Assembly (NCBI GenBank): GCA_963767735.1 | Contig: CAVYES010000005.1 | Coordinates: 1-64,000, forward strand | From: Candidatus Bathyarchaeota archaeon | GTDB taxonomy: Archaea > Thermoproteota > Bathyarchaeia > Bathyarchaeales > Bathycorpusculaceae | DNA: 64,000 nt | Reading direction: 5' to 3' | Part shown: piece by piece, positions 1 through 64,000 of the stretch | How positions within the stretch are numbered: position 1 is the first letter of the stretch | Layout of the letters: every line of letters begins with the position of its first letter | Made by a program: the position numbers and the translations under genes | Notes under the pieces: model-generated | Told to the model about the DNA's origin: nothing | The model's database searches: none | The model's input: the letters and a program-made list of their open reading frames with translations, nothing else

Positions 1-51
1 TGTCTTTTAAATAGTAAAAAACATCATTGCGTTGGTCACACGTGAAAAAAT

Positions 52-1320
52 ATGACTGAACCTGAAATCGTAGAAGAAAAGGAGCCAGATCCAAAAGAAC
101 CTGCCGATGAAGCCGTTGAACAAGTCCAAGCAGTTGAAGCAGTCAAACAAGATGAACCAGAAAAACCAGAATTAATAGACGAATTAACAGAAGAAAAACA
201 TGAAGAAGAAACTGCACCAGACAAGAAAGAAAAGAAGTTAAAAGCAAAACCCGCCATAACCGAAGCAGCTGAACCCGAACCAGAAACAGCAGAACCAGAA
301 TTGATCGAAGAGGGACCTGAAGAAGAAACTGAGTCGCCCAAGACAAAATACCAGTTTATTGAAGACCTTCCGGGTGTTGGTCCAGCGACTGCGCAGAAAC
401 TCCAGGAACTCGGCTATCACACGGTTGAATCGTTAGCGATGGCCACTATACGAGAACTTGAGCCGGTCGGGGTAAGCGAGAAGAAGGCTTTTCAAATAAT
501 TAGTGCAGCTCGCTCCACGATGGGTCTTTCCTTTGTGAGGGCTGATGAACTTTTCAAGACAAGAGCGGCTGTTCAGCGTTTGACCAGCGGAATCCAAGCT
601 TTGGACAACCTTTTGGCAGGAGGATTAGAAACACAAACCATCACGGAGTTTTATGGCGAATGCGACAGCGGCAAAAGCCAGGTATGCCATCAACTATGTG
701 TAAACGTGCAGTTGCCTCCTGAACGCGGCGGCTTAGGCGGCGGTGCACTCTACTTGGATACTGAGACAACCTTCAGGCTCGAACGTATAGTGCAGATAGC
801 TCAGCACTTAGGCTTGGATCCTCAGGAAGTAGCCAAAAACATCATCTACGCTGAAGCTTACACCTCTGATCATCAAATGTTTCTCTTAGAAAACGCCGAT
901 GAAATAATCAAGAAAAACAACATAAAACTAATCATTGTGGACTCTTTGACCGCGCACTTTCGAAACGAGTACCTGGGCAGAGAAATGTTAGCCCCAAGAC
1001 AGCAGAAACTAAACAAGCACATGCACAAACTCATCTCTTTGGCAAGAGCGTTTAACTGCGTGGCAATAGTTACGAATCAGGTTATGGCTAAACCGGACCA
1101 GTTCTTCGGCGATGCTATACATCCGATTGGCGGAAACATTGTAGGTCACACAAGTCAAACGCGGATTTACCTTCGTAAACCAAAAAGTGGATCTACACGG
1201 ATCGCGAGACTTGTTTCAAGTCCCTATCTGCCGGAGGGTGAAGAAATCTACAAGATAACTGAGAACGGCATAGAGGAAGTAACTGAGGAAGAAAAAGCTG
1301 CGAAAAAAGGCAGCCGCTAA
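52..1320 (+). CDS. radA: DNA repair/recombination protein RadA with ~95-aa acidic N-terminal extension
   Basis: HhH domain (IEDLPGVGPATAQKL), Walker A GECDSGKS, Walker B LIIVDS, and RadA motifs TNQV..KPD.FFGD, IGGNIVGH and RIARLVSSPYLPEGE. Confidence 0.9.
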   Translation: MTEPEIVEEKEPDPKEPADEAVEQVQAVEAVKQDEPEKPELIDELTEEKHEEETAPDKKEKKLKAKPAITEAAEPEPETAEPELIEEGPEEETESPKTKYQFIEDLPGVGPATAQKLQELGYHTVESLAMATIRELEPVGVSEKKAFQIISAARSTMGLSFVRADELFKTRAAVQRLTSGIQALDNLLAGGLETQTITEFYGECDSGKSQVCHQLCVNVQLPPERGGLGGGALYLDTETTFRLERIVQIAQHLGLDPQEVAKNIIYAEAYTSDHQMFLLENADEIIKKNNIKLIIVDSLTAHFRNEYLGREMLAPRQQKLNKHMHKLISLARAFNCVAIVTNQVMAKPDQFFGDAIHPIGGNIVGHTSQTRIYLRKPKSGSTRIARLVSSPYLPEGEEIYKITENGIEEVTEEEKAAKKGSR

Positions 1321-1430
1321 ATCAAGCTGTTGGTTCATTTATGCGGGGTACGAGCGTAAAAAAGCTGGCTGCTTAAGAGACATCCTGACTTGTAACGCCT
1401 GCTCTTGAGATTTTTGGCTCAAAGTGGCTG

Positions 1431-1835
1431 TTAAACGTCGGGCAGTTTCCATCCTTCTTTTATTTTTTTCCTGATTATCTCTTGGATTGCTGGGACTGTT
1501 AGAGCAAAGTCGATGTGCTCGCAGTCATTGCTTTTGTCTAAGTCGCAGAATATCCCTTCTGGTTTGAAGTAGATGTCTGCTATCATGTGGAGTTTGCGAT
1601 CCGTTATTCTTGCGCCGTCTGCGTCGATGTTGTAGTGTTCGAAACGCGGCATTTCTGCCATTTTGTACTGACTTAAAAGTTCTCTTAGAGCGTCCTTTAT
1701 TATTTCGGATCGGCTCTTGAATCCGTGTTTGCCGATTAACTTGTCCATTTCAACAACTATATCGTTTGGCAGCTTGATTGTTGTGTAGTTTCCTTCTATG
1801 GGGTCTTTCTCTATTCTCTTTGGCAACTCAATCAC
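1431..1835 (-). CDS. Ribbon-helix-helix (CopG/NikR-like) regulator with C-terminal Cys/His domain
   Basis: YTTIKLPNDIVVEMDKLIGKHGFKSRSEIIKDALRELL has the RHH pattern; C-terminal C-x6-C-x-H. Confidence 0.7.
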   Translation of the reverse strand: MIELPKRIEKDPIEGNYTTIKLPNDIVVEMDKLIGKHGFKSRSEIIKDALRELLSQYKMAEMPRFEHYNIDADGARITDRKLHMIADIYFKPEGIFCDLDKSNDCEHIDFALTVPAIQEIIRKKIKEGWKLPDV

Positions 1836-1842
1836 GATTTGA

Positions 1843-1860
1843 TTAGTAATGCATTACTAA
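1843..1860. promoter_or_regulatory. Perfect 18-bp palindrome, candidate RHH operator
   Basis: TTAGTAATGCATTACTAA lies between two divergent RHH genes; an extra half-site ATTACTAA is at ~1912-1919. Confidence 0.6.
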
Positions 1861-1981
1861 GATTATTATTTAACAATTCCTGTTAATAAATCACTCGCCT
1901 GGTGGCAATATATTACTAATAGATTGCAATAAACGCTTAAGTGGAACCCCTTTTATTATGCTATTATTAATAGGTGATTAA

Positions 1982-2152
1982 ATGGGCAAGAAAGAAGTGT
2001 ATGTAACAGTAAAGCTGCCAAAAACCTTGGTCGATGAAATCTTAGATCCCTTAGTTGGGGCGCATGGCTACTCAAGCAGAACTGAAGCCATAAAAGATGG
2101 CTTAAGAAGACTATCCGAAAAATACCAAAAAACAATATGTCGCGAGGCGTAG
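1982..2152 (+). CDS. Small RHH regulator (56 aa, not in ORF track), paralog of 1431..1835
   Basis: Manual translation: MGKKEVYVTVKLPKTLVDEILDPLVGAHGYSSRTEAIKDGLRRLSEKYQKTICREA. Confidence 0.7.
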   Translation: MGKKEVYVTVKLPKTLVDEILDPLVGAHGYSSRTEAIKDGLRRLSEKYQKTICREA

Positions 2153-2376
2153 CGGCTTTGAAAAGCAAGAATTTTAGATGCACGCTTTGCTCAGGTAAAA
2201 CCGAAAAGGTCTACGAGACAGAGCGCAACATATTTTTGCAATGTCCTCGCGACCATAAGGTTCCTAAAACTGAAAGACGCCCAGGTGACCCGCACAAGTA
2301 TCATGCACCAGTGTTTATGCTTCGCAAGACGGAATTTGAAGACTTTAGCAAGGCGACGATTGGTGGCGTAAGCTAA
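2137..2376 (+). CDS. Small zinc-ribbon-like hypothetical protein
   Basis: CxxC...CxxxH pattern; coupled to neighbouring ORFs. Confidence 0.5.
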   Translation: MSRGVAALKSKNFRCTLCSGKTEKVYETERNIFLQCPRDHKVPKTERRPGDPHKYHAPVFMLRKTEFEDFSKATIGGVS

Positions 2377-2609
2377 TGGAACATGCTAAGGTTTGCCCTT
2401 TTGCCGCTGCCAATCCACAGCAGGAAAACAGCGATTGCCTAGGCGACGCATGCGCATGTTACGTAAAAATGCACAAATCCATTCCTTCAGAACACTGCGA
2501 GATTGAATTTTTCTACCGCTATAAGGGCTGCGGACTAGTCGCTCATGTTCCTTGGGAACTGGTCAAACGCGAAGATCTCAAAAAGGGCAAAACTAAACCA
2601 GTAAATTAA
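2376..2609 (+). CDS. Small Cys-rich hypothetical protein
   Basis: TAATG overlap with previous ORF; CP..C..CAC..C pattern. Confidence 0.5.
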   Translation: MEHAKVCPFAAANPQQENSDCLGDACACYVKMHKSIPSEHCEIEFFYRYKGCGLVAHVPWELVKREDLKKGKTKPVN

Positions 2610-2647
2610 CTTCGGGAAAAAGATGAGTTATTGAAAGGTGGGAGGGA

Positions 2648-3100
2648 ATGGCTGAGCTTACGGATAATGCATCTACCCCAGATTGCATATTTGGCACCAA
2701 AGCCGGTTCAAATAACGGTAAGTCGGATTCTACCATGTCCGACGGCGCCAGCTCCTTATGCCCACTCGTCTATGTTCGGTACAAAGATCATGTGTTTTTT
2801 AAAAATATGCAAAATCCCAAAGCTGAAGCAATAGAGCGGGAGGCTATTGGTTGGGTAAAAGAGCAAACCGATGAGTTGTTGCTTCTTGTGAATGACCGCG
2901 CTATTTCAAGCCAGGGCAAAAACGTAAATGGGCTTATTATTTTGAAAAATTGTATTCTGGAAGCATATCCTCTGCTATTACAAAATAATTTAAAATGGGT
3001 TTTAAATTCAGCAAAGCCTACAGTGAAGGATGAGTATGCGTTCCGACCATCGGAGCGAAAAACTCACTCCCAAAATTCTAAGGGAGAGAAGAAGCCATGA
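2648..3100 (+). CDS. Hypothetical protein coupled to the integrase
   Basis: GGAGG-like SD upstream; ATGA overlap with the integrase start. Confidence 0.55.
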   Translation: MAELTDNASTPDCIFGTKAGSNNGKSDSTMSDGASSLCPLVYVRYKDHVFFKNMQNPKAEAIEREAIGWVKEQTDELLLLVNDRAISSQGKNVNGLIILKNCILEAYPLLLQNNLKWVLNSAKPTVKDEYAFRPSERKTHSQNSKGEKKP

Positions 3101-4527
3101 TCGAAAGAACAACAACCTTAGCCCCCGCTATAACTCGAACACGCAAACTCTCCATCGAACAATTAAAGGACCTTAAACTTCCGCTGATATTCCAACAAGA
3201 CATAATTATTATCGAAAGAAGCCTAAACGGCTGGAAACTACGAACGCCAATCAGCATAAACTTGGAAAAAGTCCTCGAAGCACAAGAAATCGGCTTAGTC
3301 GAATACATCATAAAATCCTGCCTTAGTTATCAACCAAGCATAATCCCATACATCTTTGAAAACAAAAGCCTCGTAAAAGTAGCCCGCCATTTCTTTAGAC
3401 ACCGCTCGGGCTCCCATGCAAGCTGCCTAATGTATGCAGTAAAGCTCCGAAAATACGCCATCTGGCTAGGACACAGCCCTGACACCATAATTCAAGACAT
3501 AAAACCAATCGGTGCTATCCCCGATCCAATTAAGGTTCAAAACCACAGCGGCTTTCTTAACGATTACGTAGCTGAACTTCAAGACAACGGCTTAAAACCA
3601 AACTCAGTTAACAATTGCATTAAAGCAGTCAAAACTTTCTACCGCGTAAACGGCGCTGAAGTAAAACTCTCTGAGCCTCTAGTCCGCAAAGCAGTCTACA
3701 AGGACAGAGCACCTAAACCAGAAGAAATCACCCTGATGCTAGACAAATCAGCCGTTCGAGAAAGCTTCATCATTGCAGCCATATCAACAGGCGGATTCCG
3801 AGAAGGAACATTCGCCAAACTAAAATACAGACACGTACGCGAAGACATAGAAGCCAACAGAATACCCATCCATATCCACGTCGAAGCAGCAATCACCAAA
3901 GGCAAATACCACGACTACGACACCTTCATTAACGCAGAAGCAAGCCAACTCCTGAAACTGTACATAGAGGACAGAAAACGCGGCACCAGATTTATGCCGC
4001 CAGAAGAACTCACCGACGACTCACCGCTAATCAGAAACGGTCGTATCGCCGACAGAGTACTTGGCGTTAGCGAAAAAACCATAAGCAAAATCGTCCACGA
4101 AGTCGCCGTTAGTACAAAAATCGCCAAAAAACTACCTGATAGCTGGATGTACAGTGTAAGGACACATAGCCTAAGAAAATTCTTTAGAACACAGATGAGC
4201 GCAGTAAAGCTTGATTCCGAAATCATCAACTACATGATGGGACACACAGTAGACACCTATGAGGACGTCCAGAGCTTAGGCATAGAGACACTAAGAAACA
4301 TGTATTCATCAGCCGGATTAGCAATTAGACCAAAGACACAAGCAAACCGAATCGACCAACTCAAAGAGATCATCCGCGCTTGGGGAGAAAACCCCGAGGA
4401 ACTCCTAACCAGAGATGCATTATTGCGGGGGAACATAACTGAGACCTCAGAACAGACACACAATCACCAGCTATCGATCCTAGCCGAGCAACTAAAAGAG
4501 CTCATAAAGAAGGAGGTCTCAACATAA
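3097..4527 (+). CDS. Tyrosine recombinase/integrase
   Basis: GGFREGT (catalytic Arg), ITKGK (Lys), HSLRKFF (HxxR), MMGH and DTY (Tyr). Confidence 0.9.
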   Translation: MIERTTTLAPAITRTRKLSIEQLKDLKLPLIFQQDIIIIERSLNGWKLRTPISINLEKVLEAQEIGLVEYIIKSCLSYQPSIIPYIFENKSLVKVARHFFRHRSGSHASCLMYAVKLRKYAIWLGHSPDTIIQDIKPIGAIPDPIKVQNHSGFLNDYVAELQDNGLKPNSVNNCIKAVKTFYRVNGAEVKLSEPLVRKAVYKDRAPKPEEITLMLDKSAVRESFIIAAISTGGFREGTFAKLKYRHVREDIEANRIPIHIHVEAAITKGKYHDYDTFINAEASQLLKLYIEDRKRGTRFMPPEELTDDSPLIRNGRIADRVLGVSEKTISKIVHEVAVSTKIAKKLPDSWMYSVRTHSLRKFFRTQMSAVKLDSEIINYMMGHTVDTYEDVQSLGIETLRNMYSSAGLAIRPKTQANRIDQLKEIIRAWGENPEELLTRDALLRGNITETSEQTHNHQLSILAEQLKELIKKEVST

Positions 4528-4704
4528 AAACATCCAAAAGACGGTACTTTTTCGCGTTCGCACCAGAAGAAACCAGCGGCCTCACCACCTTTTCACCAAT
4601 TGTCATATTGTCGGCCCAAGAACTATCTCTGAAGTCTCAGCAACTTTAACAAAAGTCAAGCTTTTCACAGCTCTTCATTTTTTTCCTAACTCTTCCACCA
4701 AACG

Positions 4705-5355
4705 CTAATTGCTTATTGCGGGTGCTTGGCGCAGATACTCTTCATTGTCTATCTGCTTGAGCATGAAATCAGCGATGTCTGATCTGGAAATCCAAGTGCT
4801 TACGTTACCATCTCCAACGTAGCCAGCCTTGACCTTTCCAGATTTGGGATCGTTGTTTAGCATCGTCAGCCGCACTATCGTCCACTCAAGATTAGAGTTG
4901 CGTACCATTTCCGCAGCATCGACTATGTCTTCGTACGCTCCATGCATCGTGGTCTTGACAAGGTTTACCATGGCTTTGGTTCGAAGGTTTGGCTTGTCAT
5001 TTGCATCTTTAGCACTAAGGGTTGAGGTCATGATTAGTCTTCGAACGCTCTGTTTTTTCATTGCTGCAATTATGTTTTGCATTCCCTGCGTTATGGGTTT
5101 GTTTTTTGAGCCTCCACGTGGACCCAATGCGCTGAGCACTGCGTTGGCTCCTTTTATCGCGTTTTCAATCAACACTTGATCAAACAATTCACCCTGAACA
5201 ACCGTTAAACGCTCATGACTAAGATTGAGCTTAGATGGGTTTCGTGCATAGGCGACCACTTCGTACCCTGCCGCCAGAGCCTGCTCAACAATTTGCTTAC
5301 CCGTGCCGCCTGTAGCTCCAAAAACAATGATTTTCATTAAATAGTCCTCTTCCAA
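4705..5355 (-). CDS. NAD(P)H-binding oxidoreductase (flavin reductase/BVR-B-like atypical SDR)
   Basis: Rossmann motif IIVFGATGGTG, plus LEWTIVR and ISRSDIADF; probable start at MKII. Confidence 0.85.
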   Translation of the reverse strand: MEEDYLMKIIVFGATGGTGKQIVEQALAAGYEVVAYARNPSKLNLSHERLTVVQGELFDQVLIENAIKGANAVLSALGPRGGSKNKPITQGMQNIIAAMKKQSVRRLIMTSTLSAKDANDKPNLRTKAMVNLVKTTMHGAYEDIVDAAEMVRNSNLEWTIVRLTMLNNDPKSGKVKAGYVGDGNVSTWISRSDIADFMLKQIDNEEYLRQAPAISN

Positions 5356-5458
5356 ACTGCGCTAAATAGCTGGTTGCATAAATCTTTTGCTTAAATCAGT
5401 TAGTTACAAAAGTAAATTCCTACAACTTATATAACAAAAGCCTCAAACAGCTTTTCAG

Positions 5459-6673
5459 GTGATTATAATGGTTAATTGGGGATCTATGGAAGACGCTCCT
5501 AAATGGTTTAATACACCGTGGACGAAGCTTGACTTTCCCTTTTCAGAGGAAGAAGAGCTTGAGATAGAAAGATATTGTGAGAAAATTAAGAAAAATATCG
5601 AGAAGGACAAGATGACACCTTGGGAACGCTGGAACGCCATGGTAAAAGGCCAAGAGGTTGACACGATCCACGTGCAAATCCATCCTGAAACTACATATTC
5701 TATCAGAGCACTTGACGGCTATGCTGATGCGGTGAAGCCGATAGACTCGTTTAAACATCCTAAACTATTCTTAAAAGCCCACTTAGCAACCATGGCGAAG
5801 TTCGGTTCGTTCGTTCCCCAGATTTACACCTATAGTTATGGTGAATCTGAGTGGGGCGGCAAGGCAAAGTATCTAGAGCGTGCTCACCCTGTTATGTTCG
5901 AATCCGGTGTTAAAACACCTGAAGATGTAGATAGATTGGTTGTTCCAGACCCTAGAAAAGACGGGGCTTATCCTGGCATGTTGTGGATGATTCATAACAT
6001 GAAAGCAGCTTTCAAAAAATACGGTCTTGGCGACATAATGCCGGTCGGCGCCTCATGTTGTACTCCTCCAGAATGGTTAGTCGGGCAAGTTATGCGCGGA
6101 TTGAAAATAGGCTTCCTTGAACCGATGAAAAATCCTGACTTATGGCACAAGGAGATTAGAAAAACAACTGACTTCGCGATACAATATGCAAAAGCACTTA
6201 GAGAAGCAGGCGCGGACATTGTGTGGTGCTGCCAGCATCATTCCGCTTGGCCTCCGAAAGTATTCAAAGACCACATTGCCCCATACTGTGCTGAATTTGC
6301 CAAAAAAGGCCCATTAGACGGATGGGGTTATGCCGGAAATCAGGAAGCACACGTACAAATTGCGGCTGATGCGGGCGCATATGAACCTTGTCAATTTCTA
6401 CATTTCACTACTGAAACACCGGTTGAATTCGTAAGAAAATTTACGAAAGATATTGATAAGGCGTATATTTGCGGTGAGCCCGACAAAGCGATTCTAACAG
6501 ATTTTCCGGCTATAGAAGCAACAGTTAAGCAGCATGTTAAGATTGGCACTTCGACTCCAGGCGTCGGATTCGGAATGGCGGTCGGCGCGATAGACTATTG
6601 GACACCTCCTCAGAACGTTGAGGCCTTTGTGAATTACGTGAAGCAATATGGGAAATATCCCATAAACCTGTAG
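5459..6673 (+). CDS. Uroporphyrinogen decarboxylase-family (MtaA/CmuA/MtgB-like) corrinoid methyltransferase
   Basis: MTPWER, VPDPRKDG.YP and TPPQNVEAFVNYVKQYG are UroD-family hallmarks; directly precedes a corrinoid protein. Confidence 0.8.
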   Translation: MIIMVNWGSMEDAPKWFNTPWTKLDFPFSEEEELEIERYCEKIKKNIEKDKMTPWERWNAMVKGQEVDTIHVQIHPETTYSIRALDGYADAVKPIDSFKHPKLFLKAHLATMAKFGSFVPQIYTYSYGESEWGGKAKYLERAHPVMFESGVKTPEDVDRLVVPDPRKDGAYPGMLWMIHNMKAAFKKYGLGDIMPVGASCCTPPEWLVGQVMRGLKIGFLEPMKNPDLWHKEIRKTTDFAIQYAKALREAGADIVWCCQHHSAWPPKVFKDHIAPYCAEFAKKGPLDGWGYAGNQEAHVQIAADAGAYEPCQFLHFTTETPVEFVRKFTKDIDKAYICGEPDKAILTDFPAIEATVKQHVKIGTSTPGVGFGMAVGAIDYWTPPQNVEAFVNYVKQYGKYPINL

Positions 6674-6708
6674 GAAGTTACAATTGGAGACATGGAGGAA
6701 AATAAAAT

Positions 6709-7368
6709 TTGACTACCAAGGAAGAGATTTTTGAGCAACTCAAGCAGGCAGTGATCGATGAAAATGAAGCGTTGGCGTGTGAGTTAACGCATAAAGCGTT
6801 GGATATGAAGATCGCTCCATACGATATTCTTATGAAGGGTTTACATCCTGGGTTGACTGTGGCAGGCGACAAATTCGCAAAGAACGAATTCTTCTTAACG
6901 GATCTAATAATGGTAGGAGACGTAACCAAATCCGTAATGGACATAATCCAGCCGTTGTTAAAATCGGAAAAGGCTGCTGTTGCAGGTAAAGTTGTGATCG
7001 GCACTGTCGAGGGAGATCTTCATGACATCGGTAAAAACATTGTTATATCAATGCTATGCGGTGCAGGATTTGATGTGACTGACATCGGCATTGACCAACC
7101 CGCCAAAAACTTTGTTGATAAAGCAATAGAGTTGAAGGCTGACATCATTGGCGCCTCAGCTATTCTTGGAGCTACGAAATTTCGAGTGAAGGACATTGAT
7201 GAGGAGATGAAAAAAGCAGGCATTAGGAAGAAAACTGGGTTGATTTGTGGTGGCTGGGGATTCACAGAAGATGTGGCAAAGGGTTTTGGAGCGGACGCCT
7301 CTGGTGAGGATGCTATGGAAGGTCTGAAGAAAACAGAGGCTTTGATGAAGAAGCTGAAAGAAAAATAG
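6709..7368 (+). CDS. Methyltransferase corrinoid (B12-binding) protein
   Basis: GTVEGDLHDIGKNIV (DxHxxG), cap domain EFFLTDLI, and GGW/GADA. Confidence 0.92.
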   Translation: MTTKEEIFEQLKQAVIDENEALACELTHKALDMKIAPYDILMKGLHPGLTVAGDKFAKNEFFLTDLIMVGDVTKSVMDIIQPLLKSEKAAVAGKVVIGTVEGDLHDIGKNIVISMLCGAGFDVTDIGIDQPAKNFVDKAIELKADIIGASAILGATKFRVKDIDEEMKKAGIRKKTGLICGGWGFTEDVAKGFGADASGEDAMEGLKKTEALMKKLKEK

Positions 7369-7568
7369 GCTTTTGCAATGCCCACCTTTACTAATCACTA
7401 ACTATTCAGTTCAGTTCACGTGACTATAAAAAACCCTTTTTTTCTTTTCACTCAAAAGATTATCGGACATATGCTGTTTTAGGAAGGGGGGTAACTTTTT
7501 TTGCAGAAAAAGCTGAAAAGTAGTTAGTCATATATAGTTAGAGCGTCCAAAACATAAATACATTGTAG

Positions 7569-8480
7569 ATGTTGGTGAAGAAGATATCAGCCAAAAGGTC
7601 TTTTGTCCCATACGCAAGTGGGGCACCCATGGGGAAAAATTCGCAAGATAAGGATAAGGCATTGACTGAACTTCTCGAATGGGGCTTTACTGGGCAAGAG
7701 GCGAGAATATACCTTTTCTTGTTGAAGGCAGGTCCGCAGAAAGCAAAAGAAATATGTCAAGTGATGAACGCAAACAAGGTTCAAGTCTACCGACACCTGA
7801 GAAAACTGCAAAGCAGAGCTATTATCGAATCTTCGATTGAAACCCCTGCATATTTTTCGGCTAACTCGATTGAACGAGTCGCTGAGGCAATTGTTGAATC
7901 CAAAAGGGCCGACGTGCTGATGATGGAGAACAGTCGGCAAAACTTGTTGAATGCTTTGAAAGCGATCAGGTACCCAGAACTTCCACTTACAACGGAAAGG
8001 TTTGATGTTGTAGAAGATTTAAAAAACATTTATTCAAAAGCCAAGGAATGCATGAAAAATGCAAAAACGGAGCTCGCAATATTAACTGAAGATTGGACAA
8101 ACGCTCCCGACGTGAAAGAGAACATCCGGTTGACGAAGATCACCGTTAATCGTGGAGTCAAACACAGAATCCTTAGCAAAGTTTCCGAGGGAAATAGTCG
8201 GTATCTTCGCACCCTCGTCAGGGGAGTGGGCAATATGAAGAACGTGGAATTGAGGCTTGCAGATTTGGATTCAGACGTATTTCCAAGCTTCGTGCTGAGA
8301 GACAGAGAAGAACTTATCTTAATAATCTCGAAAGATCCGCGTGGACACAAGCGAAAAGCTTTGATAACCAACAACAAGGAACTGGTTAGCGCATTCGGTA
8401 TCCTCTTCGATTCAGTCTGGAAGGAATCAAGGAATCTGGATGCGATAGAAGGCATGGCCTTGACTAAATTTGGTCATTAA
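7569..8480 (+). CDS. TrmB-family transcriptional regulator
   Basis: N-terminal HTH GFTGQEARIYLFLL...QVYRHLRKLQSR; C-terminal effector domain FVLRDREEL...FDSVW. Confidence 0.85.
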   Translation: MLVKKISAKRSFVPYASGAPMGKNSQDKDKALTELLEWGFTGQEARIYLFLLKAGPQKAKEICQVMNANKVQVYRHLRKLQSRAIIESSIETPAYFSANSIERVAEAIVESKRADVLMMENSRQNLLNALKAIRYPELPLTTERFDVVEDLKNIYSKAKECMKNAKTELAILTEDWTNAPDVKENIRLTKITVNRGVKHRILSKVSEGNSRYLRTLVRGVGNMKNVELRLADLDSDVFPSFVLRDREELILIISKDPRGHKRKALITNNKELVSAFGILFDSVWKESRNLDAIEGMALTKFGH

Positions 8481-8600
8481 ATAATTTTGTCACAACAGTT
8501 TTTCTTGAGTCAGTTACAAATGTTCCAAACTAGGGCTTAATTACTTACAAAGCTAAACAAGGAATTACCTATTCGGAAGAGCAATTTAGGATGGAGATAA

Positions 8601-8957
8601 ATGACTCAAAACAAAGAACAGTTGGCTGATCAAGTTATGAAAACCATTGAGGACAGGCTTAATGAAAACAAAAATCTATCATCAGAATGGGGCAAAATGG
8701 TTCAACAAGTTTTCACAGATATAGGCGTCGGCTACCGCTTAAAATTTGCTATGGACGGAACCGTATCAATTGAAAAAGTTCCGGCGTCACAAATTAACTT
8801 GAAAGACGCCGCCGCTACGGTCACTTGCGACAACGTGGAAACCATGAAAGGTTTTATCGATGGAATAATCAACCCCATGGAAGCAATGGGAAACAACCTG
8901 CTTAAGGTTAACGGAGACATGCAGGCGTTGTTCAAGCTGTTGCCAGCAATTAGTTAG
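8601..8957 (+). CDS. SCP2 sterol/lipid-binding domain protein
   Basis: AATVTCD...GFIDGIINPMEAMGNNLLKVNGDMQAL matches the SCP2 C-terminal pattern. Confidence 0.75.
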   Translation: MTQNKEQLADQVMKTIEDRLNENKNLSSEWGKMVQQVFTDIGVGYRLKFAMDGTVSIEKVPASQINLKDAAATVTCDNVETMKGFIDGIINPMEAMGNNLLKVNGDMQALFKLLPAIS

Positions 8958-9018
8958 CGGTGCACAAACTGCACGCCTCTTTAACGATTTAAGGATTTAG
9001 CAGCAGATATGGAAGCGA

Positions 9019-9396
9019 GTGTTGAGAAAATTTGTCGTGCAACATGAGGGATTGATAGTCTTGGTAAAGAAAATAGAGAGCGCAAACACAGCCCAATCGT
9101 ATCAATGTGAAAAGTGTGGGAGCACATATGCAATTATGGAAAGTGCCGCTGTTTGTGAAAGCAACCCAATTTCTCGGTTCAAATATGGAATTGGCGACAC
9201 GGTCTATGTTGAATTCATATCTCACCTTACGCAGAAGCACTTAAAATTTAGTGGAATCGTTGAGGGCAGATGGATAAAGGGTTTACCGAAAAATAATGAT
9301 CTCCCACACGAGAACATGTACAAGATACGCAGTGCTGATACGGACAAAGGCCTGATTTTGGTTCGACCTGAAAACCAGATATTCGGAAAACTGTAA
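9019..9396 (+). CDS. Hypothetical protein (CxxC knuckle plus KOW/SH3-like segment)
   Basis: YQCEKCG...C and FKYGIGDTVYV. Confidence 0.45.
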   Translation: MLRKFVVQHEGLIVLVKKIESANTAQSYQCEKCGSTYAIMESAAVCESNPISRFKYGIGDTVYVEFISHLTQKHLKFSGIVEGRWIKGLPKNNDLPHENMYKIRSADTDKGLILVRPENQIFGKL

Positions 9397-9450
9397 TCAA
9401 CGATGACTGAAGCTCGAAAGTAAGCTTCTCATAGGTAAACACAGTCAGGT

Positions 9451-11340
9451 ATGATAATGGAAAAAAGAATTGAAATTTGTTTTCAGCCAGAAGGCAAGAG
9501 AATAACTGTCAAACCAAGTGTAACAGTGCTTGAAGCAGCCGAAGAGGCTGGAATAGGACTAAGATCTGATTGCGGAGGTCAAGGCTCCTGCAGTAAATGC
9601 CGCGTAATAATCAGGAATCCCGCTAAGGTCAACGGAGTTACCGCTGCTGAAAAGAAGGTCCTTTCATCCTCTGAATTGACTAATGGATTCAGACTTGCTT
9701 GTTGCGCACGCATTGAAGGCAATCTAATAGTTATGGTGCCTGCCGAAAGTAGGACAGGAAAAAGAAAAATCCAAGCGCATGGAATGGAGCGGGAAGTAAA
9801 ACTGAACCCTGTGATAAGAAAGCTCTACATAGAACTGTCAAAGCCCTCAATCTACGACTCACAACCCGATTTTGAGAGACTTCTAGAATCGTTACGGAGA
9901 CGAGGAATCGCTTATTTGGAGATTGACCATGAGTTGCTGCAAACATTGCCTAATATTTTGAGAGCGGCAGAATGGAAGGTCACCGTAACTATTTGGAATG
10001 ATAAGAAAATAGTTTCGGTGGAAGCAGGAAACACAGAGAAGAACAAGTACGGCTTCTCAGTGGATATTGGCACCTCAAAAATAGTTGGCTACCTTGTGGA
10101 CTTGACTTCAGGGAAGGTAATCGCTTTCAAATCTGCAGAAAACCCGCAGTTAATCCATGGTGAAGATATAATCACAAGAATAACTTATGCTCAAGCCAAC
10201 GACGAAAACTTGAAAGAACTCCAGCAAGAACTTATCGAAACAATCAACTTCACAATTGTTGAGGCGTGCCTGGAAAGCAACGTCAATAAACGGGATGTCT
10301 ATGAGGTCACGGTCGTTGGGAACACGGCGATGCACCACTTTTTCCTCGGAATTCAACCCAAAAGCCTTCTTTTTTCCCCTTATGTGCCAGCAATAAAAAG
10401 GGCAGTAAACGTAAAAGCTGCATCTTTGAAAATCGACACTAATCCATTAGGCAACGTTCACTTTTTGCCGAATATAGCTGGATTTGTCGGAGCAGATGCC
10501 GTCGCTGACGTCTTGGCAACAGGTATGCATGAAATGGATAAAGTGTGCCTTCTCATGGACGTTGGAACGAACGGCGAGGTTTTTTTGGGGAACAAACAGA
10601 GAATTGTTGCTTGCTCTTGTGCTGCTGGTCCAGCATTTGAGGGCATGCACATTGAGCACGGGATGAAAGCAGGAACCGGAGCTATTGAACGGGTAAAAAT
10701 TGATTCTGAAACACTGGATGTAGAATTCGTGACCATTGATGACGGGAAGCCCGTTGGTATATGCGGTTCAGGAGTCGTTGATGCCATTGCCGAGATGTTT
10801 AGATGTGGGGTAATTAACCAAAGCGGAGATTTCAACAAGAATCTTAAAACAAAACACTTTCGTATAGTCAACGATGAAACGAAATTCATCATTGCTTGGA
10901 AACACGATACTAGCTTGTGCAACGACATAACAATCAGCCGAAAGGACATTCAAGAAATACAGTTGGCAAAGGCTGCACTGCACACGGGCGCAACAGTTCT
11001 TATGAACGAAAGGCACGTTGAAGAGGCTGACATTGAACATGTGTATATCGCGGGAGCTTTTGGGAAATACCTGAATCCTGAAAGCGCCAAGCTTATCGGT
11101 TTAATTCCCGACGTGGCTACTGAGAAAATCGAGTTTGTAGGCAACACAGCTGTTTCAGGCGCGAAAATGGCTCTGGTTTCTAGGAAAGCAAGGAATGAAA
11201 CTCAGGAGATTTCAGCTAGCGTCAATTACGTGGAGCTTATGACTACCCCAGGCTTCCGCAAAGAATTCTTGGATTCCGTATTCCTCCCACATAGAAACGC
11301 AGAAAAGTATCCGAGTGTCCAAACCAGTTGCAGTGGTTGA
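9451..11340 (+). CDS. Reductive activator of corrinoid proteins (RACo, 2Fe-2S + ASKHA/DUF4445)
   Basis: CGGQGSCSKC...RLAC ferredoxin, VDIGTS, DVGTNGE, CAAGPAFEG, GICGSG and IAGAFG. Confidence 0.92.
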   Translation: MIMEKRIEICFQPEGKRITVKPSVTVLEAAEEAGIGLRSDCGGQGSCSKCRVIIRNPAKVNGVTAAEKKVLSSSELTNGFRLACCARIEGNLIVMVPAESRTGKRKIQAHGMEREVKLNPVIRKLYIELSKPSIYDSQPDFERLLESLRRRGIAYLEIDHELLQTLPNILRAAEWKVTVTIWNDKKIVSVEAGNTEKNKYGFSVDIGTSKIVGYLVDLTSGKVIAFKSAENPQLIHGEDIITRITYAQANDENLKELQQELIETINFTIVEACLESNVNKRDVYEVTVVGNTAMHHFFLGIQPKSLLFSPYVPAIKRAVNVKAASLKIDTNPLGNVHFLPNIAGFVGADAVADVLATGMHEMDKVCLLMDVGTNGEVFLGNKQRIVACSCAAGPAFEGMHIEHGMKAGTGAIERVKIDSETLDVEFVTIDDGKPVGICGSGVVDAIAEMFRCGVINQSGDFNKNLKTKHFRIVNDETKFIIAWKHDTSLCNDITISRKDIQEIQLAKAALHTGATVLMNERHVEEADIEHVYIAGAFGKYLNPESAKLIGLIPDVATEKIEFVGNTAVSGAKMALVSRKARNETQEISASVNYVELMTTPGFRKEFLDSVFLPHRNAEKYPSVQTSCSG

Positions 11341-11382
11341 AGATTTTGTAGGAGAGATTATTTGTGACAGAAAAAATAAATT

Positions 11383-11950
11383 ATGAACCAAAAATATCAT
11401 GTAGTCGGTGTCTACGAGGTATCGCGCATTGAGCAGCTAACTCCTTGCGTAAGACGAATTATTCTTCACGATGCAGCCTTGGAGGGCTTGAAGGCACAGA
11501 CTAACCTTGAAGGTTTCGCATCTGGAACAAAGGTGATTGCTTTCTTCGAGGTAGCTAATAAGCTTGAGAACAGCCCTCGACACTAAAGCTAATCTCACGG
11601 TGACATGGCTACATCGTGGTGACGCGGAACCGGGCACAAGCGGTCTCCTACTGAAATCGACTCGAGAGTTTCCATGGCCAGAGGGAAAGGTCCTCGTCTG
11701 GGCATGTGGCGAGATGAAGATAGTTACTGAAATACGTGAGTTCATCATAGAGGAGCATGGTCTCCAAAAGGGCGACTTCAAATGTCAAGCTTACTAGCGA
11801 CGCGGAAAAACAGAGGTAGAGCGAATGGCACGTATGACCAAGTTATCTTTGGCGGTTGCCGAGTCCAAGCCAGACGCCTTTAAGGAGTATGAAAATACCG
11901 GCATGGGCATCCTTGACCCGACACTGTTCGGAGAACCGGGGAAGAATTTG
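11383..11950 (+). pseudogene. Siderophore-interacting protein (ViuB/SIP-like) remnant
   Basis: RIEQLTPCVRRIIL N-terminus; VTWLHRG...VWACGE...AY*RRG C-terminal domain; internal deletion, frameshift near 11570, and TAG where Trp is expected. Confidence 0.6.
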
Positions 11951-12389
11951 CATTTTTCTTTTCTCCTGTCTCTATTGACGGTGACAAGCTTACTGGCAAA
12001 ATGGACAGTCGCGTAGGCCACAGCAACATTTCGGACGGAACAATTAACGGTGACGCTGGGCACCCAGAAGGCAACACTGCATGGGAAATTGCAATGAAGA
12101 CGACTTGAAATGGAAAATGAAACCCATCTCGGCGTTCCTGAAGAAAGCAAAGGCGGGTTGTTTCCGAGACATGCAAAGACTGAAACGGTTAAAAATGAAG
12201 CAAGATGATGTGGAAAGCATCGAAAGTTTCCGCGGCGCATAACACTTGAATTCACCGCAAAGCGCGCAACGGCAACTCAATGTCAGGCACAGTAAAACTG
12301 GACCTTTAGGTCAAGCAATCTTCATAGGCACAAAAAACTAGCTGCAAATCTTTTTCCGCCTCAAATAGGATTCCCACCAGCTCAGTAGC

Positions 12390-13313
12390 CTAAAAGATTT
12401 TGTAGAGTGGATGGTTGGGCATTTTGGTCGTGGTGCCCAATCTCTTTGCCGCGTAAGCTACAATCGCGTCGGTCATCGCGCACGCTGGAAAAGCAGCCTC
12501 AGCAAATTCAACTGGACCATGCAGAACAAAGTTTGCCCCCGACATTTGTGTAACAACAACCGAACCTCCCAAGCAAACGTTATAGGCTGCCGGTCCGAAT
12601 TCGCCTTTCTTAACCCTTTTCCAGCTAGTCACTGCGTTTGCAGGTGCACAACCTGTGGGCAGTCCGAACTCGTTTTTGACAAGCTGAACCGCTCTGGCAG
12701 CTATGCCTATGCTTGGGACATCAAGAACGCCAGTATCTACAAGGACGTTTTTTATGCCTGCCATTTCAGAAGCGTTCATGAGTCCTCTTTGTCCCGAATA
12801 ACCCTTGAGGATGCTTACTCTTCCCTCAGCCAAAGGCTTCTTCGGGTCAAAAACCATAACAATAGCGTTTTGCACGCCAAGGTCCCTTAGCGATGTCAGC
12901 TCTCGGTCTGTAGCATGGTAATCGATAGAATTGTAAACAGCCCTGCTCATAAGGCCCATTTCCTTTATCGCCTTCATTGCTGGTATTCTGACTTGCTCTG
13001 AAGGACCATCAACCAAAAAAGGTGACTGCGTCACATTGGAAACAAAATCGACATATCTGACCAATGCCTCGGAGGTGTTGCCTACGACATCGAGGAAAAA
13101 TGGATTTCCAGTTTTTTCTGACAACTCAATTAATTTGTTAACCAGGCTTTCTGCCTGTTGCCTATCGAATTCGCCCCTGGTTGGGTCTTTGACGATTTTG
13201 TGTCCGTCGTAGAATATGCTGGGAACAAGAACTGTTGGGTACTCGCCTGGTTGCCCACCAATTTTTACTCCCCCAATATCAATGACTTGCTGTTCTGTTT
13301 CGAACTTGAACAC
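12390..13313 (-). CDS. mtrH: MtrH-family pterin:corrinoid methyltransferase (stand-alone)
   Basis: MFKFETEQQVIDIGGVKIGGQPGEYPTVL, YNSI, GCAPAN and HPLYKIF. Confidence 0.9.
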   Translation of the reverse strand: MFKFETEQQVIDIGGVKIGGQPGEYPTVLVPSIFYDGHKIVKDPTRGEFDRQQAESLVNKLIELSEKTGNPFFLDVVGNTSEALVRYVDFVSNVTQSPFLVDGPSEQVRIPAMKAIKEMGLMSRAVYNSIDYHATDRELTSLRDLGVQNAIVMVFDPKKPLAEGRVSILKGYSGQRGLMNASEMAGIKNVLVDTGVLDVPSIGIAARAVQLVKNEFGLPTGCAPANAVTSWKRVKKGEFGPAAYNVCLGGSVVVTQMSGANFVLHGPVEFAEAAFPACAMTDAIVAYAAKRLGTTTKMPNHPLYKIF

Positions 13314-13556
13314 CTTACATCCGCCTCTGGATAACCCGATACCTTGTTTAATTTGTCACTAATAAGATGTAGTTAATTGCAAAAGCAACAAACCGCCAAC
13401 AGCCCAACAATACATACGAGCTATTAATTCTAACTCGAGGGGAGAGCCAAAATCCAAATAATCCATTTGTAGTGAGTAACAAATGTCCCAAACCAGATTT
13501 TAACTACTTCTTCGTGGCAGAGCAAGAACCACTTAAGGGAGTGTGACAAGGAAAAA

Positions 13557-13742
13557 ATGTTTCCTTTATTCGTAGTCATAATGTTGGCGGTCAGCGCAAT
13601 CATGATGTTCTCCGGCGTCGCTGCAATAAGATTCGGATCTAAAAGAATGCAGTTTTTCATGAAAATCATGAAAGCGGTCATGGGTTTGGAAATTGCAATC
13701 GGAATAGTTAGTATTGTTGCTTTAATTATCTATTTCATTTAG
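13557..13742 (+). CDS. Small two-helix membrane protein
   Basis: 61 aa with two hydrophobic segments. Confidence 0.45.
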   Translation: MFPLFVVIMLAVSAIMMFSGVAAIRFGSKRMQFFMKIMKAVMGLEIAIGIVSIVALIIYFI

Positions 13743-13789
13743 CGCACGTGCGAGTTTAACGGGATCCAATTGCTAGCGCGTGCTCTATT

Positions 13790-14159
13790 TGCAAAAGCTG
13801 CCTTTCTCAAACTTACAAAGATGCTTTAGACGGCTGAAAGGATGATGAACAAGCTCAATCGAAGAGTCTGAGCGAAAACGGAAACCTGTTTCTTAAACTT
13901 AGGCGAAACGTCGTAAACGTACCTTGACCTCCCAAGACCTTCAGAAGTTACTTTTTTCACGCACCAAAACACCCATACTTAACAACTTCTTAAGATGCAG
14001 TTTTAGAGTGTTGTGAGAAAATCCCACCGCTTCAAGGAGTTGAGTGAAGAGTCTTGGCTTCCCATTCTTCAAAAGAGTGGATTCGCATATCAAGGATATC
14101 CATGGAGTAATACATGTTGAATCGGACTTAAAACCATTTTTAGCCAATTTTAGGAACAA
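13790..14159 (-). pseudogene. Degenerate winged-HTH regulator
   Basis: FTQLLEAVGFSHNTLKLHLKKL...REK, continuing in another frame as GLGRSRYVY. Confidence 0.45.
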
Positions 14160-14317
14160 ACATGCGCGCTAGAACTATTGGAAAACAAACTGACAACTTA
14201 GTATTATCCCTTTATAGCTGAAAAATATTTTGGAACCCAAACGACGATTGCCCGAATTTTTGAAATAATAGAGGCGCAAACAGCTTTTATTTTTTAATTT
14301 AAGACTTTGCTGTGGTT

Positions 14318-14333
14318 ACTTACAGCTGTAAGT
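14318..14333. promoter_or_regulatory. 16-bp palindrome upstream of TATA-like box of 14389 gene
   Basis: ACTTACAGCTGTAAGT followed by TTATAAAT at ~14341. Confidence 0.5.
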
Positions 14334-14388
14334 TACCATATTATAAATATTTCTAAATGCCACAATTTTTTAGTGGGGATATTGAAAT

Positions 14389-15444
14389 ATGTCAAAAGAA
14401 AAGAAAGCAGAAGTAGATATTGGGCCAGAAGAAGAAATGAGTTGGGTTGATAGAGTTCCGAAAGGAGCGTCCTATTTTGAAGAAAGCGATTTCATGCTCT
14501 TAGCAGAAGCTGGAGATTATGATATCTTTTTCGTAACGTGTTTTTTCCGTTTCGGTGGGGGAAAAAAAGGCATTTATCAAGTTGATGACGTAGCAGCAAT
14601 TCAGACGGCGCTACTAGTAACTCCAAAAAATCAACGCGGAAAAATGAATGATAACCCATTTATCGGTAACCGAATCTATCCAACTGATTGGGAAAGCAAA
14701 GCAAAAATAACGCGCAATAAAGAAGAAGTTGTTTGGGAAATTGAAAAATGTAAATTCATCTGTAATCCATCACGCTGGGAACTCAAAGGAAGCCACATGG
14801 GCGTAGAATGGGATTTGAAAGCAAAAGGAGTGGGTCACCCCGCATTCTTTGCGGGTAGATATGAGGACTTACCAACTACAGGCTCAACGGGTTTTGGTCA
14901 ACCTTTCTTGGTTGAAGGCACAATCAAAGCGGACGGAAAGACACACCAAATTAAAGCAGCCGGAGCTCATGACCATGTTATCTTGACTGTCGACCTTGTC
15001 CAAATGTATGATAAAAACAGAATAAATTACTATTGGGTGTCGGCAGTGGATCAGGCTACATATTTACATATTTACGCTGTGCCAGGTATAACCACGTATA
15101 ACCATGTAAGATTAAACAACCAAGACATAGACATGGACAAAGCCGAAACGACGATTACGCCATTAGAGTATTGGATAGATCCTAGAACAGGGTTGCAACT
15201 TCCTGTCCGTTGGAATATACATTTACGTGCAGAAAATGGTGTTCTAGACGTCTCTGCAGTGGGTTATGCAAGAGCACTATATGGTTTCCTATCAAGATCG
15301 GGGACGACGATACATAACGGAATATATGCTCGATTTAACGGGAAATTCTATTCTAAAGACGGCAAAGTCATTGATATTAAGGATCTTCCCGCTTGGGTGG
15401 AATGGGGCAGAGCATTGTTCCCTCTGGAATCTGGGGCACCATAA
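14389..15444 (+). CDS. Hypothetical all-beta protein, possibly AttH/lipocalin-like (tocopherol cyclase/CrtC-like fold)
   Basis: VEGTIKADGK...GAHDH, YYW and W.DPRTGLQLPVRWNI resemble AttH-like proteins. Confidence 0.45.
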   Translation: MSKEKKAEVDIGPEEEMSWVDRVPKGASYFEESDFMLLAEAGDYDIFFVTCFFRFGGGKKGIYQVDDVAAIQTALLVTPKNQRGKMNDNPFIGNRIYPTDWESKAKITRNKEEVVWEIEKCKFICNPSRWELKGSHMGVEWDLKAKGVGHPAFFAGRYEDLPTTGSTGFGQPFLVEGTIKADGKTHQIKAAGAHDHVILTVDLVQMYDKNRINYYWVSAVDQATYLHIYAVPGITTYNHVRLNNQDIDMDKAETTITPLEYWIDPRTGLQLPVRWNIHLRAENGVLDVSAVGYARALYGFLSRSGTTIHNGIYARFNGKFYSKDGKVIDIKDLPAWVEWGRALFPLESGAP

Positions 15445-15923
15445 TCTTTTTTCCCCTTTTTTAAATTTTTTAGTTGCGACTTTTTGAGAGAAATATCAGC
15501 TCATAAGCTAAATTGTTGACTCAATACCGCTACATCGTTTAGCAAGTGCTATTACATCAGTTATAGGCTTCGCTTTAACTTTTTGGCTCTTTTGACTAAT
15601 TTATTATACGTATCAGGAGACTTAGCTTTTAATATCTGCTTATTTTTTGAATACAACTCTTTTCCCGCTTCAGAAAAAGAGTAGTCATAACGTCGAATAC
15701 CAGAAGAAAGAGTGTAATTGTTTGTTCTCCTGCATTTAAAAACCGCCACACACCATTTATTCGAAACTGCAATTAACCATCATTAAGCCCAAACATAGAT
15801 GACAAATATATTAAAGGAGTTTGTCGCAATCGCAACAAACTCCAATTTATTTTCTAGTACCTAAGAATAGTCGTTAGGAGTTGGCTGATCCGGGTCATCT
15901 CAATCAAAAGCTCACATCCCCCG

Positions 15924-17035
15924 GCGCGCTGCCTTGTCCCGATATTACGTGTTGAAGTATGTTGGTGAGACTGCTTTATCGTATCTTCCGAAGTTTTCTG
16001 CCGCCTCTCGGTTCAGAACTAAGCATAGAATGCTAAAGAGCGCATATGAAGCTACGTTGCCTAAGCCTCTTACTTTATTGACGGTTAGGCTGTACTGTGT
16101 CTTTAGGAAGCTGTAGACTGCCTCTACATGAGGTCTTTTGTGGTACTCCTTCTTCTGTTCTTCCGGTCCATAGGCTCGAAACTTCTTGTCCACTCTCAGC
16201 AAGCCCTTAACGTCCAGTTTCTGGTTTGAACGATACGGTATCACCGCAGCGTCGACAGCGTCTCTGAGTTTGCCGTCGCTGTACTGGCTGTCAGCTATCA
16301 CACTTCTCAATTTAGCCTCAGACTGCTTGAGAATCAGCTTGGTCTTCTCCAGCAGGTTCAATGAGTGTTTCTGCTCGTTCTGATTAGCCGAAGCAAAAAT
16401 GCAGGCTAAAGGAAGCATAGTCGCAGAATCGATAGCTAAGTGCAGCTTGTAGCCGAGTCCGAATGATCTGCCTGCGCGTCCGACTCTGGCTTCCTTGTCT
16501 GAATAGCCAGTCTGGTTGTCCAGTGGATCACGTGTACTCCACGCATCTATAAAGGAAGCATCAAAAATGGAATCAACGTCTCTTGCACTGCTGTGTTTCG
16601 AGAGCTTAACAACTTTCTCGTCTATTATGTTAATGAGGCGGATTTCTCCGACTTTGCGGATGAACCTGCTGAGAACGCTTCGTGGGTAACCTTTTTCGGC
16701 TGGTTTGATGAGGCACAATCGTCTAAGTCTTGGGTCTGCGTCGAGTAGTCTGGTCATTTCTCTTAGGCTGCGAACGCCCTTCATGCGCATAACGATGAAG
16801 GTTCTGAAAAGTCCCATTGGGTTTCTGGGGGGTCTTCCTGGACCATCGGAATGGAAGCAGTCGAGTAAGGCTGCTTTAGCAAAACTTAAGTCTACGTTTC
16901 TGAAGAGGGTTTCTAGGGTCTCGTGTTCATCTTGTCCCGCTTGGGGGCACCTCCTAAGCTTGGACGTAACTCATTTGAAACGAGGCCCCAACTCAAAAAT
17001 AAACGTTTACTTAATTAAGGGACAAGCCAGCGCGC
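15924..17035 (-). mobile_element. IS5/IS4-like insertion sequence
   Basis: 17-bp imperfect TIRs GCGCGCTGCCTTGTCCC (15924-15940) and GGGACAAGCCAGCGCGC (17019-17035) around a DDE transposase. Confidence 0.8.
15945..16950 (-). CDS. DDE transposase; probable GTG start at 16950 with a 1-nt indel in the homopolymer near 16945
   Basis: IFDASF, GYKLH, IADSQY and YHKRPHVEAVYSFLK (YREK); frame stays open ~43 codons upstream of the 16817 ATG (GPGRPPRNP). Confidence 0.85.
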
Positions 17036-17180
17036 TTCCGCGGGTACCGAAGTTAGCAAAAACAAACTCCACGGAACTGTTGAATCTGTTAAAACTGTCT
17101 CGGACTTGGTTGCAGCAATTAGCGGGACAATAGAAAAAGTAAACGAGGAGGCAAGTTCCAACCCTCTACTTCTAAACGCG
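17036..17180 (+). pseudogene. Internal fragment of a second gcvH copy
   Basis: GTEVSKNKLHGTVESVKTVSDLVAAISGTIEKVNEE aligns to gcvH at 17496..17912. Confidence 0.7.
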
Positions 17181-17189
17181 CGCTAGTTT

Positions 17190-17352
17190 AGCTTGGCTAA
17201 CAACAAAGTAAGGAGACTAGCGCAAGTGACATTCTATGCATTGTGCAGCATTCTTTGTCTTGTTCTAAACAGAGAGACAGTTGAAAGGATTGGCAGATAA
17301 AAAGGCAGTGTCAACGTACTTTAGTACATAATTTAGGGACAAAGCGGCGCGC
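17190..17352 (+). mobile_element. Degenerate 3' end of a related IS, inverted relative to the intact copy
   Basis: NKVRRLAQVTFYALCSILCLVLNRE...TYFST* followed by TIR-like GGGACAAAGCGGCGCGC (17336-17352). Confidence 0.7.
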
Positions 17353-17478
17353 GAATAACCCGCATTTTTTCTCTTGGGTAATCAAAGTGATTTCGGCTGT
17401 GCGGTCTCTTTTGCGTGCAGCAGAAGCTGCTTCAAGTCCTTCCGCGTTAGCCCCAATGATAATAATGTGCCTGACCAT
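17351..17478 (-). pseudogene. Truncated N-terminus of an FAD-dependent NADH oxidase/CoA-disulfide reductase
   Basis: MVRHIIIIGANAEGLEAASAARKRDRTAEITLITQEKNAGYSR ends at the IS remnant TIR. Confidence 0.65.
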
Positions 17479-17495
17479 TCAACTCTGCCTTCTTC

Positions 17496-17912
17496 CTACT
17501 TGGATAGGGCTTGAGCGTTATGCCACTCAACAGCTTTGTTGAAATCCATAATGTTAGCGAGCTCCGCCTCTAAGTCTGAAGCTTTAACAACGATTAACCA
17601 GCCTTTTGCGTACGGATCCTCATTTAATATTTCTGGTTTTGATTGAACTTCCTCGTTAACTTCCTCGATTGTCCCGCTTATGGCTGCTACAAGGTCAGAT
17701 ACAGCCTTAACAGACTCCAAGGTTCCATATGGTTCGCCTTGCTTCACTGCTGTTCCAACACTGGGCAATTCTGCGTAAACAATTTCTCTAAGTGACTTCT
17801 GCGCATAGTCGGTGATGCCCATGCGAACTTTTTCTCCTTCAATTTTTATCCATTCAAAATCTTTAGAATAATAGAGACCTTCAGGCACTTCATATGCTCC
17901 AACTTTAACCAT
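17496..17912 (-). CDS. gcvH: Glycine cleavage system H (lipoyl carrier) protein
   Basis: GITDYAQ, ESVKAVSD (lipoyl Lys) and NEDPYAKGW. Confidence 0.93.
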   Translation of the reverse strand: MVKVGAYEVPEGLYYSKDFEWIKIEGEKVRMGITDYAQKSLREIVYAELPSVGTAVKQGEPYGTLESVKAVSDLVAAISGTIEEVNEEVQSKPEILNEDPYAKGWLIVVKASDLEAELANIMDFNKAVEWHNAQALSK

Positions 17913-18582
17913 GCACTTGAACCTTCTTGAATGCAGTTATTTTAGCCATTTCTATTTCCTCAATTAGAATATACGCGAGTTGATTGGAAGGAATCGAAGA
18001 TTCCTATGACCTTAACGCCTTCTTTGATTGCAAAGACCATAGGCCAGCCGACTCTCATCAAATTGTTGTTCAAATTTGCTTTTAAGTTTTGGTTAGTTTC
18101 GATTGCAACAAACAGACTACAGCTTGATTGGACCCCATCATATTAATTCTCTCATCTGGCTGTAAATGAGCATTCAGGATAACCCGTCTAGCACGATAGT
18201 ATGGGAAGTACTAAACGCCGTGGGTGCTCATGCGATACTATGAGTGCGTGCGAGATGCGGAGCCATAGTGCCCCTTTGGTGGGCGAATAGGCGCGTGCCC
18301 TTACTTCAGCGAGGAAAGAAATAAAGAAAGAAACAGGAGAATAGTGAGAGAATGAAAGAAGGAAAGGTTAATTAGTAGACTTCACATAGGCGCGAAAGAA
18401 CGTTTGCTTGTTCACTCCTTTATGATAATGGCGGTTTGTTTGCCCAAAAAATAAGAGCGGGCGGGAATCCACTCAAACAACTGGTGCTTTGGGTTCACAA
18501 CGTTTGTATTGTCACTTGTTTGTAGTCACAATTCTTTAAGTATTTGGTGCGGCAAAATATTAGATGAATTGGGCTAATTTTT

Positions 18583-18819
18583 ATGGATTTTGCTGAAGGT
18601 GTAGAGTTTTCAAAGAAATTTCCCGCTTGTCGTCTAAAAGTTTTCAAGGGGTTTGTTGATTGGGGTATTTGTTATACTGAAACTGACGGTTATGTAGTTT
18701 TTGCTGATGCAGTTTTGGCTAAGGAATCTTGTTTTAATGAGTTGGAAGATTATGTTAAAAGCCATAATTTAAGAATAGATCATGGTCAGGATTACTTGAT
18801 GATTAGCACGTTTTGTTAA
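18583..18819 (+). CDS. Small hypothetical protein
   Basis: ATG start with TATA-like TTTAAG upstream. Confidence 0.5.
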   Translation: MDFAEGVEFSKKFPACRLKVFKGFVDWGICYTETDGYVVFADAVLAKESCFNELEDYVKSHNLRIDHGQDYLMISTFC

Positions 18820-19070
18820 GTTGTTTGGCGATAAATGGTTACCGAGTTGGCTATTTCTTTCATCGCCAATTTATGTTTCTCAAGAACAGCACCTATGCAC
18901 TTTCGTGAATATTCATCAAGCGAGCAGTTTATTTTCAATTCAAAAGAAGAACCCGCTGCCTTAGTTGGGTCTATGGGTGAAATGGAAACACTATATATTA
19001 AGAGTGACCCATCACATTCGCCTAAAATCTCACGTAGCACCTTAACCACTTCATGTCTCTCCATAGCCAT
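18816..19070 (-). CDS. Small hypothetical protein
   Basis: Plausible alpha/beta small protein, convergent with the previous ORF. Confidence 0.5.
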   Translation of the reverse strand: MAMERHEVVKVLREILGECDGSLLIYSVSISPIDPTKAAGSSFELKINCSLDEYSRKCIGAVLEKHKLAMKEIANSVTIYRQTT

Positions 19071-19706
19071 CGCTCACTTGATTTCTTGCTAGAAAGGCGA
19101 AGAGGCGAAACTAGCAATCCAGCAGATATTAGTCCCGGCAGAAAAATAATTAAAGAAATTGAATGGGTACGAATAGAAATGGGTTGGGACGGCATTGATT
19201 ACGTAAAACCAAGATTTCGAGTCAATAATTCAACAGCTCTGAATTACGGACCTAAGGTTAATTTACCTTCTCCGTATAGCAGAATTTGGGACGGCAATCT
19301 CACTCCTTCAAATCTACAACTATTTAACACCAAACCAAGAAGGAGGCCTTCCATACTTATGGTCAACTACTGGAACTACATGGACTATGTACGACGCTAA
19401 CACAGGTAACCAGATACTGAAAATTGCAAACGTGCCACCTGCAGCTCTTTCAGGTAACCCGTTTAGTGACCCAACAAATCCCTTTTTCCCTTTTTTTAGT
19501 CCTAAAAACCAACAAAGAAAAGTTGAAAGAGAGAAATGGCTGAGAAGGCTCTGGTTACATTCAAAATAGCTGCAAGTGAAGAGTTAGCATTTTTCTTTTT
19601 TCTCCTAAAAAGAAATTTCATCCTTAGTTTCCAGAGCCTCAGCAAACCCTAAGCATATAAAAACAAGTCAATCACTTGTGAACGTTTTTTTTGGTTGACA
19701 GTCGGA

Positions 19707-19725
19707 GAAGGGATTCGAACCCCTG
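19707..19725 (-). repeat. att-like copy of tRNA-Ser T-arm
   Basis: GAAGGGATTCGAACCCCTG is identical to 21612-21630. Confidence 0.75.
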
Positions 19726-19804
19726 AGAACAATGCTGGCATAATGCGTTGAAATGCGATAGAGTTAAAAGCAATTGTTAAGTAAACTGATTTAGGTGCGC
19801 GTAT

Positions 19805-20068
19805 ATGGTCAAAGCAAAAAAGCGACAAGTATGCTTTCGAATTGAAGAATCCATAGTTAATGAAATGGAGGACGTTCGAGACAAAACAGGCGTTCCGGTC
19901 AGCACCCAGATAGAGTTACGGTTAAAGGGCTTTACAATAATGAGTATTGCGGTGAAGGGTAAATGGGACAAAGTATGGCGTTGGTATACAAGCTTGGAAA
20001 CAGATGATGAGTTTGCGGATAACGTTGAGAGCGCGGTTGAAAGAATGCGGGAGCTGAGGCTTCATTAA
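19805..20068 (+). CDS. Antitoxin (RHH-like N-terminus, VapB-like)
   Basis: VCFRIEESIVNEMEDV; TAATG overlap with the PIN gene. Confidence 0.65.
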   Translation: MVKAKKRQVCFRIEESIVNEMEDVRDKTGVPVSTQIELRLKGFTIMSIAVKGKWDKVWRWYTSLETDDEFADNVESAVERMRELRLH

Positions 20069-20466
20069 TGGTCTGTTTAGATACAACTTTTTTGATTGAT
20101 CTGCTCCGGAAAAAACCTGAGGCTGAAAAGAAATTAAGCAGTCTCATGAAAAGAAGTGATGGTCCTTGTGTAACTGTCATCTCTGTTGGCGAGCTGTTTT
20201 ATGGAGCCTACAAATCAAAGAATGTTGAAAGGGAAAAAGAAAAAATAACTGATGTTTTAAGTGGCCTTTTGATTCTTGAAATGAATGAATATGGGGCCGA
20301 AAAATTTGGGCAAATTCTTAGCGCTCTGGATCAGACGGGTCAGAAAACTAATGATAGAGACATCTTGATAGCTGCAATCGCTATTTCAAAAGGTGAAAAT
20401 ATAATAGTGACTAGAAACGCCAAAGATTTCTCAAAAATACCAGAGATAGCCGTTGAATCGTACTAG
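20068..20466 (+). CDS. vapC: VapC-family PIN toxin
   Basis: LDTTFLID, VGEL, DILIAAIA and TRNAKDF. Confidence 0.9.
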   Translation: MVCLDTTFLIDLLRKKPEAEKKLSSLMKRSDGPCVTVISVGELFYGAYKSKNVEREKEKITDVLSGLLILEMNEYGAEKFGQILSALDQTGQKTNDRDILIAAIAISKGENIIVTRNAKDFSKIPEIAVESY

Positions 20467-20722
20467 CCCAAACTTCGAATATTTTTTGGGTGACTGCCGG
20501 GGAAAGTATTCGATTCTCGAGGAGAGGCGATGTCTCCAAATAGCTTGTTTCTTCACAAAAAAATCATCCTTTTTTTATCTGTTACGGCAGTTTTGGCAAA
20601 AAAATTTAGTAGGTAAACCAATTGCTCCAATTTTAATTCCATACGTTATGATAGGATGTAACATGTGTAATGCACGCTTAAGCAAAGGAAGTTGGTCTCA
20701 AACACTTTTCATATGCAGCTCG

Positions 20723-21169
20723 CTAGCCTAAATAATCCGAATCGATGCCTTCCTCTCGTGAAACATCTACAAGTCTTCGATCACCCGAAAGAAGCTGCTC
20801 AACGCCTACATTTTTCGCCGAAACTACTTGCAGTGCGTCTGCTTGGTAGATATGGTACTTCTCAACAAGTAACCAAGATTGGGTAAGCAGTTTTGACCTC
20901 ACAGGAGTAACCTTTGCGACTCCAAGTCTAATCAGCTTTGTAGTCTCAGCTATGAATGATTCCCGAGCAGCTGTATAATCTTCACTCTCTAGCCATTTTC
21001 TCCTGTAATAGGTATGAAGTACTGCAAGAACTTCGCCTATATTCCAGACTGAAAAATGTAAACTTGTGGTGCCGCTTAATGCTTCCAAATAAGTATCTTT
21101 GACTTTCTCAGTTCCTTCTTCGAGCACATATCTCTTAACAATTGCACTCGAGTCTAAGTAAAGTTTCAA
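20723..21169 (-). CDS. vapC: VapC-family PIN toxin (second subtype)
   Basis: YLDSSAIVKRY, IGEV, ADALQV and SGDRRL. Confidence 0.88.
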   Translation of the reverse strand: MKLYLDSSAIVKRYVLEEGTEKVKDTYLEALSGTTSLHFSVWNIGEVLAVLHTYYRRKWLESEDYTAARESFIAETTKLIRLGVAKVTPVRSKLLTQSWLLVEKYHIYQADALQVVSAKNVGVEQLLSGDRRLVDVSREEGIDSDYLG

Positions 21170-21435
21170 GTAGCTTCTGCTCTCATTTCGGCAATTGTTT
21201 TTCCAGCGGAAGTTGCGATTTTTGGCTTAACTGGCTTTACCTGCAGATCTCTGATTTTTTTGCCATCCATTTGCGCCAATGCTTCTGACACGGTTTTTTC
21301 GCTGAGTTCCTCTTCAAGGGCTTCTTCCACTGCTTCGCTGATTCCTTTTACCCCTCTCTTTGAGTAAGCAAGGATTTTGAATTCTTCCCAAACATCGGCA
21401 TCAATCATTATGCTTGTCTTTATTTTTCCCGTCAT
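21166..21435 (-). CDS. RHH antitoxin
   Basis: KTSIMIDADVWEEFK...ISEAVEEAL; overlaps the PIN start; probable start MTGK at 21435. Confidence 0.7.
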   Translation of the reverse strand: MTGKIKTSIMIDADVWEEFKILAYSKRGVKGISEAVEEALEEELSEKTVSEALAQMDGKKIRDLQVKPVKPKIATSAGKTIAEMRAEAT

Positions 21436-21602
21436 ACTGTTTACCCTAATTACTGAAAAGAGTAAATACTCCTTAATTAAGCAATATGCCATTTTTTTGT
21501 CAGAGTTGCGTTTTAATTTGGAAGGCGTTACCTAATATAAGAATAATTGAAGTAAAAGAAAGAAAAGTATAGATTAATTTTTGTAATTAAAGAGAATGTT
21601 GA

Positions 21603-21726
21603 TGGCGCCGGGGAAGGGATTCGAACCCCTGCGAGCACGAAGCCCACCAGCTGTCTTGCCTTTCGGTCTTAGCCCTCTTTTCTACAATTCTCGAGGCTGG
21701 CGCGTTAACCACTCCGCCACCCCGGC
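21603..21726 (-). tRNA. tRNA-Ser(CGA) with ~38-nt canonical intron (21652-21689), CCA encoded
   Basis: GCCGGGGTGGCGGAGTGGTTAACGCGCCAGCCT-CGA-G^...AGCTGG, long variable arm, GGTTCGAATCC...GCCA. Confidence 0.9.
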
Positions 21727-22106
21727 GCAGATATAGGATTTGTGTCTGGGTGTAAAAACGTTTTCCAACGGAAACTGCCCACCCCCAGAAAATGAGGGAC
21801 AATATCCTGTGAGGATAAACCAACGCAAAGCGCCCAAGCCAACAGCAATTTCTATCGAACCAACCTTAAGTGAAAGTCGCAATCGCCCAAACCAAAAGTC
21901 GCAACCCAAAATAAGATTCAAACCCTAAACCAAAAAAGCCAAAACTCAAAGAACCCCGTCTGAAAGTCGCAACTTAAAAATTTAAACCGCCACTTTTCAA
22001 AACTCCAATTTTGGAAAGATCCTTAAATCGGAGGTGGTTTCTTATTTTTAATGGTAACGTTTATAACGTCATTTTATATTTGCATAGGGCGCGAAGCTGA
22101 AGTAAA

Positions 22107-23120
22107 ATGGGACATCGTAAAACTCACGCTCCAAAACATGGTTCGCTGGCTTATTTACCTAGGAAACGCGCCAAGAAACCAGTTGCGCGAATCCGCTTTT
22201 GGCCAAAAATAGAATCTGATTCTCCAAGGCTTTTAGGTTTCTCAGCCTACAAAGCAGGCATGACCTACGTCTTCACCATAGAAGACCGTAAACGTTCACC
22301 CCACTTTGGAAAAGAAGTCATGAAAGCCGCAACCATACTGGAAACGCCGCCGATTCTTGTGTGCGGTATGAGAACTTACACCAAAACACCCTACGGGCTC
22401 CAAAACATCTCCGAAGCATGGATGAAAGAGCCGCCGGCAATCCTTGACCGAACTCTGGTTCTTCCAGAAACCTTTAACACAGAAGCAATGCTTGAGAAAA
22501 TCCAGCAAAACCTCGACGTAACATCCACAATCCGAGTTATCGCAGCAACACAGCCATCTCAAACCAGCCTCTCAAAGAAAAAGCCCGAAACATCCGAAAT
22601 CCAAATTGGAGGAGGCACAATTCAGCAGCAATTTGAATATGCCAAGCAGCTTATAGGCAAAACAGTGGCGCCTGAAGAAGTCTTCAAAGACGGACAATAC
22701 ATAGACATCGGAGGAGTCACAGTTGGAAAAGGCTTCCAAGGACCAGTCAAACGTTGGGGAGTAACATGCCTGCAGCATAAAGGAAGAAAAACAAAACGCG
22801 GCATCGCCACCTTAGGTCCATGGAACCCGCACCACTTAATGTATTCCATTCCAAGAGCAGGACAAATGGGTTATCACCAACGCATAGAATTCAACAAACG
22901 CATACTAAAAATCGGCAAGGACGGCAAAGAAGTAACCGTCAAAGGCGGATACATCCGCTATGGCGAAGTAAAAGGACCCTACATACTGATCGAAGGAAGC
23001 ATCCCCGGAACAGAAAAACGCCAAATCCGCTTACGTGTTCCCGCACGCCCGCCCAGAGAGATTCCTGAGGCAGCACCACAAATCACGTATATATCGTTGG
23101 AATCTCCACAAGGAAAATAG
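22107..23120 (+). CDS. rpl3: 50S ribosomal protein uL3
   Basis: PKHGSLAYLPRKRA, YKAGMT, GKGFQGPVKRWG and RAGQMGYHQR. Confidence 0.97.
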   Translation: MGHRKTHAPKHGSLAYLPRKRAKKPVARIRFWPKIESDSPRLLGFSAYKAGMTYVFTIEDRKRSPHFGKEVMKAATILETPPILVCGMRTYTKTPYGLQNISEAWMKEPPAILDRTLVLPETFNTEAMLEKIQQNLDVTSTIRVIAATQPSQTSLSKKKPETSEIQIGGGTIQQQFEYAKQLIGKTVAPEEVFKDGQYIDIGGVTVGKGFQGPVKRWGVTCLQHKGRKTKRGIATLGPWNPHHLMYSIPRAGQMGYHQRIEFNKRILKIGKDGKEVTVKGGYIRYGEVKGPYILIEGSIPGTEKRQIRLRVPARPPREIPEAAPQITYISLESPQGK

Positions 23121-23132
23121 GTTGAAAAGCTA

Positions 23133-23930
23133 ATGGCACCACAAAAAACAGCAGAGATTTTCGATTTAAAAGGCGAATCAACAGGAAAAATAAATCTTCC
23201 TAACATATTCTCAACGCCGCTAAGACCAGACGTGATAAAACGTGCAGTTTTAGCCATACAATCAAGCAGTATTCAACCGCAAGGCAGAGATCCCATGGCT
23301 GGAAAAAGAACCACCGCAGAATCGCGTGGAACAGGCAGCGCAATTGCCAGAGTTCCCCGAATCAAAGGCGGCAGTGGAAGAGCAGCTTTTGCTCCAAGTA
23401 CAGTTAAAGGAAGGCAACCTCACCCGCCAAGAGCGGAAAAGAAAATACTGAAAAGTATACCAAAGAAAGAGGCTAAACTAGCATTATTTTCAGCGATTGC
23501 AGCTACTTCACAAAAAGAAACAGTAGCTTCACGCGGTCACAAGATCGAAAAGGTTCCTCAGATACCCTTGATAGTTGATAACGCTATTGAAGGTTTAACG
23601 AAGGCTAAAGAAGTCGAGGAAACCCTCACAAGCTTAGGTATCCTGCAAGACATTACCCGAGTGCGGGACAGCCGAAAAATCCGTGCAGGCAAAGGCAAGC
23701 ATAGGGGAAGAAAAATGAAGCAAGCCGTTGGACCGCTTATCGTGGTAGTTGAGAATAAAGGCTTAGTGAACGCTGCAAGTAATGTTCCAGGTGTTGACGT
23801 TACCACGGTTGCTAATCTCAATACCGAAATGTTGGCGCCAGGAACTCATCCGGGAAGATTAACTCTATGGACAAATGGTGCCATTGAAAGATTAGATAAA
23901 CTATACGGCAAAGGAGAAAGTGTACAATGA
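23133..23930 (+). CDS. rpl4: 50S ribosomal protein uL4
   Basis: TTAESRGTG.A.ARVPR, RAGKGK.RGR and LAPG.HPGRL. Confidence 0.97.
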   Translation: MAPQKTAEIFDLKGESTGKINLPNIFSTPLRPDVIKRAVLAIQSSSIQPQGRDPMAGKRTTAESRGTGSAIARVPRIKGGSGRAAFAPSTVKGRQPHPPRAEKKILKSIPKKEAKLALFSAIAATSQKETVASRGHKIEKVPQIPLIVDNAIEGLTKAKEVEETLTSLGILQDITRVRDSRKIRAGKGKHRGRKMKQAVGPLIVVVENKGLVNAASNVPGVDVTTVANLNTEMLAPGTHPGRLTLWTNGAIERLDKLYGKGESVQ

Positions 23931-24187
23931 ACAGCAACGAAGTTATATCTTACCCGTTAATGACGGAATCCGCAAGCCTAATGGTTGAACGGGATAACAA
24001 ACTCATATTTGTAGTCAACTTAAAAGCAGGAAAAAGCGACGTGAAACACGCTGTTGAGGAACTTTATGAAGTTAAAGTACGCAAAATAAATCTGCTAATC
24101 ACTCCTCAAGGCGAGAAAAAAGCCTTTGTCAAGCTTACCTCCGAATTCAAGGCTTCAGACGTCGCCATTAAACTTGGAATATTGTAA
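23927..24187 (+). CDS. rpl23: 50S ribosomal protein uL23
   Basis: YPLMTE, NKLIFVV and GEKKAFVKL. Confidence 0.96.
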   Translation: MNSNEVISYPLMTESASLMVERDNKLIFVVNLKAGKSDVKHAVEELYEVKVRKINLLITPQGEKKAFVKLTSEFKASDVAIKLGIL

Positions 24188-24207
24188 ATTAACAGAAGGC
24201 ATGACTT

Positions 24208-24948
24208 ATGGGAAAACGAATTCGTGTTCAAAGACGCGGTCGAGGTGGGATAAACTGGCGGGCTTCAACCCACAAACGAGTTGCTCCTGCAAAGTACCCT
24301 ACAATAGCACCGAAAGAATCTTTCGACGCTTCATTAACTGGGAAAGTGGAGGCTCTTGTACACAATCCTGGCAGCGGCGCGCCCCTGTCACTGGTTAAAT
24401 TTGAAAACGGCTTATCATGTTACACAGTTGTCCCCGAAGGTCTTTTCATAGGACAACAAATTTGCTACGGCGGAAAAGCTCCGGCCGAAATAGGCAATAT
24501 TCTTCCTTTAGGAAAAGTACCTGAAGGAACCATAGTTTGCGATTTGGAGCTTCGTCCAGGCGACGGCGGCAAAATGGCAAAGTCTTCAGGCGCCTACGCT
24601 ACTGTTGTCGGTCACACTCCGCAAGGCACAATGATACGTTTGCCCTCTGGAAGAACAAGATACGTTAATGACTACTGCTTAACAACTGTAGGCGTAGTCT
24701 CCGCAGCTGGAAGAATCGAGAAGCCTTTCCTGAAAGCAGGATCGATGTTCCATTTAATGAAAGCCAAAGGTCACAAGTATCCGCGAGTAAGCGGACGCAA
24801 AATGGTTCCGGCATGCCATCCATACGGTAGCAGCAAACGAAGCTCTCGCAGATGCACAACGACCTCGCATGGTGCTCCTCCAGGACAAAAAGTCGGTTTG
24901 ATTGCTGCGCGTGGTCCCGGACAGAAAAAGAAACGCGCAATCCGCTAA
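24208..24948 (+). CDS. rpl2: 50S ribosomal protein uL2
   Basis: MGKRIRVQRRGRG, ELRPGDGGK and PPGQKVGLIAAR. Confidence 0.96.
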   Translation: MGKRIRVQRRGRGGINWRASTHKRVAPAKYPTIAPKESFDASLTGKVEALVHNPGSGAPLSLVKFENGLSCYTVVPEGLFIGQQICYGGKAPAEIGNILPLGKVPEGTIVCDLELRPGDGGKMAKSSGAYATVVGHTPQGTMIRLPSGRTRYVNDYCLTTVGVVSAAGRIEKPFLKAGSMFHLMKAKGHKYPRVSGRKMVPACHPYGSSKRSSRRCTTTSHGAPPGQKVGLIAARGPGQKKKRAIR

Positions 24949-25001
24949 GAATTGGCAGAAGGTTTATAGCGTTTAATATGAGTTTAAGGTGAAGATGAAA
25001 A

Positions 25002-25406
25002 ATGCCCAAAGAATTTAGTTACCGCGGACACAGCTTGAGCAGTTTGGTAGGCATGTCTATGGATGAATTCATTAATCTGCTTCCTTCACGGCAAAGACGA
25101 AGTTTACAGCGCGGTTTAACACCTGAACAACGCATACTGCTGGAGAAGCTTCGTGAAGCTAAAGAACCCCAAAAACAAGGCAAAGAAGTCAACCTTAAAA
25201 CTCACGTACGCGACCTCATTATTCTGCCAGAAATGGTTGGCATAAAAATCCAGATACACAACGGCAAAGAATTCGTTAACGTCGAGATTAAACCCGAAAT
25301 GATCGGGCATTACCTAGGCGAATTCGCAATAACTAACAAGCCCGTTAGGCATGGAACACCCGGTATCGGCGCATCACGTTCATCAATGTATGTGCCCCTA
25401 AAATAA
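25002..25406 (+). CDS. rps19: 30S ribosomal protein uS19
   Basis: [23 protein letters not shown] and [12 protein letters not shown]. Confidence 0.97.
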
Positions 25407-25649
25407 AGCATTTTTTTGCTTTTTTTATTTGTTCTAGTGATACTTTCATAACTTAGTTTTGCATCCTCCAAACATCGATCTTAGAATCAATCTTGGGGAT
25501 TTGACTTGTAACCTTTCGCTTTCATAGCTCGGATTCTTCTTGGTTGCAGTTTAGGGCGAGTTTTCGGAAAAAAATCAAAATCATATGAGGGCTCATTCTA
25601 GTAGTGTCGGAATGCAAATACTTCTAGAACATTGTTTTGAAGAATTGGT

Positions 25650-26132
25650 ATGCCAGAAACGTTTAAGGTAAGTTTATTATTCCTGGCAGGCAATACTTCT
25701 TTTTGGTCATTAATGAACTATCTTGTATTAATTGCAACGTTGAACCTCGTCTTACAAATAGCAACCCTGTCGATAGTTATTTCTGGATACATTTTGAAAA
25801 GAAGAATGCGGCTTATTAGACATGGGATTTTTATGCTGGTTGCGGTTGTATTGGAGCTCTTCTCATTCGCACTAGTTATGGGTCCTTCTTTTTTGAGTTT
25901 AGTTGGAAGTGGCTTTGTTCAAAGACCAATATTGCTTTCTACAGTTACAATAGTTCATGCTAGTCTTGGTGCCGTAACATTAGTAACTGGCATTTGGATT
26001 GCAGGTTCGTGGCATCTTCAGACTTCAATAGATAATTGTAAAAAGAGAAAAGGCGTAATGCGGTACTTATTTGTTATTTGGATTCTGACGTTAATTTTCG
26101 GAATCATTCTTTACACGTTGCTTCATTTCTGA
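25650..26132 (+). CDS. Four-helix membrane protein (DUF420-like)
   Basis: Four TM segments with His in RHG and VHAS. Confidence 0.5.
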   Translation: MPETFKVSLLFLAGNTSFWSLMNYLVLIATLNLVLQIATLSIVISGYILKRRMRLIRHGIFMLVAVVLELFSFALVMGPSFLSLVGSGFVQRPILLSTVTIVHASLGAVTLVTGIWIAGSWHLQTSIDNCKKRKGVMRYLFVIWILTLIFGIILYTLLHF

Positions 26133-26250
26133 ATGTTTTTCCACAAAAAGTTGCTGATCTTAAAAAAATCGTTAGTTGCAACAAAATGCATCCAGCGAAT
26201 TGCTTTTGATGCTACCAACCAGATCATTGGTATTTTAAAGTGCATTAAAC

Positions 26251-27162
26251 ATGATGACTACTGTAACTTTAAAAATATCCAGAGATAGTTTCCGTATGGC
26301 AAAAACCTCAGATAATGCTGCTGATGATCCTCATTTCTTTGCATCTAACGTGCATACATGCTCTATTTCTGATTCTGTGGCTCTCAGAATTCATTCGGAT
26401 ACAAAACCGCTAAACTTGAAAATAGCAAACTTGCAGAAAGGTATGATTTTTATGTTTAATGGGGCTGAGGTAGTTGGGGAAGGAACAGGATTTGGAGTAC
26501 CTATTGGAAAATACTCTAATGAAGTATTTTTTTCAGGCTCATCATTCCTCCAAGTTCAAAAGCAGGATAATTTTGTCATTATTCGCAAAGAGTTTTTAAT
26601 GGATCTGATAGAACGGAGCAAATTCCGAAATCTCAAACTTGAAAACGTGAAGTTGCGTGGGATAATGGACTCCTTTTCTTTGCTTTCCCAGAAACATAAG
26701 CGTCTTGCCCAATTCATTCTTCTAGCAAAAGGGTTACTTTTTAAGTTTGGAGTAAAATCGACTTTTGTTAGAACAATGCCAAAAGGTAAAGTTATTGTCA
26801 CTTATACCGTAGATCGAAACCGAATTTTAGTGAAATTGAGCTTTAATGAGTTGGACCGGACTAATCTTCAGAAGGTCTTTATGTTAAACGAGCAAGGAGC
26901 GCATTTCTTCAGGAAATACTCTGATTCAGAAGGGCTTAACTTGTTCGATGAGGAAATAGGCGTTTGGGATGATGTGATGGCCCAATCGGCAAAAATAGCG
27001 GATTCACAAGACAGAATTGGCTTCAGTCTAAAGAATGTTGAAGGAACTGTGTTGCGGCGAGGAAGGGAAGTGATCAAAGGTCATCTAGATTGGATTGGTC
27101 TAGATTATGAACTTAATCCCGAAGATGACCAGTTCGAGTATGAAATTGAAATTTTCGGGTGA
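26251..27162 (+). CDS. Hypothetical protein coupled to a radical SAM gene
   Basis: 303-aa ORF with GTGA overlap to the next gene. Confidence 0.6.
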   Translation: MMTTVTLKISRDSFRMAKTSDNAADDPHFFASNVHTCSISDSVALRIHSDTKPLNLKIANLQKGMIFMFNGAEVVGEGTGFGVPIGKYSNEVFFSGSSFLQVQKQDNFVIIRKEFLMDLIERSKFRNLKLENVKLRGIMDSFSLLSQKHKRLAQFILLAKGLLFKFGVKSTFVRTMPKGKVIVTYTVDRNRILVKLSFNELDRTNLQKVFMLNEQGAHFFRKYSDSEGLNLFDEEIGVWDDVMAQSAKIADSQDRIGFSLKNVEGTVLRRGREVIKGHLDWIGLDYELNPEDDQFEYEIEIFG

Positions 27163-28533
27163 CCTTGATGAAAACCGTGACTCTGGTCTATCCGTACTTC
27201 AAACCTCGTGTTGACACATCAATCTTCAGATTTCCGCCTTTAGGCTTGGGGTATATCGCAGCATATCTAAAACAACAGGGTATTTCTGTTGGAATTGTAG
27301 ATTGCACTTTTCTCGACCAGAAACAGGCTCTCAAAAAAATTGTCGACTCGAAACCACAGATAATTGGAATCCAGTCAATGTATTCGATGAGAAACAAATC
27401 TCTTGAACTAGCCCGCCTACTAAGAGACCATTGTGAATTACTTGTTGCGGGAGGCGCGCTTCCTACGACGCAACCTGAGATGTTTCTCGGGGACTTCGAT
27501 GTTGCTGTTGTTGGAGAAGGAGAACTAACGATGCTTGAGCTCGTCAATCAGTTCGTAAATGGTGGTGATTTGTCTCAAGTAAAAGGTATAGCGTATAAAG
27601 ATAAAGGCACTGGTCAAGTTAAGCGGACCTCTCCGCGGGGGTTGGTAGAGGACTTAGATAGGTTGCCTCCCCCTTCAAGAGATTTATTTGATAATTATTC
27701 TTACAAAAAGTATTACTTTAGAAGATTTGGCTACAAAACTTCAGCTATTATGACTTCCAGGGGTTGTCCCTTTGCATGTGATTTCTGTAGCAGACCGGTC
27801 TTTGGTGATGAATTTAGATCAAGATCAGCATCGAAGGTAGCTGATGAGATAGAAGAGGTAATTTCTTTGGGCTATAATAGAATATGGTTTGCTGATGATT
27901 GTTTTACCTTGAATCGCAAGCGGCTTATTGAAGTTTGTGATGAAATCATCAAACGCGGATTGAAAATTGACTGGGAATGCCTATCAAGGGTTGACACTTT
28001 GGATTCGGATATAGCTGACAAAATGAAACAAGCCGGATGCGTAAGGATGTTTTTTGGAATGGAATCCGGAAATGATTCAATCCTTAAAATCATGAATAAG
28101 CAGGTAACAACAAAGCAAGCATATATTGCCACCCAATTATGCAAGAAAAAAGGCATCAGAGCGGGGAGCATTCTTTATCCCGGGGTACCCTGGCGAAAAC
28201 GACAAAACCATCCTAGATACCGTAAAGTTCGCGTCTTCGCTTCCATTAGATTATCTTTCTTTTACGCTACCTTATCCTATTCCGGGAACACCCTTATTTG
28301 AAAGACTAAGTGGCGAACTGTTGTCCGAGGAATGGGAAGAACCCAAGAATATTCAGATGATAAAGCATAAGTTGCTTTTCGATTCACAGGTAAGTGAGTT
28401 CAAGTTGAAGTTTGCAGTTATTAAGGGTATGATCCAGTTTTACAGTCGAAAATATATGGGTGAAAAAGGCTACGCGCTTATCGGCGGACCAATTGAAGCG
28501 GTAACGGACGCAGTCTATGGACTAATAACATAA
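27159..28533 (+). pseudogene. B12-binding radical SAM protein, split by a +1 G in GGGG at 28163-28166 (possible sequencing error)
   Basis: PPLGLGYIAAYL, GEGE, SRGCPFACDFC and FGMESG; continues as GAFFI.GYPGE in 28126..28533. Confidence 0.8.
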
Positions 28534-28678
28534 TTAATTTCTTTCCTGCTTCAATTTGGAATCAAAAGAGTTACGTATTTCCCGATAAAAACGCAAACAA
28601 CCTGCTACAAAAATCTTATTTTTTAGCGTTCGCCCAGAAGGATTCAATCCCCCGAGACACGTGCGCTCTAACCTCTTA

Positions 28679-28821
28679 GAAGCAGTGCTTATCTCAAGAA
28701 TATTGAATATTCCGCCGCCGGTTCCGTTGCCGCAGATTCCTGAAGCTGGAAAACAGCCAAGCTCTAAGCCTGAAGGAAGAGACTACAGCGCGTAGCTTAA
28801 ACCGCATATAGGAAAAAAGCT
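28679..28821 (+). repeat. 143-bp inverted duplicate of 39091-39233 (3' end and downstream sequence of gene 39117..39545)
   Basis: Read base by base as an exact reverse complement. Confidence 0.9.
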
Positions 28822-29198
28822 GAAGTTTCATCTAACGATTCTTGTATTGTCACCTTTTGCTTGGCTTTGTCGAATGTGTGGTACCATTCTTATCAATTAT
28901 TGACAGACCAAAAACATTTGAAGTCATCGAGAAAAAGTAACATCTCAACAAAAGATAATTGTTGCCGCGATTCTGCAAGAAATTCTGTAATATGAGTGCG
29001 ATTACCCGTGGGGCGGCAAAATTTTCGTTTTATCGGTTCGCAACAAATCTCGTTTACTGTTCTTTCCTGCTTTCTTGAGAGAGATTATTTCGATGGCTTT
29101 TTGCGCTGGAAAAAAGAGGGAGCGCATCTTAGAAGTCCCTATTTTTCTCAGCATATCTTTCAGTTTTTTTAGCGCGCCGCCCACAAAAACAGTTTTTG

Positions 29199-30476
29199 CT
29201 AAGCTAATAATTTGTTGTTTGAACTTTTTTTTCGTTTGAATATTTCAATAGTTAATCTCCAAGCGAAAACTTGGAATACTACTGCGACTATGAACATAGC
29301 AATAAGTCTCCAACTTCGAATATACAGATCCGCATGTGCTAAAAGCGTTATTATTGATGGAGAAACAAGGAAAAAAAGCTGAAAAAAATTAGTTGAAAAA
29401 ACCATAAAAATAAGGGTAGTTATCCATAGAAAGTGAAAGTTGCGGAAATTCAATTTTATAAACGGCAACGCTAAAAGCGCTAATGCAATTATCACAATCA
29501 TGTATGGTTCAGACAACCAAGAAAAAGTAAGGAAAAAGATAAGCATCACACCAATTGCTTTCTGGGTTAAATCATTGAATGTTTGAGGCGGATCACGATA
29601 AACCAAGTAATAACCAAACAGCACCGCAGGTATCCAAATATAACCTAAAAAACCAAGACCTGATGGAAGCGTGACTTGATCTTTAAGGAGTTCAACTATG
29701 TTAAACGGCGTCATGCCACCAGCCCTCATGAAATAGATTGCCGCCTGATTACTTGAGAACGGCGCTGGCCCACCAAGCAGATAAAAGGGTAAAATCCACA
29801 AAAATACAATTATTACAACAGAAATTACAATGTACTGTAACATTTTAGGCCAATCTTTTTTTGGCAAAAAAAGAAGCGGCAAGCCAAGTAGTGGAAAGGA
29901 AATGGGTACTAAAACAGCGCTTAAAGAAAGCAGAACCGCGCTTTTTTTAACCATGTTTTTGCTTAAAAAGTAGAGTGATGCCACACATAAGAGTGCCGTA
30001 AGATTGTCGAATTGCCCCCAGGCAGCGGTTGTTAGCAGTATGAAAGGGTTGAACAGTAAGAAAAGCCATGCGAACTTAATTATTTTTTCTGATGCGCCTT
30101 GCTGCCGTAGTATGTTCTTAACGGTGTAGGCTAAGGCTATATTGGTGACGATAACTGGAATTTTTATTGCAAAGTTGTACAAAAAAATGTTATGTGTAAT
30201 GTTGTAAGATAGCTTGTAAATCGCGCCTAAAAGTAGAGGCCACAGCGGCGGATCACCTATGCTGGGAAATGTTCCGCTTAGGGATGGAACACTGAAAACA
30301 CCTGTGATCATATGAGGCAGATAAGGATTCAGCCCTGAACTGACCTCGTAGCCAGTGACCATAAACACTCTCTCATCCGTGTAATGCCCAAGAAAAATAG
30401 CTAAAGGCACCTGAAGACCAAGACTCAGCAATACAATAAGCTGTTCTCGGTGGAATCTCACTGAAGGTAAATGCAT
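29199..30476 (-). CDS. GT-C fold membrane glycosyltransferase (GT87/PIG-M-like)
   Basis: HYTDE, PPLW, IKIPVI and FNPFILLTTAAWGQFD; multiple TM helices. Confidence 0.7.
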   Translation of the reverse strand: MHLPSVRFHREQLIVLLSLGLQVPLAIFLGHYTDERVFMVTGYEVSSGLNPYLPHMITGVFSVPSLSGTFPSIGDPPLWPLLLGAIYKLSYNITHNIFLYNFAIKIPVIVTNIALAYTVKNILRQQGASEKIIKFAWLFLLFNPFILLTTAAWGQFDNLTALLCVASLYFLSKNMVKKSAVLLSLSAVLVPISFPLLGLPLLFLPKKDWPKMLQYIVISVVIIVFLWILPFYLLGGPAPFSSNQAAIYFMRAGGMTPFNIVELLKDQVTLPSGLGFLGYIWIPAVLFGYYLVYRDPPQTFNDLTQKAIGVMLIFFLTFSWLSEPYMIVIIALALLALPFIKLNFRNFHFLWITTLIFMVFSTNFFQLFFLVSPSIITLLAHADLYIRSWRLIAMFIVAVVFQVFAWRLTIEIFKRKKSSNNKLLA

Positions 30477-30551
30477 AATTTCAGCCTCTTAATAAAAAAC
30501 AGAAGTAAAATAACTTCGTCCTTTTGAATTATGCATTTCTTCAAATTCTTC

Positions 30552-32010
30552 CTATAGATATTCGCGTCTTTTTCTCAAGGCTGCCGTAGCCAATCTTAAC
30601 TCGACAGGGTAACGAAAATACCTGTGTCTCCACCTGTATTTGGCAATTTTGTTTAACAAGCCGTACCCTAGTCTGTAAGAAAGTCGGCGCTCACCAACTC
30701 GTGTGCGAGGATAAAACGCGTAAATCGAAACGGTTGAAACGTCCTGAAGCTTATCGACATATTGCTTAGAATGCCATGGCGGCCTGAAATGAAAAACCTC
30801 AGCTTTCCCCCACTCTTCAAAAGATTGAGGAAGTTTAAATTCTGGACCCAACGAATCCAAGATGGGGCTGGGAAAAGGCGTGAACAAAAAGATCCCGTAG
30901 TGTTGGGTCTTCGGGTTAACTTCACATCCTGTCCATTAAGTCACATGTCTTCATGAGATCATCTTCGGTTTCCGTGGGAAGCCCACTTAGCCAAGACACA
31001 AACGGTTCAATAGAAGGAGCCCACTTTCTCAGGTTTTCTACAGAACTAATCATTTGCTCCGTCGTGATATCCTTATTTATGAGTGAAAGCAACCGTTCAG
31101 ATCCAGTTTCTCCTCCAAAATCAATCTCGGTACAACCTGATTTCGCCAGCAGCTCAATGAAACCCTGGTGGTATTCTGACATATAATCAAATCTGCAGTT
31201 CGCTCGCCAACTTACTTTGATTTTTCGATTTAATATTTCCTGACAAATGTCCATTACTCTTCTTTGATCAACGAAGAAATTATCGTCAATTGGATCAATA
31301 ATTCTGATGTGCGGAAATTTTTCAAGAACATATTCTATTTCATCAACGACTCGACGGGCACTTTTTCCACGCCAAGTCTGCCTGTTATAAACGATATTAT
31401 AACAAAATCCACACTTATGAGGACAACCCCTGCTCGTCTGAATATGAAACCGGCCCGACTTTAACGTAGGATATTTGTCCAAAGACAGCAACTCAAAAGG
31501 AAGCTCAATAGGAATCTCGTCCAAGTCCATTAGTTCACGGTTAGGTGTACTTCTGATTGTTCCAGCCGACTTGAAAGTAATCCCTTTGATCCCATCAAGT
31601 GGCTCGCCTGCCGAAAATTTGTCAGCCAACTCCAAAAGTGTTCGTTCTCCTTCGCCCCTCACTACAATGTCAACAAACTCGCTTGCCACAGTCTGTTCCG
31701 GCAAAAGAGTAGGATGCACCCCGCCCCACACAAGAGGAATCGAAGAATCTAAAATCCTAACCCTCCGCGCAAACTCTAGTCCATATCGTATTTGAGACCC
31801 ATGAATCGTGCTTATGCCGACAAAAAGCGGCTTTCCAATTTCAAAATCGGTAAAACTTTCTAATCGCATGTCTAGAATTTTAACTGAATACCCGCCTTTA
31901 ATCAGAAAACTCGCCAGATGCAACAAAGAAAGTGGAACCTGCGGGTTAGGAGAATTGTGCTTTCCTGGAAAGACTAATAACACTTCCAGTGTCTTGTCTT
32001 TTCTTAACAA
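30552..32010 (-). pseudogene. B12-binding radical SAM protein, split near 30922 by an apparent 2-nt deletion
   Basis: WGGVHPT and SRGCPHKCGFC; the tail (FTPFPSP...RYPVEL, 30552..30887) aligns with paralog 37587.. Confidence 0.8.
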
Positions 32011-32262
32011 AAGTCTCTCTTCAGTTCAGGCTTTTCTAAATGCAAAATCCAGTTGTGACTTCTTAAGCTTATGTGACTGCCGCATGACAGCAACAAAAAC
32101 TGAAATACGTTAAGTTTCACTCGGATTAGAAAAGCACTTCAATATATTATATTTATTTTTTGAAAGATTACTTTTGGCCATATACGAACTCCAAACCAAA
32201 AAGCAACAAAACAATGATCTGAAAGGAACTTTTAGCCATTCGACACAGCAAAAAGTAGGAAA

Positions 32263-32277
32263 GGTTAAAATTTAATC
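32263..32277 (+). repeat. Left target-site duplication (15 bp)
   Basis: GGTTAAAATTTAATC, identical to 37558-37572. Confidence 0.85.
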
Positions 32278-32296
32278 CCCAAACCCAAACCCAAAC
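32278..32296 (+). repeat. Left terminal inverted repeat (CCCAAA)3C
   Basis: CCCAAACCCAAACCCAAAC is the reverse complement of 37539-37557. Confidence 0.85.
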
Positions 32297-32488
32297 GACG
32301 ACGGAAACGACGAAAAAACCTGAAAAAAACGGCTAAACGATGAAAAAACTACGAAACGACGGTTTATTTTTATAATTATTGTTGTTTACACTATAATTTT
32401 TAATATTATTTACAATTTTATCTTAAATGTTGTGTAAAGTTGAATGTTAAAGATTAATTAAATTCAGTATTAACATTTTATAATTTAA

Positions 32489-32731
32489 TTATTGTTTGAC
32501 CTTCACAGAAGATAAAGCACCATAAACACTACAAGTAACACCAATCAACGAAAAAACAAGTCCAATTATAGCAACAATAGAATATTCAACTATTGTATTA
32601 TAAATACCAATCCAATAAGCAGTTTTAGGATAAGGGTCACCAAGCAACTGTAAATCATGAAACCCAATCATCAACATAACCAAACCTAACACCGTAAGAA
32701 CAATGCCAATAATAATGATTCCAATTTTCAT
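32489..32731 (-). CDS. Small two-TM membrane protein (element cargo)
   Basis: 80 aa with two hydrophobic helices. Confidence 0.55.
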   Translation of the reverse strand: MKIGIIIIGIVLTVLGLVMLMIGFHDLQLLGDPYPKTAYWIGIYNTIVEYSIVAIIGLVFSLIGVTCSVYGALSSVKVKQ

Positions 32732-32870
32732 TTTTTTACCATCTTAGGACATTTTTTTCAGCACTACATTACAATTATTAATAACGATAAAATCCAAATT
32801 AATATTTTATGAATATGAAATTAATATTAACTTAGATTCACTAATGATTACATTAAAAATTGGGAAAAGA

Positions 32871-33905
32871 TTAAATTGTTGGAAGTCTCGGAATCCAACT
32901 TGGTTTTTCATGCCTAAGATACTTCGCTAAAAGTAACGCTTCTTCACTAATTAATGTCTCAAACTCTTGTCTTTTCCCGACTCTGATTCTTGGTATTTCC
33001 ACATAAGAATTAAACAAACTATCTAATTCAACCATGAAACTTTTAGTTTCATCATCGTTAAGATATTCTCTTTTCCCAATTTTTCCACGTGACATTAACT
33101 CACTTTTTGTTATGAAATCCTTTTTGCTCAATTCCTTACAGAATCCGATAATAAAATCATCAATGATGTATCTGTAAATCTCCATGAAATCACATATTAA
33201 ACTTGGCTTACCGAATTGTTCACTATGCAAAAAACCAAGATAAGGCTCTAATTTCGCATTAACAAGTGCTTTATGAACTTTCCAGTTAAGCATCTCATAA
33301 CCTAAATTGAAAAGATTATTTATTCCATCATAAGCCTTGAAAGTTCTTCTACATTCAGGTCTTATCCTTTCAGGTATTAAATCAAACACTTGTTTAAAAT
33401 AAAATTCTGCACAATGAGATTCATAAGTGGAAATAATAACTCTAACTTTAAGTAAATTGTCACTATCAATATTCTTAATCCTTGAAATCATGGCAATATC
33501 AAACGGTTTTAAACTGTATTTGCTCAATACCTTATTTTGACCTTCTATTTTACTTAAAACAATTATTTTTGCAATCTCTAAAGCTCTACCATCTTTTAAC
33601 GCTTCATACTGTTGTATCCTTGTATCTACATGGTCATCATTATCTAAACTTCTAAGCATCGCAACAGGTCTCCCTTTTTGCGTAATAATCAAAACATCAA
33701 TATCCCAAAAACCTAAAGATGCTAAAGCACCTGTAGAAACACAATTACCACTTTTTAGTACAACTTCACCAATTTCTTTTTCAAATAATGGATAACGTTT
33801 AACATTTCCAGTTCTATCTTTAACTATAAAACAGCCTTTTTCCATGCCTAAATAACTGCCTTGTTTATCAAGCGTTATTTTCAGAGTTTTAGAGCCTTTA
33901 ACCAT
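32871..33905 (-). CDS. cas1: Stand-alone Cas1 endonuclease/integrase (casposase-like, no C-terminal HTH)
   Basis: N-terminal beta domain (GSYLGMEKG, VSTGAL, GRP), R..QY, catalytic E162 (YES), NLGY, PYLGFLH227 and SL.CDFME242. Confidence 0.93.
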   Translation of the reverse strand: MVKGSKTLKITLDKQGSYLGMEKGCFIVKDRTGNVKRYPLFEKEIGEVVLKSGNCVSTGALASLGFWDIDVLIITQKGRPVAMLRSLDNDDHVDTRIQQYEALKDGRALEIAKIIVLSKIEGQNKVLSKYSLKPFDIAMISRIKNIDSDNLLKVRVIISTYESHCAEFYFKQVFDLIPERIRPECRRTFKAYDGINNLFNLGYEMLNWKVHKALVNAKLEPYLGFLHSEQFGKPSLICDFMEIYRYIIDDFIIGFCKELSKKDFITKSELMSRGKIGKREYLNDDETKSFMVELDSLFNSYVEIPRIRVGKRQEFETLISEEALLLAKYLRHEKPSWIPRLPTI

Positions 33906-34016
33906 TTTTAAACCTTCATTTCAAACTATTAATAATTATTAATAATAATTAATTAATGTTAAGGTAAAAAATATAAACATTTCACTCATTATTAATAAGT
34001 TTTAGTGACTGTTAAC

Positions 34017-34151
34017 ATGACAAAAAAACTTATTTTAGATATTGATAATGAAACTTGGAAAGAGGTTTTAAAGTACAAAATTGATAACGATTTAAAGAAC
34101 AATAATGAAACAGTAATTTTACTGATAAAAAAAGCATTATCTCTAAAATAA
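34017..34151 (+). CDS. Small RHH-like regulator divergent from cas1 (44 aa, not in ORF track)
   Basis: MTKKLILDIDNETWKEVLKYKIDNDLKNNNETVILLIKKALSLK. Confidence 0.6.
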   Translation: MTKKLILDIDNETWKEVLKYKIDNDLKNNNETVILLIKKALSLK

Positions 34152-34658
34152 ACTTGAATCTTCACAAAATAATTATTAGAAAAAAAGTGGAGGAAAGTAA
34201 TTTAGATTTTACTCTAAAACTACTTTTTACCTATGTATTTGACTTTGATTATTAGTGCTAATATTCCCATGCCTATGAAACATAAAGGCAATAATCCCCA
34301 AATAGTTATTACCGTTGCGTTCCAACCGCATATACAAACTCTTTATGTAAAAGTTTTTTGTATCGGTAGCATAGAAAATAGCGAACCCTATGATTCTGCA
34401 TAATTATCTAAAAATTTAGGTAACTATTCAGCAGCAAGCACTAATATGACAAAATCAACCAATCCCCTCACGGTCGATAAGACCATGATTTAGGTCGATG
34501 ATATCTGTCATGTTTTTTGTGTAACCCTCCCTAAGTCAACTTAGGGCTTGATTAGATATAAAAGATTTGCTATATTTTTGGTGTTTGATTCAAAATAAAC
34601 TTTTAAATTACTTTTTAGATAAATTTTTACTTGTTTTTTATCTTTAATATAATTATAT

Positions 34659-34820
34659 TTATTCTTTTATAGGCTCAAGAATTAACGTAAATTTTTGTTT
34701 TCCATCTAAAACAGCTTTCAATTCTTCCAAATTAGCAAGATAACGTTCATGCTTAACCATTACAGTTACTTTTTTACTATCTTTAGTTAAACTCAAATAT
34801 CCACAATCTTTCCAATTCAT
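34659..34820 (-). CDS. Small hypothetical protein (53 aa, not in ORF track)
   Basis: MNWKDCGYLSLTKDSKKVTVMVKHERYLANLEELKAVLDGKQKFTLILEPIKE; ATGA overlap with the upstream ORF and GAGGTGA SD. Confidence 0.55.
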   Translation of the reverse strand: MNWKDCGYLSLTKDSKKVTVMVKHERYLANLEELKAVLDGKQKFTLILEPIKE

Positions 34821-35503
34821 TGGCATTCAATCACCTCACTAACAGCTTTTACATTAGAATCAACAGATTTCTTAACAGAATCCTTAAGCGAATTCTTAAC
34901 AATATTCAAAATAATTCTTCTTGTTTCAAGTAATTCTTTTATTTGGTTGTTTTGACTACCATAACGAAAAACAATTTTGGGCGAAGGTTTATCAATTTTA
35001 GGGCTAAACCTTAATGTTGAGCTTTCCTTAATACACTGCATTAAAACCCATTTTTGTAAATCTATACTACTGCTTTCAAGTGCAATCCAATTTATTATAT
35101 GAACATTTTTAGTCCAGCTAACAGGTCTATCAAAAGCAACAAGATAATTCTTTTCAAAATATCTGTAACTAACTTTTCCTTTTTTCCCTTTTTCTTTAGC
35201 AATATGTTCTTTTCTACTTGATTCAAAAATAATAAATCCATTCAGATTAAACCAATTTAATGCTCGAAAAGCATAATATCTCACTTTATCAAGAGGCATC
35301 TTATCAAAATCAATTTGAACTATATTTTTACTCCAATTCCCAATAATTACAGATAAAATATCATCAGAAAAATCATTACCTAAAACACGTTTTGCAACTT
35401 GATATAATTCTTTTTCAGTGCCGAACGTTTGAATCCTTTTCTGTTTGCCATTAACAGAACCGTAAAAAGCAACTTGAACTTTTAGCTGTTTATTCTCGGT
35501 CGT
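34817..35503 (-). CDS. Putative AEP/primase-like protein; frame open 68 codons beyond the 35299 ATG
   Basis: The extension contains VQIDFD (hDxD); downstream motifs ESS...NYLVAFD and STLRFSPK; fold assignment is inference. Confidence 0.45.
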   Translation of the reverse strand, partial: TTENKQLKVQVAFYGSVNGKQKRIQTFGTEKELYQVAKRVLGNDFSDDILSVIIGNWSKNIVQIDFDKMPLDKVRYYAFRALNWFNLNGFIIFESSRKEHIAKEKGKKGKVSYRYFEKNYLVAFDRPVSWTKNVHIINWIALESSSIDLQKWVLMQCIKESSTLRFSPKIDKPSPKIVFRYGSQNNQIKELLETRRIILNIVKNSLKDSVKKSVDSNVKAVSEVIECQ

Positions 35504-35949
35504 TTATCCCACTCTTCTTTTGAAAGATATTTATCTGGATTAGAAAGTAACTTGCTTGCATCTATAGTTAAAAATTGAGATTTAGGTGAATAACCGCTTT
35601 TTGTTTTACCAAAATCAAATATTTTTTCTCTTATTACTTTATGTAAAGTTTTACCATCTATTGAAAATATATTAATTCTACTCGCATGACCGTTAACTAA
35701 TCCGCTAAATGAAACTACTTTTTCTCTCGGATGATAATATCTTCTATATTTTTTAGGTGTATATTTACTAACATTGGCTTGTGCAGGTCTATTTCTAAAT
35801 TCTCGTGTATAGTTAAGTATTATTTGTCTTCTTAATCCAATATGTTCGCTTCTAAGCTCTTTTTGAATCTGATTAGCACTATAACCTCTTGCATTAAGCT
35901 CTCTTATTCTATTAACTTGTTTAGATGAAACTCCAGATTTACGACTCAA
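35482..35949 (-). CDS. Basic HTH-like hypothetical protein
   Basis: IRELNARGYSANQIQKEL resembles an HTH; C-terminal domain is similar to the hidden N-terminus of the next ORF. Confidence 0.6.
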   Translation of the reverse strand: MSRKSGVSSKQVNRIRELNARGYSANQIQKELRSEHIGLRRQIILNYTREFRNRPAQANVSKYTPKKYRRYYHPREKVVSFSGLVNGHASRINIFSIDGKTLHKVIREKIFDFGKTKSGYSPKSQFLTIDASKLLSNPDKYLSKEEWDKRPRINS

Positions 35950-36374
35950 AAAGTTTCACCTTCTAAATTTAACCTTTTTTTCTCTTCTTCCGTTAATGGA
36001 GCTTTACGCTCAGATTCATCTAATCTTAACTGTAACTTTTTTTCTCTATCTATTTTATTCTCATAATTCTTAATGATTTTATGAAGTTGTGATAAATAAT
36101 AAGGAAAACTTTTAGATATTGTTATAATTTGAGTTTTATAATCAACAGTTATTAAACCTAAATTTTCAACATGACTTATTATTTCTGTTGTTTGGTTTTG
36201 GTGAGGAGCTTTAGGCATACCGCCCTCAGTGATAAACGCATTGTTAAAATCATTTATAGTTTTATTTTTACATGATTTAAGCATAAAATCCATAATTTTT
36301 AGGTTTTTAAGAAGTTTTTGTTTTGCCCAATATTCTTCTTGACTTTCAATCGGTTTTATACTTATATCTGTCAT
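35946..36374 (-). CDS. Hypothetical protein, possible winged helix
   Basis: ISHVENLGLITVD; overlapping start/stop with neighbours. Confidence 0.55.
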   Translation of the reverse strand: MTDISIKPIESQEEYWAKQKLLKNLKIMDFMLKSCKNKTINDFNNAFITEGGMPKAPHQNQTTEIISHVENLGLITVDYKTQIITISKSFPYYLSQLHKIIKNYENKIDREKKLQLRLDESERKAPLTEEEKKRLNLEGETF

Positions 36375-36526
36375 TTATACCGCTTAACCTTCTTTTTCCA
36401 GTTAAAATGAAATTCTCTTAAACTTGTTTTTTTATGTGAAGCTCTGGGTAAAAGTACACGTTCTTTCCAAAATTCTATTTTTACATCTAAAACGTTACCA
36501 TGACAGTCAACATGTAGTTTAGACAT
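36371..36526 (-). CDS. Small basic hypothetical protein (51 aa, not in ORF track)
   Basis: MSKLHVDCHGNVLDVKIEFWKERVLLPRASHKKTSLREFHFNWKKKVKRYK; TAATG and ATGA overlaps on either side. Confidence 0.55.
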   Translation of the reverse strand: MSKLHVDCHGNVLDVKIEFWKERVLLPRASHKKTSLREFHFNWKKKVKRYK

Positions 36527-36945
36527 TATTTTTCACCTTTAGAGCTTTCAGGGCTTTTTTTTATCTGATTAATCCAATTAGTTTTTAATTTTTCATTTTT
36601 CAACATACTTATTTTTTCAATTAATTCTGAATCTGATAATTTTTCATAATGATTTGACTTAATAAAATCAGTTAAATCTAAAGTAAAATCTTGCTCTTTT
36701 TCTATTTTCGGTTGTATTTGCGGTTTTTCTTCTTTAACTAAATTATCTGTAATTCCATTTTTTCTTTCGAATTTCAACATTTCTTTTGCAGTATTTAGAT
36801 AATCTACTCTTGTATCTTGGCAGAAACACATAGCAAGTTCAGTTAATACATCATTTTCAGATTCTCCATCTTTTAATTTTTTCATTACGGCTCTTATATT
36901 TACATCTCTTATTGTTGAGCCTGACCTTTTCTTAAATTCACTCAA
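36526..36945 (-). CDS. Hypothetical protein (element cargo)
   Basis: 139-aa ORF in the coupled operon. Confidence 0.55.
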   Translation of the reverse strand: MSEFKKRSGSTIRDVNIRAVMKKLKDGESENDVLTELAMCFCQDTRVDYLNTAKEMLKFERKNGITDNLVKEEKPQIQPKIEKEQDFTLDLTDFIKSNHYEKLSDSELIEKISMLKNEKLKTNWINQIKKSPESSKGEK

Positions 36946-36948
36946 AAT

Positions 36949-37131
36949 TTAAACCTCTTCTCTAATTTCTTTTTGACCTATATTTTGACTTGTATTTTTT
37001 TCTGTAATTGTAAAAGTATTTCCACAATTTCTACATCTAAAATTATTAAAATAAAATCTAAAATATGTTTGAGTTGAATTGAATTTTGGACATCTGTGAT
37101 TTTTTACTTTTGTTTTTTGCATAGACATCAA
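36949..37131 (-). CDS. Small zinc-ribbon-like protein
   Basis: CPKF...FRCRNCGNTF; the first CxxC is degenerate. Confidence 0.5.
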   Translation of the reverse strand: MMSMQKTKVKNHRCPKFNSTQTYFRFYFNNFRCRNCGNTFTITEKNTSQNIGQKEIREEV

Positions 37132-37320
37132 ACAAACAGTATGTTTGTATCAAATTTAAGTTCTTCGATTTAGTTTTTTATCAATTTTGAGTTAATAATC
37201 CAACCCATATAGCTTGAATGGATTAATAAATTTCTACCTCAAAAACGTTTCAAAATTTACAATATATTTAGGGCTAACTCAAACTTCAGAGCTAACTCCT
37301 AACTATTCTTTATTCAGCGA

Positions 37321-37460
37321 GCTAACTAACGAACGAGCGAGCTAACTAACGAACGAGCGAGCTAACTAACGAACGAGCGAGCTAACTAACGAACGAGCGA
37401 GCTAACTAACGAACGAGCGAGCTAACTAACGAACGAGCGAGCTAACTAACGAACGAGCGA
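37321..37460 (+). repeat. Seven perfect tandem copies of a 20-bp unit (no spacers)
   Basis: (GCTAACTAACGAACGAGCGA)7, with degenerate GCTAACT copies at ~37273 and ~37291. Confidence 0.95.
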
Positions 37461-37538
37461 GCGAGCGAATGCGTGGGAGAGAGGGATAAGGAGAGCTTGA
37501 GTTTGGGTTTGTGAGTAGGCGTAGGCGTGTGTGAGGAA

Positions 37539-37557
37539 GTTTGGGTTTGGGTTTGGG
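37539..37557 (+). repeat. Right terminal inverted repeat G(TTTGGG)3
   Basis: GTTTGGGTTTGGGTTTGGG. Confidence 0.85.
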
Positions 37558-37572
37558 GGTTAAAATTTAATC
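37558..37572 (+). repeat. Right target-site duplication (15 bp)
   Basis: GGTTAAAATTTAATC. Confidence 0.85.
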
Positions 37573-37586
37573 CTAATTAATTAGTA

Positions 37587-39218
37587 GTGAGGGTCTTTTT
37601 AGGAATGTTCAGTTCCCAGACAGGCATATCACATTTCTGCAACATATATTCAAGCAATAACAAGAAAGACGTTTTGCTTGTTTTCCCAGGAAAGTTCAAA
37701 GCGCCTGACCCGCTGTTTCCTCTTTCGCTTTTGTATTTAGCCGCTTCACTGCAGGAAGAAGGTTTTACGGTTCGCGTTCTTGATATGAGAATTGAAGATT
37801 ATCGCCACTTTGAAATTGGCAACCCCCTATTTGTGGGCATAAGCTGTATTACGGGTTTACAAATCAATTATGCCTTAGAATTTGCCCGTTATGTCAGAAT
37901 ACACGCTTCTTCGTCGCCCATTGTTTGGGGAGGAGTTCATCCGACATTGTTGCCTGAGCAAACAGCAAGCAATGACTATGTTGATATCGTTGTCCGAGGG
38001 GGAGGAGAATTGATAATCAAAGATATAGCAAACGCGCTTGCGTTAAATGAATCGTTAGATACTGTTGCTGGAATAACTTATAATTTAAACGGCTCAATCA
38101 AAAATAACCCAGATGGTAACATAAAAGATTTAGATGATCAACCAATAGCTTTGCCCTATGACCTGCTCCAAATGGATAAGTACCCATCGGTAAAATCAGG
38201 CCGGTTCCATATACAAACAAGCCGAGGATGCCCTCACAGATGTGGTTTCTGCTACAACATATATTTTAACAAGAACAAATGGAGAGCCAAAAGCTCCAAA
38301 CGCGTGGTCGACGAAATTGAGTACATATTGAAAAAATTTCCCCACGTTAAAATAATAGATCCAATGGATGATAACTTTTTTGTTGACAAAAAACGTGTTG
38401 AAGAAATATGCCGAGAAATTTTAGGTCGCAAACTTGTAATTCAATGGCGCGCTAATTGCCGATTCGATTACCTATCTACTTATGATAAAGATTTTCTAGA
38501 GCTTTTAGAGAAAGCTGGATGTGTTGAGTTGAATTTTGGGGGTGAGTCAGGTTCAGAGCGTTTGCAACAGCTTATATGCAAAGACGTTACAGCAAATCAA
38601 ATGTTGCAATCGGTTGCGAATCTCCGTCGCTGGGCACCTTCCATTGAGCCCTATGTCACATGGATGATTGGTCTCCCAGGCGAAACTGACGACGATTTGA
38701 ATCAAACTTTTGATTTAATGGACAAGATGTGTGAAGTAAATCCTAAGACGCAGCATTTAGAAATATTTGTTTACACTCCATTTCCAAGTCCATTTATGAA
38801 TTTTTTGCCAGCGAAGTATAAACCACCTCAATCGCTTGAAGAATGGGGCAGCATCAATGTCTTTCATTTCGATCCACCTTGGCATAGCAAAAAGCAAGTG
38901 GAAAAGTTGCATTCGATTTCAGCTGTTATACGTTATGGGTTTTACCCTCAATCAAGAATAAAAGAACGGGATGTCACTTACAAAATAGCTCATGACGTTA
39001 TGAATCGTATTGCGAAGTACAGATGGAAACGCAGGTACTTCGGCTTCCCAATTGAACTAAAAATCGCTGATTCCTTATCTATGAAATTCAAGCTTTTTTC
39101 CTATATGCGGTTTAAGCTACGCGCTGTAGTCTCTTCCTTCAGGCTTAGAGCTTGGCTGTTTTCCAGCTTCAGGAATCTGCGGCAACGGAACCGGCGGCGG
39201 AATATTCAATATTCTTGA
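37587..39218 (+). CDS. B12-binding radical SAM protein; C-terminal ~40 aa read antisense into the neighbouring gene
   Basis: PLSLLYLAA, WGGVHPT, SRGCPHRCGFC and GGESGS; close paralog of 30552..32010. Confidence 0.85.
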   Translation: MRVFLGMFSSQTGISHFCNIYSSNNKKDVLLVFPGKFKAPDPLFPLSLLYLAASLQEEGFTVRVLDMRIEDYRHFEIGNPLFVGISCITGLQINYALEFARYVRIHASSSPIVWGGVHPTLLPEQTASNDYVDIVVRGGGELIIKDIANALALNESLDTVAGITYNLNGSIKNNPDGNIKDLDDQPIALPYDLLQMDKYPSVKSGRFHIQTSRGCPHRCGFCYNIYFNKNKWRAKSSKRVVDEIEYILKKFPHVKIIDPMDDNFFVDKKRVEEICREILGRKLVIQWRANCRFDYLSTYDKDFLELLEKAGCVELNFGGESGSERLQQLICKDVTANQMLQSVANLRRWAPSIEPYVTWMIGLPGETDDDLNQTFDLMDKMCEVNPKTQHLEIFVYTPFPSPFMNFLPAKYKPPQSLEEWGSINVFHFDPPWHSKKQVEKLHSISAVIRYGFYPQSRIKERDVTYKIAHDVMNRIAKYRWKRRYFGFPIELKIADSLSMKFKLFSYMRFKLRAVVSSFRLRAWLFSSFRNLRQRNRRRNIQYS

Positions 39219-39545
39219 GATAAGCACTGCTTCAATGAATACGACGTTGGATACTGATTGAATAATTATTTGTGCCGGTGGCTTTTTTTGTTCATAGTCT
39301 TTGAGAGCTTTTTCAATTTCGTTTTTCTCGCCATTAACATAGGCGTTTCCTTTTATACTCATTTGAGCGATGGAAGGATTAAACGTGATTGACAGGACAA
39401 ATGGGACCTCCAAAGATTCATCCTGTTTCTTTTCCATACCAACAACGTTAATGTTAGTGTTTATTTGAATTGGGGGGATTGGCTTTCTTATATCCCAAAA
39501 GCGTTCAGCAGTAATGCTGGTAATTATGACGTTAACTCTGAGCAT
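39117..39545 (-). CDS. Conserved archaeal hypothetical protein
   Basis: Follows rps27ae; ends with a PPPVPLP motif. Confidence 0.65.
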   Translation of the reverse strand: MLRVNVIITSITAERFWDIRKPIPPIQINTNINVVGMEKKQDESLEVPFVLSITFNPSIAQMSIKGNAYVNGEKNEIEKALKDYEQKKPPAQIIIQSVSNVVFIEAVLISRILNIPPPVPLPQIPEAGKQPSSKPEGRDYSA

Positions 39546-39591
39546 TTCGGGTCATCAGAACTAAATCCGTGAAAGGGAGATTTAAAACTGT

Positions 39592-39894
39592 TTATTTCTG
39601 TTTGTAACGAGTAAAACCGCAGTGACCGCAAGTGAACCTGTCATGGTGGTCTGCCATGAAGTATCCTGCTCCACATCGCTCGCAGGTTGGACGTGCCCTA
39701 CTAACCTTGGTGTCTTCAACCTTATACATTGCGTGGACTCCTTTTTCCTCTCGATGTTTCTTTTCATGTTTTGCTTTCTCAGCCTTTTGCGGCTTTGCTG
39801 CTGCTTCCGCCGATGGGGCTGGTTTGGCCTCTTCCTTAGGCGCTACTGCTGGTTTATCTTCTTTCTTCGGTGGTGGTGCTGCTTTCTTGGACAT
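39592..39894 (-). CDS. rps27ae: 30S ribosomal protein eS31 (S27ae) with Ala/Pro/Lys N-terminal extension
   Basis: CERCGAGYFMADHHDRFTCGHCG. Confidence 0.93.
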   Translation of the reverse strand: MSKKAAPPPKKEDKPAVAPKEEAKPAPSAEAAAKPQKAEKAKHEKKHREEKGVHAMYKVEDTKVSRARPTCERCGAGYFMADHHDRFTCGHCGFTRYKQK

Positions 39895-40205
39895 TAAGCT
39901 GTCGCCTCTTCCTTTGGCTTTTCTGGCGGACTGTTACGTTTCCTGATATATTCAGGTTCCACCAGTTTCGCCTGCTCGAATGTTTGATAAACGTTAGCAT
40001 CTCCCTGAGTTATACTTGTTCCAGTTTTTGTATGCATTCTTTTAACAAAAACTACGTCGTCGCCAATTTTCATTTCAATAGCTATGGCTTTCTTCACTTC
40101 TAACCTCGGAGGGGTTTTTTCTTTTGGACCTTGAACAATAGTGAAAACTACTTCTTTCCGTTTCAGAAGCGGGTTATTCTTGGTTGATTCTATTTTGATT
40201 TGCAT
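39894..40205 (-). CDS. rps24e: 30S ribosomal protein eS24
   Basis: NPLLKRKEV, TPPRLEV and EPEYIRKRN. Confidence 0.93.
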   Translation of the reverse strand: MQIKIESTKNNPLLKRKEVVFTIVQGPKEKTPPRLEVKKAIAIEMKIGDDVVFVKRMHTKTGTSITQGDANVYQTFEQAKLVEPEYIRKRNSPPEKPKEEATA

Positions 40206-40228
40206 TAATATTCACTTAAGGCGTAAGT

Positions 40229-40798
40229 TCATACAGTTTTCTTCCTATTTAGCTTTTCGAAGGCTTTCATGGCTTTTAGGAACTCCTTGGCCTGAGCCTT
40301 TTTTTCCGGAGTCACTTTGACCACCACTAATCCCGAATATGGTTGCCCATAAACTACAAACGATTTTTCTGGAGCGTACAAAACAGCTATGAGTGTAAGT
40401 AAATCTTCCTCGCCGTTAACGACAATATGAGTGTGCTCGTTTTTTTCTATGGCTTCTTTGATTGCAGAAATTGCTTCTTTGGTGATTGTTCCCTGAGGGT
40501 TATTCACGTAAACTGTTTTTTCTGCTGAGATTTTTTCGGGCATATTTCGGTTTCTGAGAAATTTGGTATCGATAATTGTTAGTTGTGGGTGAATATTGTG
40601 TTCATGGAGGTTGCGAGAAACTACATCTCCGACAGAAATTGTTCTGGTCGGTTTTTCCCTGTTAACTAACTCTTTTATTTCACTCATTGTCTTATCAAAT
40701 GAGCCCTGAATTAGGATGCCGAATGGTTCTTTGAATTTTTCTCTTAGTTCCGGCGTTATTGTGTAGACTATCGTCATCTTTTTCGACCTTGTGAACAA
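40229..40798 (-). CDS. GTP-dependent dephospho-CoA kinase (DUF359)
   Basis: SVGDVV, VNNPQGTI, GEEDLL and YGQP; probable start at 40777. Confidence 0.88.
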   Translation of the reverse strand: MFTRSKKMTIVYTITPELREKFKEPFGILIQGSFDKTMSEIKELVNREKPTRTISVGDVVSRNLHEHNIHPQLTIIDTKFLRNRNMPEKISAEKTVYVNNPQGTITKEAISAIKEAIEKNEHTHIVVNGEEDLLTLIAVLYAPEKSFVVYGQPYSGLVVVKVTPEKKAQAKEFLKAMKAFEKLNRKKTV

Positions 40799-40842
40799 CC
40801 GGTTTTAGGAACAAGTTACCGTTATGTGCCTAAAAAAACCGC

Positions 40843-41028
40843 TTAGCGCACTTTTAACGCGTATCTGCCTTTTTCTTTTATATTCATGGCTTTTGCAATG
40901 ACTGAGTTCTCAGGGTCAAACATGACAACTAAGCCGCTGTAGTCTTCGCTAAAACTTGTGGATCTACATTTACCGCAAACGTTTTCTTTAGTTATAAAAT
41001 GACAGTTAACACATGCTTTTTCACTCAT
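40843..41028 (-). CDS. spt4: Transcription elongation factor Spt4 (RpoE'')
   Basis: ACVNC...CGKC and GRYALKVR. Confidence 0.93.
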   Translation of the reverse strand: MSEKACVNCHFITKENVCGKCRSTSFSEDYSGLVVMFDPENSVIAKAMNIKEKGRYALKVR

Positions 41029-41048
41029 TCTTGTTCACTCCCTTTTAC

Positions 41049-41630
41049 TCAGCTTTTTTCTTTGCTTTCTGCCTGTTTCTTTGCAGGTGCTTCAGCTGTT
41101 TCCTTTAACCATTCAAGTTTACCTAAGAACGGTTGCCTAGCTGTGACGCCGATTTTTCCTGAGCTTCCGGCTCTGCCAAGCGAAACCGCTGTTATTCTAA
41201 CACGTACTTGGTCGCCTGTTGTTAGTTTTCTTTTGGATTCTTTTCCCAGTAGTACTCCTTGTTTTTCGTCATAAGAGATGTAGTCGTCCATAAGTTGTGA
41301 GACATGAAGTAATGCGTCTACTGGTCCGATGCGTACGAAGGCGCCGAAATCTGCTATTTCAACGACGTCTCCTTCTACAACTTCTTGAATTATCGGGTAG
41401 AACGTTAACAGAGAAAATGATACCTTGTGATAGGTTGCTCCGTCGCCTGGAATTATCTTGCCTATGGGGCTTACTTCTATAGTTGTGACCGCGATGACGT
41501 ACCCTAATTCCTCATCCACAACTCCCTCATATTTCTGTTTGACTTGTTCACGACCCACTTTTTCTAAAGGGTTGCCGAAGGTTTCGGGTGGAATACGGAT
41601 AGTATCCTGTAGTGTTATGAGCTTAAACAT
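41049..41630 (-). CDS. rpoE: RNA polymerase subunit Rpo7 (E')
   Basis: IRIPP, GKIIPGDGA, FGAFVRIGP.DALLHVSQ and RQPFLGKLEW. Confidence 0.95.
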   Translation of the reverse strand: MFKLITLQDTIRIPPETFGNPLEKVGREQVKQKYEGVVDEELGYVIAVTTIEVSPIGKIIPGDGATYHKVSFSLLTFYPIIQEVVEGDVVEIADFGAFVRIGPVDALLHVSQLMDDYISYDEKQGVLLGKESKRKLTTGDQVRVRITAVSLGRAGSSGKIGVTARQPFLGKLEWLKETAEAPAKKQAESKEKS

Positions 41631-41632
41631 AG

Positions 41633-42097
41633 TTATATCAACCCGTCAATCTCTAGACGCGATTTTTGTCTCACATAAATCACTGGCACACTTATATCTC
41701 TTAGCTTCCTCCGTAGCTGCCTGTCATTGGTGAACACGGGCGAATTCCACGCTTTAGCAACCTTAACTATAACATCGTCAGTCGACAGCTTTTCATTTTC
41801 ATCAACTGGAACGTACTTGCATTTTTCAGCAAACTTCAATGCGTAAACAGCTTCCCTGCGAATTTTAGGCGAATTCTTAGTTGCCAACAGTTCAAGTTCA
41901 CCTTTAACTGGCGATAGCAAAACAAAATCAACATTCCGATTTAGCAGACGCTCAACTTCAACAAAAATATCGAGTTTAAACTCAAGCGGAACAAATAATG
42001 CGTTTGAATCTAAAATAACTTTTAACGCTCCATTTCTCTTCGGTGAAGCTGACACTTGGCATGGCTCCTGTTTCCCAAAAAAGTTAATTTTTTGCAT
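41633..42097 (-). CDS. PIN-domain protein (Fcf1/Utp24-like)
   Basis: VILDSNAL, TDD and FTNDRQLRRK. Confidence 0.85.
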   Translation of the reverse strand: MQKINFFGKQEPCQVSASPKRNGALKVILDSNALFVPLEFKLDIFVEVERLLNRNVDFVLLSPVKGELELLATKNSPKIRREAVYALKFAEKCKYVPVDENEKLSTDDVIVKVAKAWNSPVFTNDRQLRRKLRDISVPVIYVRQKSRLEIDGLI

Positions 42098-42211
42098 GCT
42101 TAAAACATTTCGTTCTTAAGTTTCGTTTGTGTTGCTATGCATTATTGTCTTAAAATTACTATCAGTTTAAATACCTTGAGCAAATGAATTGAGCAATAAT
42201 CAGGTGAATGT

Positions 42212-42649
42212 TTGCTCCGCGAGAAATCGTGTGGCGCTGTAATATTCATAAAAAAGAGTGATGCCACAAAATATCTTCTTCTGAACTATACAGCAGGGCA
42301 TTGGGATTTTGTCAAGGGCAATGTTGAACCTGATGAAAGCGAAAAAGAAACCGTTGTCCGTGAACTAAAAGAGGAAACTAGCATAACTGAGGCCCAATTC
42401 GTCGATGGTTTCAGAGAAGCAATCGCTTACTTTTACAGGCGGCAAGGTTTAACGGTCCATAAAGAAGTTGTATTCTTCTTAATGGAAGCATACAGTGATA
42501 AAGTGGTGTTGTCTTTCGAGCACGTAGGCTATGTTTGGTTGGATTACCAGCATACCATGGAAAAACTAACTTTTAAAAATGCTAAGGACGTTCTACAAAA
42601 ATCGCGCGATTTCCTTAAGAAAAACGGCATAATAAAATTGACTGAGTAA
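42212..42649 (+). CDS. Nudix hydrolase (Ap4A hydrolase-like)
   Basis: GHWDFVKG.VE..E...RELKEET Nudix box and LSFEH. Confidence 0.9.
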   Translation: MLREKSCGAVIFIKKSDATKYLLLNYTAGHWDFVKGNVEPDESEKETVVRELKEETSITEAQFVDGFREAIAYFYRRQGLTVHKEVVFFLMEAYSDKVVLSFEHVGYVWLDYQHTMEKLTFKNAKDVLQKSRDFLKKNGIIKLTE

Positions 42650-42658
42650 ACTTGGTTG

Positions 42659-43909
42659 TTACTTTTGGATAAGCCCGTATCCGATAAGTCTCCAGCGGGC
42701 AGTGATTTTTCTGCTGATAGCAACTCTGGAATCTGGCAATGCACAAATCGGCCTAGTCAACTTTACTTTAATCACGTTTTGTTTTATTGCAACTATTTTT
42801 CCAACGTTTACAGCAGCGCCTATATGAAGCAGCAGTGTTTCATCGGGGTTAAATTTTTCAACCTTCAAAAGTTCTTTTGTTCCCACTGCACGTTCCAAAA
42901 CGTGTGTTTCTAAAGTAAGCTCCGTCAATGTTGGCGGAAGCATTCCTGCTTTTCCAGCAATGCTGCCTGTTAAGCCGTCTGCCTTTGAATAGGATGGGTC
43001 AAGTAATGTTCCTACTCCAACAAGGCCCCCGCACGTGGCCTCTTTCACACTTTGCTCACCAGCGTTCAAACTAACTATTTCGCTGATTAATGGGTCGTAA
43101 AGGGTTTTGCCTTCTCTTTCAACACTGATGCCTGGGCGAATTTCTATTTCTTCTCCAACGGCAAATTTTCCTTGAGCTATTGTTCCGCCGACGATGCCGC
43201 CTTCTAGCTCTTCGATGGTGGTTCCTGGTTTGTTAACGTCAAAAGACCGAATAATGTACATGAGCGGCGGCTTAGTTTCATCCCGTTTGGGCGTAGGAAT
43301 AAATGTTTCAATAGCGTTAAGGAGCACATCAATGTTTATGCCCCGTTGGGCTGAGATTGGAATAATCGGCGCCTTTTCCGCTACTGTGCCTTTAATGAAG
43401 TTTTTGATTTCTTTGTAGCTTTCTAGCGCTCTTTTCTCATCTACGATGTCAATTTTGTTCTGTACAATAATTAGATTTTTTATGCCACTTACTTCAGCGG
43501 CTGCGAGGTGCTCTCGTGTCTGCGGTTGAGGACATGGCTCATCTGCTGCAATAACCAAAATCGCGCCATCCATTATGGCCGCGCCTGAAAGCATAGTGGC
43601 CATTAACGCTTCGTGCCCTGGTGCGTCAACAAAACTTATAGCTCGAACAAATTTTGCTTCAGAATTACAGCCTTCACAATAGGGCTTAATTGTGTAGTTT
43701 TTGGGCGGCTCACATTTCGGGCACTTGTAAATAGGCATATCCGCGTAGCCCAGTTTTATGGTGATGCCTCTTTTTAGTTCTTCACTGTGCCTTGACGCCC
43801 AAACGCCCGTTAACGCTTGTACCAACGTTGTTTTCCCATGGTCTACATGCCCTATGGTGCCGATGTTGACTTCTGGCTGCTTAGGCAAGGCTTTACTCGT
43901 GTCACTCAT
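42659..43909 (-). CDS. eif2g: Translation initiation factor aIF2 gamma
   Basis: GHVDHGKT, RGITIKLGY, DAPGH, NKID and RWRLIGYG. Confidence 0.97.
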   Translation of the reverse strand: MSDTSKALPKQPEVNIGTIGHVDHGKTTLVQALTGVWASRHSEELKRGITIKLGYADMPIYKCPKCEPPKNYTIKPYCEGCNSEAKFVRAISFVDAPGHEALMATMLSGAAIMDGAILVIAADEPCPQPQTREHLAAAEVSGIKNLIIVQNKIDIVDEKRALESYKEIKNFIKGTVAEKAPIIPISAQRGINIDVLLNAIETFIPTPKRDETKPPLMYIIRSFDVNKPGTTIEELEGGIVGGTIAQGKFAVGEEIEIRPGISVEREGKTLYDPLISEIVSLNAGEQSVKEATCGGLVGVGTLLDPSYSKADGLTGSIAGKAGMLPPTLTELTLETHVLERAVGTKELLKVEKFNPDETLLLHIGAAVNVGKIVAIKQNVIKVKLTRPICALPDSRVAISRKITARWRLIGYGLIQK

Positions 43910-43997
43910 CTGATTCTCTCTTTAAATAAATTTGATGAATTATGAAAGAACTAGGGAAGTTTATAAGGTTTAAGCATGAGCTCAGTCAAAGTTGTGC

Positions 43998-44390
43998 TCA
44001 CGTTGCAACTGGCTGCGCTTTAACTTCAGCGGCTTTTGCGGCTGGTTTTTCAACAATTTTCATGTTAATCTGAACAATTTCGTCTGTTATTGTGCTTCCG
44101 CGAACTGTTTTACGCCTTCTCTCTCCATGCTTCTTTGGGCTAAAACCTGCTCCACCGCTAAGCACCACAGCTCGGCGGACACCACCATGAACATTTCCCC
44201 TCATAGGAACGCCATCTTTGTCTGAACCGCCCCTTATTTGCACTTTATGCGCCGGCAAATCAACTACTGTTCCGTCCATTGTTTCTCCAATTCTTCTACC
44301 GATGAACGGTGCTGCACGTGCTTCTTCAAGCTCAACAACCTTTGAAGTTCCAGCTTCGGGATCAGATACTATTACCTTAAATTTCGCCAT
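43998..44390 (-). CDS. rps6e: 30S ribosomal protein eS6
   Basis: GGSDKDGVPM and GERRRKTVRG. Confidence 0.95.
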   Translation of the reverse strand: MAKFKVIVSDPEAGTSKVVELEEARAAPFIGRRIGETMDGTVVDLPAHKVQIRGGSDKDGVPMRGNVHGGVRRAVVLSGGAGFSPKKHGERRRKTVRGSTITDEIVQINMKIVEKPAAKAAEVKAQPVAT

Positions 44391-45049
44391 TTGGCTGATA
44401 TACTCTCCAGCGGAGTAAGAAGTTGGCTGCTCTCTCTATTAAGGATTTATGAAAAATTTTTGCCCTATGCCTGATTTTCAAAACAACTTAGTATTGTTCA
44501 GGGGCTCTGGCTCTAATTTTTGTTTGTAATCGTTGGGGCAGAACATCAATGGTTGTGTTGCCGTTTTATGGGGCTGTAATGGGTTGTTTTTTGATTTTAA
44601 GCTTGAATCGGTGGCAGGTTGTGTGCATATTTGTTCGGATTTGTGTGGATTTGTGTGGAATTGTATGGATTGTTGAAGAGCCGCTCTGAGTAGGTTGCGG
44701 CAAATTTTGAACAAGCCGTTCTAAGTTGCTTTTCTGGTTTAGGCTTTGAAACGTTTGCAGGTTGAGTGTTTTCGCGTTGTTCTGCGTTGTTTTGCGTGTT
44801 TCTGGGTGTTTCTGGGTGTTTTCTGCGTTTTATTGCGTTGGTTTGCGTTTCTTTAGGCTTAAGTTTAGGTTAGTTGATGGTTCTGAAGGTCAGCCTTTTA
44901 ACGGTTGCTTCAATTAGAAACCGGCGTTTACAAACTTTAAATGGCAAAAGTTCACGTCCAAGGCAGCTAGAACCTTAAGGTACCACCAAAATATTTAGAG
45001 ACAGCGCGTTGTTCAGGCAAAAGGTTTAAAGCATCTTTGAAGCCGTTCT

Positions 45050-46294
45050 TTGGCTATGTGGCGGTTAGGGTTTTTCTTCCATGATATGGCTTTCGGATTG
45101 CTAACGGTCTTCATACCGCTATACTTGGTATTGCATTTTAGCGCCAGTAGCCTAGCTATTTTGGGAGGTCCGCTTCTCGCCCTCGGAGTTATGACTTCTG
45201 TAGCGATCTTCTGTTCGATCCCCGCCTCTTTTCTGTGGGGGTACCTATGCGACGCTACCCGGCACTACAAAATCTTCATTCTCCTTGCTTTCGCATCAAT
45301 AGCTGCAATTCTTTTCCTCATGGCGCTTCCATTTGCCCAGAACCTACTTGTTTTTGTTGCTTTGTATATTGTCATGCAGGTGCTTCATGTAGCTCATGAA
45401 TCGCCGAAGAACGTGCTTGTCACCGAGCATTACAGCCGCAACGACTGGGAGAGAGCCTTCGGGTTCTACGAGGGGCTAACAGAAATCGGAACGATTATAG
45501 GTTTTGCTATAGGAATATTCATGTTTGCTTTTGTCTCAACAATCAGTTTCTCTATCTTGTCAACGTATACGTTTTACATTTGCAGCGGTATAAGCGTGGT
45601 TGCATTCGCGCTAGCTTTAGCGTTGATTGCTGACCCATTGTTGATTTTTGAGAGACGCTTGGTAAGCATCGAGAAAAAACTGGAGTATACACATCGTGGC
45701 GTCGAAGCCTCATCTAGGCTAATGGATGGTCTGCCGTGGAAAGGTCGTCTTAAGCAGGACAGCTTCGCAGGCTTCGCATTAGCCATCGTTCTGTTTGCTC
45801 TTGCAACAAGCCTCTTCTTTACTCCTTTACCCATCTTTCTAAACGAAGGTCTACATTTGCCTATGAGCATAGTTTACTTTGCATACATCTTAAACTCTGC
45901 AGGTGCAACAACGGGCTATTTCCTGATTCGTGGACGAGCACAATCGATGAATATAAGAAAGCAGATGCCTCGCTTTGTGCTCCTGCGTAGCTTACTAGTT
46001 TTTATGATTGTTGCGGTAATTTGGTTTGCTTTTTCACCCGCTATCTTAACCGGCATTTTGCTTATCTTTCTCGGATTTACCTACGCCATGTACTACATTA
46101 TGATGCTTTCTCTTTCAATGGAGGTTATACCCGCGGGAAAAGCCGGCTTCTTCGATGGGCTTGTCGGTTTAGGGGCAGCGATAGGCGCTTTTCTTGGTCC
46201 CTTCCTCGCTTTTCACTTGAATTACGTGCCGATGTTCGTTGTTACGGCAGTTATTTTCTTAGTCGCCTTCACAACTCTAAAACTGTTCCGCTAA
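45050..46294 (+). CDS. MFS transporter
   Basis: About 12 TM helices; WGYLCDATRHYK resembles motif A. Confidence 0.8.
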   Translation: MAMWRLGFFFHDMAFGLLTVFIPLYLVLHFSASSLAILGGPLLALGVMTSVAIFCSIPASFLWGYLCDATRHYKIFILLAFASIAAILFLMALPFAQNLLVFVALYIVMQVLHVAHESPKNVLVTEHYSRNDWERAFGFYEGLTEIGTIIGFAIGIFMFAFVSTISFSILSTYTFYICSGISVVAFALALALIADPLLIFERRLVSIEKKLEYTHRGVEASSRLMDGLPWKGRLKQDSFAGFALAIVLFALATSLFFTPLPIFLNEGLHLPMSIVYFAYILNSAGATTGYFLIRGRAQSMNIRKQMPRFVLLRSLLVFMIVAVIWFAFSPAILTGILLIFLGFTYAMYYIMMLSLSMEVIPAGKAGFFDGLVGLGAAIGAFLGPFLAFHLNYVPMFVVTAVIFLVAFTTLKLFR

Positions 46295-46540
46295 ACAACA
46301 AGTTACATACCATTTTTGTGGCTGGAATTTGGCACAAAAAGTAGGTAGGTCTATAGGTAGGGGGTGATGGTTGAGGGTTTGTTTTGGGTTGCTTTTTTGT
46401 TTTAGGGTTTGACAAGGTATTTGTTTAGATTTTAGTTTAAATTGTTTCAGAAATCCTTTGAAAAATCATCGCTTTTTAGAAACATAATAAGGATTGTTAA
46501 TTCAAAAAATCTTTAAGCTGAAATAACAACTGCTTGCGCT

Positions 46541-46678
46541 ATGAAATTTGTCGATGAAGATGACGGGGAGTTTTGCCTCAAATGCCAAAGTCGAAAAGAA
46601 CGTATCTTTGAAAACGGGCTGGTAGTTTGTCGAAACTGCAGGCATTTAAAAGCTGTTAAATTACCGATACCCCTTTAA
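46541..46678 (+). CDS. Zinc-finger microprotein (45 aa, not in ORF track)
   Basis: MKFVDEDDGEFCLKCQSRKERIFENGLVVCRNCRHLKAVKLPIPL, with CTTTAAG ~30 nt upstream. Confidence 0.45.
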   Translation: MKFVDEDDGEFCLKCQSRKERIFENGLVVCRNCRHLKAVKLPIPL

Positions 46679-47648
46679 CTTTAAAACAACGGAAACAATA
46701 AACCGTACATTTAATTTTACAGTGCAAACGATTAAACCTGTTAAAATTTTAGCTGGAACAGCTTTATCTGCTCTATTAACTTGTTACAAACCTCTAGTTT
46801 CCAGAGGCTAACTCGGAGTTTCCAGAAGAAAACGGGTTAAGAAGCCTAGAACCAAAAAAGAATCACCAAATCTTGTCACGACAAACATCTAACTAGTAAT
46901 CGTAAATCCAAACACGTAAACAGTAAAAGAAAATCCAAAATGGGTTAGGATAAAGGAGCTTGGTTAACTGCTCAACCTGTGAATCCGGCTTTAACTTCAT
47001 TTTGGGTAATGGACGGCTTCCTTAGAAAGAAAATAAGTTACAGTACAAGAAACGGTTTTGAATGAAGAAAGAAAAAATCTTAGAATCCTCTCAACATCTA
47101 CGCATGAATGGAAAAAGACTCTTGTCCACTCAAGATTGATTACAAAGGTGGGTTCTATTCGTGGAGCTGAAGGGTCGAAAGAATTCCCACCCTTTAGAGA
47201 AATTGAGGAGGCTGAGGAGGCAGAAGAAGTCAGATGCGTGAAATGTAAAAAAACTGGGAGACCCAAGTGTTATTAAGTTAAGTTCGCAATCTAAAATACT
47301 CACGCGTTTTCGAAAATAGGATTTTTGGGAAACAAGGTTACAAATTGTTTGATTTCAGAACACATGTACTGCAACCAATTTAAACCAAAATTTTAACGAA
47401 AAGCTTGTTAATTTAGGGTTTGAAGCGCAGTTATACTGTGTTTGCTTAAAGGGCGAAAATGAGGGTAAAACCATTGGATTCTCCTAATTGGCACATCTAT
47501 ATTAGCCAAATAGGCAAGCATACAAGCGTTAAGGCAACTGGCGTGTTTGGCTATTCCAAATACAGCAAAATCGCTTTTGCCAATGTCGGGTAGCAGAGAA
47601 AAATTAAAGAAGAAAAAAGAAAGAGTTGGTTGAGCTTTGTGATCGGGT

Positions 47649-49091
47649 TTATTCTGTGTGGACTCTGTAGAGGTCGATGTCTTCGCGCATGGCTGGAGTC
47701 AGTTCAAGGAAGTCTCTGACTGAGCGTACAATGTCTTTGCTCTGTGTGACGTATCTGCCGACTATGAGGATGTCTGCGCCCTGCTCAAGTGCTTCTTTGG
47801 CTGTTTCTGGAACAATGCCGCCTGCAACTGCAATGAGGAGTTTCTTGTTGGGGAAAGCTTGGCGTAGCATCTTTATGCGTTCAAGTCCGCAGGTTCTGCC
47901 GCTTTCCTGATCAATACCTCTGTGTAGAATGACGATGTCTGGCAGGACTTTAAGTGATTTTAGCTTTGCGAGGACGTCTTCTACATTTAGCATGTCGATG
48001 ACCGAGTAGATTCCCATACGCCTGGATTCAGAAACAGTTGCATCAAGAGTTTCTGCGGGTCCTAAGCCTGCTGCGACAACTGCGTCTGCTGTGTCTTCGT
48101 ATGCAATGTCTACTTCAACTTTGCCTACATCAAGCGTTTTTAGGTCAGCTATTATAAACTTGTCTTTGGCTGTTTGTCTTAGATCGCCGATTACGCGTGT
48201 TCCGTAGCGTTTAATGAGGGGTGTGCCAGCTTCGATGATGATTCTGTCGCTTCCAGGCAGTTGTTCAAGAACTTTTTTTGCCGCTTCAAGTGAGGGTGCG
48301 TCAAGCGCAATTTGCAGGTATGGTGGTCTCCATAGGCGTGGCACTTTGAATCCCATGATTGGATGCTTTGATCGGTCTTTCTCGTAGATCATCTTTTCCA
48401 ACGTTGGATAGCTCTTTAATGCTCGCTGCAACGCCATTTTGGTTGCGCCGTAGTTGTACTGGTATATTTTGCGGAAATCGGTTGCTTGTGGGTGGATGAA
48501 GACACTGCATATGATGACCCAGTCGTCGAGTTTGTCTGCGGGTATGATTCCTTCTTCTGTGGAGTCCGCGATGGCTTTGGCAACCGCGGCTTGTGCAGGA
48601 CCAAAAATTTTCCCTGTATCCTCCATGTTCTTAACAGTTACTTTAGGAACTATCAGCGTGTGGGGTTTCGGCGGTAAGTTCGGTCTTATGACTGCCAGTA
48701 GCGGCGTGTGACCGGCTGATAAACTTGTCATGCCATTAGCGAAGGCTTGGCCAACAGGTCCATCCTTGTCGCCTATCATCAGGTCGATGTGTGCGACTTC
48801 GTTTCCTTCTCCTACTAGAGATTCGCCGATTAGATAGGTGCTTCCTGATTTTTCAGCTGGAGCGTCTACAGTGGTTGTCGGCGTACGGTCAACGATTTCT
48901 TTAAAATCGACATTAAACTCCTTTAACCACGAATATAATGTATCCCTATGGATCTCTAATTCTTTTGCCGTTCCGACGATTGTCGGTTTTGTCGGCTTAC
49001 CTTTTGTGCCAACTTCTTTTTTTGCTGCTTCGGTTAATGTTTTTATGAATTCTTCTCGAGTTTCTGGCTTTTTAACATCTGCTCCCGACAT
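47649..49091 (-). CDS. fae-hps: Bifunctional formaldehyde-activating enzyme / 3-hexulose-6-phosphate synthase with extra N-terminal HTH
   Basis: GESLVGEGNEVAHIDL and GHTPLLAVIRPN (Fae); LQIALD, EAGTPL and DLKTLDVG (Hps). Confidence 0.92.
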   Translation of the reverse strand: MSGADVKKPETREEFIKTLTEAAKKEVGTKGKPTKPTIVGTAKELEIHRDTLYSWLKEFNVDFKEIVDRTPTTTVDAPAEKSGSTYLIGESLVGEGNEVAHIDLMIGDKDGPVGQAFANGMTSLSAGHTPLLAVIRPNLPPKPHTLIVPKVTVKNMEDTGKIFGPAQAAVAKAIADSTEEGIIPADKLDDWVIICSVFIHPQATDFRKIYQYNYGATKMALQRALKSYPTLEKMIYEKDRSKHPIMGFKVPRLWRPPYLQIALDAPSLEAAKKVLEQLPGSDRIIIEAGTPLIKRYGTRVIGDLRQTAKDKFIIADLKTLDVGKVEVDIAYEDTADAVVAAGLGPAETLDATVSESRRMGIYSVIDMLNVEDVLAKLKSLKVLPDIVILHRGIDQESGRTCGLERIKMLRQAFPNKKLLIAVAGGIVPETAKEALEQGADILIVGRYVTQSKDIVRSVRDFLELTPAMREDIDLYRVHTE

Positions 49092-49305
49092 TTTTTAGCC
49101 TCAGCGCTTTCTGTAGATTTATCTTGTATATAAGAATGTCGGAAGTTTAGAAAAAATGTTGGTGAGTGTTCGTCTGCTTTTAGCGGTTGGTTGCCGCTTA
49201 ATGTTTTTTCTTTGGGGAGCAGCAAGAACTTGCTTGGGGAAAAAAATCCAGCGGTAAATCTATATACCTTGAAGTTTTATTCAATGCAACCTATGAGGCA
49301 ACTCG

Positions 49306-49488
49306 ATGTCTTGGACTGACTGGGCATGCTTAGGAATATTCATACTTGGATTTTTGCTGTTCCTCGTCGGCGCCAACATTTATAACGCAATTATCGGTTA
49401 CACTGGCGTCTACCTTTTCATCGGGGCAATCGTAGCCTACATTATCATTTACATATACAAGGAATTGAGTAAGAAGCCATCCGCTTAA
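49306..49488 (+). CDS. Small two-TM membrane protein
   Basis: 60 aa, hydrophobic. Confidence 0.55.
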   Translation: MSWTDWACLGIFILGFLLFLVGANIYNAIIGYTGVYLFIGAIVAYIIIYIYKELSKKPSA

Positions 49489-51071
49489 AATTCGTAGATG
49501 TTACTGTATTTTTCATTCAAGTATTGCAGGTACAACTCAGAATTCAGGGTTCCTCCAGTCGCTTTCTTAATCAGTTCTTCTGGGTCGTTGAGGTCTCCTT
49601 GGCTGTGAATGTTTCTCTTTAGCCAACCGTTAATGTGTTTTAATTTTCCCAATGCAAGTTGATTGCGCCAATCCGGCAGGTCTTTGGCGATGGCTGCGGT
49701 TATTTGTCCACTGTAAATGTTGCCAAGCGCGTAGCTTGGGAAATAACCGTATAAACCACTTGCCCAATGCGTATCCTGCATTACTCCTTCAGAGTCATCT
49801 TCAACTTTTACACCCAAATAATCAGCATACTTCTGGTTCCACGCCTCGGGAAGCTCGTTGACCGCAATTTTATCGGCAAACAGGTCTCTTTCAATTTCAA
49901 AACGAATAATCACATGCAAGTTGTATGTTACCTCGTCGGCTTCAATGCGAATTTTTGAAAGCGCGACTCTGTTGATTGCTCTGATAAACTTGTCTAATTC
50001 AACGTTTGCGAGGCTGGGCGCTGCTTTTTTAAGTTTAGGCATAAAGCTTGTCCAGAACTCTTTCGAGCGGCCAATTACGTTTTCATAAAAGCGTGATTGC
50101 GATTCATGGATTCCATATGAGCATGTGGAGCCTATTGGTTGATATTTCCATTTTGGGTTGAGGTTCTGCTCGTAGAGTGCATGTCCACTCTCATGTAATA
50201 CGGAGAAGATTGAGCTGGCGTAATTGTTTGGGTAATAATGGGTGGTTATGCGTACATCATCGTAGTAGCCTGTGGTAAATGGGTGTTCTGTCTCATCAAT
50301 TCTCCCATGTGCCGCAGGAGAGGCAGTGTCGTAACCTAATGTTTTTGTTAAGAGTTGTGCAATTTGGCGTTGGTTCTCTGCTGGAACTGGGTGATAAAGT
50401 GTTGCTGTATCTGGCTTGTTTGAGCTGGCTTGGATCCTGCTTATTAGCTGTTTTAAGCCCTGCTGAAACTGATTAAATGTTGCTGTAATCTTTTCCGTAG
50501 TCATTTTAGGCTCAAAATTATCAATCAACGCTTCATATGGCGTTTTTGTTTCCTTAACATCCATGAGGATTTCTGCCGCTTGCTTGCTTAAATCTAAAAG
50601 TTTTTGTAGGTCCGCTTTGAAGAGGCTGAAGTTTTTTTGGGCTTTAGCTTTTTTCCAAACGTTTACTGTTATTGCTTCTTGCTTGGCAAGCTCAGCCACG
50701 AGTTCTTCTGGCAAAGCAGTTTGTTCTCGGTAGCTTTTGTTGATTAAGTAAATATTTCGTTTTTCAGCTTGGCTAAGAGCCTCGTACTTGGAGCTTGTTT
50801 GTATGTTGTTGATTAGTTTTCCTATTTGCGGGTCTGTGCTCAGTTTGTGATGAATACGACTAAGCAATGATAGCTGCAGGCTTCGCTGCTCCACCGCGTT
50901 TGGAGGCATGTACGTTTCCATGTCCCAGTGAATTAAACCTTCAGCAGTTACTAGGACGGTTGCGTCTTTAGTTTTCGACAACAATTCCTTGTAGGCTAAC
51001 ATGATATTAGTTGTCAAATAAGGTCTCCTCAATATCTGATAACGAATGCTTTTATTTACTGTTGCTTTCAA
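49485..51071 (-). CDS. M32 carboxypeptidase (Taq-like)
   Basis: HPF, DVRITT, HESGHALYEQ, HESQSRF, IRIEADE and QDTHW; start probably ~51002. Confidence 0.95.
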   Translation of the reverse strand: MKATVNKSIRYQILRRPYLTTNIMLAYKELLSKTKDATVLVTAEGLIHWDMETYMPPNAVEQRSLQLSLLSRIHHKLSTDPQIGKLINNIQTSSKYEALSQAEKRNIYLINKSYREQTALPEELVAELAKQEAITVNVWKKAKAQKNFSLFKADLQKLLDLSKQAAEILMDVKETKTPYEALIDNFEPKMTTEKITATFNQFQQGLKQLISRIQASSNKPDTATLYHPVPAENQRQIAQLLTKTLGYDTASPAAHGRIDETEHPFTTGYYDDVRITTHYYPNNYASSIFSVLHESGHALYEQNLNPKWKYQPIGSTCSYGIHESQSRFYENVIGRSKEFWTSFMPKLKKAAPSLANVELDKFIRAINRVALSKIRIEADEVTYNLHVIIRFEIERDLFADKIAVNELPEAWNQKYADYLGVKVEDDSEGVMQDTHWASGLYGYFPSYALGNIYSGQITAAIAKDLPDWRNQLALGKLKHINGWLKRNIHSQGDLNDPEELIKKATGGTLNSELYLQYLNEKYSNIYEF

Positions 51072-51145
51072 GAATAAAGATTGCTGCTTCTTGATTGTGG
51101 GTCTTTTTTGAGGTTTTGTTTTTGAGTTTCTAAGCGATAGCTTGA

Positions 51146-51868
51146 TTGAAAAAGCTTTTATCTATCTACATTGTGCCATCTAGTGAGGTTACTCTAATGA
51201 GTAGTAGTAGCTTGGAATCTAGTAAGACTATGTCTGGAATTGGTTCAATACTGCTTATTTTTCCAATAATAAGCATCGTCGGCATCATTCTTATTTTGTT
51301 TGGCATGAAGGGGCTGTCAGATTACTACAAAGAGCCAAGTATTTACCAAAATGCCTTGTGGGGTGTAATTTTTGGCATCATCGCTTTAATTGCAATTGCC
51401 GTTGCGGTACCCTTATTCTTCGTATTTGGAGCATTTAGCGTCTTCACCTTGGGATTAAGTTTGCTAGGGTTGTTTGGGCTAGCCGTGGTTGTTTTCGTGT
51501 TTTACTTGATAGCAGCAATGTACTTCAGACGGGCATTTAACGCGCTTGCGCAGAAATCCGGCGAGCACATGTTTGAAACCGCAGGTTTGCTATTATTTAT
51601 CGGAGCGATTCTGACAATCGTTTTCTTCATAGGTCTGCTTCTGATTTTGGTAGCTTGGATACTTGCGACAATTGCATTCTTCTCAATAAAAGTACCTGCA
51701 CAACCATATGCCGCCCCACCTTCTCCAATGACCCCCGTTTCATCTGCAGCACCGCAAACCGCAACTCCAATGACAACACAAGCAACAAGATACTGCCCCA
51801 ACTGCGGCGCCCCCGTAGCGCCAAACACGGCTTTTTGTCCACACTGCGGAAAACAATTGCCACAATAA
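51146..51868 (+). CDS. DUF996-like membrane protein with C-terminal double zinc ribbon
   Basis: GLSDYYKEPSIY, FETAGLLLFIGA and CPNCG...FCPHCG. Confidence 0.75.
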   Translation: MKKLLSIYIVPSSEVTLMSSSSLESSKTMSGIGSILLIFPIISIVGIILILFGMKGLSDYYKEPSIYQNALWGVIFGIIALIAIAVAVPLFFVFGAFSVFTLGLSLLGLFGLAVVVFVFYLIAAMYFRRAFNALAQKSGEHMFETAGLLLFIGAILTIVFFIGLLLILVAWILATIAFFSIKVPAQPYAAPPSPMTPVSSAAPQTATPMTTQATRYCPNCGAPVAPNTAFCPHCGKQLPQ

Positions 51869-52103
51869 AATCCTGTCTTCTTTTTTTATTTTTGCTTCTT
51901 CACTTTTCAGGCAAAAACCAAAGCCAACTATACAGGCACCTTCTTTATGAACATGAATCGCGGGAAGGAAAAGACTAGACCCTATGAAAAGCGCATGGGA
52001 AACAGAATAGACTCTTCATGGTACATTTGAATCGATTGCGTGCAAATTGTTGTGTTATACCATCAAAAAATCGTTTGATCAAATTTCTTTGCAGAAGAAT
52101 ATT

Positions 52104-52181
52104 TGGTGCTCCGGCCGGGATTTGGACCCGGGTCGCCGACTCGAAAGGCCAGTATACTTGACCGGACTATACTACCGGAGC
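52104..52181 (-). tRNA. tRNA-Glu(TTC), CCA encoded; T-loop reads GTCCAAAT
   Basis: GCTCCGGTAGTATAGTCCGGTCAAGTATACTGGCCT-TTC-GAGTCGGCGACCCGGGTCCAAATCCCGGCCGGAGCACCA. Confidence 0.9.
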
Positions 52182-52512
52182 AGTGACTATACGAGTTTCA
52201 AGAAGAACCTCAACCGCATAAAAAAACCTTGCTCCAACAGTGCCAGCAAGAAGCGTACATAATACGCAAAAAACAAATTCCAAAATCTAAGGATTCCGCC
52301 AACATTGCAAACACCCTAATCTCAATGCAAAGCAGACACCTTGACGAACACACAATAAAACTAATAGACTACCGAATATGCGAACTTGGCGCAAATGCAA
52401 TCTTTCTGAACCAAAAACAATAGAAAACTACATAGATACAAAAAATTATTAGAGATGATACAAGCCAACATGTTTCCTATTTAATCGATGTTAAGAAAAA
52501 AGTGAGGAAGGT

Positions 52513-53382
52513 TTACTTTCTTTTTCTGTACGCGTATGCTCCGGCTGCTGCCAAAACTGCTATTAAAGCCGCGACCACGGCGACTGCGCTTGCAGATGAA
52601 TACTCATTTATTTTTGTTGGTGTTGGTGCTGGTGAAGTCGTAGTGCTGATTGGAGTGAACACTGCCTCATAACTGTACGTGTTTCCGTAACCGTGATTCA
52701 CGTTATACGGGTTATTTGTTGGAGTATCTGTGAAAGCGTATGCGCCGTGAGTTAGTGGGCTGCCAGCGATAATCCAGTTTGAAAATGTCCATCCGGTGTC
52801 TGCAATTGCCGTTATGTCAAAGTTGGAGGCATCAGCCAATAAATATGTTCCTGGTGCAGGGCTCGTGGTTCCTCCGTTGTCAGCATAGATTACGACGACG
52901 GCGTTAGTTGAAGCTGTACTTGGAGTGGCCGGATATAAATAATACGGTGTGCCCGCGGGTGTTACAGATGCTGCAAATTCGGCCTGAACAGTGTAGTTGA
53001 CACCTTCGGCAACAGTGATTATAAGTGGATTATCAGTATAAAAGTTGGTTGCATTAGTAGTGTCGACAACAACCCACTGCACTAAACTTCCCGTTGCTGT
53101 AAAGTTAACATCTGTGCCAGCAGCATAACTGTATGTTCCTGCGGCAGGAACTGTTGATCCAGCTCCTGCTGATGGTAAGACTACGACAGTGGATGTTCCT
53201 TGTGCTTTCACGACGGTTGTAATAACTGGACTTATGGCTACAACTAGAAGCGCTGATGTTAGCAGAATAAAAGCAAAAACTTTCAGATTCTTAGTTAACT
53301 CTCTATTCATAAAATCACCAAAATTTTCTCTATATGCATTATTTATATAACAAAATATAAACTTTGCTAAGCCGTCAAGCAA
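52513..53382 (-). CDS. Secreted/surface protein with two beta-rich repeats and a C-terminal TM anchor
   Basis: Signal peptide, two P..GTY repeats, Thr/Pro linker, INEY + TM + RKRK tail; probable start at 53310. Confidence 0.7.
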   Translation of the reverse strand: MLDGLAKFIFCYINNAYRENFGDFMNRELTKNLKVFAFILLTSALLVVAISPVITTVVKAQGTSTVVVLPSAGAGSTVPAAGTYSYAAGTDVNFTATGSLVQWVVVDTTNATNFYTDNPLIITVAEGVNYTVQAEFAASVTPAGTPYYLYPATPSTASTNAVVVIYADNGGTTSPAPGTYLLADASNFDITAIADTGWTFSNWIIAGSPLTHGAYAFTDTPTNNPYNVNHGYGNTYSYEAVFTPISTTTSPAPTPTKINEYSSASAVAVVAALIAVLAAAGAYAYRKRK

Positions 53383-53399
53383 GCCATGTTAACTACTGA

Positions 53400-53427
53400 A
53401 TACTTGACCGGACTATACTACCGGAGC
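53400..53427 (-). repeat. 28-bp duplicate of the tRNA-Glu 5' end
   Basis: ATACTTGACCGGACTATACTACCGGAGC is identical to 52154-52181. Confidence 0.85.
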
Positions 53428-53494
53428 TTTGCTTAAAAGCATCAAGCAGAATGCGATTTCACTAGAATAAACCTTACCCTTCAGGAATCGGGCT

Positions 53495-54058
53495 TTAGGT
53501 AGCTTGCGCTTTATTGTTTTGGTTTCTCGGCTTAAACAAAAATCCAGTTATTTGCTCAACAAGCTTGCCCTGGTTCTTAGCTGTTTTCTCGAGTTCTTCT
53601 ATTCTTTTTTCTAGGTCGTTTGAGATGATTTTGCCTTCAATTCTGTTTGCTGAACGGAACATCAGCAGCATTCTGAAAACGTCTGCAATCGCTTTTTCCT
53701 GCTCTTCAACGGATGCAGGTTTTATTCCGGCAATGATGGATAGCTGGTCCACGTAGTGCTCTTTGATTTTTAATTCCGCGTTAACGGAGGGATCAGTTGG
53801 AAACGCGATGCTCAACGGCGTCTTCTTCGCTAATTCTGCTGCGGTTGGAAAGCGGATTATGATGTCGCCTCTAATCCATGAAGAAACGAATTCGACAACG
53901 AATTTTCGAATCTCTTTTTGACTAAAAAGTAGGGGCGGCTCTGTTTTTGGTTCAGGTTTCTTTTTAATTCTCACGCTTATAACTTTCTTGTCCTCAGAAT
54001 TGTTCTCCATTTCAGTTCCCTTCCCAGCCTTCGAGTTCTCACTTTTCTTCTTAAGCAC
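53495..54058 (-). CDS. Hypothetical protein with C-terminal coiled coil
   Basis: LEKRIEELEK; ORF length. Confidence 0.55.
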   Translation of the reverse strand: MLKKKSENSKAGKGTEMENNSEDKKVISVRIKKKPEPKTEPPLLFSQKEIRKFVVEFVSSWIRGDIIIRFPTAAELAKKTPLSIAFPTDPSVNAELKIKEHYVDQLSIIAGIKPASVEEQEKAIADVFRMLLMFRSANRIEGKIISNDLEKRIEELEKTAKNQGKLVEQITGFLFKPRNQNNKAQAT

Positions 54059-54363
54059 GGACTAGTATTTAAGAAAAATTGTTCAAGGGATTTCGCGCTT
54101 TGTTTTTGCAACGTTTTTTGTGGCTGGATTTTGGTACAAATGGTAGGGTCGCCTGCAGGTCGGTAGATAAATGCGTGTGCACAAGACTACCCCCATAGTC
54201 TACTAGATGATCCTATTAGACGCCGAACATGATTCAACATACTTCAACGTAGACGAAACGTCCCGCACTTTCAACATGAAACTGGCTTTTTGCATGTAGA
54301 ATTCGTTGCTTTTGCTTGATTTAACTTTGAAAAAACTATAAGTAATTATTATGCGGGCATGTT

Positions 54364-55650
54364 TTAAAATGAGATTTTTGCTGCAGATGGGATTTTTCCC
54401 AAGATTTTCGCCGTGGCTTTTTCTACCTTCTCACGTTCTGCTGCGTCGGTGTATACTCGCAGTATGTTCATGAAGCCTTTGAGCGTTTCGAAAATCTTTG
54501 AAATATCGCTTAGCCGCTGCGGCGTTTTGTCACCCGCTTGGCCTCTTGTGAAAACCGGAATTTCCATAGATTCCATAAGTACCGCGTGATGGTAAGGTAC
54601 GGAAGGCACCGTAGGCACGTCAATTATCACTGATTCAATGCCGACGCCTGCTTCTTTGGCGATTTCACTTTGCATTTGGCGCCTGTATGATTCGCGCCCG
54701 AAAATGTTGGAAATCATCGTGTCCTTCTCGTAGAAGGTCCGTTCATAAGCGCATTTTAGCATTCTTCGCCTCTCAAGATCTCCGATTATCCCTTTGGAAG
54801 CCTCACATTTTTTCAATGCAGCCCAAACCGTATAGTCATCAAGCGCCAAATATTCTTCAGGTGTCTTAAACGCTGTCAACCCCAACTCATCGTTTGCTTT
54901 TTCCATTGCGGTCGCCAGCATAATCTGCGCTGCTCTGCCCACGCGGTGAAAATAAATGCTCTTAAACGATTCAATCCTGGCAATCATGAACACTTCCAAA
55001 GCTGATAAGGCTCCCAATTCCACGGCTAGATTTTCGCCTAAAACATCAAGCGCGTGTATGATACGGAAAACGTCGATGAAACCATACTCGGCGCCCGTAT
55101 GATAGGTGTCTCTGACGATGAAGTCCTGTTTGTCAACGTCCACGGCGCTGCTTATTATCTGGTCAAGAAACGCTTTGCCAGGCTTATGCAGTTTCCCAAC
55201 GGCAAGTCCAGCTACCTCTTTAGGTTTGAACCCCATCTTTGATAGTTTATCGCCAACTTCACTCTTCTCAATAATCCAAGAAGTGATGTCTTCATGCGTT
55301 TTCTCCAATTCCTTAATCAGTAACTGCTCAAAAACATGCGAGAAAGGGCCATGCCCGCAGTCATGAAGCAACGCTGAAATCCTGCAAACATCAACTTCTT
55401 CACTGCTTACGACGCCTGAAATGTACGGGTTTTCCAAAACTGCACCCGCCAAATACATGACGCCAACACAGTGTTCAAAACGTGTATGGTTGGCTCCCGG
55501 ATAAACGTACTCTGATCCCGCCAGCTGCCGTAGCCGCCTGAGCCGCTGCATCGGATACGAATCAACCATGTTTTTTTCTGCTTCAGTAATGTACACGTAG
55601 CCATGCACAGGATCCTTTATTTCTCCCCAGTAAGCCTTAGGCACAAGCAA
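54364..55650 (-). CDS. HD-domain phosphohydrolase (dGTPase/SAMHD1-like)
   Basis: IKDPVHG, QRLRRLRQL, HTRFEH, LLHDCGHGPFSH and DVDKQD. Confidence 0.92.
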   Translation of the reverse strand: MLVPKAYWGEIKDPVHGYVYITEAEKNMVDSYPMQRLRRLRQLAGSEYVYPGANHTRFEHCVGVMYLAGAVLENPYISGVVSSEEVDVCRISALLHDCGHGPFSHVFEQLLIKELEKTHEDITSWIIEKSEVGDKLSKMGFKPKEVAGLAVGKLHKPGKAFLDQIISSAVDVDKQDFIVRDTYHTGAEYGFIDVFRIIHALDVLGENLAVELGALSALEVFMIARIESFKSIYFHRVGRAAQIMLATAMEKANDELGLTAFKTPEEYLALDDYTVWAALKKCEASKGIIGDLERRRMLKCAYERTFYEKDTMISNIFGRESYRRQMQSEIAKEAGVGIESVIIDVPTVPSVPYHHAVLMESMEIPVFTRGQAGDKTPQRLSDISKIFETLKGFMNILRVYTDAAEREKVEKATAKILGKIPSAAKISF

Positions 55651-56226
55651 GCCTCACAGTTTGTAAGTTATATTTATGTATCTCCCTATAATGTCTAACG
55701 CTAACCAGCCTATAGGGCATCTTCCTTTTCTTACTTTGCTCCTGTTTAAATGGGGTATTACTGTTTTTGATATATCGCTGGTCATTTTTGGAGTTCTTCT
55801 AAAAGATTTTTTATTAGGTCATTTTGGTATGCTTGCATTTTTAATTTTGGGTTTTTTGTTATGAATTGTTTTAGCCATTGTTCAGTTATTAATATCATGG
55901 CACTTGAGATTTTGTTATAGTCTGGTTGGTTGTTATCCCAACCTTTTTCAATTATCATTTCTTTAAGTGTTGTCGTGTTAATCTTCTCCTGTTCTTAGAG
56001 GTTCGTTGTTGTTTATTGGTTCGATTTTTTTAAAAATTAGTATGTCTATGTTTTTGATGTGCCAATTATCAGGGTTTATTAGGGCGGTTTTGAAGCATGG
56101 GTTAAGTTATTTTGTTGTTCTACGACTCGCTGGTTTCATGAGGATAGTTGGTTGATTCTTGAAGCATTTTGATTGGATTACAGAAAATTTTAAAAAACAA
56201 TCTAATGAACATTAATTTGATGTATA

Positions 56227-56799
56227 TTGAGCGCTGCAAATATAACAGCCAGCGATTTTGAAAATCTTCGCATAGCTTTAATGAATTCTTATAATTCTCA
56301 AGCTTTAACTCACGCTGGTTTTATTTTAGCTTTGATAATTGGTCTTTTTACTTTGGTTTCTAGTCAGACGATTTGGGACTTTTATAGGTCAGGGCAGTTT
56401 GGAAAATTCGTTACCTTTTCAATTATCGGTTCTGATTTAGGTTTGTGTGTTTACTTCTTTTTTAAGATACTATATTGGTATTTTTTGAGTAATGCTGTCT
56501 TATCTGTCACAATGGCGAATGCTACATCTACAAATAGTACAACTCTAATTTATGGCATGCAAATATACGCCACGCAAGGATTTAGATTGTCTAAAACTCT
56601 ATTTGTGGGTTTTACGTATACTGGAATTGGATTCAATTGGTGGGTGAGCATTCTCTTTTATTTTATACTGCCGACCATAGTTTTTGTAATACTCCTTTAC
56701 GTTTTTGGCGCGCTTTTTGACGCGCGTATGCGTTTAAAAACTTGGATAGATATTCACATTCGTAAAAAGGAAGTAAGGAAGTTCTGGTTTGATAAGTAG
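56227..56799 (+). CDS. Membrane hypothetical protein (island cargo)
   Basis: About three TM segments. Confidence 0.55.
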   Translation: MSAANITASDFENLRIALMNSYNSQALTHAGFILALIIGLFTLVSSQTIWDFYRSGQFGKFVTFSIIGSDLGLCVYFFFKILYWYFLSNAVLSVTMANATSTNSTTLIYGMQIYATQGFRLSKTLFVGFTYTGIGFNWWVSILFYFILPTIVFVILLYVFGALFDARMRLKTWIDIHIRKKEVRKFWFDK

Positions 56800-57401
56800 T
56801 GGTCTTGCGTCATCTGCTTGACAAATTCAATTTAATATCTGTTTGGTCTAAGACTTTGGGTGTAGACTGTTAAGTTTAAATTTCCTATTTTTTGGTTGTT
56901 ATGTTGTTCTTTGATTTAACTTTCTTGTATTAAGAAAGTTCCGTTGTTTATAATAGATTGGCTGGCGTTTTTAACGGGAATGGTAGTTTGCGGTTAATGG
57001 GAGTGATTTAAGCCTGCTTTTCTATTTTTTACTACAACTATGTCCTTACTGTGTTGGCTGTGGGGGTATGGTAGGGGGTCTCCCCTGTTTATGCAGAAAA
57101 AGGTTTAAGGAAAAAACTGTCTACGGTTTTGTCCTTGCGATTTTCTTGCTTACTTCTTACTAAGAAGTATGTGTTGGTTCTAATTTATTTCTTGCAAGAA
57201 ATAATTTTACTCAATTTTTTTTAAAAAATTGTCGCTGGGGTGCGGGTGAAGCGAAATGTCGGTAAGGGTTTCTAAAGACCTTCTGGGTGAAATGGTCTTT
57301 TGTGTTTCTTTGCGTTAGCGAAGAATGTTTTTGTTGGTCATTTTGACGGAACGAATACTGTGAGGTTTCGGAGTTTCTCGGAGCGTCTGATTGAATTGAG
57401 C

Positions 57402-58046
57402 TTATGGCATTGGAACGCTTGCCATAAAATTATCTGAAATAGCATCTTCATTGAAAAAATTGTTATCCCGAAGGAAAGCTTCTTTCAATGCAGTAGGAAC
57501 ATAAAGAAGACACTTTTGCTTTTCATAAGACTGGGTTGTAACTCCATCTTTTTGGACTGCTCTAACCCTCTGGACTATGTGCGGCTGTGCTGCTGTTTGA
57601 TATAACCTATCAAGACTATATGCAACCTCATCGAGAGCGAAACAGAGTTCTTTCGTATTTATGTCAAAGCCTGCTTCGCCAAAACGCATTTTACCATACG
57701 CAAGACTAAGGCTTTCAATGAAAACCTTCAATCTCTCATCAGTCAACAATAGGTCAAAATAACCAATTTTTGCTTTTCCACGTTTTAGTAAATCAGGCAA
57801 ATAATGAATACCTTTGCTTTTATTATCTAAATGTAGGATAGCTTTGATAAACAATTCAACAGATTGTTCAGCAAGCAAACAACCAGGATAAACCATTCCT
57901 TGCATGAAGGAAACTCGTGCCATAACATAGTGTTCACGAGCGATATGCCATGCAAACAAGAACGAAATAGGCTGTTTGACTTCTCGAATAGTAAGAAAAG
58001 TATTCTTAGACATAATAAGACCACCTTTCGTTTTTTGTTCTCGCAC
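57402..58046 (-). CDS. HEPN-like domain protein
   Basis: GCLLAEQSVELFIKAIL...GIHYLPDL...MRF resembles the HEPN scaffold. Confidence 0.6.
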   Translation of the reverse strand: MREQKTKGGLIMSKNTFLTIREVKQPISFLFAWHIAREHYVMARVSFMQGMVYPGCLLAEQSVELFIKAILHLDNKSKGIHYLPDLLKRGKAKIGYFDLLLTDERLKVFIESLSLAYGKMRFGEAGFDINTKELCFALDEVAYSLDRLYQTAAQPHIVQRVRAVQKDGVTTQSYEKQKCLLYVPTALKEAFLRDNNFFNEDAISDNFMASVPMP

Positions 58047-58258
58047 TTCACCCTTTTGCGGTTTAACTATTATAATTAGTTCACTGCCTTCTGCCTTAAG
58101 AAGCCATTCTAACTTATCGTATTCGGTTAATCCAAATTGATTTTTGATGCTTTCTGGAACGGTTGTTCTTAAGGACTCTGTTTTTGGGGGTTCTGTGAAG
58201 TCTTCGTCTGTTGATTTTCTCTGTGAAAATTCGTCTGTTAAATAAAACTCCTGTCTGC

Positions 58259-58501
58259 TTAAGGATGGTAATTATATTTGACCATTAGACCTCTCCATTT
58301 CTCAAGAAAAGGGCAAACATCAGCTATTTGGTAGATGCAATAACATGGTTCACAGATTTCTTTTCCTTTTGGGCATAAGAGTTTCGTATACTCTTGCTCG
58401 ATTATCTCAATATCTTTGTTGGAAACGGTTTTTTTGTTCAGAATTTTGGCTAGACGTTTTTCTAACGGTGCTTCGCCCACTTTAGGACTCCTCAGCATCA
58501 C
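58259..58501 (-). CDS. Small Cys-rich protein overlapping the island tmk
   Basis: CP...CEPCYC...CP. Confidence 0.5.
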   Translation of the reverse strand: MMLRSPKVGEAPLEKRLAKILNKKTVSNKDIEIIEQEYTKLLCPKGKEICEPCYCIYQIADVCPFLEKWRGLMVKYNYHP

Positions 58502-59138
58502 GAATAATAGGTTTAACTATGTCCCATATTCGTTTTGAAATTTCTTCTGCTGAATGGTTTCCGTTTCCGTCAATTATTTTTGCGTAATTTCTTTTGGCGA
58601 ATTGACTGTTAAATAACTCTCTCACTGTTTCTAAACATTTACTTTGTTCAAAATGGTTAGGTCCATCCTTTCGCGTAGCGATGATTCTTTTTACGGTGAT
58701 TTGAGGAGTTATATCAAGAATTATTAGAACATCAGGCAGAGGGGCAATTTCTTCATTTTTCTTTTCAACATAATCTGGATTTAAGCCTCTTGCTCCCTGA
58801 TATGCGACGCTTGAAAAATAATACCTATCCATTATCACGATGCTTTTGTTCTTTAAATTGGGTTTTATGTTAATTTCTACATCTTCTTTACGGTCTTCAA
58901 AAAACAGGTTCATTTCTTCTTCTGGAGTCGTTTTGTTTCTGCCATTTTTAGCTAAGTCTCTTATTTTTTCTCCATACTTTCCGTTTGTTGGCTCGTGTAA
59001 TAACACAACTGAATAATCTGCTTTTTTTAATCTCTCACAAAGTATTTTTGATTGTGTTGTTTTTCCTGCTCCATCAATACCTTCGATTGCTACAAGTATG
59101 CCCTTCCTAAGAGTTTTCTTTTGAACTGCCTCTTGCAA
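58482..59138 (-). CDS. tmk: Thymidylate kinase family protein (island-borne second copy)
   Basis: IEGIDGAGKTT, HEP, DR, DRYYFSSVAYQG and PD. Confidence 0.85.
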   Translation of the reverse strand: MQEAVQKKTLRKGILVAIEGIDGAGKTTQSKILCERLKKADYSVVLLHEPTNGKYGEKIRDLAKNGRNKTTPEEEMNLFFEDRKEDVEINIKPNLKNKSIVIMDRYYFSSVAYQGARGLNPDYVEKKNEEIAPLPDVLIILDITPQITVKRIIATRKDGPNHFEQSKCLETVRELFNSQFAKRNYAKIIDGNGNHSAEEISKRIWDIVKPIIRDAEES

Positions 59139-59557
59139 AACGTGTTCAACCTTTCATACTTGTTTGATTATGTTCTTATACGGTGCATTAGGTTAAAAAT
59201 TTAGTGGTTGTTACTTTCTTAAAGCACTACTGTAAAAATTAGTTGTTTGATGAATAAAATAGTTATTTCTGCCTACATTTCCTTTGGAGAATGTATAAGA
59301 TGAGTGATAAGCGCAAAATGAAAAATATTTTTAGTTTGCTTTTATCATTAATATGTCAATTTTGTCTATTTCTGCTTGCATTTTGTATTAGTGTTTTCCA
59401 TTTGTTTTCGCCTTCTATGGTTATTTCACATGCTTCGCTTGGGGTTTTGCATGGGGCGGAATTTATGTATTGGATAAAATTCTATGTTGGGAATTTGAAA
59501 TTTCGGAAAATAAACTTTGGTGTATTTGCGGAGCGAACGGAGCAATTCTCCGTTTCT

Positions 59558-60543
59558 TTAATACTTCATTTTTGTAAATATGTGTTTATCTCCGAAAATG
59601 CTTTCCTCTTTAAAGCCCTGATTTAACAGTTCAATAGCTTCTTCTGCTGTTGTGGCTATTTTGCTTACGCGTGTTGTGTTTGCGCTGAACTCTGTTAAGC
59701 CTCTGAGATAATCCATTGTTGTATTGATTTCTTTATGTCTCATAAAATGCATTGTGGCGATTGGGTCTTTTCCCATTGTTAAGTAAAATATTGCGCCAGC
59801 ATAGTTTCTAAGGTCCTTCATTTGGATATTTAGGATTTCTTTGTTGCATAGTTTTTTAGCGGTTGTGCGTCTTGCACATCTCCATGATTCTCTTATGGAT
59901 TCCACTTTTGGAAATGGATATTCACGTTGGTGTGTGGCTAAATATTGTCGTAGCATTTCTGCGGTTTGGTCTTGGAGTTTATAGGTTCCGTTGTCGTGTC
60001 TTTTAACGCCGATAACGCTAATGGTTCCCTGTTCGGGGTTTATCTGGTTAAGTGGAACCATGCTTAACTCGTAACCTTCGATAGCTGTCTCTGATAGAAT
60101 TTTAAATATAACGCCTATGCGTTTTGGCGCATTTGCGATTATTGCGTTTATATAGTCTGTCTTTGGAATTAACGGAATTGCTGATTTATAGCAGAATGAG
60201 GGTTTATGATATTCTATGTTGTTTACACCACAGAATATTTCATAGCTGTTCGCTATTTTTTTTTATATCCGTCTTTCCAAAATTCCTCTGTGGGTAACAT
60301 TGTTTGAGGGTCTGTTTTCTTGGCAGTTGCAATATAATTATTAACTGTTTCGGGGCTAAAAATGTCAACGTGTTTGTTTAGCCTATATAGGTTTTTTTCT
60401 ATGTCCTTAACAGTTTTGGGTTTGCATCCTCTGTTTTGGATGCAGTAAACTGTTTTTGCTATTGCTGTTGACACTTCCGTTTTTTCTACGGGTTGAACTT
60501 GTTTTCTAAATGTTTGAGGTAACGGTTTAAATTCTTGGGTCAT
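59558..60543 (-). pseudogene. Tyrosine recombinase-like integrase split in an A-run near 60255-60264
   Basis: VIGVK, KDLR, FMRH and TTMDY; the first catalytic Arg position reads ETAIEGYE. Confidence 0.7.
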
Positions 60544-60617
60544 GTTTTTATGCTCCTTTTATTTTTTACTCGACAGGTTACGCTTTGACTTGGCACGTCT
60601 AACGCTAACCAGCCGAG

Positions 60618-61229
60618 TTGAAAAACATGAGCCAAAGAGGCATTTTCATCTGCATAGAAGGCTTAGACGGAAGCGGAAAAACTACGCAGGCAAAAATTTT
60701 AGCTGAAAGGCTCTACAAAAGCCACCGTGCGGTTTACACTGCAGAACCTAGCCGAGGCAAAATAGGCACTTTCATTCGAGATTGCTGTCTCTATGACGGG
60801 AAACGTCTTCCAACGGAAGCTGAAGCGCTGCTGTTCGCGACGGATCGTATTGAGCATGTGCAAAATGAGATAGCTCCCTTTTTAGCCGAAGGAAAGATAG
60901 TGATTTGCGACCGCTATGTTTATTCGTCTTTAGCCTACCAAGGCAGCGCTGGCCTCAGCTTGGCTTGGATTAAAACTATTAATGCCCGTGCACTGCAACC
61001 TGACTTCACCATTTTCATCGATGTGCCTCCAGAACGGGTGCTGGAACGTTTGAAGAGAAAGAGGTCTGTGATGGAAACGTTGGAAATACAGCGAAAAGTT
61101 CGAGAAGTCTACCTAAAGTTTGTAGATGAGGGCGAGCTTATCAAGATAGATGGCGACAAACCAAAAAACACCGTGGCAGATGAGCTGTACTTGAAAATTT
61201 TGAGTTTACTTAAAGTAAATAGCACCTGA
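60618..61229 (+). CDS. tmk: Thymidylate kinase (host copy)
   Basis: IEGLDGSGKTT, AEP, LLFATDR and DRYVYSSLAYQG. Confidence 0.93.
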   Translation: MKNMSQRGIFICIEGLDGSGKTTQAKILAERLYKSHRAVYTAEPSRGKIGTFIRDCCLYDGKRLPTEAEALLFATDRIEHVQNEIAPFLAEGKIVICDRYVYSSLAYQGSAGLSLAWIKTINARALQPDFTIFIDVPPERVLERLKRKRSVMETLEIQRKVREVYLKFVDEGELIKIDGDKPKNTVADELYLKILSLLKVNST

Positions 61230-61248
61230 AAAAGAGAAAGTTTGTGGT

Positions 61249-62373
61249 TTAGTCTTCTCTCCACTTGAATAGTTTAACGGCTAAAACGAAGAATACGACC
61301 GTTATCACAGCAGTTACTGCAAGGTCAATGATTGCTCCACTGTAGTTTGCGTAGACCATGACGTTGTTTAAGCCTTGAATTATGTAGAATAGGGGTAGCA
61401 CGTGGGCGATGCTCTGTAGGTATTGCGGCATGATGGCGATTGGGAAGAATGTGCCGGAGAGGAACATCATTGGGAACGTCACTACGTTTCCTATTACGCC
61501 TGCAGTCTCAGGGTTCTTTGTTATGGTTCCAACTAACATGCCTAACGCAGCGAACAGCATTGGACCCAGAATTAGGAAGGGGATAAGCCAGATGGTTAAC
61601 GTTATGTTCGCGCCATAGAGGAGGATTCCTACGGCAACCATAAGTACGAAGCTGAAAGCCCCCAAGGCAATATACCACATCATTTTAGAGGTTAGCCACT
61701 CTATTTTTGTGAGCGGCGTAAGAGACAATTGCTTGAAGATTTTTGTTTTCTTGTACTCTGAGGATATGTTAACAAGCGAGAACATTGGGCTTACAAGTAT
61801 GGCAAAACCAATCAAGCCTGGAACAAGAAAGTCAATGTATTTGGTTTGATGGGTGATTCACTGTAGTCTGGGTTACGCTGATTATGGGTGTGGCGTTTTG
61901 TTTGTAATAGTTCAGATTGAAATAGCTTATAACTCCACTAACTAATTCGACTTACTGCACTGCTAGTGCTCGAAGTTGGATTACCGTAGACTATCACGTT
62001 TACAGGAATACCCGCTAAATAGTTAGCTGAGAAGTTTTCAGGAATAATGATGCCGTCAGATGCTGATTGGGCAGCTAGGTACTTTGTAAAGTTATCCGAA
62101 TTAGGTACCAATGTTATTTGGATTACGCCCGAACTGTTAAGCGTGGTTTAAAAACTGTTGGGCTATATTCATTTGTGGCGACGCAAACGGGCCAGTGTCC
62201 TGGTTCTGAACATAAACATTGACAGCTGGTACTGCTGCTCGAGAAAATTGCGCCGAAAATCAAGATTAGAATTACTGGGAATATTAAGTCCGAAGAATAA
62301 TCCAAACTTGTTTCTTAGATACCCACGGCTAAATACTTTGAAATCTGACAGGATTCTTTTTCCAGCTGCCCAT
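61249..62373 (-). pseudogene. ABC-2 type permease broken by several frameshifts (possible sequencing errors)
   Basis: LFFGL/IFPVILILIFG, YIDFLVPG and PMMFLSGTFFP pieces lie in different frames. Confidence 0.75.
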
Positions 62374-62376
62374 TTT

Positions 62377-63348
62377 TTAGCGCCCCTGTTGATTGTCAGG
62401 TTTGTTTTTGTTTTCATCAGCATCAATGATTTCGCCATGCTCATCCACTCTTCCGCTTACAAGCTTGACGAACACGTCGTCTAAGCTGTCGCGGCGTGTC
62501 TGAATGTCTCCATAGTCCATTTTTGATTGATCAGCAGCGGCTAAAGCTGCCAGTGCATCGATTTTCTGTTTGAGCGGTATACTAATTACGCTTCTATGCC
62601 TATCGTAGTCAACTTGCAGTTCAGTGTTTGCTTTGATATAATGAGCTAATTCTTCGGTTCCGTGAATTTCAAGTCTTTCTCCTGAACCATGCTGCGCAAT
62701 GATTTCATCTGAGGTTCCCATAGCAACAATGTGCCCGTGGTCCATGATGGCTACTCTGTCCGCTAATTGCTGGGCTTCATCTAAGTAATGAGTCGTTAAA
62801 ATGATTGTTTTACCTTTAGCTTTCAATCCACGTATGACATCCCAGATTGCTCTTCGAGCGTTCGGATCCAATCCAGTGGTGGGCTCATCAAGAAAGAGCA
62901 TTTCAGGAGTGCCCACAAGTGAAAGAGCAAGCCCTGTTTTCTGTTTCTGCCCGCCAGAAAGACTGTCAAAATTGGTTTTAGCGGATTCCTCAAGCAAAAC
63001 CTCTTTTAAAATTTCATCAGGATTAACTTTAATGTCGAAGAGGTCGGCATAGTATATTATGGCTTCTCTTGGGGTTATTTTTTCCAAAAAAGTGAACTCT
63101 TGAGGTATGACGCCGATTTTCTTGTGAAGTTCATAACCGTTTTTCCATGGGTCAAGACCAAGAACTTTCACGTCTCCGCCGTCTTTTGCTCTTAAGCCTT
63201 CCAAAATTTCTATGGTGGTGGTTTTGCCTGCGCCGTTTGGACCTAAAAGACCGAAAACTTCACCTTTGCTAACTGTGAATGAGATGTCATCTACGGCTTT
63301 CAAATCTCCATAGCATTTCTTGAGAGCAGAAACTTCAATCGGAATCAA
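62377..63348 (-). CDS. ABC exporter ATP-binding subunit
   Basis: GPNGAGKTT, LSGGQKQ, LDEPT and TTH. Confidence 0.95.
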   Translation of the reverse strand: MIPIEVSALKKCYGDLKAVDDISFTVSKGEVFGLLGPNGAGKTTTIEILEGLRAKDGGDVKVLGLDPWKNGYELHKKIGVIPQEFTFLEKITPREAIIYYADLFDIKVNPDEILKEVLLEESAKTNFDSLSGGQKQKTGLALSLVGTPEMLFLDEPTTGLDPNARRAIWDVIRGLKAKGKTIILTTHYLDEAQQLADRVAIMDHGHIVAMGTSDEIIAQHGSGERLEIHGTEELAHYIKANTELQVDYDRHRSVISIPLKQKIDALAALAAADQSKMDYGDIQTRRDSLDDVFVKLVSGRVDEHGEIIDADENKNKPDNQQGR

Positions 63349-63391
63349 CTAAGTTTTCCTCCAGTTTCCTTGGTTATTTTGTAAGTCTGCC

Positions 63392-64000
63392 TTATTTCTG
63401 GGTTTCGCTTTTACCTCGTAGCGCGCTCTCCGTGCCCGTTTCTTGTCGATTGAGCTCGTATGGTCGATCATACATTTTCGCTTTGGCATTGTTTTCTTTT
63501 GCCAGTTTGTTCCAGCCTCTTTTGCCGAACAGACGTGTCATAGTCTTTGCCAGAAAAAGCGGGACGAAAAGGGTGGAGGCTAAATCTTCAGCTTCTTCTG
63601 ATATGGGTTGACCCGTTGAAAGGTTGATGGACGCTAACGAAAGACCTCTCGTAAGTTTTCGGGTCATGCCTTTCTTTTCGTTCAGTGGTTCACTGTTGAG
63701 AGCCATACCCCAACCAACTCGAATTCCTCCTCCCCACGTGAAATTTGACGCTTGAGCGAAGTTTCGAATGATTTTGACGGCGATATCCATGTGCTCCTTT
63801 TCTGGGAAGCCGCTGTTTATAATTGTAACAAAGAGCTGCGATTTTGTTGGCAATACAGCTTTTCGATGTTCATGAATTAGTTCCATGGCTTTGATGGTTG
63901 GCGAGGGGAAACTGTCAACGTATAATGGAGTGGCAAGGACTATTATGTCAGCGTTGTCAACGGACTTCAATAATTTCTCTGTGCCTTCGCGCGTGTTAAC
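63392..64000 (-). CDS. Flavodoxin-like/NADPH-dependent FMN reductase family protein (5' end beyond window)
   Basis: ADIIVLATPLYVD and NSGFPE. Confidence 0.7.
   Translation of the reverse strand, partial: VNTREGTEKLLKSVDNADIIVLATPLYVDSFPSPTIKAMELIHEHRKAVLPTKSQLFVTIINSGFPEKEHMDIAVKIIRNFAQASNFTWGGGIRVGWGMALNSEPLNEKKGMTRKLTRGLSLASINLSTGQPISEEAEDLASTLFVPLFLAKTMTRLFGKRGWNKLAKENNAKAKMYDRPYELNRQETGTESALRGKSETQK

Follow-up and report, generated by a model that had tools for sequence, protein, structure and literature searches.

For the origin of CRISPR spacer integration, the accepted model is provided by casposons, which are known to target tRNA or EF-2 genes at their 3′ ends. To our knowledge, the few casposons studied to date all encode a family B DNA polymerase (PolB). 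As described in the available text on casposon families 1-4 (Krupovic et al. 2014, PMC4046053), their Cas1-family integrase is unlinked to CRISPR or other cas genes, which is also the case for the element analysed here. The parallel extends to terminal inverted repeats, a sequence-specific target and a target-site duplication of 13-15 bp, a length that has been measured for casposases according to the accessible part of another report (PMC8464041). The same part describes a family 1 casposase from Candidatus Nitrosopumilus koreensis, likewise a Cas1 of ~345 aa without a C-terminal HTH.

A second group for comparison is the PolB-less "family 5 casposases", proposed in 2022 from hot-spring metagenomes (PMC9755687). 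Compared by description, as given in the available part of that report, these are again archaeal Cas1 proteins without neighbouring cas genes, without HTH and mostly without PolB. The group comprises 6 sequences that share more than 50% identity, with inverted repeats on some contigs; its Cas1 was placed beside subtype I-A Cas1, and the elements were termed non-self-replicative. The available part of the report does not mention a target-site duplication, a conserved target, a conserved partner gene or arrays. The preliminary description of the present locus had raised the possible novelty of a Cas1 element lacking PolB; on this point family 5 was already in print.

Here we consider an insert in a 64-kb window, the window being the whole stretch of DNA that was analysed. 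With a probability of roughly 80%, the insert is a copy of a large, sequence-specific, casposon-like family of transposons in Bathyarchaeia, in which an AEP-like (primase-polymerase-like) gene is present instead of PolB. Bathyarchaeia are a major uncultured lineage of sediment and soil. Set against the 2014 definition of casposons as self-synthesizing elements, the family has a Cas1 with the full set of catalytic residues, defined ends with a duplication and no link to CRISPR, but not the polymerase. The host also differs from those of casposon families 1-4.

Structure of the insert and its Cas1

The insert spans positions 32278-37557, i.e. 5,280 bp between the direct repeats. Reading the sequence bears out this length, the 19-bp inverted ends and the 15-bp repeats given in the preliminary description. 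The features are as follows.

32263..32277, no strand: left target-site duplication, 15 bp, GGTTAAAATTTAATC; the same site class surrounds 28 related elements
32278..32296, plus strand: left terminal inverted repeat (CCCAAA)3C, 19 bp, CCCAAACCCAAACCCAAAC (repeat search)
32489..32731, minus strand: predicted membrane protein of 80 aa, no family, lacking conservation among related elements
32871..33905, minus strand: cas1, 344 aa, predicted integrase (Pfam Cas_Cas1, E 1.9e-45; TIGR00287)
33906..34658, no strand: ~750 bp upstream of cas1 with no convincing ORF; nothing in Rfam matches at the gathering score
34659..34826, minus strand: 55-aa ORF, family F7, found in 4 of 29 elements
34817..35512, minus strand: putative AEP-like gene with a stop at codon 3 (relatives, profiles, fold matches)
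35482..35949, minus strand: 155-aa protein, family F5, found in 5 of 29 elements; N-terminal three-helix bundle
35946..36374, minus strand: 142-aa ORF, no family
36371..36526, minus strand: 51-aa ORF, no family
36526..36945, minus strand: 139-aa protein, family F1, found in 13 of 29 elements of both end types
36949..37131, minus strand: 60-aa ORF, weak zinc-ribbon signal (Zn_ribbon_8, E 0.0069, below cut-off)
37316..37462, no strand: subterminal tandem array, 20 bp x 7.3 copies, 100% matches (repeat search)
37539..37557, minus strand: right terminal inverted repeat, G(TTTGGG)3 on the plus strand, exact reverse complement of CCCAAACCCAAACCCAAAC
37558..37572, no strand: right target-site duplication, GGTTAAAATTTAATC, identical to the left copy (sequence read, repeated 15-mer count)

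The boundary can be drawn in several ways that differ by a few bases, and the direct repeat can be read as 13-16 bp. The 16-bp reading reflects overlapping 15-mers at 32263 and 32264, both of which are repeated; in an alternative parse the duplication is 13 bp and the inverted repeat 20 bp. As the duplicated site is near-palindromic in its own right, the repeat search returns longer arms at the insert ends (32 nt, 94% complementary). GC content is 0.258-0.300 in ten consecutive 500-nt intervals from 32000 to 36999 and 0.358-0.468 in the flanks. Only 5 distinct pairs of exact 15-mers are repeated more than 200 nt apart in the 64-kb window, and only the pair at 32263 and 37558 adjoins a perfect inverted repeat; a search of the window with the degenerate site pattern at 0 mismatches finds just the two places flanking the insert. 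The perfect ends, the perfect duplication and the intact cas1 fit a recent insertion of this copy, as had been suggested.

Cas1 is the longest ORF inside the insert and the only recombinase found there. TIGR00287 spans residues 10-335 of 344, and there is no extra domain at the C-terminus. Residues E162, H227, D239 and E242 are invariant in a family alignment of 30 sequences, and the catalytic residues line up with the H/D/E motif of a solved Cas1. Together with the Pfam match, these observations uphold the earlier statement that Cas1 is intact and has no C-terminal HTH. The family profile scores 98.7 bits with the CRISPR Cas1 4n06, 77 with a second CRISPR Cas1 chain and 75.2 with the M. mazei casposase 6opm. 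The best solved-structure match is an Archaeoglobus Cas1, which we take to be of subtype I-A.

A family of related elements and their target

More than 120 related Cas1 proteins, 62-99% identical, were found, and 117 of 147 candidate stretches of the genome collection encode a relative. For comparison, 78 distinct related cas1 loci were kept. The great majority (74/78) are titled Bathyarchaeota or Bathyarchaeia (MAGs), and 17 assemblies contributed 2-3 loci each. Several loci come from MAGs with the isolate names DRTY, JZ and QZM, presumably hot-spring sites. Elements were delimited from two starting points, the inverted repeats or the site, both of which bound cas1 by ends plus a direct repeat. 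In 28 of the 78 loci the element is complete, having both inverted ends and a duplication of 13-16 bp, and with the window copy such elements number 29; many of the remaining loci are on short contigs or are truncated at a contig end. The preliminary description had named similar ends and duplications at homologous cas1 loci as a check, and these 28 loci supply them. The related loci form a large, apparently active family. Element lengths range from 2.8 to 13.5 kb, and the cargo differs between elements and is often of defence type. Within Bathyarchaeia, the family marks recent gene flow and carries defence genes.

The ends of the related elements consist of (CCCAAA)n, (CCCAA)n, (CCAA)n or CT-rich runs, and such short tandem repeats are unlike the ends of casposons 1-4. 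Since the elements with CT-rich ends and the F2-type AEP-like gene fall in one Cas1 clade (support 100, 13 rows), Cas1, judging from the tree, evolves together with the rest of the element.

The automatic annotation names every homologue "CRISPR-associated Cas1", and the family profile favours 4n06 over 6opm. Both would be in keeping with a cas1 gene left over or domesticated from a CRISPR adaptation module, with repeats that owe their presence to chance or to an unrelated insertion. We find this scarcely credible. PolB, Cas2, Cas4 and other recombinases were absent from 163 locus ORFs and 10 window ORFs (173 of the 241 non-Cas1 element ORFs), as was any other cas gene. No CRISPR-like array was detected in the 78 loci or the window, and no CRISPR-subtype NCBIfam model reached its cut-off with the window Cas1 or its 17 nearest full-length representatives. 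Moreover, the architecture of ends plus duplication recurs 29 times. The ORF scans and array search accordingly agree with the original view of a mobile element without PolB, cas2 or CRISPR array. A single CRISPR-array flag, raised among the loci and the window, proved to be a protein-repeat region.

In the 28 complete elements and the window, the duplication falls on a conserved, near-palindromic 15-mer, about GAYTAAAWTTTAAYC, and not on a random site, a feature absent from the preliminary description. Identity of the two flanking copies averages 14.5/15 in direct and 9.8/15 in inverted orientation, direct exceeding inverted in 29/29 cases, a comparison biased by the selection, which required at least 13/15 direct identity. 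The host genes in the flanks vary from locus to locus; for example, the sister elements L031 and L037 sit between different housekeeping genes. Another pair, L007 and L019, have sister Cas1 proteins (support 95) and the same gene order, and occupy the same asymmetric 15-mer in opposite orientations. Because the flanks vary and sister elements are oppositely oriented in the same site sequence, the 15-mer is the target rather than a part of the element. The "host flanks" may in part be cargo of neighbouring array elements. This target stands free in varied intergenic places, in contrast to the gene-end targets of known casposons.

Sequence conservation of the flanking repeat is also a property of att cores, and most ORFs of the elements belong to no family. 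Theoretically, the 15-bp repeats may be the att core of an unrecognised site-specific recombinase, with Cas1 as cargo or in another role. This is very unlikely, however. Cas1 is the only gene found in 29/29 elements, and its tree follows the end type. Perfect inverted ends adjoining a duplication of 13-16 bp mark staggered attack by a transposase or Cas1 rather than att recombination, and an asymmetric site is entered in either orientation, which a directional att core would forbid. The lengths also agree with the casposase duplications of 13-15 bp given in the accessible part of PMC8464041.

Tandem elements are frequent, with one copy of the site common to neighbours. An element end is present on both sides of 30 of 997 core-motif sites, versus 0.19% of other positions, and such two-sided (array) sites occur in 23 of the 78 loci. 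The M. mazei casposon forms comparable tandem arrays that re-use the duplicated site, according to the available text of PMC9939771. Nearly all exact-motif sites in the 78 loci adjoin an element end; no unoccupied perfect site was seen in these loci, and the comparison turned up no empty site of the window insert, whose flanks had no match among them. Scanned with a weight matrix, the window has 0 further sites that score as high as the median of the real ones, and ~4 that reach their lower quartile. Perfect-consensus sites are rare, and this accords only in part with near-identical 15-mers lying at different loci and in different genomes.

Under the casposon-like transposon reading, and by analogy with characterised casposases and with Cas1-Cas2, Cas1 would join the element, through its two G-rich 3′ ends, to both strands of the AT-rich, near-palindromic ~15-bp site. 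The two attacks would be placed 13-16 bp apart, and gap repair would then duplicate the site. By the same analogy, we infer that this Cas1 integrates without Cas2. The duplicated site would stay a good target, so that further insertions could build tandem site-insert-site arrays; this re-use is what the comparison of loci shows. CRISPR adaptation by Cas1-Cas2 offers a similar picture: staggered attack by Cas1 at the ends of a short, partly palindromic sequence that becomes duplicated, and repeated insertion leading to repeat-insert-repeat arrays. In this sense, a Cas1 that chooses and duplicates a short palindrome resembles Cas1-Cas2 at the CRISPR repeat. In contrast to CRISPR adaptation, the Bathyarchaeia family has no Cas2, leader or short spacers; its inserts are whole elements of 3-13 kb with defined ends, not CRISPR spacers, and its repeat is 15 bp rather than 25-40 bp long. 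The predicted integrase is compact (344 aa, no Cas2), its 15-bp target is defined, and the two lend themselves to direct tests in vitro.

The AEP-like partner gene

Where casposons 1-4 encode PolB, the Bathyarchaeia family has an AEP-like partner of ~230 aa, detected with the F3 and F2 profiles in 26 of 29 elements. The two profiles are homologous (hhalign 84%, E 7e-6). In AEP proteins, motif I is D-x-D and motif II is s-x-H. The D-x-D is present in 9/9 aligned F3 sequences covering the region, and a His follows an SS pair in the F3 alignment, but not at one fixed column. The Pfam AEP-like model PF24387 matches 3 of 9 members at sub-threshold level (best E 2.6e-4) and does not match the window protein; a protein atlas gave an AEP-like cluster, as a lead only, with a score of 0.93. 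With an AF2 model (pLDDT 73.5), the best PDB matches are HSV primase, ASFV PrimPol, RepB' and human PrimPol (E 0.017-0.13, none at 0.001), and the best viral fold matches are D5-type primases (probability 0.96-0.99, E from 2.5e-3, above 0.001). Query-normalised TM-scores of these fold matches are 0.33-0.47, and the top matches are nearly all AEP primases. Taken together, the motif and the modelled fold suggest, with moderate confidence, that the conserved partner has an AEP-like fold with a DxD motif.

This protein, presumably a primase or primase-polymerase, would copy the element, accompanied by small conserved proteins, one of them possibly an HTH protein. The candidate is F5, whose N-terminal three-helix bundle is perhaps HTH-like: it has no significant fold match, and its best local matches are to homeodomain/HTH proteins with E of at least 0.68. 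Terms such as "minimal" and "Cas1-solo", used in the preliminary description, do not suit a family with an AEP-like gene in 26/29 elements and other conserved small genes. Its statement of "no DNA polymerase" holds for PolB, which was not found in the scanned ORFs, and is perhaps wrong in function, given the AEP-like gene. A large family in which Cas1 is paired with such a primase-like protein would add to the known means of copying Cas1 elements.

The conserved AEP-like gene, ends made of short tandem repeats or CT-rich runs as on linear replicons, the subterminal tandem repeats and a ParB-HTH protein in one larger element would all suit a mainly episomal replicon. This could be a small linear plasmid or a virus-like element with telomere-like ends and its own primase, using Cas1 only for reversible integration. 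We consider it unlikely that this is the main mode of life: elements of 2.8-6 kb have no capsid, packaging or partition genes, and the arrays and multiple chromosomal copies per genome fit transposition equally. The episomal and transposon readings are mutually compatible.

Returning to the transposon reading, we tentatively entertain the possibility, which we think somewhat doubtful, that the family is an undescribed casposon lineage in which PolB was swapped for a minimal AEP primase-polymerase and Cas1 recognises and duplicates a short palindrome, repeated insertion giving repeat-insert-repeat arrays. If this is true, and if its Cas1 is nearer to CRISPR Cas1 (I-A) than to classical casposases, the family would provide, among living transposons, the closest model of the step from a Cas1 element to the repeat-duplicating machinery of CRISPR adaptation, and the Cas1-AEP link of CRISPR systems could be traced back to a mobile element. 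Such a link is known from CAPPs, in which, according to the available text of PMC8211822, an AEP-superfamily protein is likewise genetically linked to Cas1. CAPPs, however, are located in CRISPR-Cas operons with Cas1-Cas2, whereas the present gene is carried by a transposon without CRISPR parts, and the two are likened by type only.

In the window copy, the AEP-like gene starts with GTG at 35512-35510 and has an in-frame TAA at 35506-35504 (codon 3), after which 228 open codons follow before the stop at 34817-34819. Its relatives are 228-232 aa long, 80-86% identical, and have Gln, Tyr or His at codon 3. Because of this early stop, the window copy may be non-autonomous and dependent on other copies.

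The insert and its surroundings

Reading of both borders confirmed the structure claimed in the preliminary description, namely 15-bp direct repeats abutting inverted ends around an interior of 5,280 bp.

Features of the insert. F1, F3, F5 and F7 are ORF families shared among related elements, assigned by clustering of the ORFs of 29 elements; direct repeats and inverted ends are from sequence reading
32263-32277: left direct repeat, GGTTAAAATTTAATC
32278-32296: left inverted end, CCCAAACCCAAACCCAAAC, directly inside the left direct repeat
34659-34826, minus strand: ORF of family F7
34817-35299 as first called, minus strand: ORF of family F3
35482-35949, minus strand: ORF of family F5
36526-36945, minus strand: ORF of family F1
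37316-37462: tandem array, 7.3 copies of a 20-bp unit, no mismatch
37539-37557: right inverted end, exact reverse complement of CCCAAACCCAAACCCAAAC
37558-37572: right direct repeat, GGTTAAAATTTAATC

The boundary separating the duplication from the inverted end can be shifted by a few bases, which allows readings of 16 + 18, 15 + 19 or 13 + 20 bp. The GC content of the insert is 0.258-0.300 (ten 500-nt intervals, 32000-36999), compared with 0.358-0.468 in the flanks. Only five distinct pairs of exact 15-mers in the 64-kb window have copies more than 200 nt apart, and among them only the pair at 32263 and 37558 adjoins a perfect inverted repeat. No second duplication is visible in the window outside the 15-mers, and a check for an empty site found no match between the insert flanks and the 78 related cas1 loci. 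All credible ORFs of the insert are on the minus strand. The Cas1 previously noticed there is a 344-aa protein matching Pfam Cas_Cas1 (E = 1.9e-45) and, over residues 10-335, TIGR00287, while the non-Cas1 ORFs of the insert gave no match at a useful level in Pfam, NCBIfam or PHROGs. The element is real and recently inserted.

To the left of the insert, a B12-binding radical SAM gene on the minus strand is split into 30922-32010 (362 aa) and, in a different frame, its C-terminal part at 30552-30887. The latter sequence matches the C-terminus of an intact radical SAM paralogue at 37587-39218, and the split gene (30552-32010) has probably become a pseudogene by frameshift. A split, into overlapping ORFs of two frames (27159-28301 and 28126-28533), is also apparent in a third B12/radical SAM paralogue (27159-28533, plus strand). 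A 158-nt inverted repeat (28674-28831 and 39081-39238; 97% complementary, 10.2 kb between arms) brackets the insert together with the radical SAM paralogues, and its right arm spans the 3′ terminus of the intact gene. This repeat looks like the relic of an inverted duplication of host sequence, outside the element's own sequence. Elsewhere, a 19-bp direct repeat (19707-19725 and 21613-21631) matches the 3′ part of a tRNA gene at 21606-21726, called by Rfam and missed by ARAGORN, whose length of 121 nt suggests an intron; the stretch 19707-21631 looks like att-type repeats around an integrated remnant of about 1.9 kb. Another direct repeat, of 28 bp (52154-52181 and 53400-53427), has one copy inside a tRNA-Glu gene (52104-52181, minus strand); it could represent a fragment of a tRNA or an att site belonging to a different element.

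A family of related loci and the position of its Cas1

The window element belongs to a family of predicted Cas1-mobilised elements that is widespread in Bathyarchaeia. A word-indexed search with its Cas1 gave 1,887 proteins at E <= 0.001 among 5,268 candidates, and the 120 Cas1 relatives among the matches listed have lengths of 332-368 aa and identities of 62-99%. When 50%-identity representatives were searched exhaustively, 5,366 Cas1-like proteins reached E <= 0.001, with many fragments among the best 150. In a scan of one genome per species, a relative was encoded in 117 of 147 candidate stretches, from which 78 distinct cas1 loci were kept; 17 assemblies give two or three loci each. The titles of 74 loci contain Bathyarchaeota or Bathyarchaeia, and the remaining four read Aenigmatarchaeota, Levybacteria, Acidobacteriota and 'uncultured archaeon'. 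The two loci in MAGs titled bacterial, L042 (Levybacteria) and L056 (Acidobacteriota), encode a family Cas1 at 56% and 44% identity, respectively; their titles could reflect mis-binning or real transfer.

The preliminary description had proposed examining homologous cas1 loci for similar inverted ends and duplications, and these were indeed found. In 28 of the 78 loci, as in the window, cas1 lies in a segment of 2.8-13.5 kb with inverted ends matching at 12 or more of 14 positions and a flanking direct repeat matching at 13 or more of 15. This number is a lower bound, because among the other loci many lie on short contigs or run into a contig end. Searching for inverted repeats first, and then for an abutting direct repeat, agreed with searching for the site first around cas1. 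The ends are of two types, the first consisting of short C/A tandem repeats, (CCCAAA)n, (CCCAA)n or (CCAA)n, and the second of CT-rich runs, which can reach 100-150 nt as perfect inverted repeats. Each strand has a purine-rich 3′ end in either type.

Among solved structures, the highest score was obtained with the CRISPR Cas1 of Archaeoglobus (4n06; 64.6 bits with the protein, 98.7 bits with the family profile), followed by a type I-D Cas1 (7cr6; 56.7 and 77 bits) and the Methanosarcina mazei casposase (6opm; 51.2 and 75.2 bits). Of the NCBIfam models, the generic Cas1 model alone passes its cut-off for the window protein, and no subtype model does so for it or for the 17 nearest full-length representatives. 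A tblastn search against plasmids returned CRISPR-linked Cas1 only, at most 27% identical. In a quick maximum-likelihood tree of 73 rows, comprising 50 family members, 17 representatives and, as outgroup, 6 plasmid CRISPR-linked Cas1 but no casposase, the family forms a clade (support 99) split from the plasmid proteins (support 100). The window Cas1 groups with those of loci L001 and L003 (support 95). The elements that combine CT-rich ends with a primase-like gene of family F2 all fall into one Cas1 clade (13 rows, support 100), so Cas1 evolves together with the ends and the primase-like gene.

The duplicated site and tandem arrays

The flanking repeat is itself conserved across the 29 elements, a property that the preliminary description overlooked. 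It reads GAYTAAAWTTTAAYC or a related asymmetric GGGTAAAGTTTTATC, with the core TAAA-N-TTTA. Since the site is near-palindromic, the 15-mer could simply be the inverted ends continuing outwards. However, the mean identity of the two copies is 14.5/15 in direct and 9.8/15 in inverted reading, with direct above inverted in 29/29 elements, although this comparison is biased in that element selection already demanded at least 13 direct matches. Moreover, the elements of L007 and L019, which have sister Cas1 (support 95) and the same gene order, carry the same asymmetric 15-mer in opposite orientations. The sister elements of L031 and L037 sit between different housekeeping genes, those for the proteasome alpha and RNA polymerase subunits in L031 and for a luciferase-like oxidoreductase and a nitroreductase in L037. 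On these three grounds the 15-mer is read as the target, and the comparison of sequences indicates that the elements select it by its sequence. Their flanks are diverse, including genes for seryl-tRNA synthetase, eRF1, H+-pyrophosphatase, ribose-5-phosphate isomerase, TFIIB and radical SAM enzymes.

The degenerate site pattern matches only the two insert copies in the 64-kb window when no mismatch is allowed; if up to two mismatches are tolerated it has 4 matches, where 5.8 would be expected by chance. A general BRE/TATA promoter was also considered as the identity of the 15-mer and rejected on this count, and because gene starts and gene ends are faced by the sites at about equal frequency. 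Scored with a 13.3-bit weight matrix derived from the 29 sites, the window has no additional site that reaches the median of the real sites and about four that reach their lower quartile. Under a crude rule based on composition, an element-like end adjoins 34 of the 40 exact palindromic-pattern matches in the 78 loci and 19 of the 26 matches to the asymmetric 15-mer; the other 13 exact matches are also visibly beside such ends. No unoccupied perfect site was seen in the window or the 78 loci. Given the few matches in the window and the element ends beside exact matches in the loci, good sites are scarce and mostly occupied. The availability of near-identical 15-mers at different loci in different genomes, despite this scarcity, is only partly explained.

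Many copies of the site have element ends on both sides (for example, in L003, L006, L007, L013, L014, L016 and L038). Such two-sided junctions, scored by a composition rule for ends, were found at 30 of 997 core-motif sites versus 0.19% of other positions, and are present in 23 of the 78 loci. Evidently the duplicated site is re-used by further insertion, which produces arrays of site-insert-site. Some units between sites, 0.4-1.3 kb long, lack cas1 and have element-like ends (L016, 12120-14575; L006, 12017-16626). These are probably non-autonomous, MITE-like derivatives mobilised in trans.

Partner gene, cargo and relation to casposons

Clustering of all ORFs of 50 aa or more in the 29 elements, 276 in number, gave 168 clusters. 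Cas1 is present in all 29, followed by F1 (13 elements), F2 (12), F3 (11), F4 (10), F5 and F6 (5 each) and F7 (4). F2 and F3 encode proteins of about 230 aa resembling archaeo-eukaryotic primases (AEPs). The F3 alignment has a D-x-D (LDFD) in 9/9 sequences covering that region, an SS...H stretch and a conserved block TLR-x-PK-x-KP-x-P-[RK]-[IV]-[VI]-[FY]. F2, from the elements with CT-rich ends, matches F3 profile-to-profile with 84% probability (E = 7e-6, 103 columns). The Pfam AEP-like family PF24387 matches 3 of 9 F3 members (best E = 2.6e-4) and does not match the window protein. In a protein atlas the score to an AEP-like cluster is 0.93, with a query recognition value below the level at which scores are strong. 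The AF2 model (pLDDT 73.5, pTM 0.69) has its best PDB matches in HSV primase, ASFV PrimPol, RepB′ and human PrimPol (E 0.017-0.13, probability 0.57-0.85), and its best viral matches in D5-type primases of giant viruses and in small proteins from filamentous viruses of archaea (E from 2.5e-3, probability 0.96-0.99). These lines agree, none being significant alone, and the conserved partner of Cas1 probably has an AEP-like fold. HMMs of F2 and F3 find an ORF in 26 of 29 elements, three of the hits being weak (E 7e-6 to 5e-4), and none in L047, L050 and L057. The term 'Cas1-solo' used in the preliminary description is therefore inappropriate.

In the window, the frame of the AEP-like gene is open upstream of the ATG at 35299 to 35503, with no ATG, GTG or TTG there. 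Its relatives are 228-232 aa long, 80-86% identical over the whole 227 residues, and start with M/V-G-(Q/Y/H)-T-T. The corresponding start, GTG GGA TAA at 35512-35504, runs into a stop at codon 3. With the remaining 228 codons intact, either the interruption arose recently or it is a sequencing error. The window copy may need a primase from another copy.

The model of the window's F5 protein (155 aa; pLDDT 75.6, pTM 0.43) has a three-helix bundle at its N-terminus. None of its fold matches was significant, the best local ones for the bundle being homeodomain, GerE and small-terminase HTH (E >= 0.68), and 'HTH-like' is only a suggestion from the model. By eye, the C-terminal half of F5 and the N-terminal 40 or so residues of the AEP-like protein share a beta-hairpin motif 'V-x-F-Y-G ... 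K-R-I' (window 35482-35949 against 35400-35500, plus the F3 proteins of L001 and L019), which suggests a duplicated small domain.

As claimed earlier for the insert, no family B DNA polymerase (PolB), cas2 or CRISPR array was found. Pfam scans of 173 of the 241 non-Cas1 element ORFs (163 distinct locus ORFs and 10 from the window) gave no match to family B polymerase, Cas2, Cas4 or a tyrosine, serine or DDE recombinase. A k-mer search found no CRISPR-like array in the 78 loci and the window, the sole flag among 79 sequences being discounted because it lies inside a large repeat protein of L015.

In its original definition the casposon superfamily combines Cas1 and PolB; the same paper also describes a 'Cas1-solo group 1' that is inactive (PMC4046053). 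The family 1 casposase, of 347 residues and without HTH, makes a 13-bp duplication at a sequence-specific site (PMC8464041). By analogy, the Bathyarchaeial element would work like a casposon. However, the classical definition requires PolB, absent from the window element, and unlike the PolB-carrying casposons the element pairs Cas1 with an AEP-like gene. As read from its sequences, it would target and duplicate a short palindrome, forming arrays. By description, the closest published thing is 'family 5 casposases', proposed in 2022 from hot springs: six Cas1-solo sequences that are placed beside subtype I-A Cas1, have no HTH and mostly no PolB, and show inverted repeats on some contigs; the elements are read by the authors as non-self-replicative (PMC9755687). 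Unlike what is found here, the portions of that account covered report no duplication, target, partner gene or arrays, and there is a real chance that the Bathyarchaeial family overlaps this thinly described group. Asgard Cas1 homologues have been called 'possibly associated with novel MGE' (PMC8730458), and CRISPR-associated primase-polymerases provide a Cas1-AEP link in CRISPR operons (PMC8211822). The Heimdallarchaeia 'aloposons', considered as Cas1 elements, were dropped, being giant-gene transposons at tRNA sites whose description does not mention Cas1. Literature on casposons with Bathyarchaeia, Bathyarchaeota, Asgard or primase, and the part covered of the casposon-mentioning literature since 2022, yielded no account of this family. 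The suggested novelty stands at most in part: casposons and the PolB-less family 5 were already known, and the variant with an AEP-like partner, palindromic target and arrays may be new.

Cargo of the defence type includes a ThaI restriction enzyme with an N6/N4 methylase (L040, 6465-8141), an Mrr-type nuclease (L028, 7928-8713), a TIR-domain protein (L054, 2201-2857) and a Schlafen/AlbA_2 protein (L003, 6734-7894). Other cargo comprises MazE-type antitoxins, Fic, ParB-HTH, MarR/ArsR regulators and a 1,533-aa NosD/Big_5 surface-type protein. The largest elements (L028, L038 and L054) share a different module of F6 (about 300 aa, with a weak AAA-lid signal), F9 and F10, the last weakly AEP-like (E 7e-6 to 5e-4), and may represent a third subtype of the family.

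Follow-up and report, generated by a model that had tools for sequence, protein, structure and literature searches.

Is a Cas1 gene that stands without a DNA polymerase, cas2 or CRISPR array part of a genuine mobile element, and, if so, what does such an element recognise as its target and how might it be copied? These questions are raised by a locus in a window of 64,000 nucleotides (the whole stretch analysed; contig CAVYES010000005.1, positions 1 to 64,000) of the Candidatus Bathyarchaeota archaeon assembly GCA_963767735.1. The polymerase-free Cas1 element of this soil archaeon is a real, recently inserted transposon of ~5.3 kb. Most probably, it is a casposon-type transposon of a family 5 clade that is widespread in Bathyarchaeia and moves by the Cas1 mechanism proposed below.

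Boundaries and gene content of the element

Direct repeats of 15 nt (32263-32277 and 37558-37572) enclosing perfect 19-nt inverted repeats had been reported in the initial annotation, and both are present at these positions, with the exact match of the direct repeats extending to 16 nt. The 15-bp TSD preferred there is replaced by the alternative it also offered, a 13-bp TSD with a 20-bp TIR, in agreement with 30 relatives; under this parse the insert comprises 5,282 bp (32277-37558). In L116, the closest relative (93% Cas1 identity, common CCCCAAACCC tips, different insertion site), the two copies disagree at the base just outside the 13-mer. The 15-mer has only two copies in the 3.04-Mb genome and the 19-mer occurs only at these two ends, while, by a rough estimate, a 13-bp direct repeat would arise by chance in 2e-8 of position pairs and a 20-bp inverted repeat in 1.5e-12. 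In a control scan for TSD plus TIR, 5 of 150 random 20-kb windows were positive, comprising three hits to the genome's second Cas1 element, one 153-bp inverted repeat pair and one unexplained case. The G+C content is 0.29 in the element versus ~0.43 for the contigs. The features are as follows.

32264..32276, no strand: left 13-bp TSD copy, a near-palindrome (repeat comparison)
32277..32296, forward: left 20-bp TIR with a G-free (CCCAAA)n tip (sequence)
32489..32731, reverse: 80-aa hydrophobic ORF (ORF list)
32871..33905, reverse: Cas1 casposase, 344 aa, family 5 clade, no C-terminal HTH (Pfam, alignment, tree)
34017..34151, forward: 44-aa small repressor-like protein, divergent from cas1 (phrog_4738 "transcriptional repressor", E=5.9e-5)
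34659..34826, reverse: 55-aa conserved small ORF (tblastn: six fetched loci, 50-89% identity)
34817..35512, reverse: AEP (primase-polymerase)-like gene with a stop at codon 3 (PF24387, fold matches)
35482..35949, reverse: 155-aa basic protein, protein A (N-terminal HTH and conserved beta-beta-alpha domain)
35946..36374, reverse: 142-aa ORF common to L116 only (weak phrog_2232 match, E=0.0075)
36371..36526, reverse: 51-aa ORF, no homologues found (tblastn)
36526..36945, reverse: 139-aa ORF kept in part of the family (8-element cluster; tblastn in 8 loci)
36949..37131, reverse: 60-aa zinc-ribbon-like ORF (sub-threshold Pfam zinc-ribbon matches; 87% identity in L116)
37316..37462, no strand: subterminal tandem repeat, 20-bp unit x 7.3
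37539..37558, reverse: right 20-bp TIR, 3' end GGGG (sequence)
37559..37571, no strand: right 13-bp TSD copy, in the probable promoter region of a downstream B12-radical SAM gene

As had been proposed, Cas1, which is intact, is the only recognisable recombinase, and PolB, cas2 and a CRISPR array are all absent from the element; the longest open frame after Cas1 has 228 codons, which leaves no PolB. The sole cas2 and CRISPR array of the genome lie on contig C10, beside a third Cas1 (23% identity). The description "minimal" does not fit, given the element's conserved AEP-like gene and the several genes that it has in common with relatives. The 44-aa protein, 93% identical in L116, is a probable regulator, and the 80-aa ORF, for which no Pfam match above cut-off, no PHROG and no tblastn match in the fetched loci was found, is probably an element-specific cargo gene for a membrane protein. 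Protein A yielded only HTH matches in a fold search (Z up to 5.7). Its profile had 41 matches, 30 of them directly upstream of an AEP-like gene. The beta-beta-alpha domain of protein A is similar to an N-terminal extension found in the element's AEP-like protein (E=3.6e-5); a partnership of the two proteins was considered and set aside. A capsid role found no support in fold and viral fold searches. The subterminal tandem repeat, with a shorter related sequence near the matching end of L116, is a possible iteron-like binding array; such repeats are not a family trait, being found in only ~10 of 36 elements. An Rfam search of 31500-38500 gave no match.

Evidence of recent movement

Recent insertion had been claimed, and the search for an empty site in relatives and reads bears this out: in run X2, one contig of 669 nt (depth 3.7) from a near-identical strain joins 32262 to 37558, with no differences over the left 438 nt and one over the right 231 nt. 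Occupied junctions are present in runs X1 and X4, and the contigs of the four runs included neither an excised form nor a linear or circular one. Other species of the genus offer no empty site; the two flanks do not adjoin there, and only half of the palindrome is found: the GAAA-GATTAAAA-like left half is kept at the insertion position in 5 of 9 distinct same-genus loci, and the palindromic right half in none of the nine.

Cas1 and its clade

The Cas1 reading, a 344-aa protein with E162, H227 and E242 and no HTH, is confirmed by Pfam (PF01867, E=1.9e-45), alignment and length. All four residues E162/H227/D239/E242 are present; all 37 family sequences (317-384 aa) share the first three and have either E (33) or D (4) at position 242. 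An HTH extension is absent, given that Cas1 is the only Pfam match and that the protein has 344 aa compared with 431 aa for PDB chain 6OPM, the M. mazei casposase (PMC8464041), which it matches only at E=9e-13. Among TIGR profiles, only the general TIGR00287 exceeded its cut-off, and no CRISPR subtype model was reached.

In a quick, midpoint-rooted tree from which family 2-4 and Asgard sequences were left out, the clade stands apart from the other Cas1s and thaumarchaeal casposases compared (SH-aLRT 99), contrary to the possibility that this Cas1 nests in a CRISPR-associated clade. Neither the adjacent cas2 or cas genes nor the array of a CRISPR-associated Cas1 is found here, cas2 and the array being on C10, and the incomplete active site of Cas1-solo group 1 (PMC4046053) is not seen, with all four residues in place. 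Of 401 genomes from Bathyarchaeia, the class of the host, 44 contain close relatives; none was found among IMG/VR viral contigs, and plasmids gave relatives at ~25% identity only. Many Cas1 fragments are scattered through the class.

The initial annotation suggested a distinct family. This family is not new, since the clade was proposed in 2022 by Salgado et al. as family 5 casposases/casposons (PMC9755687), based on six hot-spring sequences with clade members >50% identical, neighbours given as "hypothetical proteins" and elements called non-self-replicative. The published Cas1_1269 matches the Cas1 of L057, a locus located via a short motif, over its full length and is, by eye, roughly four-fifths identical; the L057 Cas1 is in turn 52.6% identical to that of the window, and both fall in the SH-aLRT 99 clade. 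By sequence, then, the window's Cas1 belongs to family 5 through the link of L057, the published sequences themselves lying outside the tree.

Target site, element tips and tandem arrays

When homologous cas1 loci were checked for similar ends, TIR and TSD were present around Cas1 at 22 of 42 loci and in 16 of 49 further scans, some of which repeat earlier loci; many of the roughly half of homologous loci that lack them are short or cut by contig ends. Across 30 relatives the TSD is exactly 13 bp and lies inside a palindrome, [G]RTTAAAWTTTAAY[C]. Left and right copies are identical at all 13 positions in 29-30 of 30 elements; at the base immediately beyond, agreement drops to 17/30 and 15/30. 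From locus to locus the 13-mer varies, yet within each it is copied exactly, and 4.5 of 6 positions of the target pair, compared with 2.5 after shuffling. The inverted repeats (14-292 bp) directly abut the TSD, and the tips are G-free simple repeats, positions 2-10 being without G in 60 ends; the (CCCAAA)n type is also found on L006, L009, L042, L047, L053 and L116. The analogy with Aciduliprofundum boonei (~14-15-bp TSDs) is not supported, 13 bp being the length reported for the family 1 casposase (PMC8464041).

Neither the palindromic target nor the tandem cassette arrays had figured in the initial annotation. Elements mostly start with C and end with G, and both junctions recreate the full G-13-C target; as this restores the site each time, tandem arrays of elements and of gene cassettes without Cas1 accumulate, all junctions of a locus bearing the same 13-mer. 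Double-tip junctions number 29 in 913 kb of family loci, and in the window's genome they occur at 3 of 283 sites versus 0.23 expected. The Cas1-less cargo cassettes (0.4-2.8 kb) have similar tips, and the L116 array also holds 12- and 16-bp pieces. Short-spacer arrays were rejected as a family trait (one locus, L116, in 1.3 Mb; close pairs in L073 and L159 look unrelated or are ambiguous).

The window's target site resembles a BRE/TATA region; strict promoter targeting is not general, since flanking genes face both toward and away across 29 elements, and tRNA targeting was dismissed because no tRNA adjoins the ends in 35 scanned loci. The ends of the window's element are less well folded than shuffled sequences (z +2.0 to +3.4), and unstructured termini were likewise discarded as a family trait (60 ends, mean z -0.63 versus -0.59 for internal controls). 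At L005, 92-bp inverted repeats surround a broken Cas1 and a tyrosine integrase (phage integrase), with no TSD found.

Candidate replication genes

Profiles built from seven fetched protein-primed PolBs and one host-type PolB found PolB in 0 of 36 delimited elements, and Pfam found none in 138 element ORFs. The absence is not absolute in the clade: in L153 (Cas1 57% identical) a PolB gene adjoins cas1, at L049, where no ends were found, cas1 is immediately followed by a host-type PolB, and a PolB-like ORF lies close by in the sister lineage L247 (33% Cas1 identity). Among the 36 delimited elements, 24 carry an AEP-like gene (three weak), 15 an MCM-like gene, 28 either or both and 8 neither. 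The MCM-like call is based on motifs and weak PDB matches (best E=0.0033). PF24387 (AEP-like) is matched by 22 of 84 alignment members; the top fold matches of the AEP-like protein model (pLDDT 90.8) are AEPs, namely 2atz (Z 8.2, rmsd 4.3, 137 aligned), and RepB' 3h20 gives Z 7.6 (rmsd 3.5, 135 aligned), with every Foldseek E-value >0.001.

In the AEP-like family, the DxD of motif I is invariant, the His of motif II (SxH) is present in 64 of 84 members, and motif III has no invariant acidic residue; the lack of this third residue, together with 20/84 members without the motif II His, makes activity doubtful. The window's protein keeps DxD and belongs to a sub-lineage in which the motif II His is missing. 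A stop codon at 35506-35504 (codon 3; start region compared with L116) means that the gene is probably broken in this copy.

Proposed mechanism and alternative explanations

Cas1 is presumably the integrase of the element. A Cas1 oligomer without Cas2 may hold both ends of the linear element, whose 3' strands, known from the sequence, terminate in a simple repeat of G, T and A that lacks C and mostly finishes on G. It would recognise the two-fold symmetric, AT-rich target, established together with its symmetry by comparison, and would attach the two 3'-OH ends to different strands with a 13-bp offset, after which filling of the gaps would yield the TSD; this joining chemistry is borrowed from family 1 and 2 casposases, and the TSD length comes from comparison. 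The C...G ends rebuild the target at both junctions, permitting the site reuse seen in the tandem arrays, and Cas1-less cassettes may be mobilised in trans, as the ends demand little sequence. In the weakest step of the mechanism, the AEP-like protein and/or the MCM-like AAA+ ATPase, whose genes are present in most members, would replace PolB, probably priming or unwinding for host polymerases to make a free copy. With Cas1 and ends intact and a nonsense codon in the AEP-like gene, the window's copy can probably integrate and may need help in copying itself.

It is quite unlikely that the 13-15-bp palindrome is instead the attachment site of a host Xer-type or other tyrosine recombinase, integron-like, with Cas1 as a passenger. 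The reuse of a palindromic AT-rich target in Cas1-less cassette arrays would suit such a system, tandem arrays are also formed by tyrosine recombinase elements (PMC6563490), and L005 carries a phage integrase; the presence of Cas1 in all elements is not independent evidence here, since they were found via Cas1. However, TIRs begin at the TSD edge, the locus-variable 13-mer is copied exactly within each locus, as a staggered cut predicts, the catalytic residues are kept in 37/37 Cas1s, and Pfam detects no recombinase in the scanned ORFs of TSD-bounded elements. A related proposal, which shares the integration step with the casposon reading and which we consider unlikely, is that these are integrated forms of viruses or of small replicons that copy themselves, whether driven by AEP/MCM or by protein priming, with a Cas1 integrase, the window's copy being provirus-like. 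The AEP-like and MCM-like genes and the subterminal 20-bp array speak for it, as do L153, a whole 5.4-kb contig with long perfect TIRs, Cas1, PolB and a 66-aa hydrophobic protein, and the often viral ESM Atlas neighbours of the AEP-like protein (few records). Against it, no capsid or packaging gene emerged from PHROGs (21 proteins) or the viral fold search with protein A, IMG/VR holds no close Cas1 relative, 0 of 57 host spacers match the fetched loci, and 8/36 elements lack both replication genes.

A decayed classical casposon or stray CRISPR cas1, now inert after losing its PolB or cas partners, is very improbable. The broken AEP-like gene, the PolB-bearing relatives and the Cas1 fragments of the class speak for it, but the reading is already largely refuted by the empty site in a near-identical strain, the separate clade (SH-aLRT 99) and the PolB-less delimited elements (0/36 with PolB), to which the perfect ends, the identical TSD copies and the 93%-identical relative at another site are added.

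Implications

The origin of CRISPR repeats from casposons is a long-standing question, the target site and the TIR being two of the sources considered. The Cas1 described here, which is as large as a CRISPR Cas1 and has neither Cas2 nor an HTH, has a palindrome as its natural target, which every insertion restores and which is used again to stack unrelated inserts, an arrangement of cassettes between target copies that resembles CRISPR spacers between repeats; solo-TIRs were the origin favoured in PMC4779613. Ends, target and empty site are defined to the base. For the proposed family 5, the data indicate which lineage hosts it and what rule its target follows, and give evidence that it has moved recently; they also suggest how cargo such as restriction-modification and TIR-domain genes may spread within Bathyarchaeia. 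Such an integrase, given its symmetric 13-bp target and undemanding donor ends, could also serve DNA insertion. We tentatively suggest, with more doubt than conviction, that family 5 Cas1 is a stand-alone integrase building repeat-insert arrays, in which a palindromic 13-bp repeat is duplicated per insertion and almost any DNA with a short C-free 3' tip is taken, from 13-kb elements to single-gene cassettes and the 12-/16-bp pieces at L116. If so, it would be an extant intermediate that connects casposons with CRISPR adaptation, a Cas1-run integron-like cassette system of Bathyarchaeia, and a Cas1 paired with a minimal primase instead of PolB.

Comparison with known systems

Like family 5 as described in PMC9755687, the window's element has kept catalytic residues, no C-terminal HTH, PolB mostly absent from its relatives, and TIRs. 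The main text of that paper has no match for "TSD" or "Bathyarch", and passages on the family describe neither a target motif nor an empty site, arrays or AEP/MCM genes; no paper was found that deals with the target or TSD of family 5, its cassette arrays or replication genes, its host range or its mobility, and PMC8813620 mentions neither Cas1 nor casposon. Of the features of the casposon superfamily (families 1-4), a full catalytic Cas1 as the only integrase and TIRs flanked by a TSD are found here, and a family B polymerase is not.

Family 1 (Nitrosopumilus; PMC4046053, PMC8464041, PMC6563490) resembles the window's element in its HTH-free casposase of ~345 aa, 13-bp TSD, loose TIR need and tandem site reuse, the studied enzyme having 347 aa and tolerating varied TIR sequence in vitro (PMC8464041). 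Unlike the window's element, it has a protein-primed PolB by definition and a non-palindromic leader+TSD target, often ef-2; seven thaumarchaeal-family Cas1s, chosen by nearness to a protein-primed PolB rather than from named records, share 25-29% identity with the window's Cas1, which falls outside the separate clade that they make up. Families 2 and 4 (Methanosarcina, Aciduliprofundum; PMC4779613, PMC9939771) share the TIR+TSD layout and sequence-specific tandem integration with a shared TSD, whereas they have PolB, ~14-bp TSDs and tRNA or intergenic targets, and family 2 has a C-terminal HTH; neither this HTH nor, by Pfam, the HNH and PolB genes of family 2 are found here.

The Asgard aCas1 elements (Makarova et al. 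2020 via PMC10691335, PMC8730458), compared by description only, are similar in that a stand-alone Cas1 is the proposed transposase of repeat-flanked elements; those in PMC10691335 are Asgard-linked and TnpB-associated, and Pfam found no TnpB in 138 element ORFs. The nearest outside Cas1 relatives carry no taxonomy. No leader polarity like that of CRISPR is evident in family 5 arrays, and, unlike in CRISPR acquisition, the inserts measure 0.4-13 kb with defined tips, Cas2 is absent and the repeat is 13 bp; what the two have in common, as spacer acquisition by Cas1-Cas2 is described in PMC4046053, is repeated insertion at one site that duplicates a short palindromic repeat.

The element and its host genome

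Re-examination of the window sequence found the repeats, the insert and Cas1 at the positions claimed in the initial annotation. The element, its target site duplication (TSD) and the genes discussed here are as follows.

32264..32276, left TSD copy
32277..37558, element
32871..33905, minus strand, Cas1
34817..35512, minus strand, AEP-like gene
35482..35949, minus strand, protein A, a 155-aa basic protein
37559..37571, right TSD copy

The element has a G+C content of 0.29, compared with ~0.43 for the contigs, and is flanked by two divergent B12-radical SAM genes. Among the ORFs inside it, Cas1 alone reaches a Pfam cut-off, and in NCBIfam this protein passes the general cas1 model only. Three Cas1 genes are present in the window's own genome (G000): that of the window, one at C5:452157-453185 whose product is 50% identical to it, and a CRISPR-type one on contig C10, where the sole cas2 and the sole CRISPR array of the genome are also located. 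The five closest genome loci all belong to Bathyarchaeia.

Several features of the surroundings were also recorded. A pair of 153-bp inverted repeats (28679-28831 and 39081-39233; 98% identical, with no further copies in the genome) surrounds the element and both divergent radical SAM genes, and the segment between them is possibly invertible or an inverted duplication. The radical SAM genes at 30552-32010 (minus strand) and 27159-28533 (plus strand) each seem to be broken into two frames that overlap (362+111 aa and 380+135 aa), which may reflect frameshift or assembly error. Elsewhere, G000:C7:184250-187500 has a G+C content of 18%, far lower than the remaining genome.

Evidence for recent insertion

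The region was compared with four public sequencing runs, all in the form of contigs and drawn from at least 16. A 669-nt contig of run X2 joins 32262 to 37558 and retains a single target copy, i.e. an empty site; its flanks show 0 and 1 differences and its depth is 3.7, this being one contig from one run. Occupied junctions were recovered on the left in run X4 and on the right in run X1, one of which may be the source sample, and the contigs of the four runs contained no circle and no free element end. In the closest relative, L116, an element with a 93% identical Cas1, the same tips and most genes in common with the window's element occupies a different site. The element is genuine and has moved recently, and the empty site in X2 bears out the recent insertion proposed initially. 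Another X2 contig, at a depth of ~85, matches 32186-32262, immediately to the left of the TSD, and differs in its flanks; this stretch is single-copy in G000.

Distribution of the family

Of 401 genomes from the class Bathyarchaeia, 44 contain Cas1 matches at E<=1e-40. In a 401-genome sample of the phylum, the close matches outside the class were, among those listed, partial only (genomes G422, G421 and G465), and the remaining matches listed were at most 35% identical. A Cas1 protein search gave 1,882 matches at E<=1e-20, the best 120 of which were examined. Homologous cas1 loci carry terminal inverted repeats (TIRs) and TSDs, as the initial annotation had proposed checking: in a first scan, 42 loci were searched for direct repeats adjoining inverted repeats and 22 were accepted by inspection, and a second, 13-bp scan matched 16 of 49 loci with a minimum length of 4.5 kb, among these 16 being L153, an element of another type, and two that duplicate earlier elements. 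The second scan matched 5 of 150 random windows, three of the five being the second element of G000.

Target duplication and element tips

The TSD comparison used 30 elements (21 of the first set and nine of the second); L054, with two mismatches, was left out. Left and right copies agree in 29-30 of the 30 at each of 13 positions, whereas one base outside agreement falls to 17/30 and 15/30, and in seven elements it extends past the 13-mer on neither side. The duplication is therefore 13 bp, the alternative parse of the initial annotation, rather than the 15 bp favoured there. It appears longer since the preferred target has the form G-13-C and most elements have C as their first base (45 of 60 ends) and G as their last. 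Symmetry is seen within the 13-mer, RTTAAAWTTTAAY, in which 4.5 of 6 positions pair versus 2.5 when shuffled.

The tips consist of simple repeats, namely (CCCAAA)n, (CCAA)n, (CT)n, (CCT)n, (TTCC)n, (CA)n or An, and no G occurs at positions 2-10 in 60 ends; the scans behind them did not demand G-free ends. TIR length, where TIRs align from the first base, is 12-292 bp. Most targets lie between genes and away from tRNAs. At the window's site the left half, which we read as a putative TATA-like motif, is kept upstream of the radical SAM gene in several same-genus relatives.

Arrays and Cas1-less cassettes

Sites are reused because the target is restored at both junctions. In 913 kb of family loci (some redundant), 29 sites have an element tip on each side, and G000 has three such double-tip sites among 283 motif sites, versus 0.23 expected. 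Loci L006 and L007 each have their own locus-specific 13-mer repeated at three junctions. The Cas1-less units between such sites measure 0.4-2.8 kb and often hold a single gene; examples are L041:11558-14029 and, in G000, C4:132991-135776, C5:459080-462973 and C6:327331-332044. In L041, a Cas1 element is followed by three single-gene cassettes (6548-14041); one identical 13-mer bounds the whole 7.5-kb block and the inner junctions have others, which suggests that the block moved as a composite unit.

Elements, Cas1-less units and single ends in G000

C5:450598-459092 (L001:4599-13093), second family 5 element, 8.47 kb, 285-bp perfect TIRs
C5:459080-462973, Cas1-less unit in tandem after the second element, 290-aa ORF
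C4:132991-135788, Cas1-less unit, same target and C-rich tips
C6:327331-332068, Cas1-less unit, same target and C-rich tips
C5:298179, C2:182919-183812 and C4:449852, Cas1-less units or single ends, same target and C-rich tips

The second element encodes the 50% identical Cas1, an MCM-like ATPase, and ClpP-like and DUF2299 cargo, and we read the 290-aa ORF of the adjoining unit as a putative IS transposase. About 260 bp of upstream sequence is common to C4:132991 and C5:298179 (80% identity), so each of two homologous intergenic regions was hit. Directly before the 5-kb element of L116, three 13-bp target copies spaced 12 and 16 bp (2182-2248) resemble a miniature repeat-spacer arrangement; this is the only clear case in 1.3 Mb, and deletion remnants explain it equally well.

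Gene content

Gene content was surveyed in 36 delimited elements of 2.9-13.5 kb, comprising the 30 of the TSD set and L054, L070, L041, L138, L141 and L175; L005, having no TSD, was excluded. PolB profiles matched none of the 36, and Pfam detected no PolB in 138 of 237 first-set ORFs, chosen by length. An AEP-like gene only is present in 13 elements, an MCM-like gene only in four, both in 11 and neither in eight, three of the AEP-like scores being weak (17-18 bits). The AEP identity rests on PF24387, matched by 22 of 84 alignment members, on a supporting ESM Atlas neighbour (0.94), and on fold matches led by AEPs (Z 8.2 and 7.6; Foldseek E>0.001), none of which is decisive alone. The MCM-like label is assigned tentatively, from known motifs and weak PDB matches. 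Codon 3 of the window's AEP-like gene is a stop, against a sense codon in L116, and the motif II His is absent from this gene's sub-lineage; intact homologues with the His occur, for example, in L053 and L009.

Protein A has a C-terminal beta-beta-alpha domain that is similar to the N-terminal extension found on the AEP-like protein of the same sub-lineage, and fold alignments include this extension in the AEP match. The gene for protein A lies upstream of the AEP-like gene in 30 of 41 cases. Relatives carry cargo that includes methylases and ThaI-type nuclease, Fic, TIR-domain and ClpP-like genes.

Three loci count against a clean PolB-less definition. L153 nests within the Cas1 clade and has a PolB gene; its whole contig (1-5397) has perfect TIRs of at least 70 bp at both ends, differing from those of the family, and encodes a 66-aa hydrophobic protein and a family 5 Cas1, and may represent a virus-like or free linear form. 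A PolB-like ORF is found near L247, a sister at 33% identity, and in L049, where no ends were found, a host-type PolB adjoins cas1.

Cas1 phylogeny

In a quick, midpoint-rooted IQ-TREE phylogeny of 93 proteins, with SH-aLRT as its only support measure, 36 family sequences and six library representatives form one clade (SH-aLRT 99). Seven Cas1s from the family of G439 that are encoded beside protein-primed PolB, and are treated here as family 1 type, are separate from this clade (support 100), as are 32 other Cas1s of the phylum. The four catalytic positions (E162/H227/D239/E242; E in 33 and D in 4 of 37 at 242) are kept throughout the family. Integration is probably driven by Cas1. A separate Cas1 clade (L195-L201 and L212) occurs in another family of the phylum (f44), in some genomes with two Cas1s each.

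Relation to known casposons

According to PMC9755687, family 5 casposases were proposed from six hot-spring Cas1-solo genes, lie near subtype I-A, are without HTH, have PolB in one of six and TIRs in some, and are given in a supplementary table. Cas1_1269 from that source is, by eye, a close match to the Cas1 of L057, a typical member of our clade, and the window's element is therefore assigned to family 5. It behaves as casposons do and falls within this proposed family, not within families 1-4, so the suggestion of a possibly distinct family does not hold. A literature search, with subscription journals mostly outside it, found no later paper on family 5, none on Bathyarchaeia casposons and no account of Cas1-less cassette arrays at a palindrome; tandem casposons with a common TSD are already known (PMC4779613, PMC6563490). 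What is new is the mechanism as read from sequence, with an apparently self-renewing 13-bp palindromic target, low-information tips, cassette arrays and a primase-like gene that would replace PolB. Its best mechanistic model is the family 1 casposase of PMC8464041, an HTH-less enzyme with a 13-bp TSD and loose TIR needs.

Follow-up and report, generated by a model that had tools for sequence, protein, structure and literature searches.

The window, by which we mean the whole stretch of 64,000 nucleotides that was analysed, carries a 5.3-kb integrated element (32279-37557) that encodes a Cas1 protein, a primase-like gene and, upstream of the latter, a gene termed HTH155. Its GC content is 27-30 %, as compared to about 42 % in the flanks. 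The features of the locus are as follows:

32263..32278, left target-site duplication, 16 nt (GGTTAAAATTTAATCC), a perfect 16/16 direct repeat of 37558-37573
32279..32296, left terminal inverted repeat core of the (CCCAAA)n type, repeat I1
32489..32731, minus strand, predicted membrane protein of 80 aa (cargo), weak Pfam matches only
32871..33905, minus strand, Cas1 (putative casposase) of 344 aa, Pfam Cas_Cas1 1.9e-45, TIGR00287 9.7e-47
34005..34151, plus strand, small repressor-like ORF of 48 aa, PHROG 4738 transcriptional repressor, 5.2e-5
34659..34826, minus strand, ORF of 55 aa downstream of the primase-like gene, in the same position in the relatives L026 (73 %) and L027 (91 %)
34817..35512, minus strand, primase-like (AEP-like, for archaeo-eukaryotic primase) gene, GTG start at 35512-35510, TAA at codon 3 followed by 228 open codons
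35504..35506, minus strand, premature stop TAA, aligned in the DNA with TAC in L026 and CAC in L027
35482..35949, minus strand, HTH155, with an N-terminal transposase-type HTH and a C-terminal X module (residues ~77-155)
35946..36374, minus strand, ORF of 142 aa without family, conserved in L027 (44 %)
36526..36945, minus strand, ORF of 139 aa (orf139), 68 % identical in L027
36949..37131, minus strand, zinc-ribbon ORF of 60 aa, several weak Zn-ribbon matches, 75 % identical in L027
37296..37470, sub-terminal tandem array with about 8 copies of a 20-nt repeat, family D1, spacing 20
37539..37557, right terminal inverted repeat core, (TTTGGG)n, repeat I1
37558..37573, right target-site duplication, 16 nt, paired with the left copy (longest common substring 16)

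The arms of inverted repeat I1 (32265-32296 and 37539-37570) agree at 94 % over 32 nt, and five copies of the D1 tandem repeats are 96-100 % identical. Terminal inverted repeats together with a target-site duplication of about 14-15 bp, as is typical of casposons, are thus found at the locus (here with a 16/16 duplication), as is a Cas1-family integrase with its catalytic residues that is encoded outside a CRISPR-cas locus. A family B DNA polymerase (PolB) encoded by the element, by contrast, is absent from the 10 element ORFs scanned, among which other cas families were not found either; the largest ORF wholly within the element is that of the 344-aa Cas1. The target site is AT-rich (of the TTAAAATTTAA type). 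Own direct repeats of 13-18 nt flank the ends of 9/10 elements examined (cross-element control mean 8.7), and a telomere-like (CCCAAA)n terminus also occurs in the relatives L004, L031, L047, L059, L073, L075, L082, L083, and L094. When 40 genomes of the genus were searched for an empty site, the flanks were nowhere simply adjacent. In G404, one related AT-rich site precedes the right-flank gene. The neighbour on the upstream side differs, however, and this site is therefore only suggestive as an empty site.

The catalytic residues E162, H227, D239, and E242 of Cas1 are conserved in 14/14 proteins. The window Cas1 shares 50-65 % identity with the Cas1 of 12 aligned related elements, as compared to 22 % with the CRISPR-type Cas1 of its own genome, and among PDB sequences it best matches 4n06, a Cas1 of CRISPR type (7.7e-17), which outranks the casposase 6opm (9e-13). 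With respect to the remaining ORFs, orf139, considered as a PriX-like helix bundle, matched PriX at E 0.013 and 16.2 bits, which is below the threshold (cut-off 25), and a usable match to it was not found in the protein atlas; an Rfam scan of 31500-38000 returned nothing.

Searches with the primase-like protein yielded a family of 528 representative clusters at E<=1e-3. Cas1 is encoded in 33 of 80 metagenome loci of this family and in 17 of the 18 that have at least 3.5 kb of upstream flank, which bears out the link to Cas1 proposed in an earlier note on this DNA. The same note had suggested that the primase-like gene stands in the place of PolB; indeed, in the nine relatives delimited by terminal inverted repeats (4.8-7.7 kb), each of which has Cas1 (9/9), PolB families matched none of the ORFs (0/87). 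The spread of the family is patchy (11/401 genomes of a sample of the phylum, 0/10 other genomes of the genus), and a scan of viral contigs with the family profile gave 28 pattern matches and 0 relatives. Short-form relatives additionally carry a P-loop-like protein of ~280 aa that the window element does not have.

An AF2 model of the primase-like protein (pLDDT 89.8, pTM 0.84) was compared with 48,161 PDB chains using VIA-align, and ranks 1-15 were occupied exclusively by AEP enzymes at Z 6.3-7.9, all of which are below 8 and hence graded middling by the tool. The best match was RepB' (3h20; Z 7.9, rmsd 3.5, 137 aligned residues, about 11 % identity), and the other top AEPs included HP0184, human and yeast PriS, LigD-Pol, S-2L PrimPol, Prim-PolC, and human PrimPol. 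The AEP rows align over 135-162 residues spanning ~6-189, whereas the non-AEP rows cover only 59-103. Foldseek placed the same AEP families on top with probabilities of up to 0.98, none of them at E<=1e-3. The predicted model accommodates the AEP catalytic core fold, that is, an N-terminal alpha/beta module and an RRM-like palm; a helix-bundle or PriCT-like domain was not recognised. At the sequence level, PF24387 (AEP-like, archaeo-eukaryotic primase 1D-like) is the only Pfam family that the relatives matched, namely in 39/74 family members at E<=0.1 (best 5.5e-5), with scores short of the gathering cut-off of 27 bits in the relatives with listed bit scores (best 21.4). The window protein itself matched nothing in Pfam (PF24387 included, E<=1), PHROGs, or NCBIfam, the family profile found one chance match only among PDB sequences (E 2.9), and a PF24387 search of the window's genome gave no match at E<=1. 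In the protein atlas, 12/30 matches to the primase-like protein were PF24387 clusters, the commonest named neighbour, the members of which are mostly bacterial or phage, unlike the archaeal primase-like family. Judging from the predicted structure, the gene would encode a protein of ~230 aa with an AEP/PrimPol-type fold, and the resemblance to AEP/PrimPol claimed earlier from motifs is thus supported by the fold searches, the sub-threshold PF24387 matches and the atlas neighbours.

Motif conservation was counted in an alignment of 74 rows of the family. Motif I (hhhDhD/E) reads IVQIDFD and includes the VQIDFD to which the earlier note had drawn attention; its D65 and D67 are invariant (72/72 non-gap rows). 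The position of motif II (sxH) is occupied by L121 in the window, and the doubt that had been voiced over the motif II His was justified, as His is found in 55/74 rows and Leu in 19/74, the window's clade. E160, which is E in 69/74 rows and the sole other acidic residue in nearly invariant columns, would by elimination be the candidate acidic ligand of motif III (hD/E), and R165, K169, and K172 are invariant. According to those parts of PMC5862659 that define AEP motifs I and II, the motif II His is family-specific and is a Gln in RepB'-like enzymes; the substitutes reported there are Gln, Tyr, Arg, and Lys, and Leu is not among them.

Hence, the protein (at least in the Leu-121 clade) might conceivably have retained an AEP/RRM-like palm without being a polymerase and rather serve the Cas1 element as a sequence-specific DNA-binding or origin/terminus-recognition factor, that is, a Rep-like initiator or regulator. 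The loss of the motif II His in 19/74 members, window included, would be in line with such a role, as would the small size of the protein (short forms of 135-190 aa), the missing helix-bundle domain and the appearance of origin-binding/HUH Rep domains of the same core fold at lower ranks of the fold searches (SV40 T-antigen OBD, Z 5.8; pMV158 RepB; MVM NS1). We nevertheless regard it as improbable. The DxD is invariant, and the third acidic residue and the R/K/K set are kept even in the Leu clade, a combination that makes little sense unless metal and nucleotides are bound. In addition, the AEP rows align over far more residues than the other folds (135-162 vs 59-103), the HUH motif is absent, and the motif II His is described as dispensable in some active AEP families in the same parts of PMC5862659. 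A HUH-Rep proper was ruled out, as homologs do not conserve the initial His of the H-Y-H string.

From stop to stop (34817..35503, minus strand), the reading frame of the primase-like gene comprises 228 codons, the first ATG/GTG/TTG of which is the ATG at 35299, after 68 start-less codons. It overlaps the upstream ORF (35482..35949, minus strand), the 3' end of which reads AGA ATA AAC AGC TAA, by 22 nt and in register -1 (+2) relative to it. Both the start-less 68-codon extension and the 22-nt overlap in the -1 frame had been described in the earlier note and can be read directly from the DNA. In close relatives, the primase-like gene has a GTG or ATG start of its own, located two codons ahead of the position of the window's TAA; the GTG falls within the last part (3' end) of the gene upstream. 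Close homologs (80-86 % identity, 218-232 aa) start with M/V-G-H/Y/Q-T-T-E-N-K. In the DNA alignment, the window has GTG GGA TAA where L026 and L027 have TAC and CAC, respectively, as third codon. The N-terminus is therefore hidden, in a frame that is open yet start-less, because a single C->A nonsense change (TAC/CAC->TAA) made codon 3 of the window copy a TAA. For the annotation of the window, this means that the gene starts with the GTG at 35512 and contains a premature stop, with no frameshift. In three pairwise comparisons between the window, L026, and L027, dN/dS amounted to 0.13-0.28 over codons 1-68 vs 0.22-0.31 over the remaining codons; the extension is coding, is under purifying selection and is also conserved among homologs.

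Because of the TAA at codon 3, the window copy is probably an allele that was inactivated recently or is poorly expressed, rather than part of a frameshift fusion. Alternatively, it could still be functional: the TAA might stem from the consensus or the assembly or represent a minor allele, or translation might continue by readthrough or by a restart at a non-canonical codon just after it. The 228 codons without a further stop, which diverge from the relatives like a selected gene, speak in favor of this scenario, as do the perfect target-site duplication and intact Cas1, which make the insertion look recent. Contigs of RNA libraries that are 85-95 % alike (run X20) over parts of both genes could be added, although they come from relatives and are no proof of transcription. 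However, the same base at the stop is present in an independent Logan contig from run X1, which covers 35329-35609 with 99+% identity and has its single difference elsewhere, though run X1 may be the source sample of the window. Moreover, the next ATG/GTG/TTG is encountered only at M69, past motif I. The share of sampled words contained in a sequencing run stayed below one half throughout (best 0.32). Overall, continued function of this copy seems quite unlikely.

The upstream gene HTH155 shares more than an overlap with the primase-like gene. X is the conserved partner ORF that directly precedes the primase-like gene throughout the family, and the X module of HTH155 (~80 aa) is homologous both to this partner ORF of the relatives (~100 aa in short forms) and to the N-terminal part of the primase-like protein. 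The repeated motif was detected at E 0.004 over 27 aa when the HTH155/primase-like pair alone was compared by BLASTP, and hhalign aligned residues 77-152 of HTH155 with 10-71 of the AEP-like protein (probability 95.7 %, E 9e-9, 67 columns) and X with HTH155 (97.4 %, E 1.3e-11). In two AlphaFold models, HTH155 and the AEP-like protein have a 9+9-residue beta-hairpin followed by a helix in the same order. The long-form primase-like protein begins with the extra X copy, and the duplicated domain noticed earlier is therefore real. The HTH of HTH155 (residues 1-57) gave its best fold matches to the TIR-binding HTH domains of SETMAR, mariner, and Tc3 (Z 5.2-6.0). A complex prediction for the AEP-like protein and HTH155(60-155) had a median score of 0.38 (runs 0.38, 0.44, 0.00), with 0.00 for the best of 3 controls, a partner pLDDT of 43-49 and a contact agreement between runs of at least 0 %. 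The mark set for such scores is reached by 58/80 solved complexes and 2/110 mismatches, yet a score of <=0.60 that passes it is found for only 7/80 solved complexes and for both passing mismatches; the prediction lends the pairing weak support.

Finally, the earlier note had raised the possibility of a -1 frameshift that joins HTH155 to the primase-like frame. As a programmed ribosomal event, this would give a ~380-aa HTH-AEP fusion and, in the window copy, would also bypass the TAA. It would agree with the 22-nt overlap of both frames in the -1 register on the 3' side of the TAA and, given the stop at codon 3, would be one possible route to full-domain expression; in addition, one database protein, P0017, covers the upstream ORF and the AEP-like frame in a single chain. 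Such a frameshift appears highly improbable: relatives have their own GTG or ATG start and need no shift, HTH155 homologs are split from the primase-like gene and end at the same residue (15/21 are exactly 155 aa), an X_XXY_YYZ heptamer was not found in the seven available codons AAA CGA CCG AGA ATA AAC AGC, the X/AEP overlap of short-form relatives is in the +1 and not the -1 frame (18/18), a clean HTH-AEP fusion was absent from searches at 125-399 aa and at all lengths (best 150 listed), and P0017, the only fused protein, contains a further frame error in a poly-A tract and therefore looks like the product of an error-prone contig. In the short forms, the AEP frame has a start codon in 18/18, variable in type and position. 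The longer "fusion" representatives, to which Big_5 (P0155), ABC_tran (P0102) or VTC (P0173) is attached, have the appearance of chimeric gene calls and not of HTH-AEP fusions.

Taken together, we consider it rather probable that HTH155 and the primase-like gene are two overlapping genes of a PolB-less casposon-like element, and that the latter is its replication or priming gene, which is start-impaired or inactivated in this copy. Aided by X/HTH155, the AEP-like protein would prime and perhaps extend DNA, presumably either at the (CCCAAA)n ends of the element or where Cas1 integration leaves gaps, and would thereby assume the replicative role that PolB has in casposon families 1-4. Counted against this reading are the middling Z values, the Pfam matches below cut-off, the Leu in motif II, the unrecognised helix-bundle, the absence of the ~280-aa P-loop-like protein from the element and the stop at codon 3. 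Only tentatively, and with more doubt than confidence, we extend the proposal to a large uncharacterised family of mini-casposons (about 5-8 kb) that would have replaced PolB by X and a minimal AEP module. This would include hosts among Bathyarchaeia-like, Aenigmatarchaeota-like and related archaea, addition of the P-loop protein in many members, telomere-like (CCCAAA)n termini, insertion into an AT-rich near-palindromic site, and priming or fill-in by the AEP at termini or target-site duplication gaps.

If this holds true, the elements would be self-priming Cas1 transposons. The CRISPR adaptation machinery is presumed to descend from casposons, and the partnership between Cas1 and primase seen in CRISPR-associated Prim-Pols would then have been present already at the transposon stage. 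The primase-like protein is moreover a candidate enzyme for the unexplained gap-filling or replication step of Cas1-mediated transposition, for which Cas1, the terminal inverted repeats and a defined target of 13-18 bp would provide a compact in vitro system. Since casposons are defined in print by the Cas1-PolB pair, a Cas1-adjacent gene with a primase fold in 17/18 informative loci would change the view of these elements.

Casposon families 1-4 were found by the co-occurrence of cas1 and polB and, in the descriptions given in the relevant parts of PMC4046053, PMC4779613, and PMC6563490 (Krupovic et al. 2014, 2016), all have a family B DNA polymerase; their target-site duplication is given as 15 bp (PMC9939771). 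With these families, so described, the present elements share a Cas1 homolog with intact catalytic residues as the only integrase, archaeal hosts, terminal inverted repeats, a target-site duplication of ~15 bp, a patchy spread, and small HTH genes. In contrast, they are just 4.8-7.7 kb long, end in (CCCAAA)n and have the AEP-like gene and its partner X instead of PolB. The proposed "family 5" of hot-spring casposases is portrayed in the pertinent sections of PMC9755687 as archaeal Cas1-solo proteins with conserved catalytic residues, near subtype I-A Cas1 and >50 % identical among each other, with terminal inverted repeats in some and without DNA PolB in most. The neighbours are referred to there as "poorly conserved hypothetical proteins", non-self-replicative transposons are inferred, and these sections do not mention a primase-like gene. 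Like family 5, the present elements are archaeal Cas1 elements without PolB, with 50-65 % identity between the window Cas1 and its relatives; the position near I-A is paralleled by the closest PDB sequence of the window Cas1 being of CRISPR type, the clades being compared by description only.

Among AEPs, the primase-like protein resembles RSF1010 RepB' and the PrimPol-PV1 supergroup, which the corresponding parts of PMC5862659 present as small AEPs encoded by mobile genetic elements, with a relaxed motif II His and a conserved downstream Arg (R165, invariant here). Unlike RepB', to which it is about 11 % identical with no match at the sequence level, it has a Leu rather than a Gln in place of the motif II His, and the PriCT-1 helix-bundle of RepB' was not found in it. 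The CRISPR-associated counterpart CAPP (7nqd) appears in both fold lists (VIA-align Z 5.7, rank 26; Foldseek ranks 8-16), as a weaker structural match than RepB' and PriS and with no detected sequence similarity. CAPPs belong to CRISPR adaptation modules and not to transposons; what they have in common with the present family is an AEP-fold enzyme that is genetically linked to Cas1 (PMC8211822; PDB 7nqd).

The primase-like gene lies within a low-GC island (27-30% vs about 42%) that forms a 5.3-kb casposon-like transposon (32279-37557), a mobile element that encodes Cas1 and is flanked by target-site duplications (TSDs). At each end, a 16-nt direct repeat lies outside and an inverted (CCCAAA)n core inside:

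Features of the element and its surroundings
30552-32010, minus strand: left radical-SAM paralog, split into ORFs of 362 and 111 aa
32263-32278 and 37558-37573: perfect 16-nt direct repeat, outer
32265-32296 and 37539-37570: 32-nt inverted repeats bounding the island
34817-35512, minus strand: primase-like gene
35482-35949, minus strand: HTH155, the upstream ORF of 155 aa
within the element: Cas1, 344 aa, intact, catalytic E/H/D/E present
37587-39218, plus strand: right radical-SAM paralog, intact, 543 aa

The other ORFs comprise a small repressor-like, a membrane, and a Zn-ribbon protein as well as three without known function; PolB is absent from the element, and of the ORFs contained entirely within it, Cas1 is the longest. 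Approximately eight tandem 20-nt units just within the right end (37296-37470) and three 15-nt A-rich units within the left end (32305-32557) may represent protein-binding iterons. A 139-aa ORF (36526-36945, minus strand) shows a sub-threshold Pfam match to PriX (E 0.013, 16.2 bits vs a cut-off of 25), a primase accessory helix bundle, and no usable match in the protein atlas; if real, the PriX match would provide the helix-bundle partner that AEP primases usually need. The element is located between two diverged, oppositely oriented B12-binding radical-SAM paralogs (~66% DNA identity), and an outer 154-nt inverted repeat (28679-28831 and 39081-39233, 99% identical) copies the 3' end of ORF 39117-39545.

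Searches of the window copy of the primase-like protein against sequence libraries (Pfam, PHROGs, NCBIfam, and PDB sequences) gave no family match. Its AlphaFold model, built from a 74-row alignment, is confident (pLDDT 89.8, pTM 0.84), and the resemblance to archaeo-eukaryotic primases (AEPs) suspected in the earlier note was borne out by an all-against-representatives structural search, in which ranks 1-15 are all AEP enzymes. The best match is RepB' of RSF1010 (Z 7.9, rmsd 3.5, 137 aligned), with a Z below 8 being middling by the tool's calibration, followed by HP0184, human and yeast PriS, LigD polymerase domains, cyanophage S-2L PrimPol, Prim-PolC, human PrimPol, Pyrococcus and Sulfolobus primases, and ASFV PrimPol, and lower in the list by CAPP, MPXV E5, and HSV primase. 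The AEP alignments cover residues ~6-189; unrelated ferredoxin-like rows align 59-103 residues. Foldseek returned nothing at E≤1e-3, its top rows being the same AEP families (RepB' probability 0.98). In single scans, PF24387 (named "AEP-like" in Pfam) is matched at E≤0.1 by 39 of the 74 family members, the best E being 5.5e-5 and all scores among those listed lying below the cut-off, and PF24387 clusters account for 12 of 30 protein atlas matches, alongside DUF1882 and AEP-TOTE clusters. The AEP assignment draws on four lines of evidence, each weak, that agree with one another, and on the motifs.

According to the motif definitions in PMC5862659, motif I corresponds to IVQIDFD, with D65 and D67 in 72/72 non-gap rows, and the motif II region to the S95-S96...Y120-H string. 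The motif II His, already considered ambiguous in the earlier note, is indeed doubtful, as 55 of 74 members have it and 19, including the window copy, have Leu instead. E160 (69/74 rows) is the sole other acidic residue in the lists of nearly invariant columns, and R165, K169, and K172 are invariant in the family. PMC5862659 describes the motif II His as family-specific (RepB'-like and PolpTN2-like enzymes have Gln instead), with possible compensation by an Arg further downstream; the Leu of the window's clade is not among the substitutes reported there, which puts the catalytic competence of this clade in question. With this Leu on one side and the motif I aspartates on the other, we consider it rather unlikely that the protein is a non-catalytic DNA-binding factor.

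The 228-codon frame (34817-35503, minus strand), for which the ORF finder selects the ATG at 35299 to give 160 aa, was confirmed by stop-to-stop reading, as was the end of HTH155 22 nt inside this frame in the -1 register; since all quoted strings are likewise present, the earlier observation was correct as written. With the 228-aa frame as query, 75 proteins at E≤0.01 were found among 208 candidates, and the N-terminal extension is retained by all of the closest homologs, which are 218-232 aa long and 80-86% identical. In a 28-row alignment, eight of these homologs start with M/V-G-(H/Y/Q)-T-T-E-N-K, the M/V lying two codons upstream of the opening of the window frame, and the junction DNA reads GTG GGA TAA ACG in the window, GTG GGA TAC ACG in the metagenome relative L026, and GTG GGA CAC ACG in L027. 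The normal start of the gene is therefore the GTG at 35512-35510, and the window copy carries a nonsense change (C to A at 35504, codon 3) as well as, in alignments with relatives, a one-codon deletion slightly past codon 3. Three pairwise comparisons gave Nei-Gojobori dN/dS values of 0.13-0.28 for codons 1-68 and of 0.22-0.31 for the remaining codons, by which measure the extension is evidently coding. A Logan contig of sequencing run X1, possibly the source sample of the genome, covers 35329-35609 with a sole difference at 35587 and hence contains the same TAA, seen at contig level rather than as an allele frequency.

That a frameshift joins HTH155 to the primase-like frame, as had been proposed from the -1 overlap, is highly improbable: relatives possess their own GTG/ATG-type start and need no frameshift, 15 of 21 HTH155 homologs (E≤0.001) have 155 aa and the same terminal residues, no X_XXY_YYZ heptamer occurs in the seven codons that separate the TAA from the HTH155 stop, and the homologous pair in short-form relatives overlaps in the +1 register (18/18 loci examined) instead of -1, so that no common recoding mechanism is conserved. 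Among searches whose ranges included ~380 aa and the best 150 listed from an all-length search, the only HTH-AEP fusion is the database protein P0017, which has an additional frame change at a poly-A tract within the primase-like gene and thus looks like the product of an indel-prone contig.

The 27-residue similarity between HTH155 and the primase-like N-terminus is weak in pairwise comparison (E 0.004), and the duplicated domain noted earlier emerges clearly when the HTH155 profile is aligned to the long-form primase-like profile by hhalign (95.7%, E 9e-9, 67 columns). In 63 relatives' loci, an ORF ends at or overlaps the start of the primase-like gene, most of these ORFs being, as judged by eye, a conserved ~100-aa protein X, whose profile (36 sequences) matches the C-terminal half of HTH155 (97.4%, E 1.3e-11) and, more weakly, the long-form N-terminus (60%, E 8.4e-5). 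Both AlphaFold models have a 9+9-residue hairpin followed by a helix (HTH155, pLDDT 85.1: E77-85, E88-96, H99-111; primase-like protein: E9-17, E20-28, H30-40). Together, profile matches and models indicate that HTH155 combines an HTH with X in one protein and that the long-form primase-like protein has a further, N-terminal copy of the X core. In a fold search, the HTH part resembles the TIR-binding HTH domains of mariner/Tc3-type transposases (TIR, terminal inverted repeat; weak Z of 5.2-6.0). In short-form elements, X (~100 aa) and the primase-like ORF invariably share 23-122 nt in the +1 register, as measured to the first start codon of the AEP frame (L082, L094, L073, L002, L047, and others), which varies in type and position; judged from sequence, the pair may either be translated as two coupled genes or be joined by +1 recoding.

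At E≤1e-3, the family profile detects 528 representative clusters, almost all 85-250 aa long. Among species-representative genomes, the family occurs at six loci in Bathyarchaeota/Bathyarchaeia and Aenigmatarchaeota MAGs; it is present in 11 of 401 sampled genomes of the window's phylum and in none of 10 other genomes of its genus. The conserved AEP-fold gene and its partner are tightly linked to Cas1, and the co-occurrence raised in the earlier note recurs, with a Cas1 piece in 33 of 80 metagenome loci and Cas1 in three of the six genome loci. Among the metagenome loci, 18 extend 3.5 kb or more beyond the primase-like gene on its upstream side, and 17 of them have Cas1 in this flank (opposite strand, 0.15-2.8 kb distant). 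L027, a close relative, shares the colinear gene order of the window (Zn-ribbon, orf139, orf142, HTH155, primase-like gene, orf55, Cas1). Nine relatives of 4.8-7.7 kb are delimited by (CCCAAA)n-type TIRs, and 13-18-nt direct repeats flank 9 of 10 elements examined, including the window, as compared to a mean of 8.7 nt shared by left and right flanks paired across elements (n=90, maximum 19); the exception is L004 (6 nt direct, 27 nt inverted). Every duplicated site is an AT-rich near-palindrome of the TTAAAATTTAA type, and this suggests that a particular target is preferred. Among 87 ORFs from the nine relatives, Pfam searches recognised Cas1 in 9/9 elements and no family of DNA polymerases; further matches were an ArsR-type wHTH that adjoins Cas1 in most of them, small ORFs of RHH/MazE-like type, and cargo. 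A conserved ~280-325-aa ORF with weak P-loop-type matches also occurs in relatives and is absent from the window element.

The defence-like cargo of related elements includes proteins with a TIR domain (L094 5545-6366) and with DUF6602 (L059 6369-7151). The L004 TIR (124 nt, 98%; 4663-4786 / 12281-12404) runs outward past the AT-rich site into a (GT)n tract without a clean direct repeat and may reflect a nested or rearranged insertion. The L048 contig forms a perfect inverted repeat of 4.6 kb centred on the element core, in all likelihood a hairpin artefact of the assembly. The genome to which the window belongs contains a second solo Cas1 (contig C5, ~452 kb; L011 9146-12199) that is 50% identical to the window Cas1 and accompanied by a divergent 283-aa gene homologous to the P-loop-like ORF of short forms (25-32% identity, E 1e-21 to 1e-36); neither a primase-like gene, by family profile, nor (CCCAAA)n repeats were found at L011.

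Cas1 would act as integrase, as in casposons, whose integration generates 15-bp TSDs and leaves gaps, with the repair enzyme unknown according to PMC9939771. The AEP-like protein could then provide priming and/or fill-in synthesis at termini or gaps, and HTH155 or X may tether it to DNA or complete its N-terminal module. Complex prediction for the window pair gave weak support: the median score is 0.38 against 0.00 for the best control, the pLDDT of the partner is 43-49, and agreement between runs is at least 0% of contacts. Of 80 solved complexes, only 7 passed with scores that low, and the two mismatches that passed also scored in this range; no conclusion is built on the predicted complex.

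Casposons were discovered via cas1-polB co-occurrence, and families 1-4 have PolB (PMC4046053, PMC6563490, PMC4779613). Searches of part of the literature, which do not prove absence, turned up no paper in which a primase-like gene is described as belonging to the core of a Cas1 transposon. From hot springs, "family 5" archaeal casposases have been proposed that mostly lack PolB, have "poorly conserved hypothetical" neighbours, and are interpreted by the authors as non-self-replicative (PMC9755687). Compared by description, the window's family may well be this proposed family 5.
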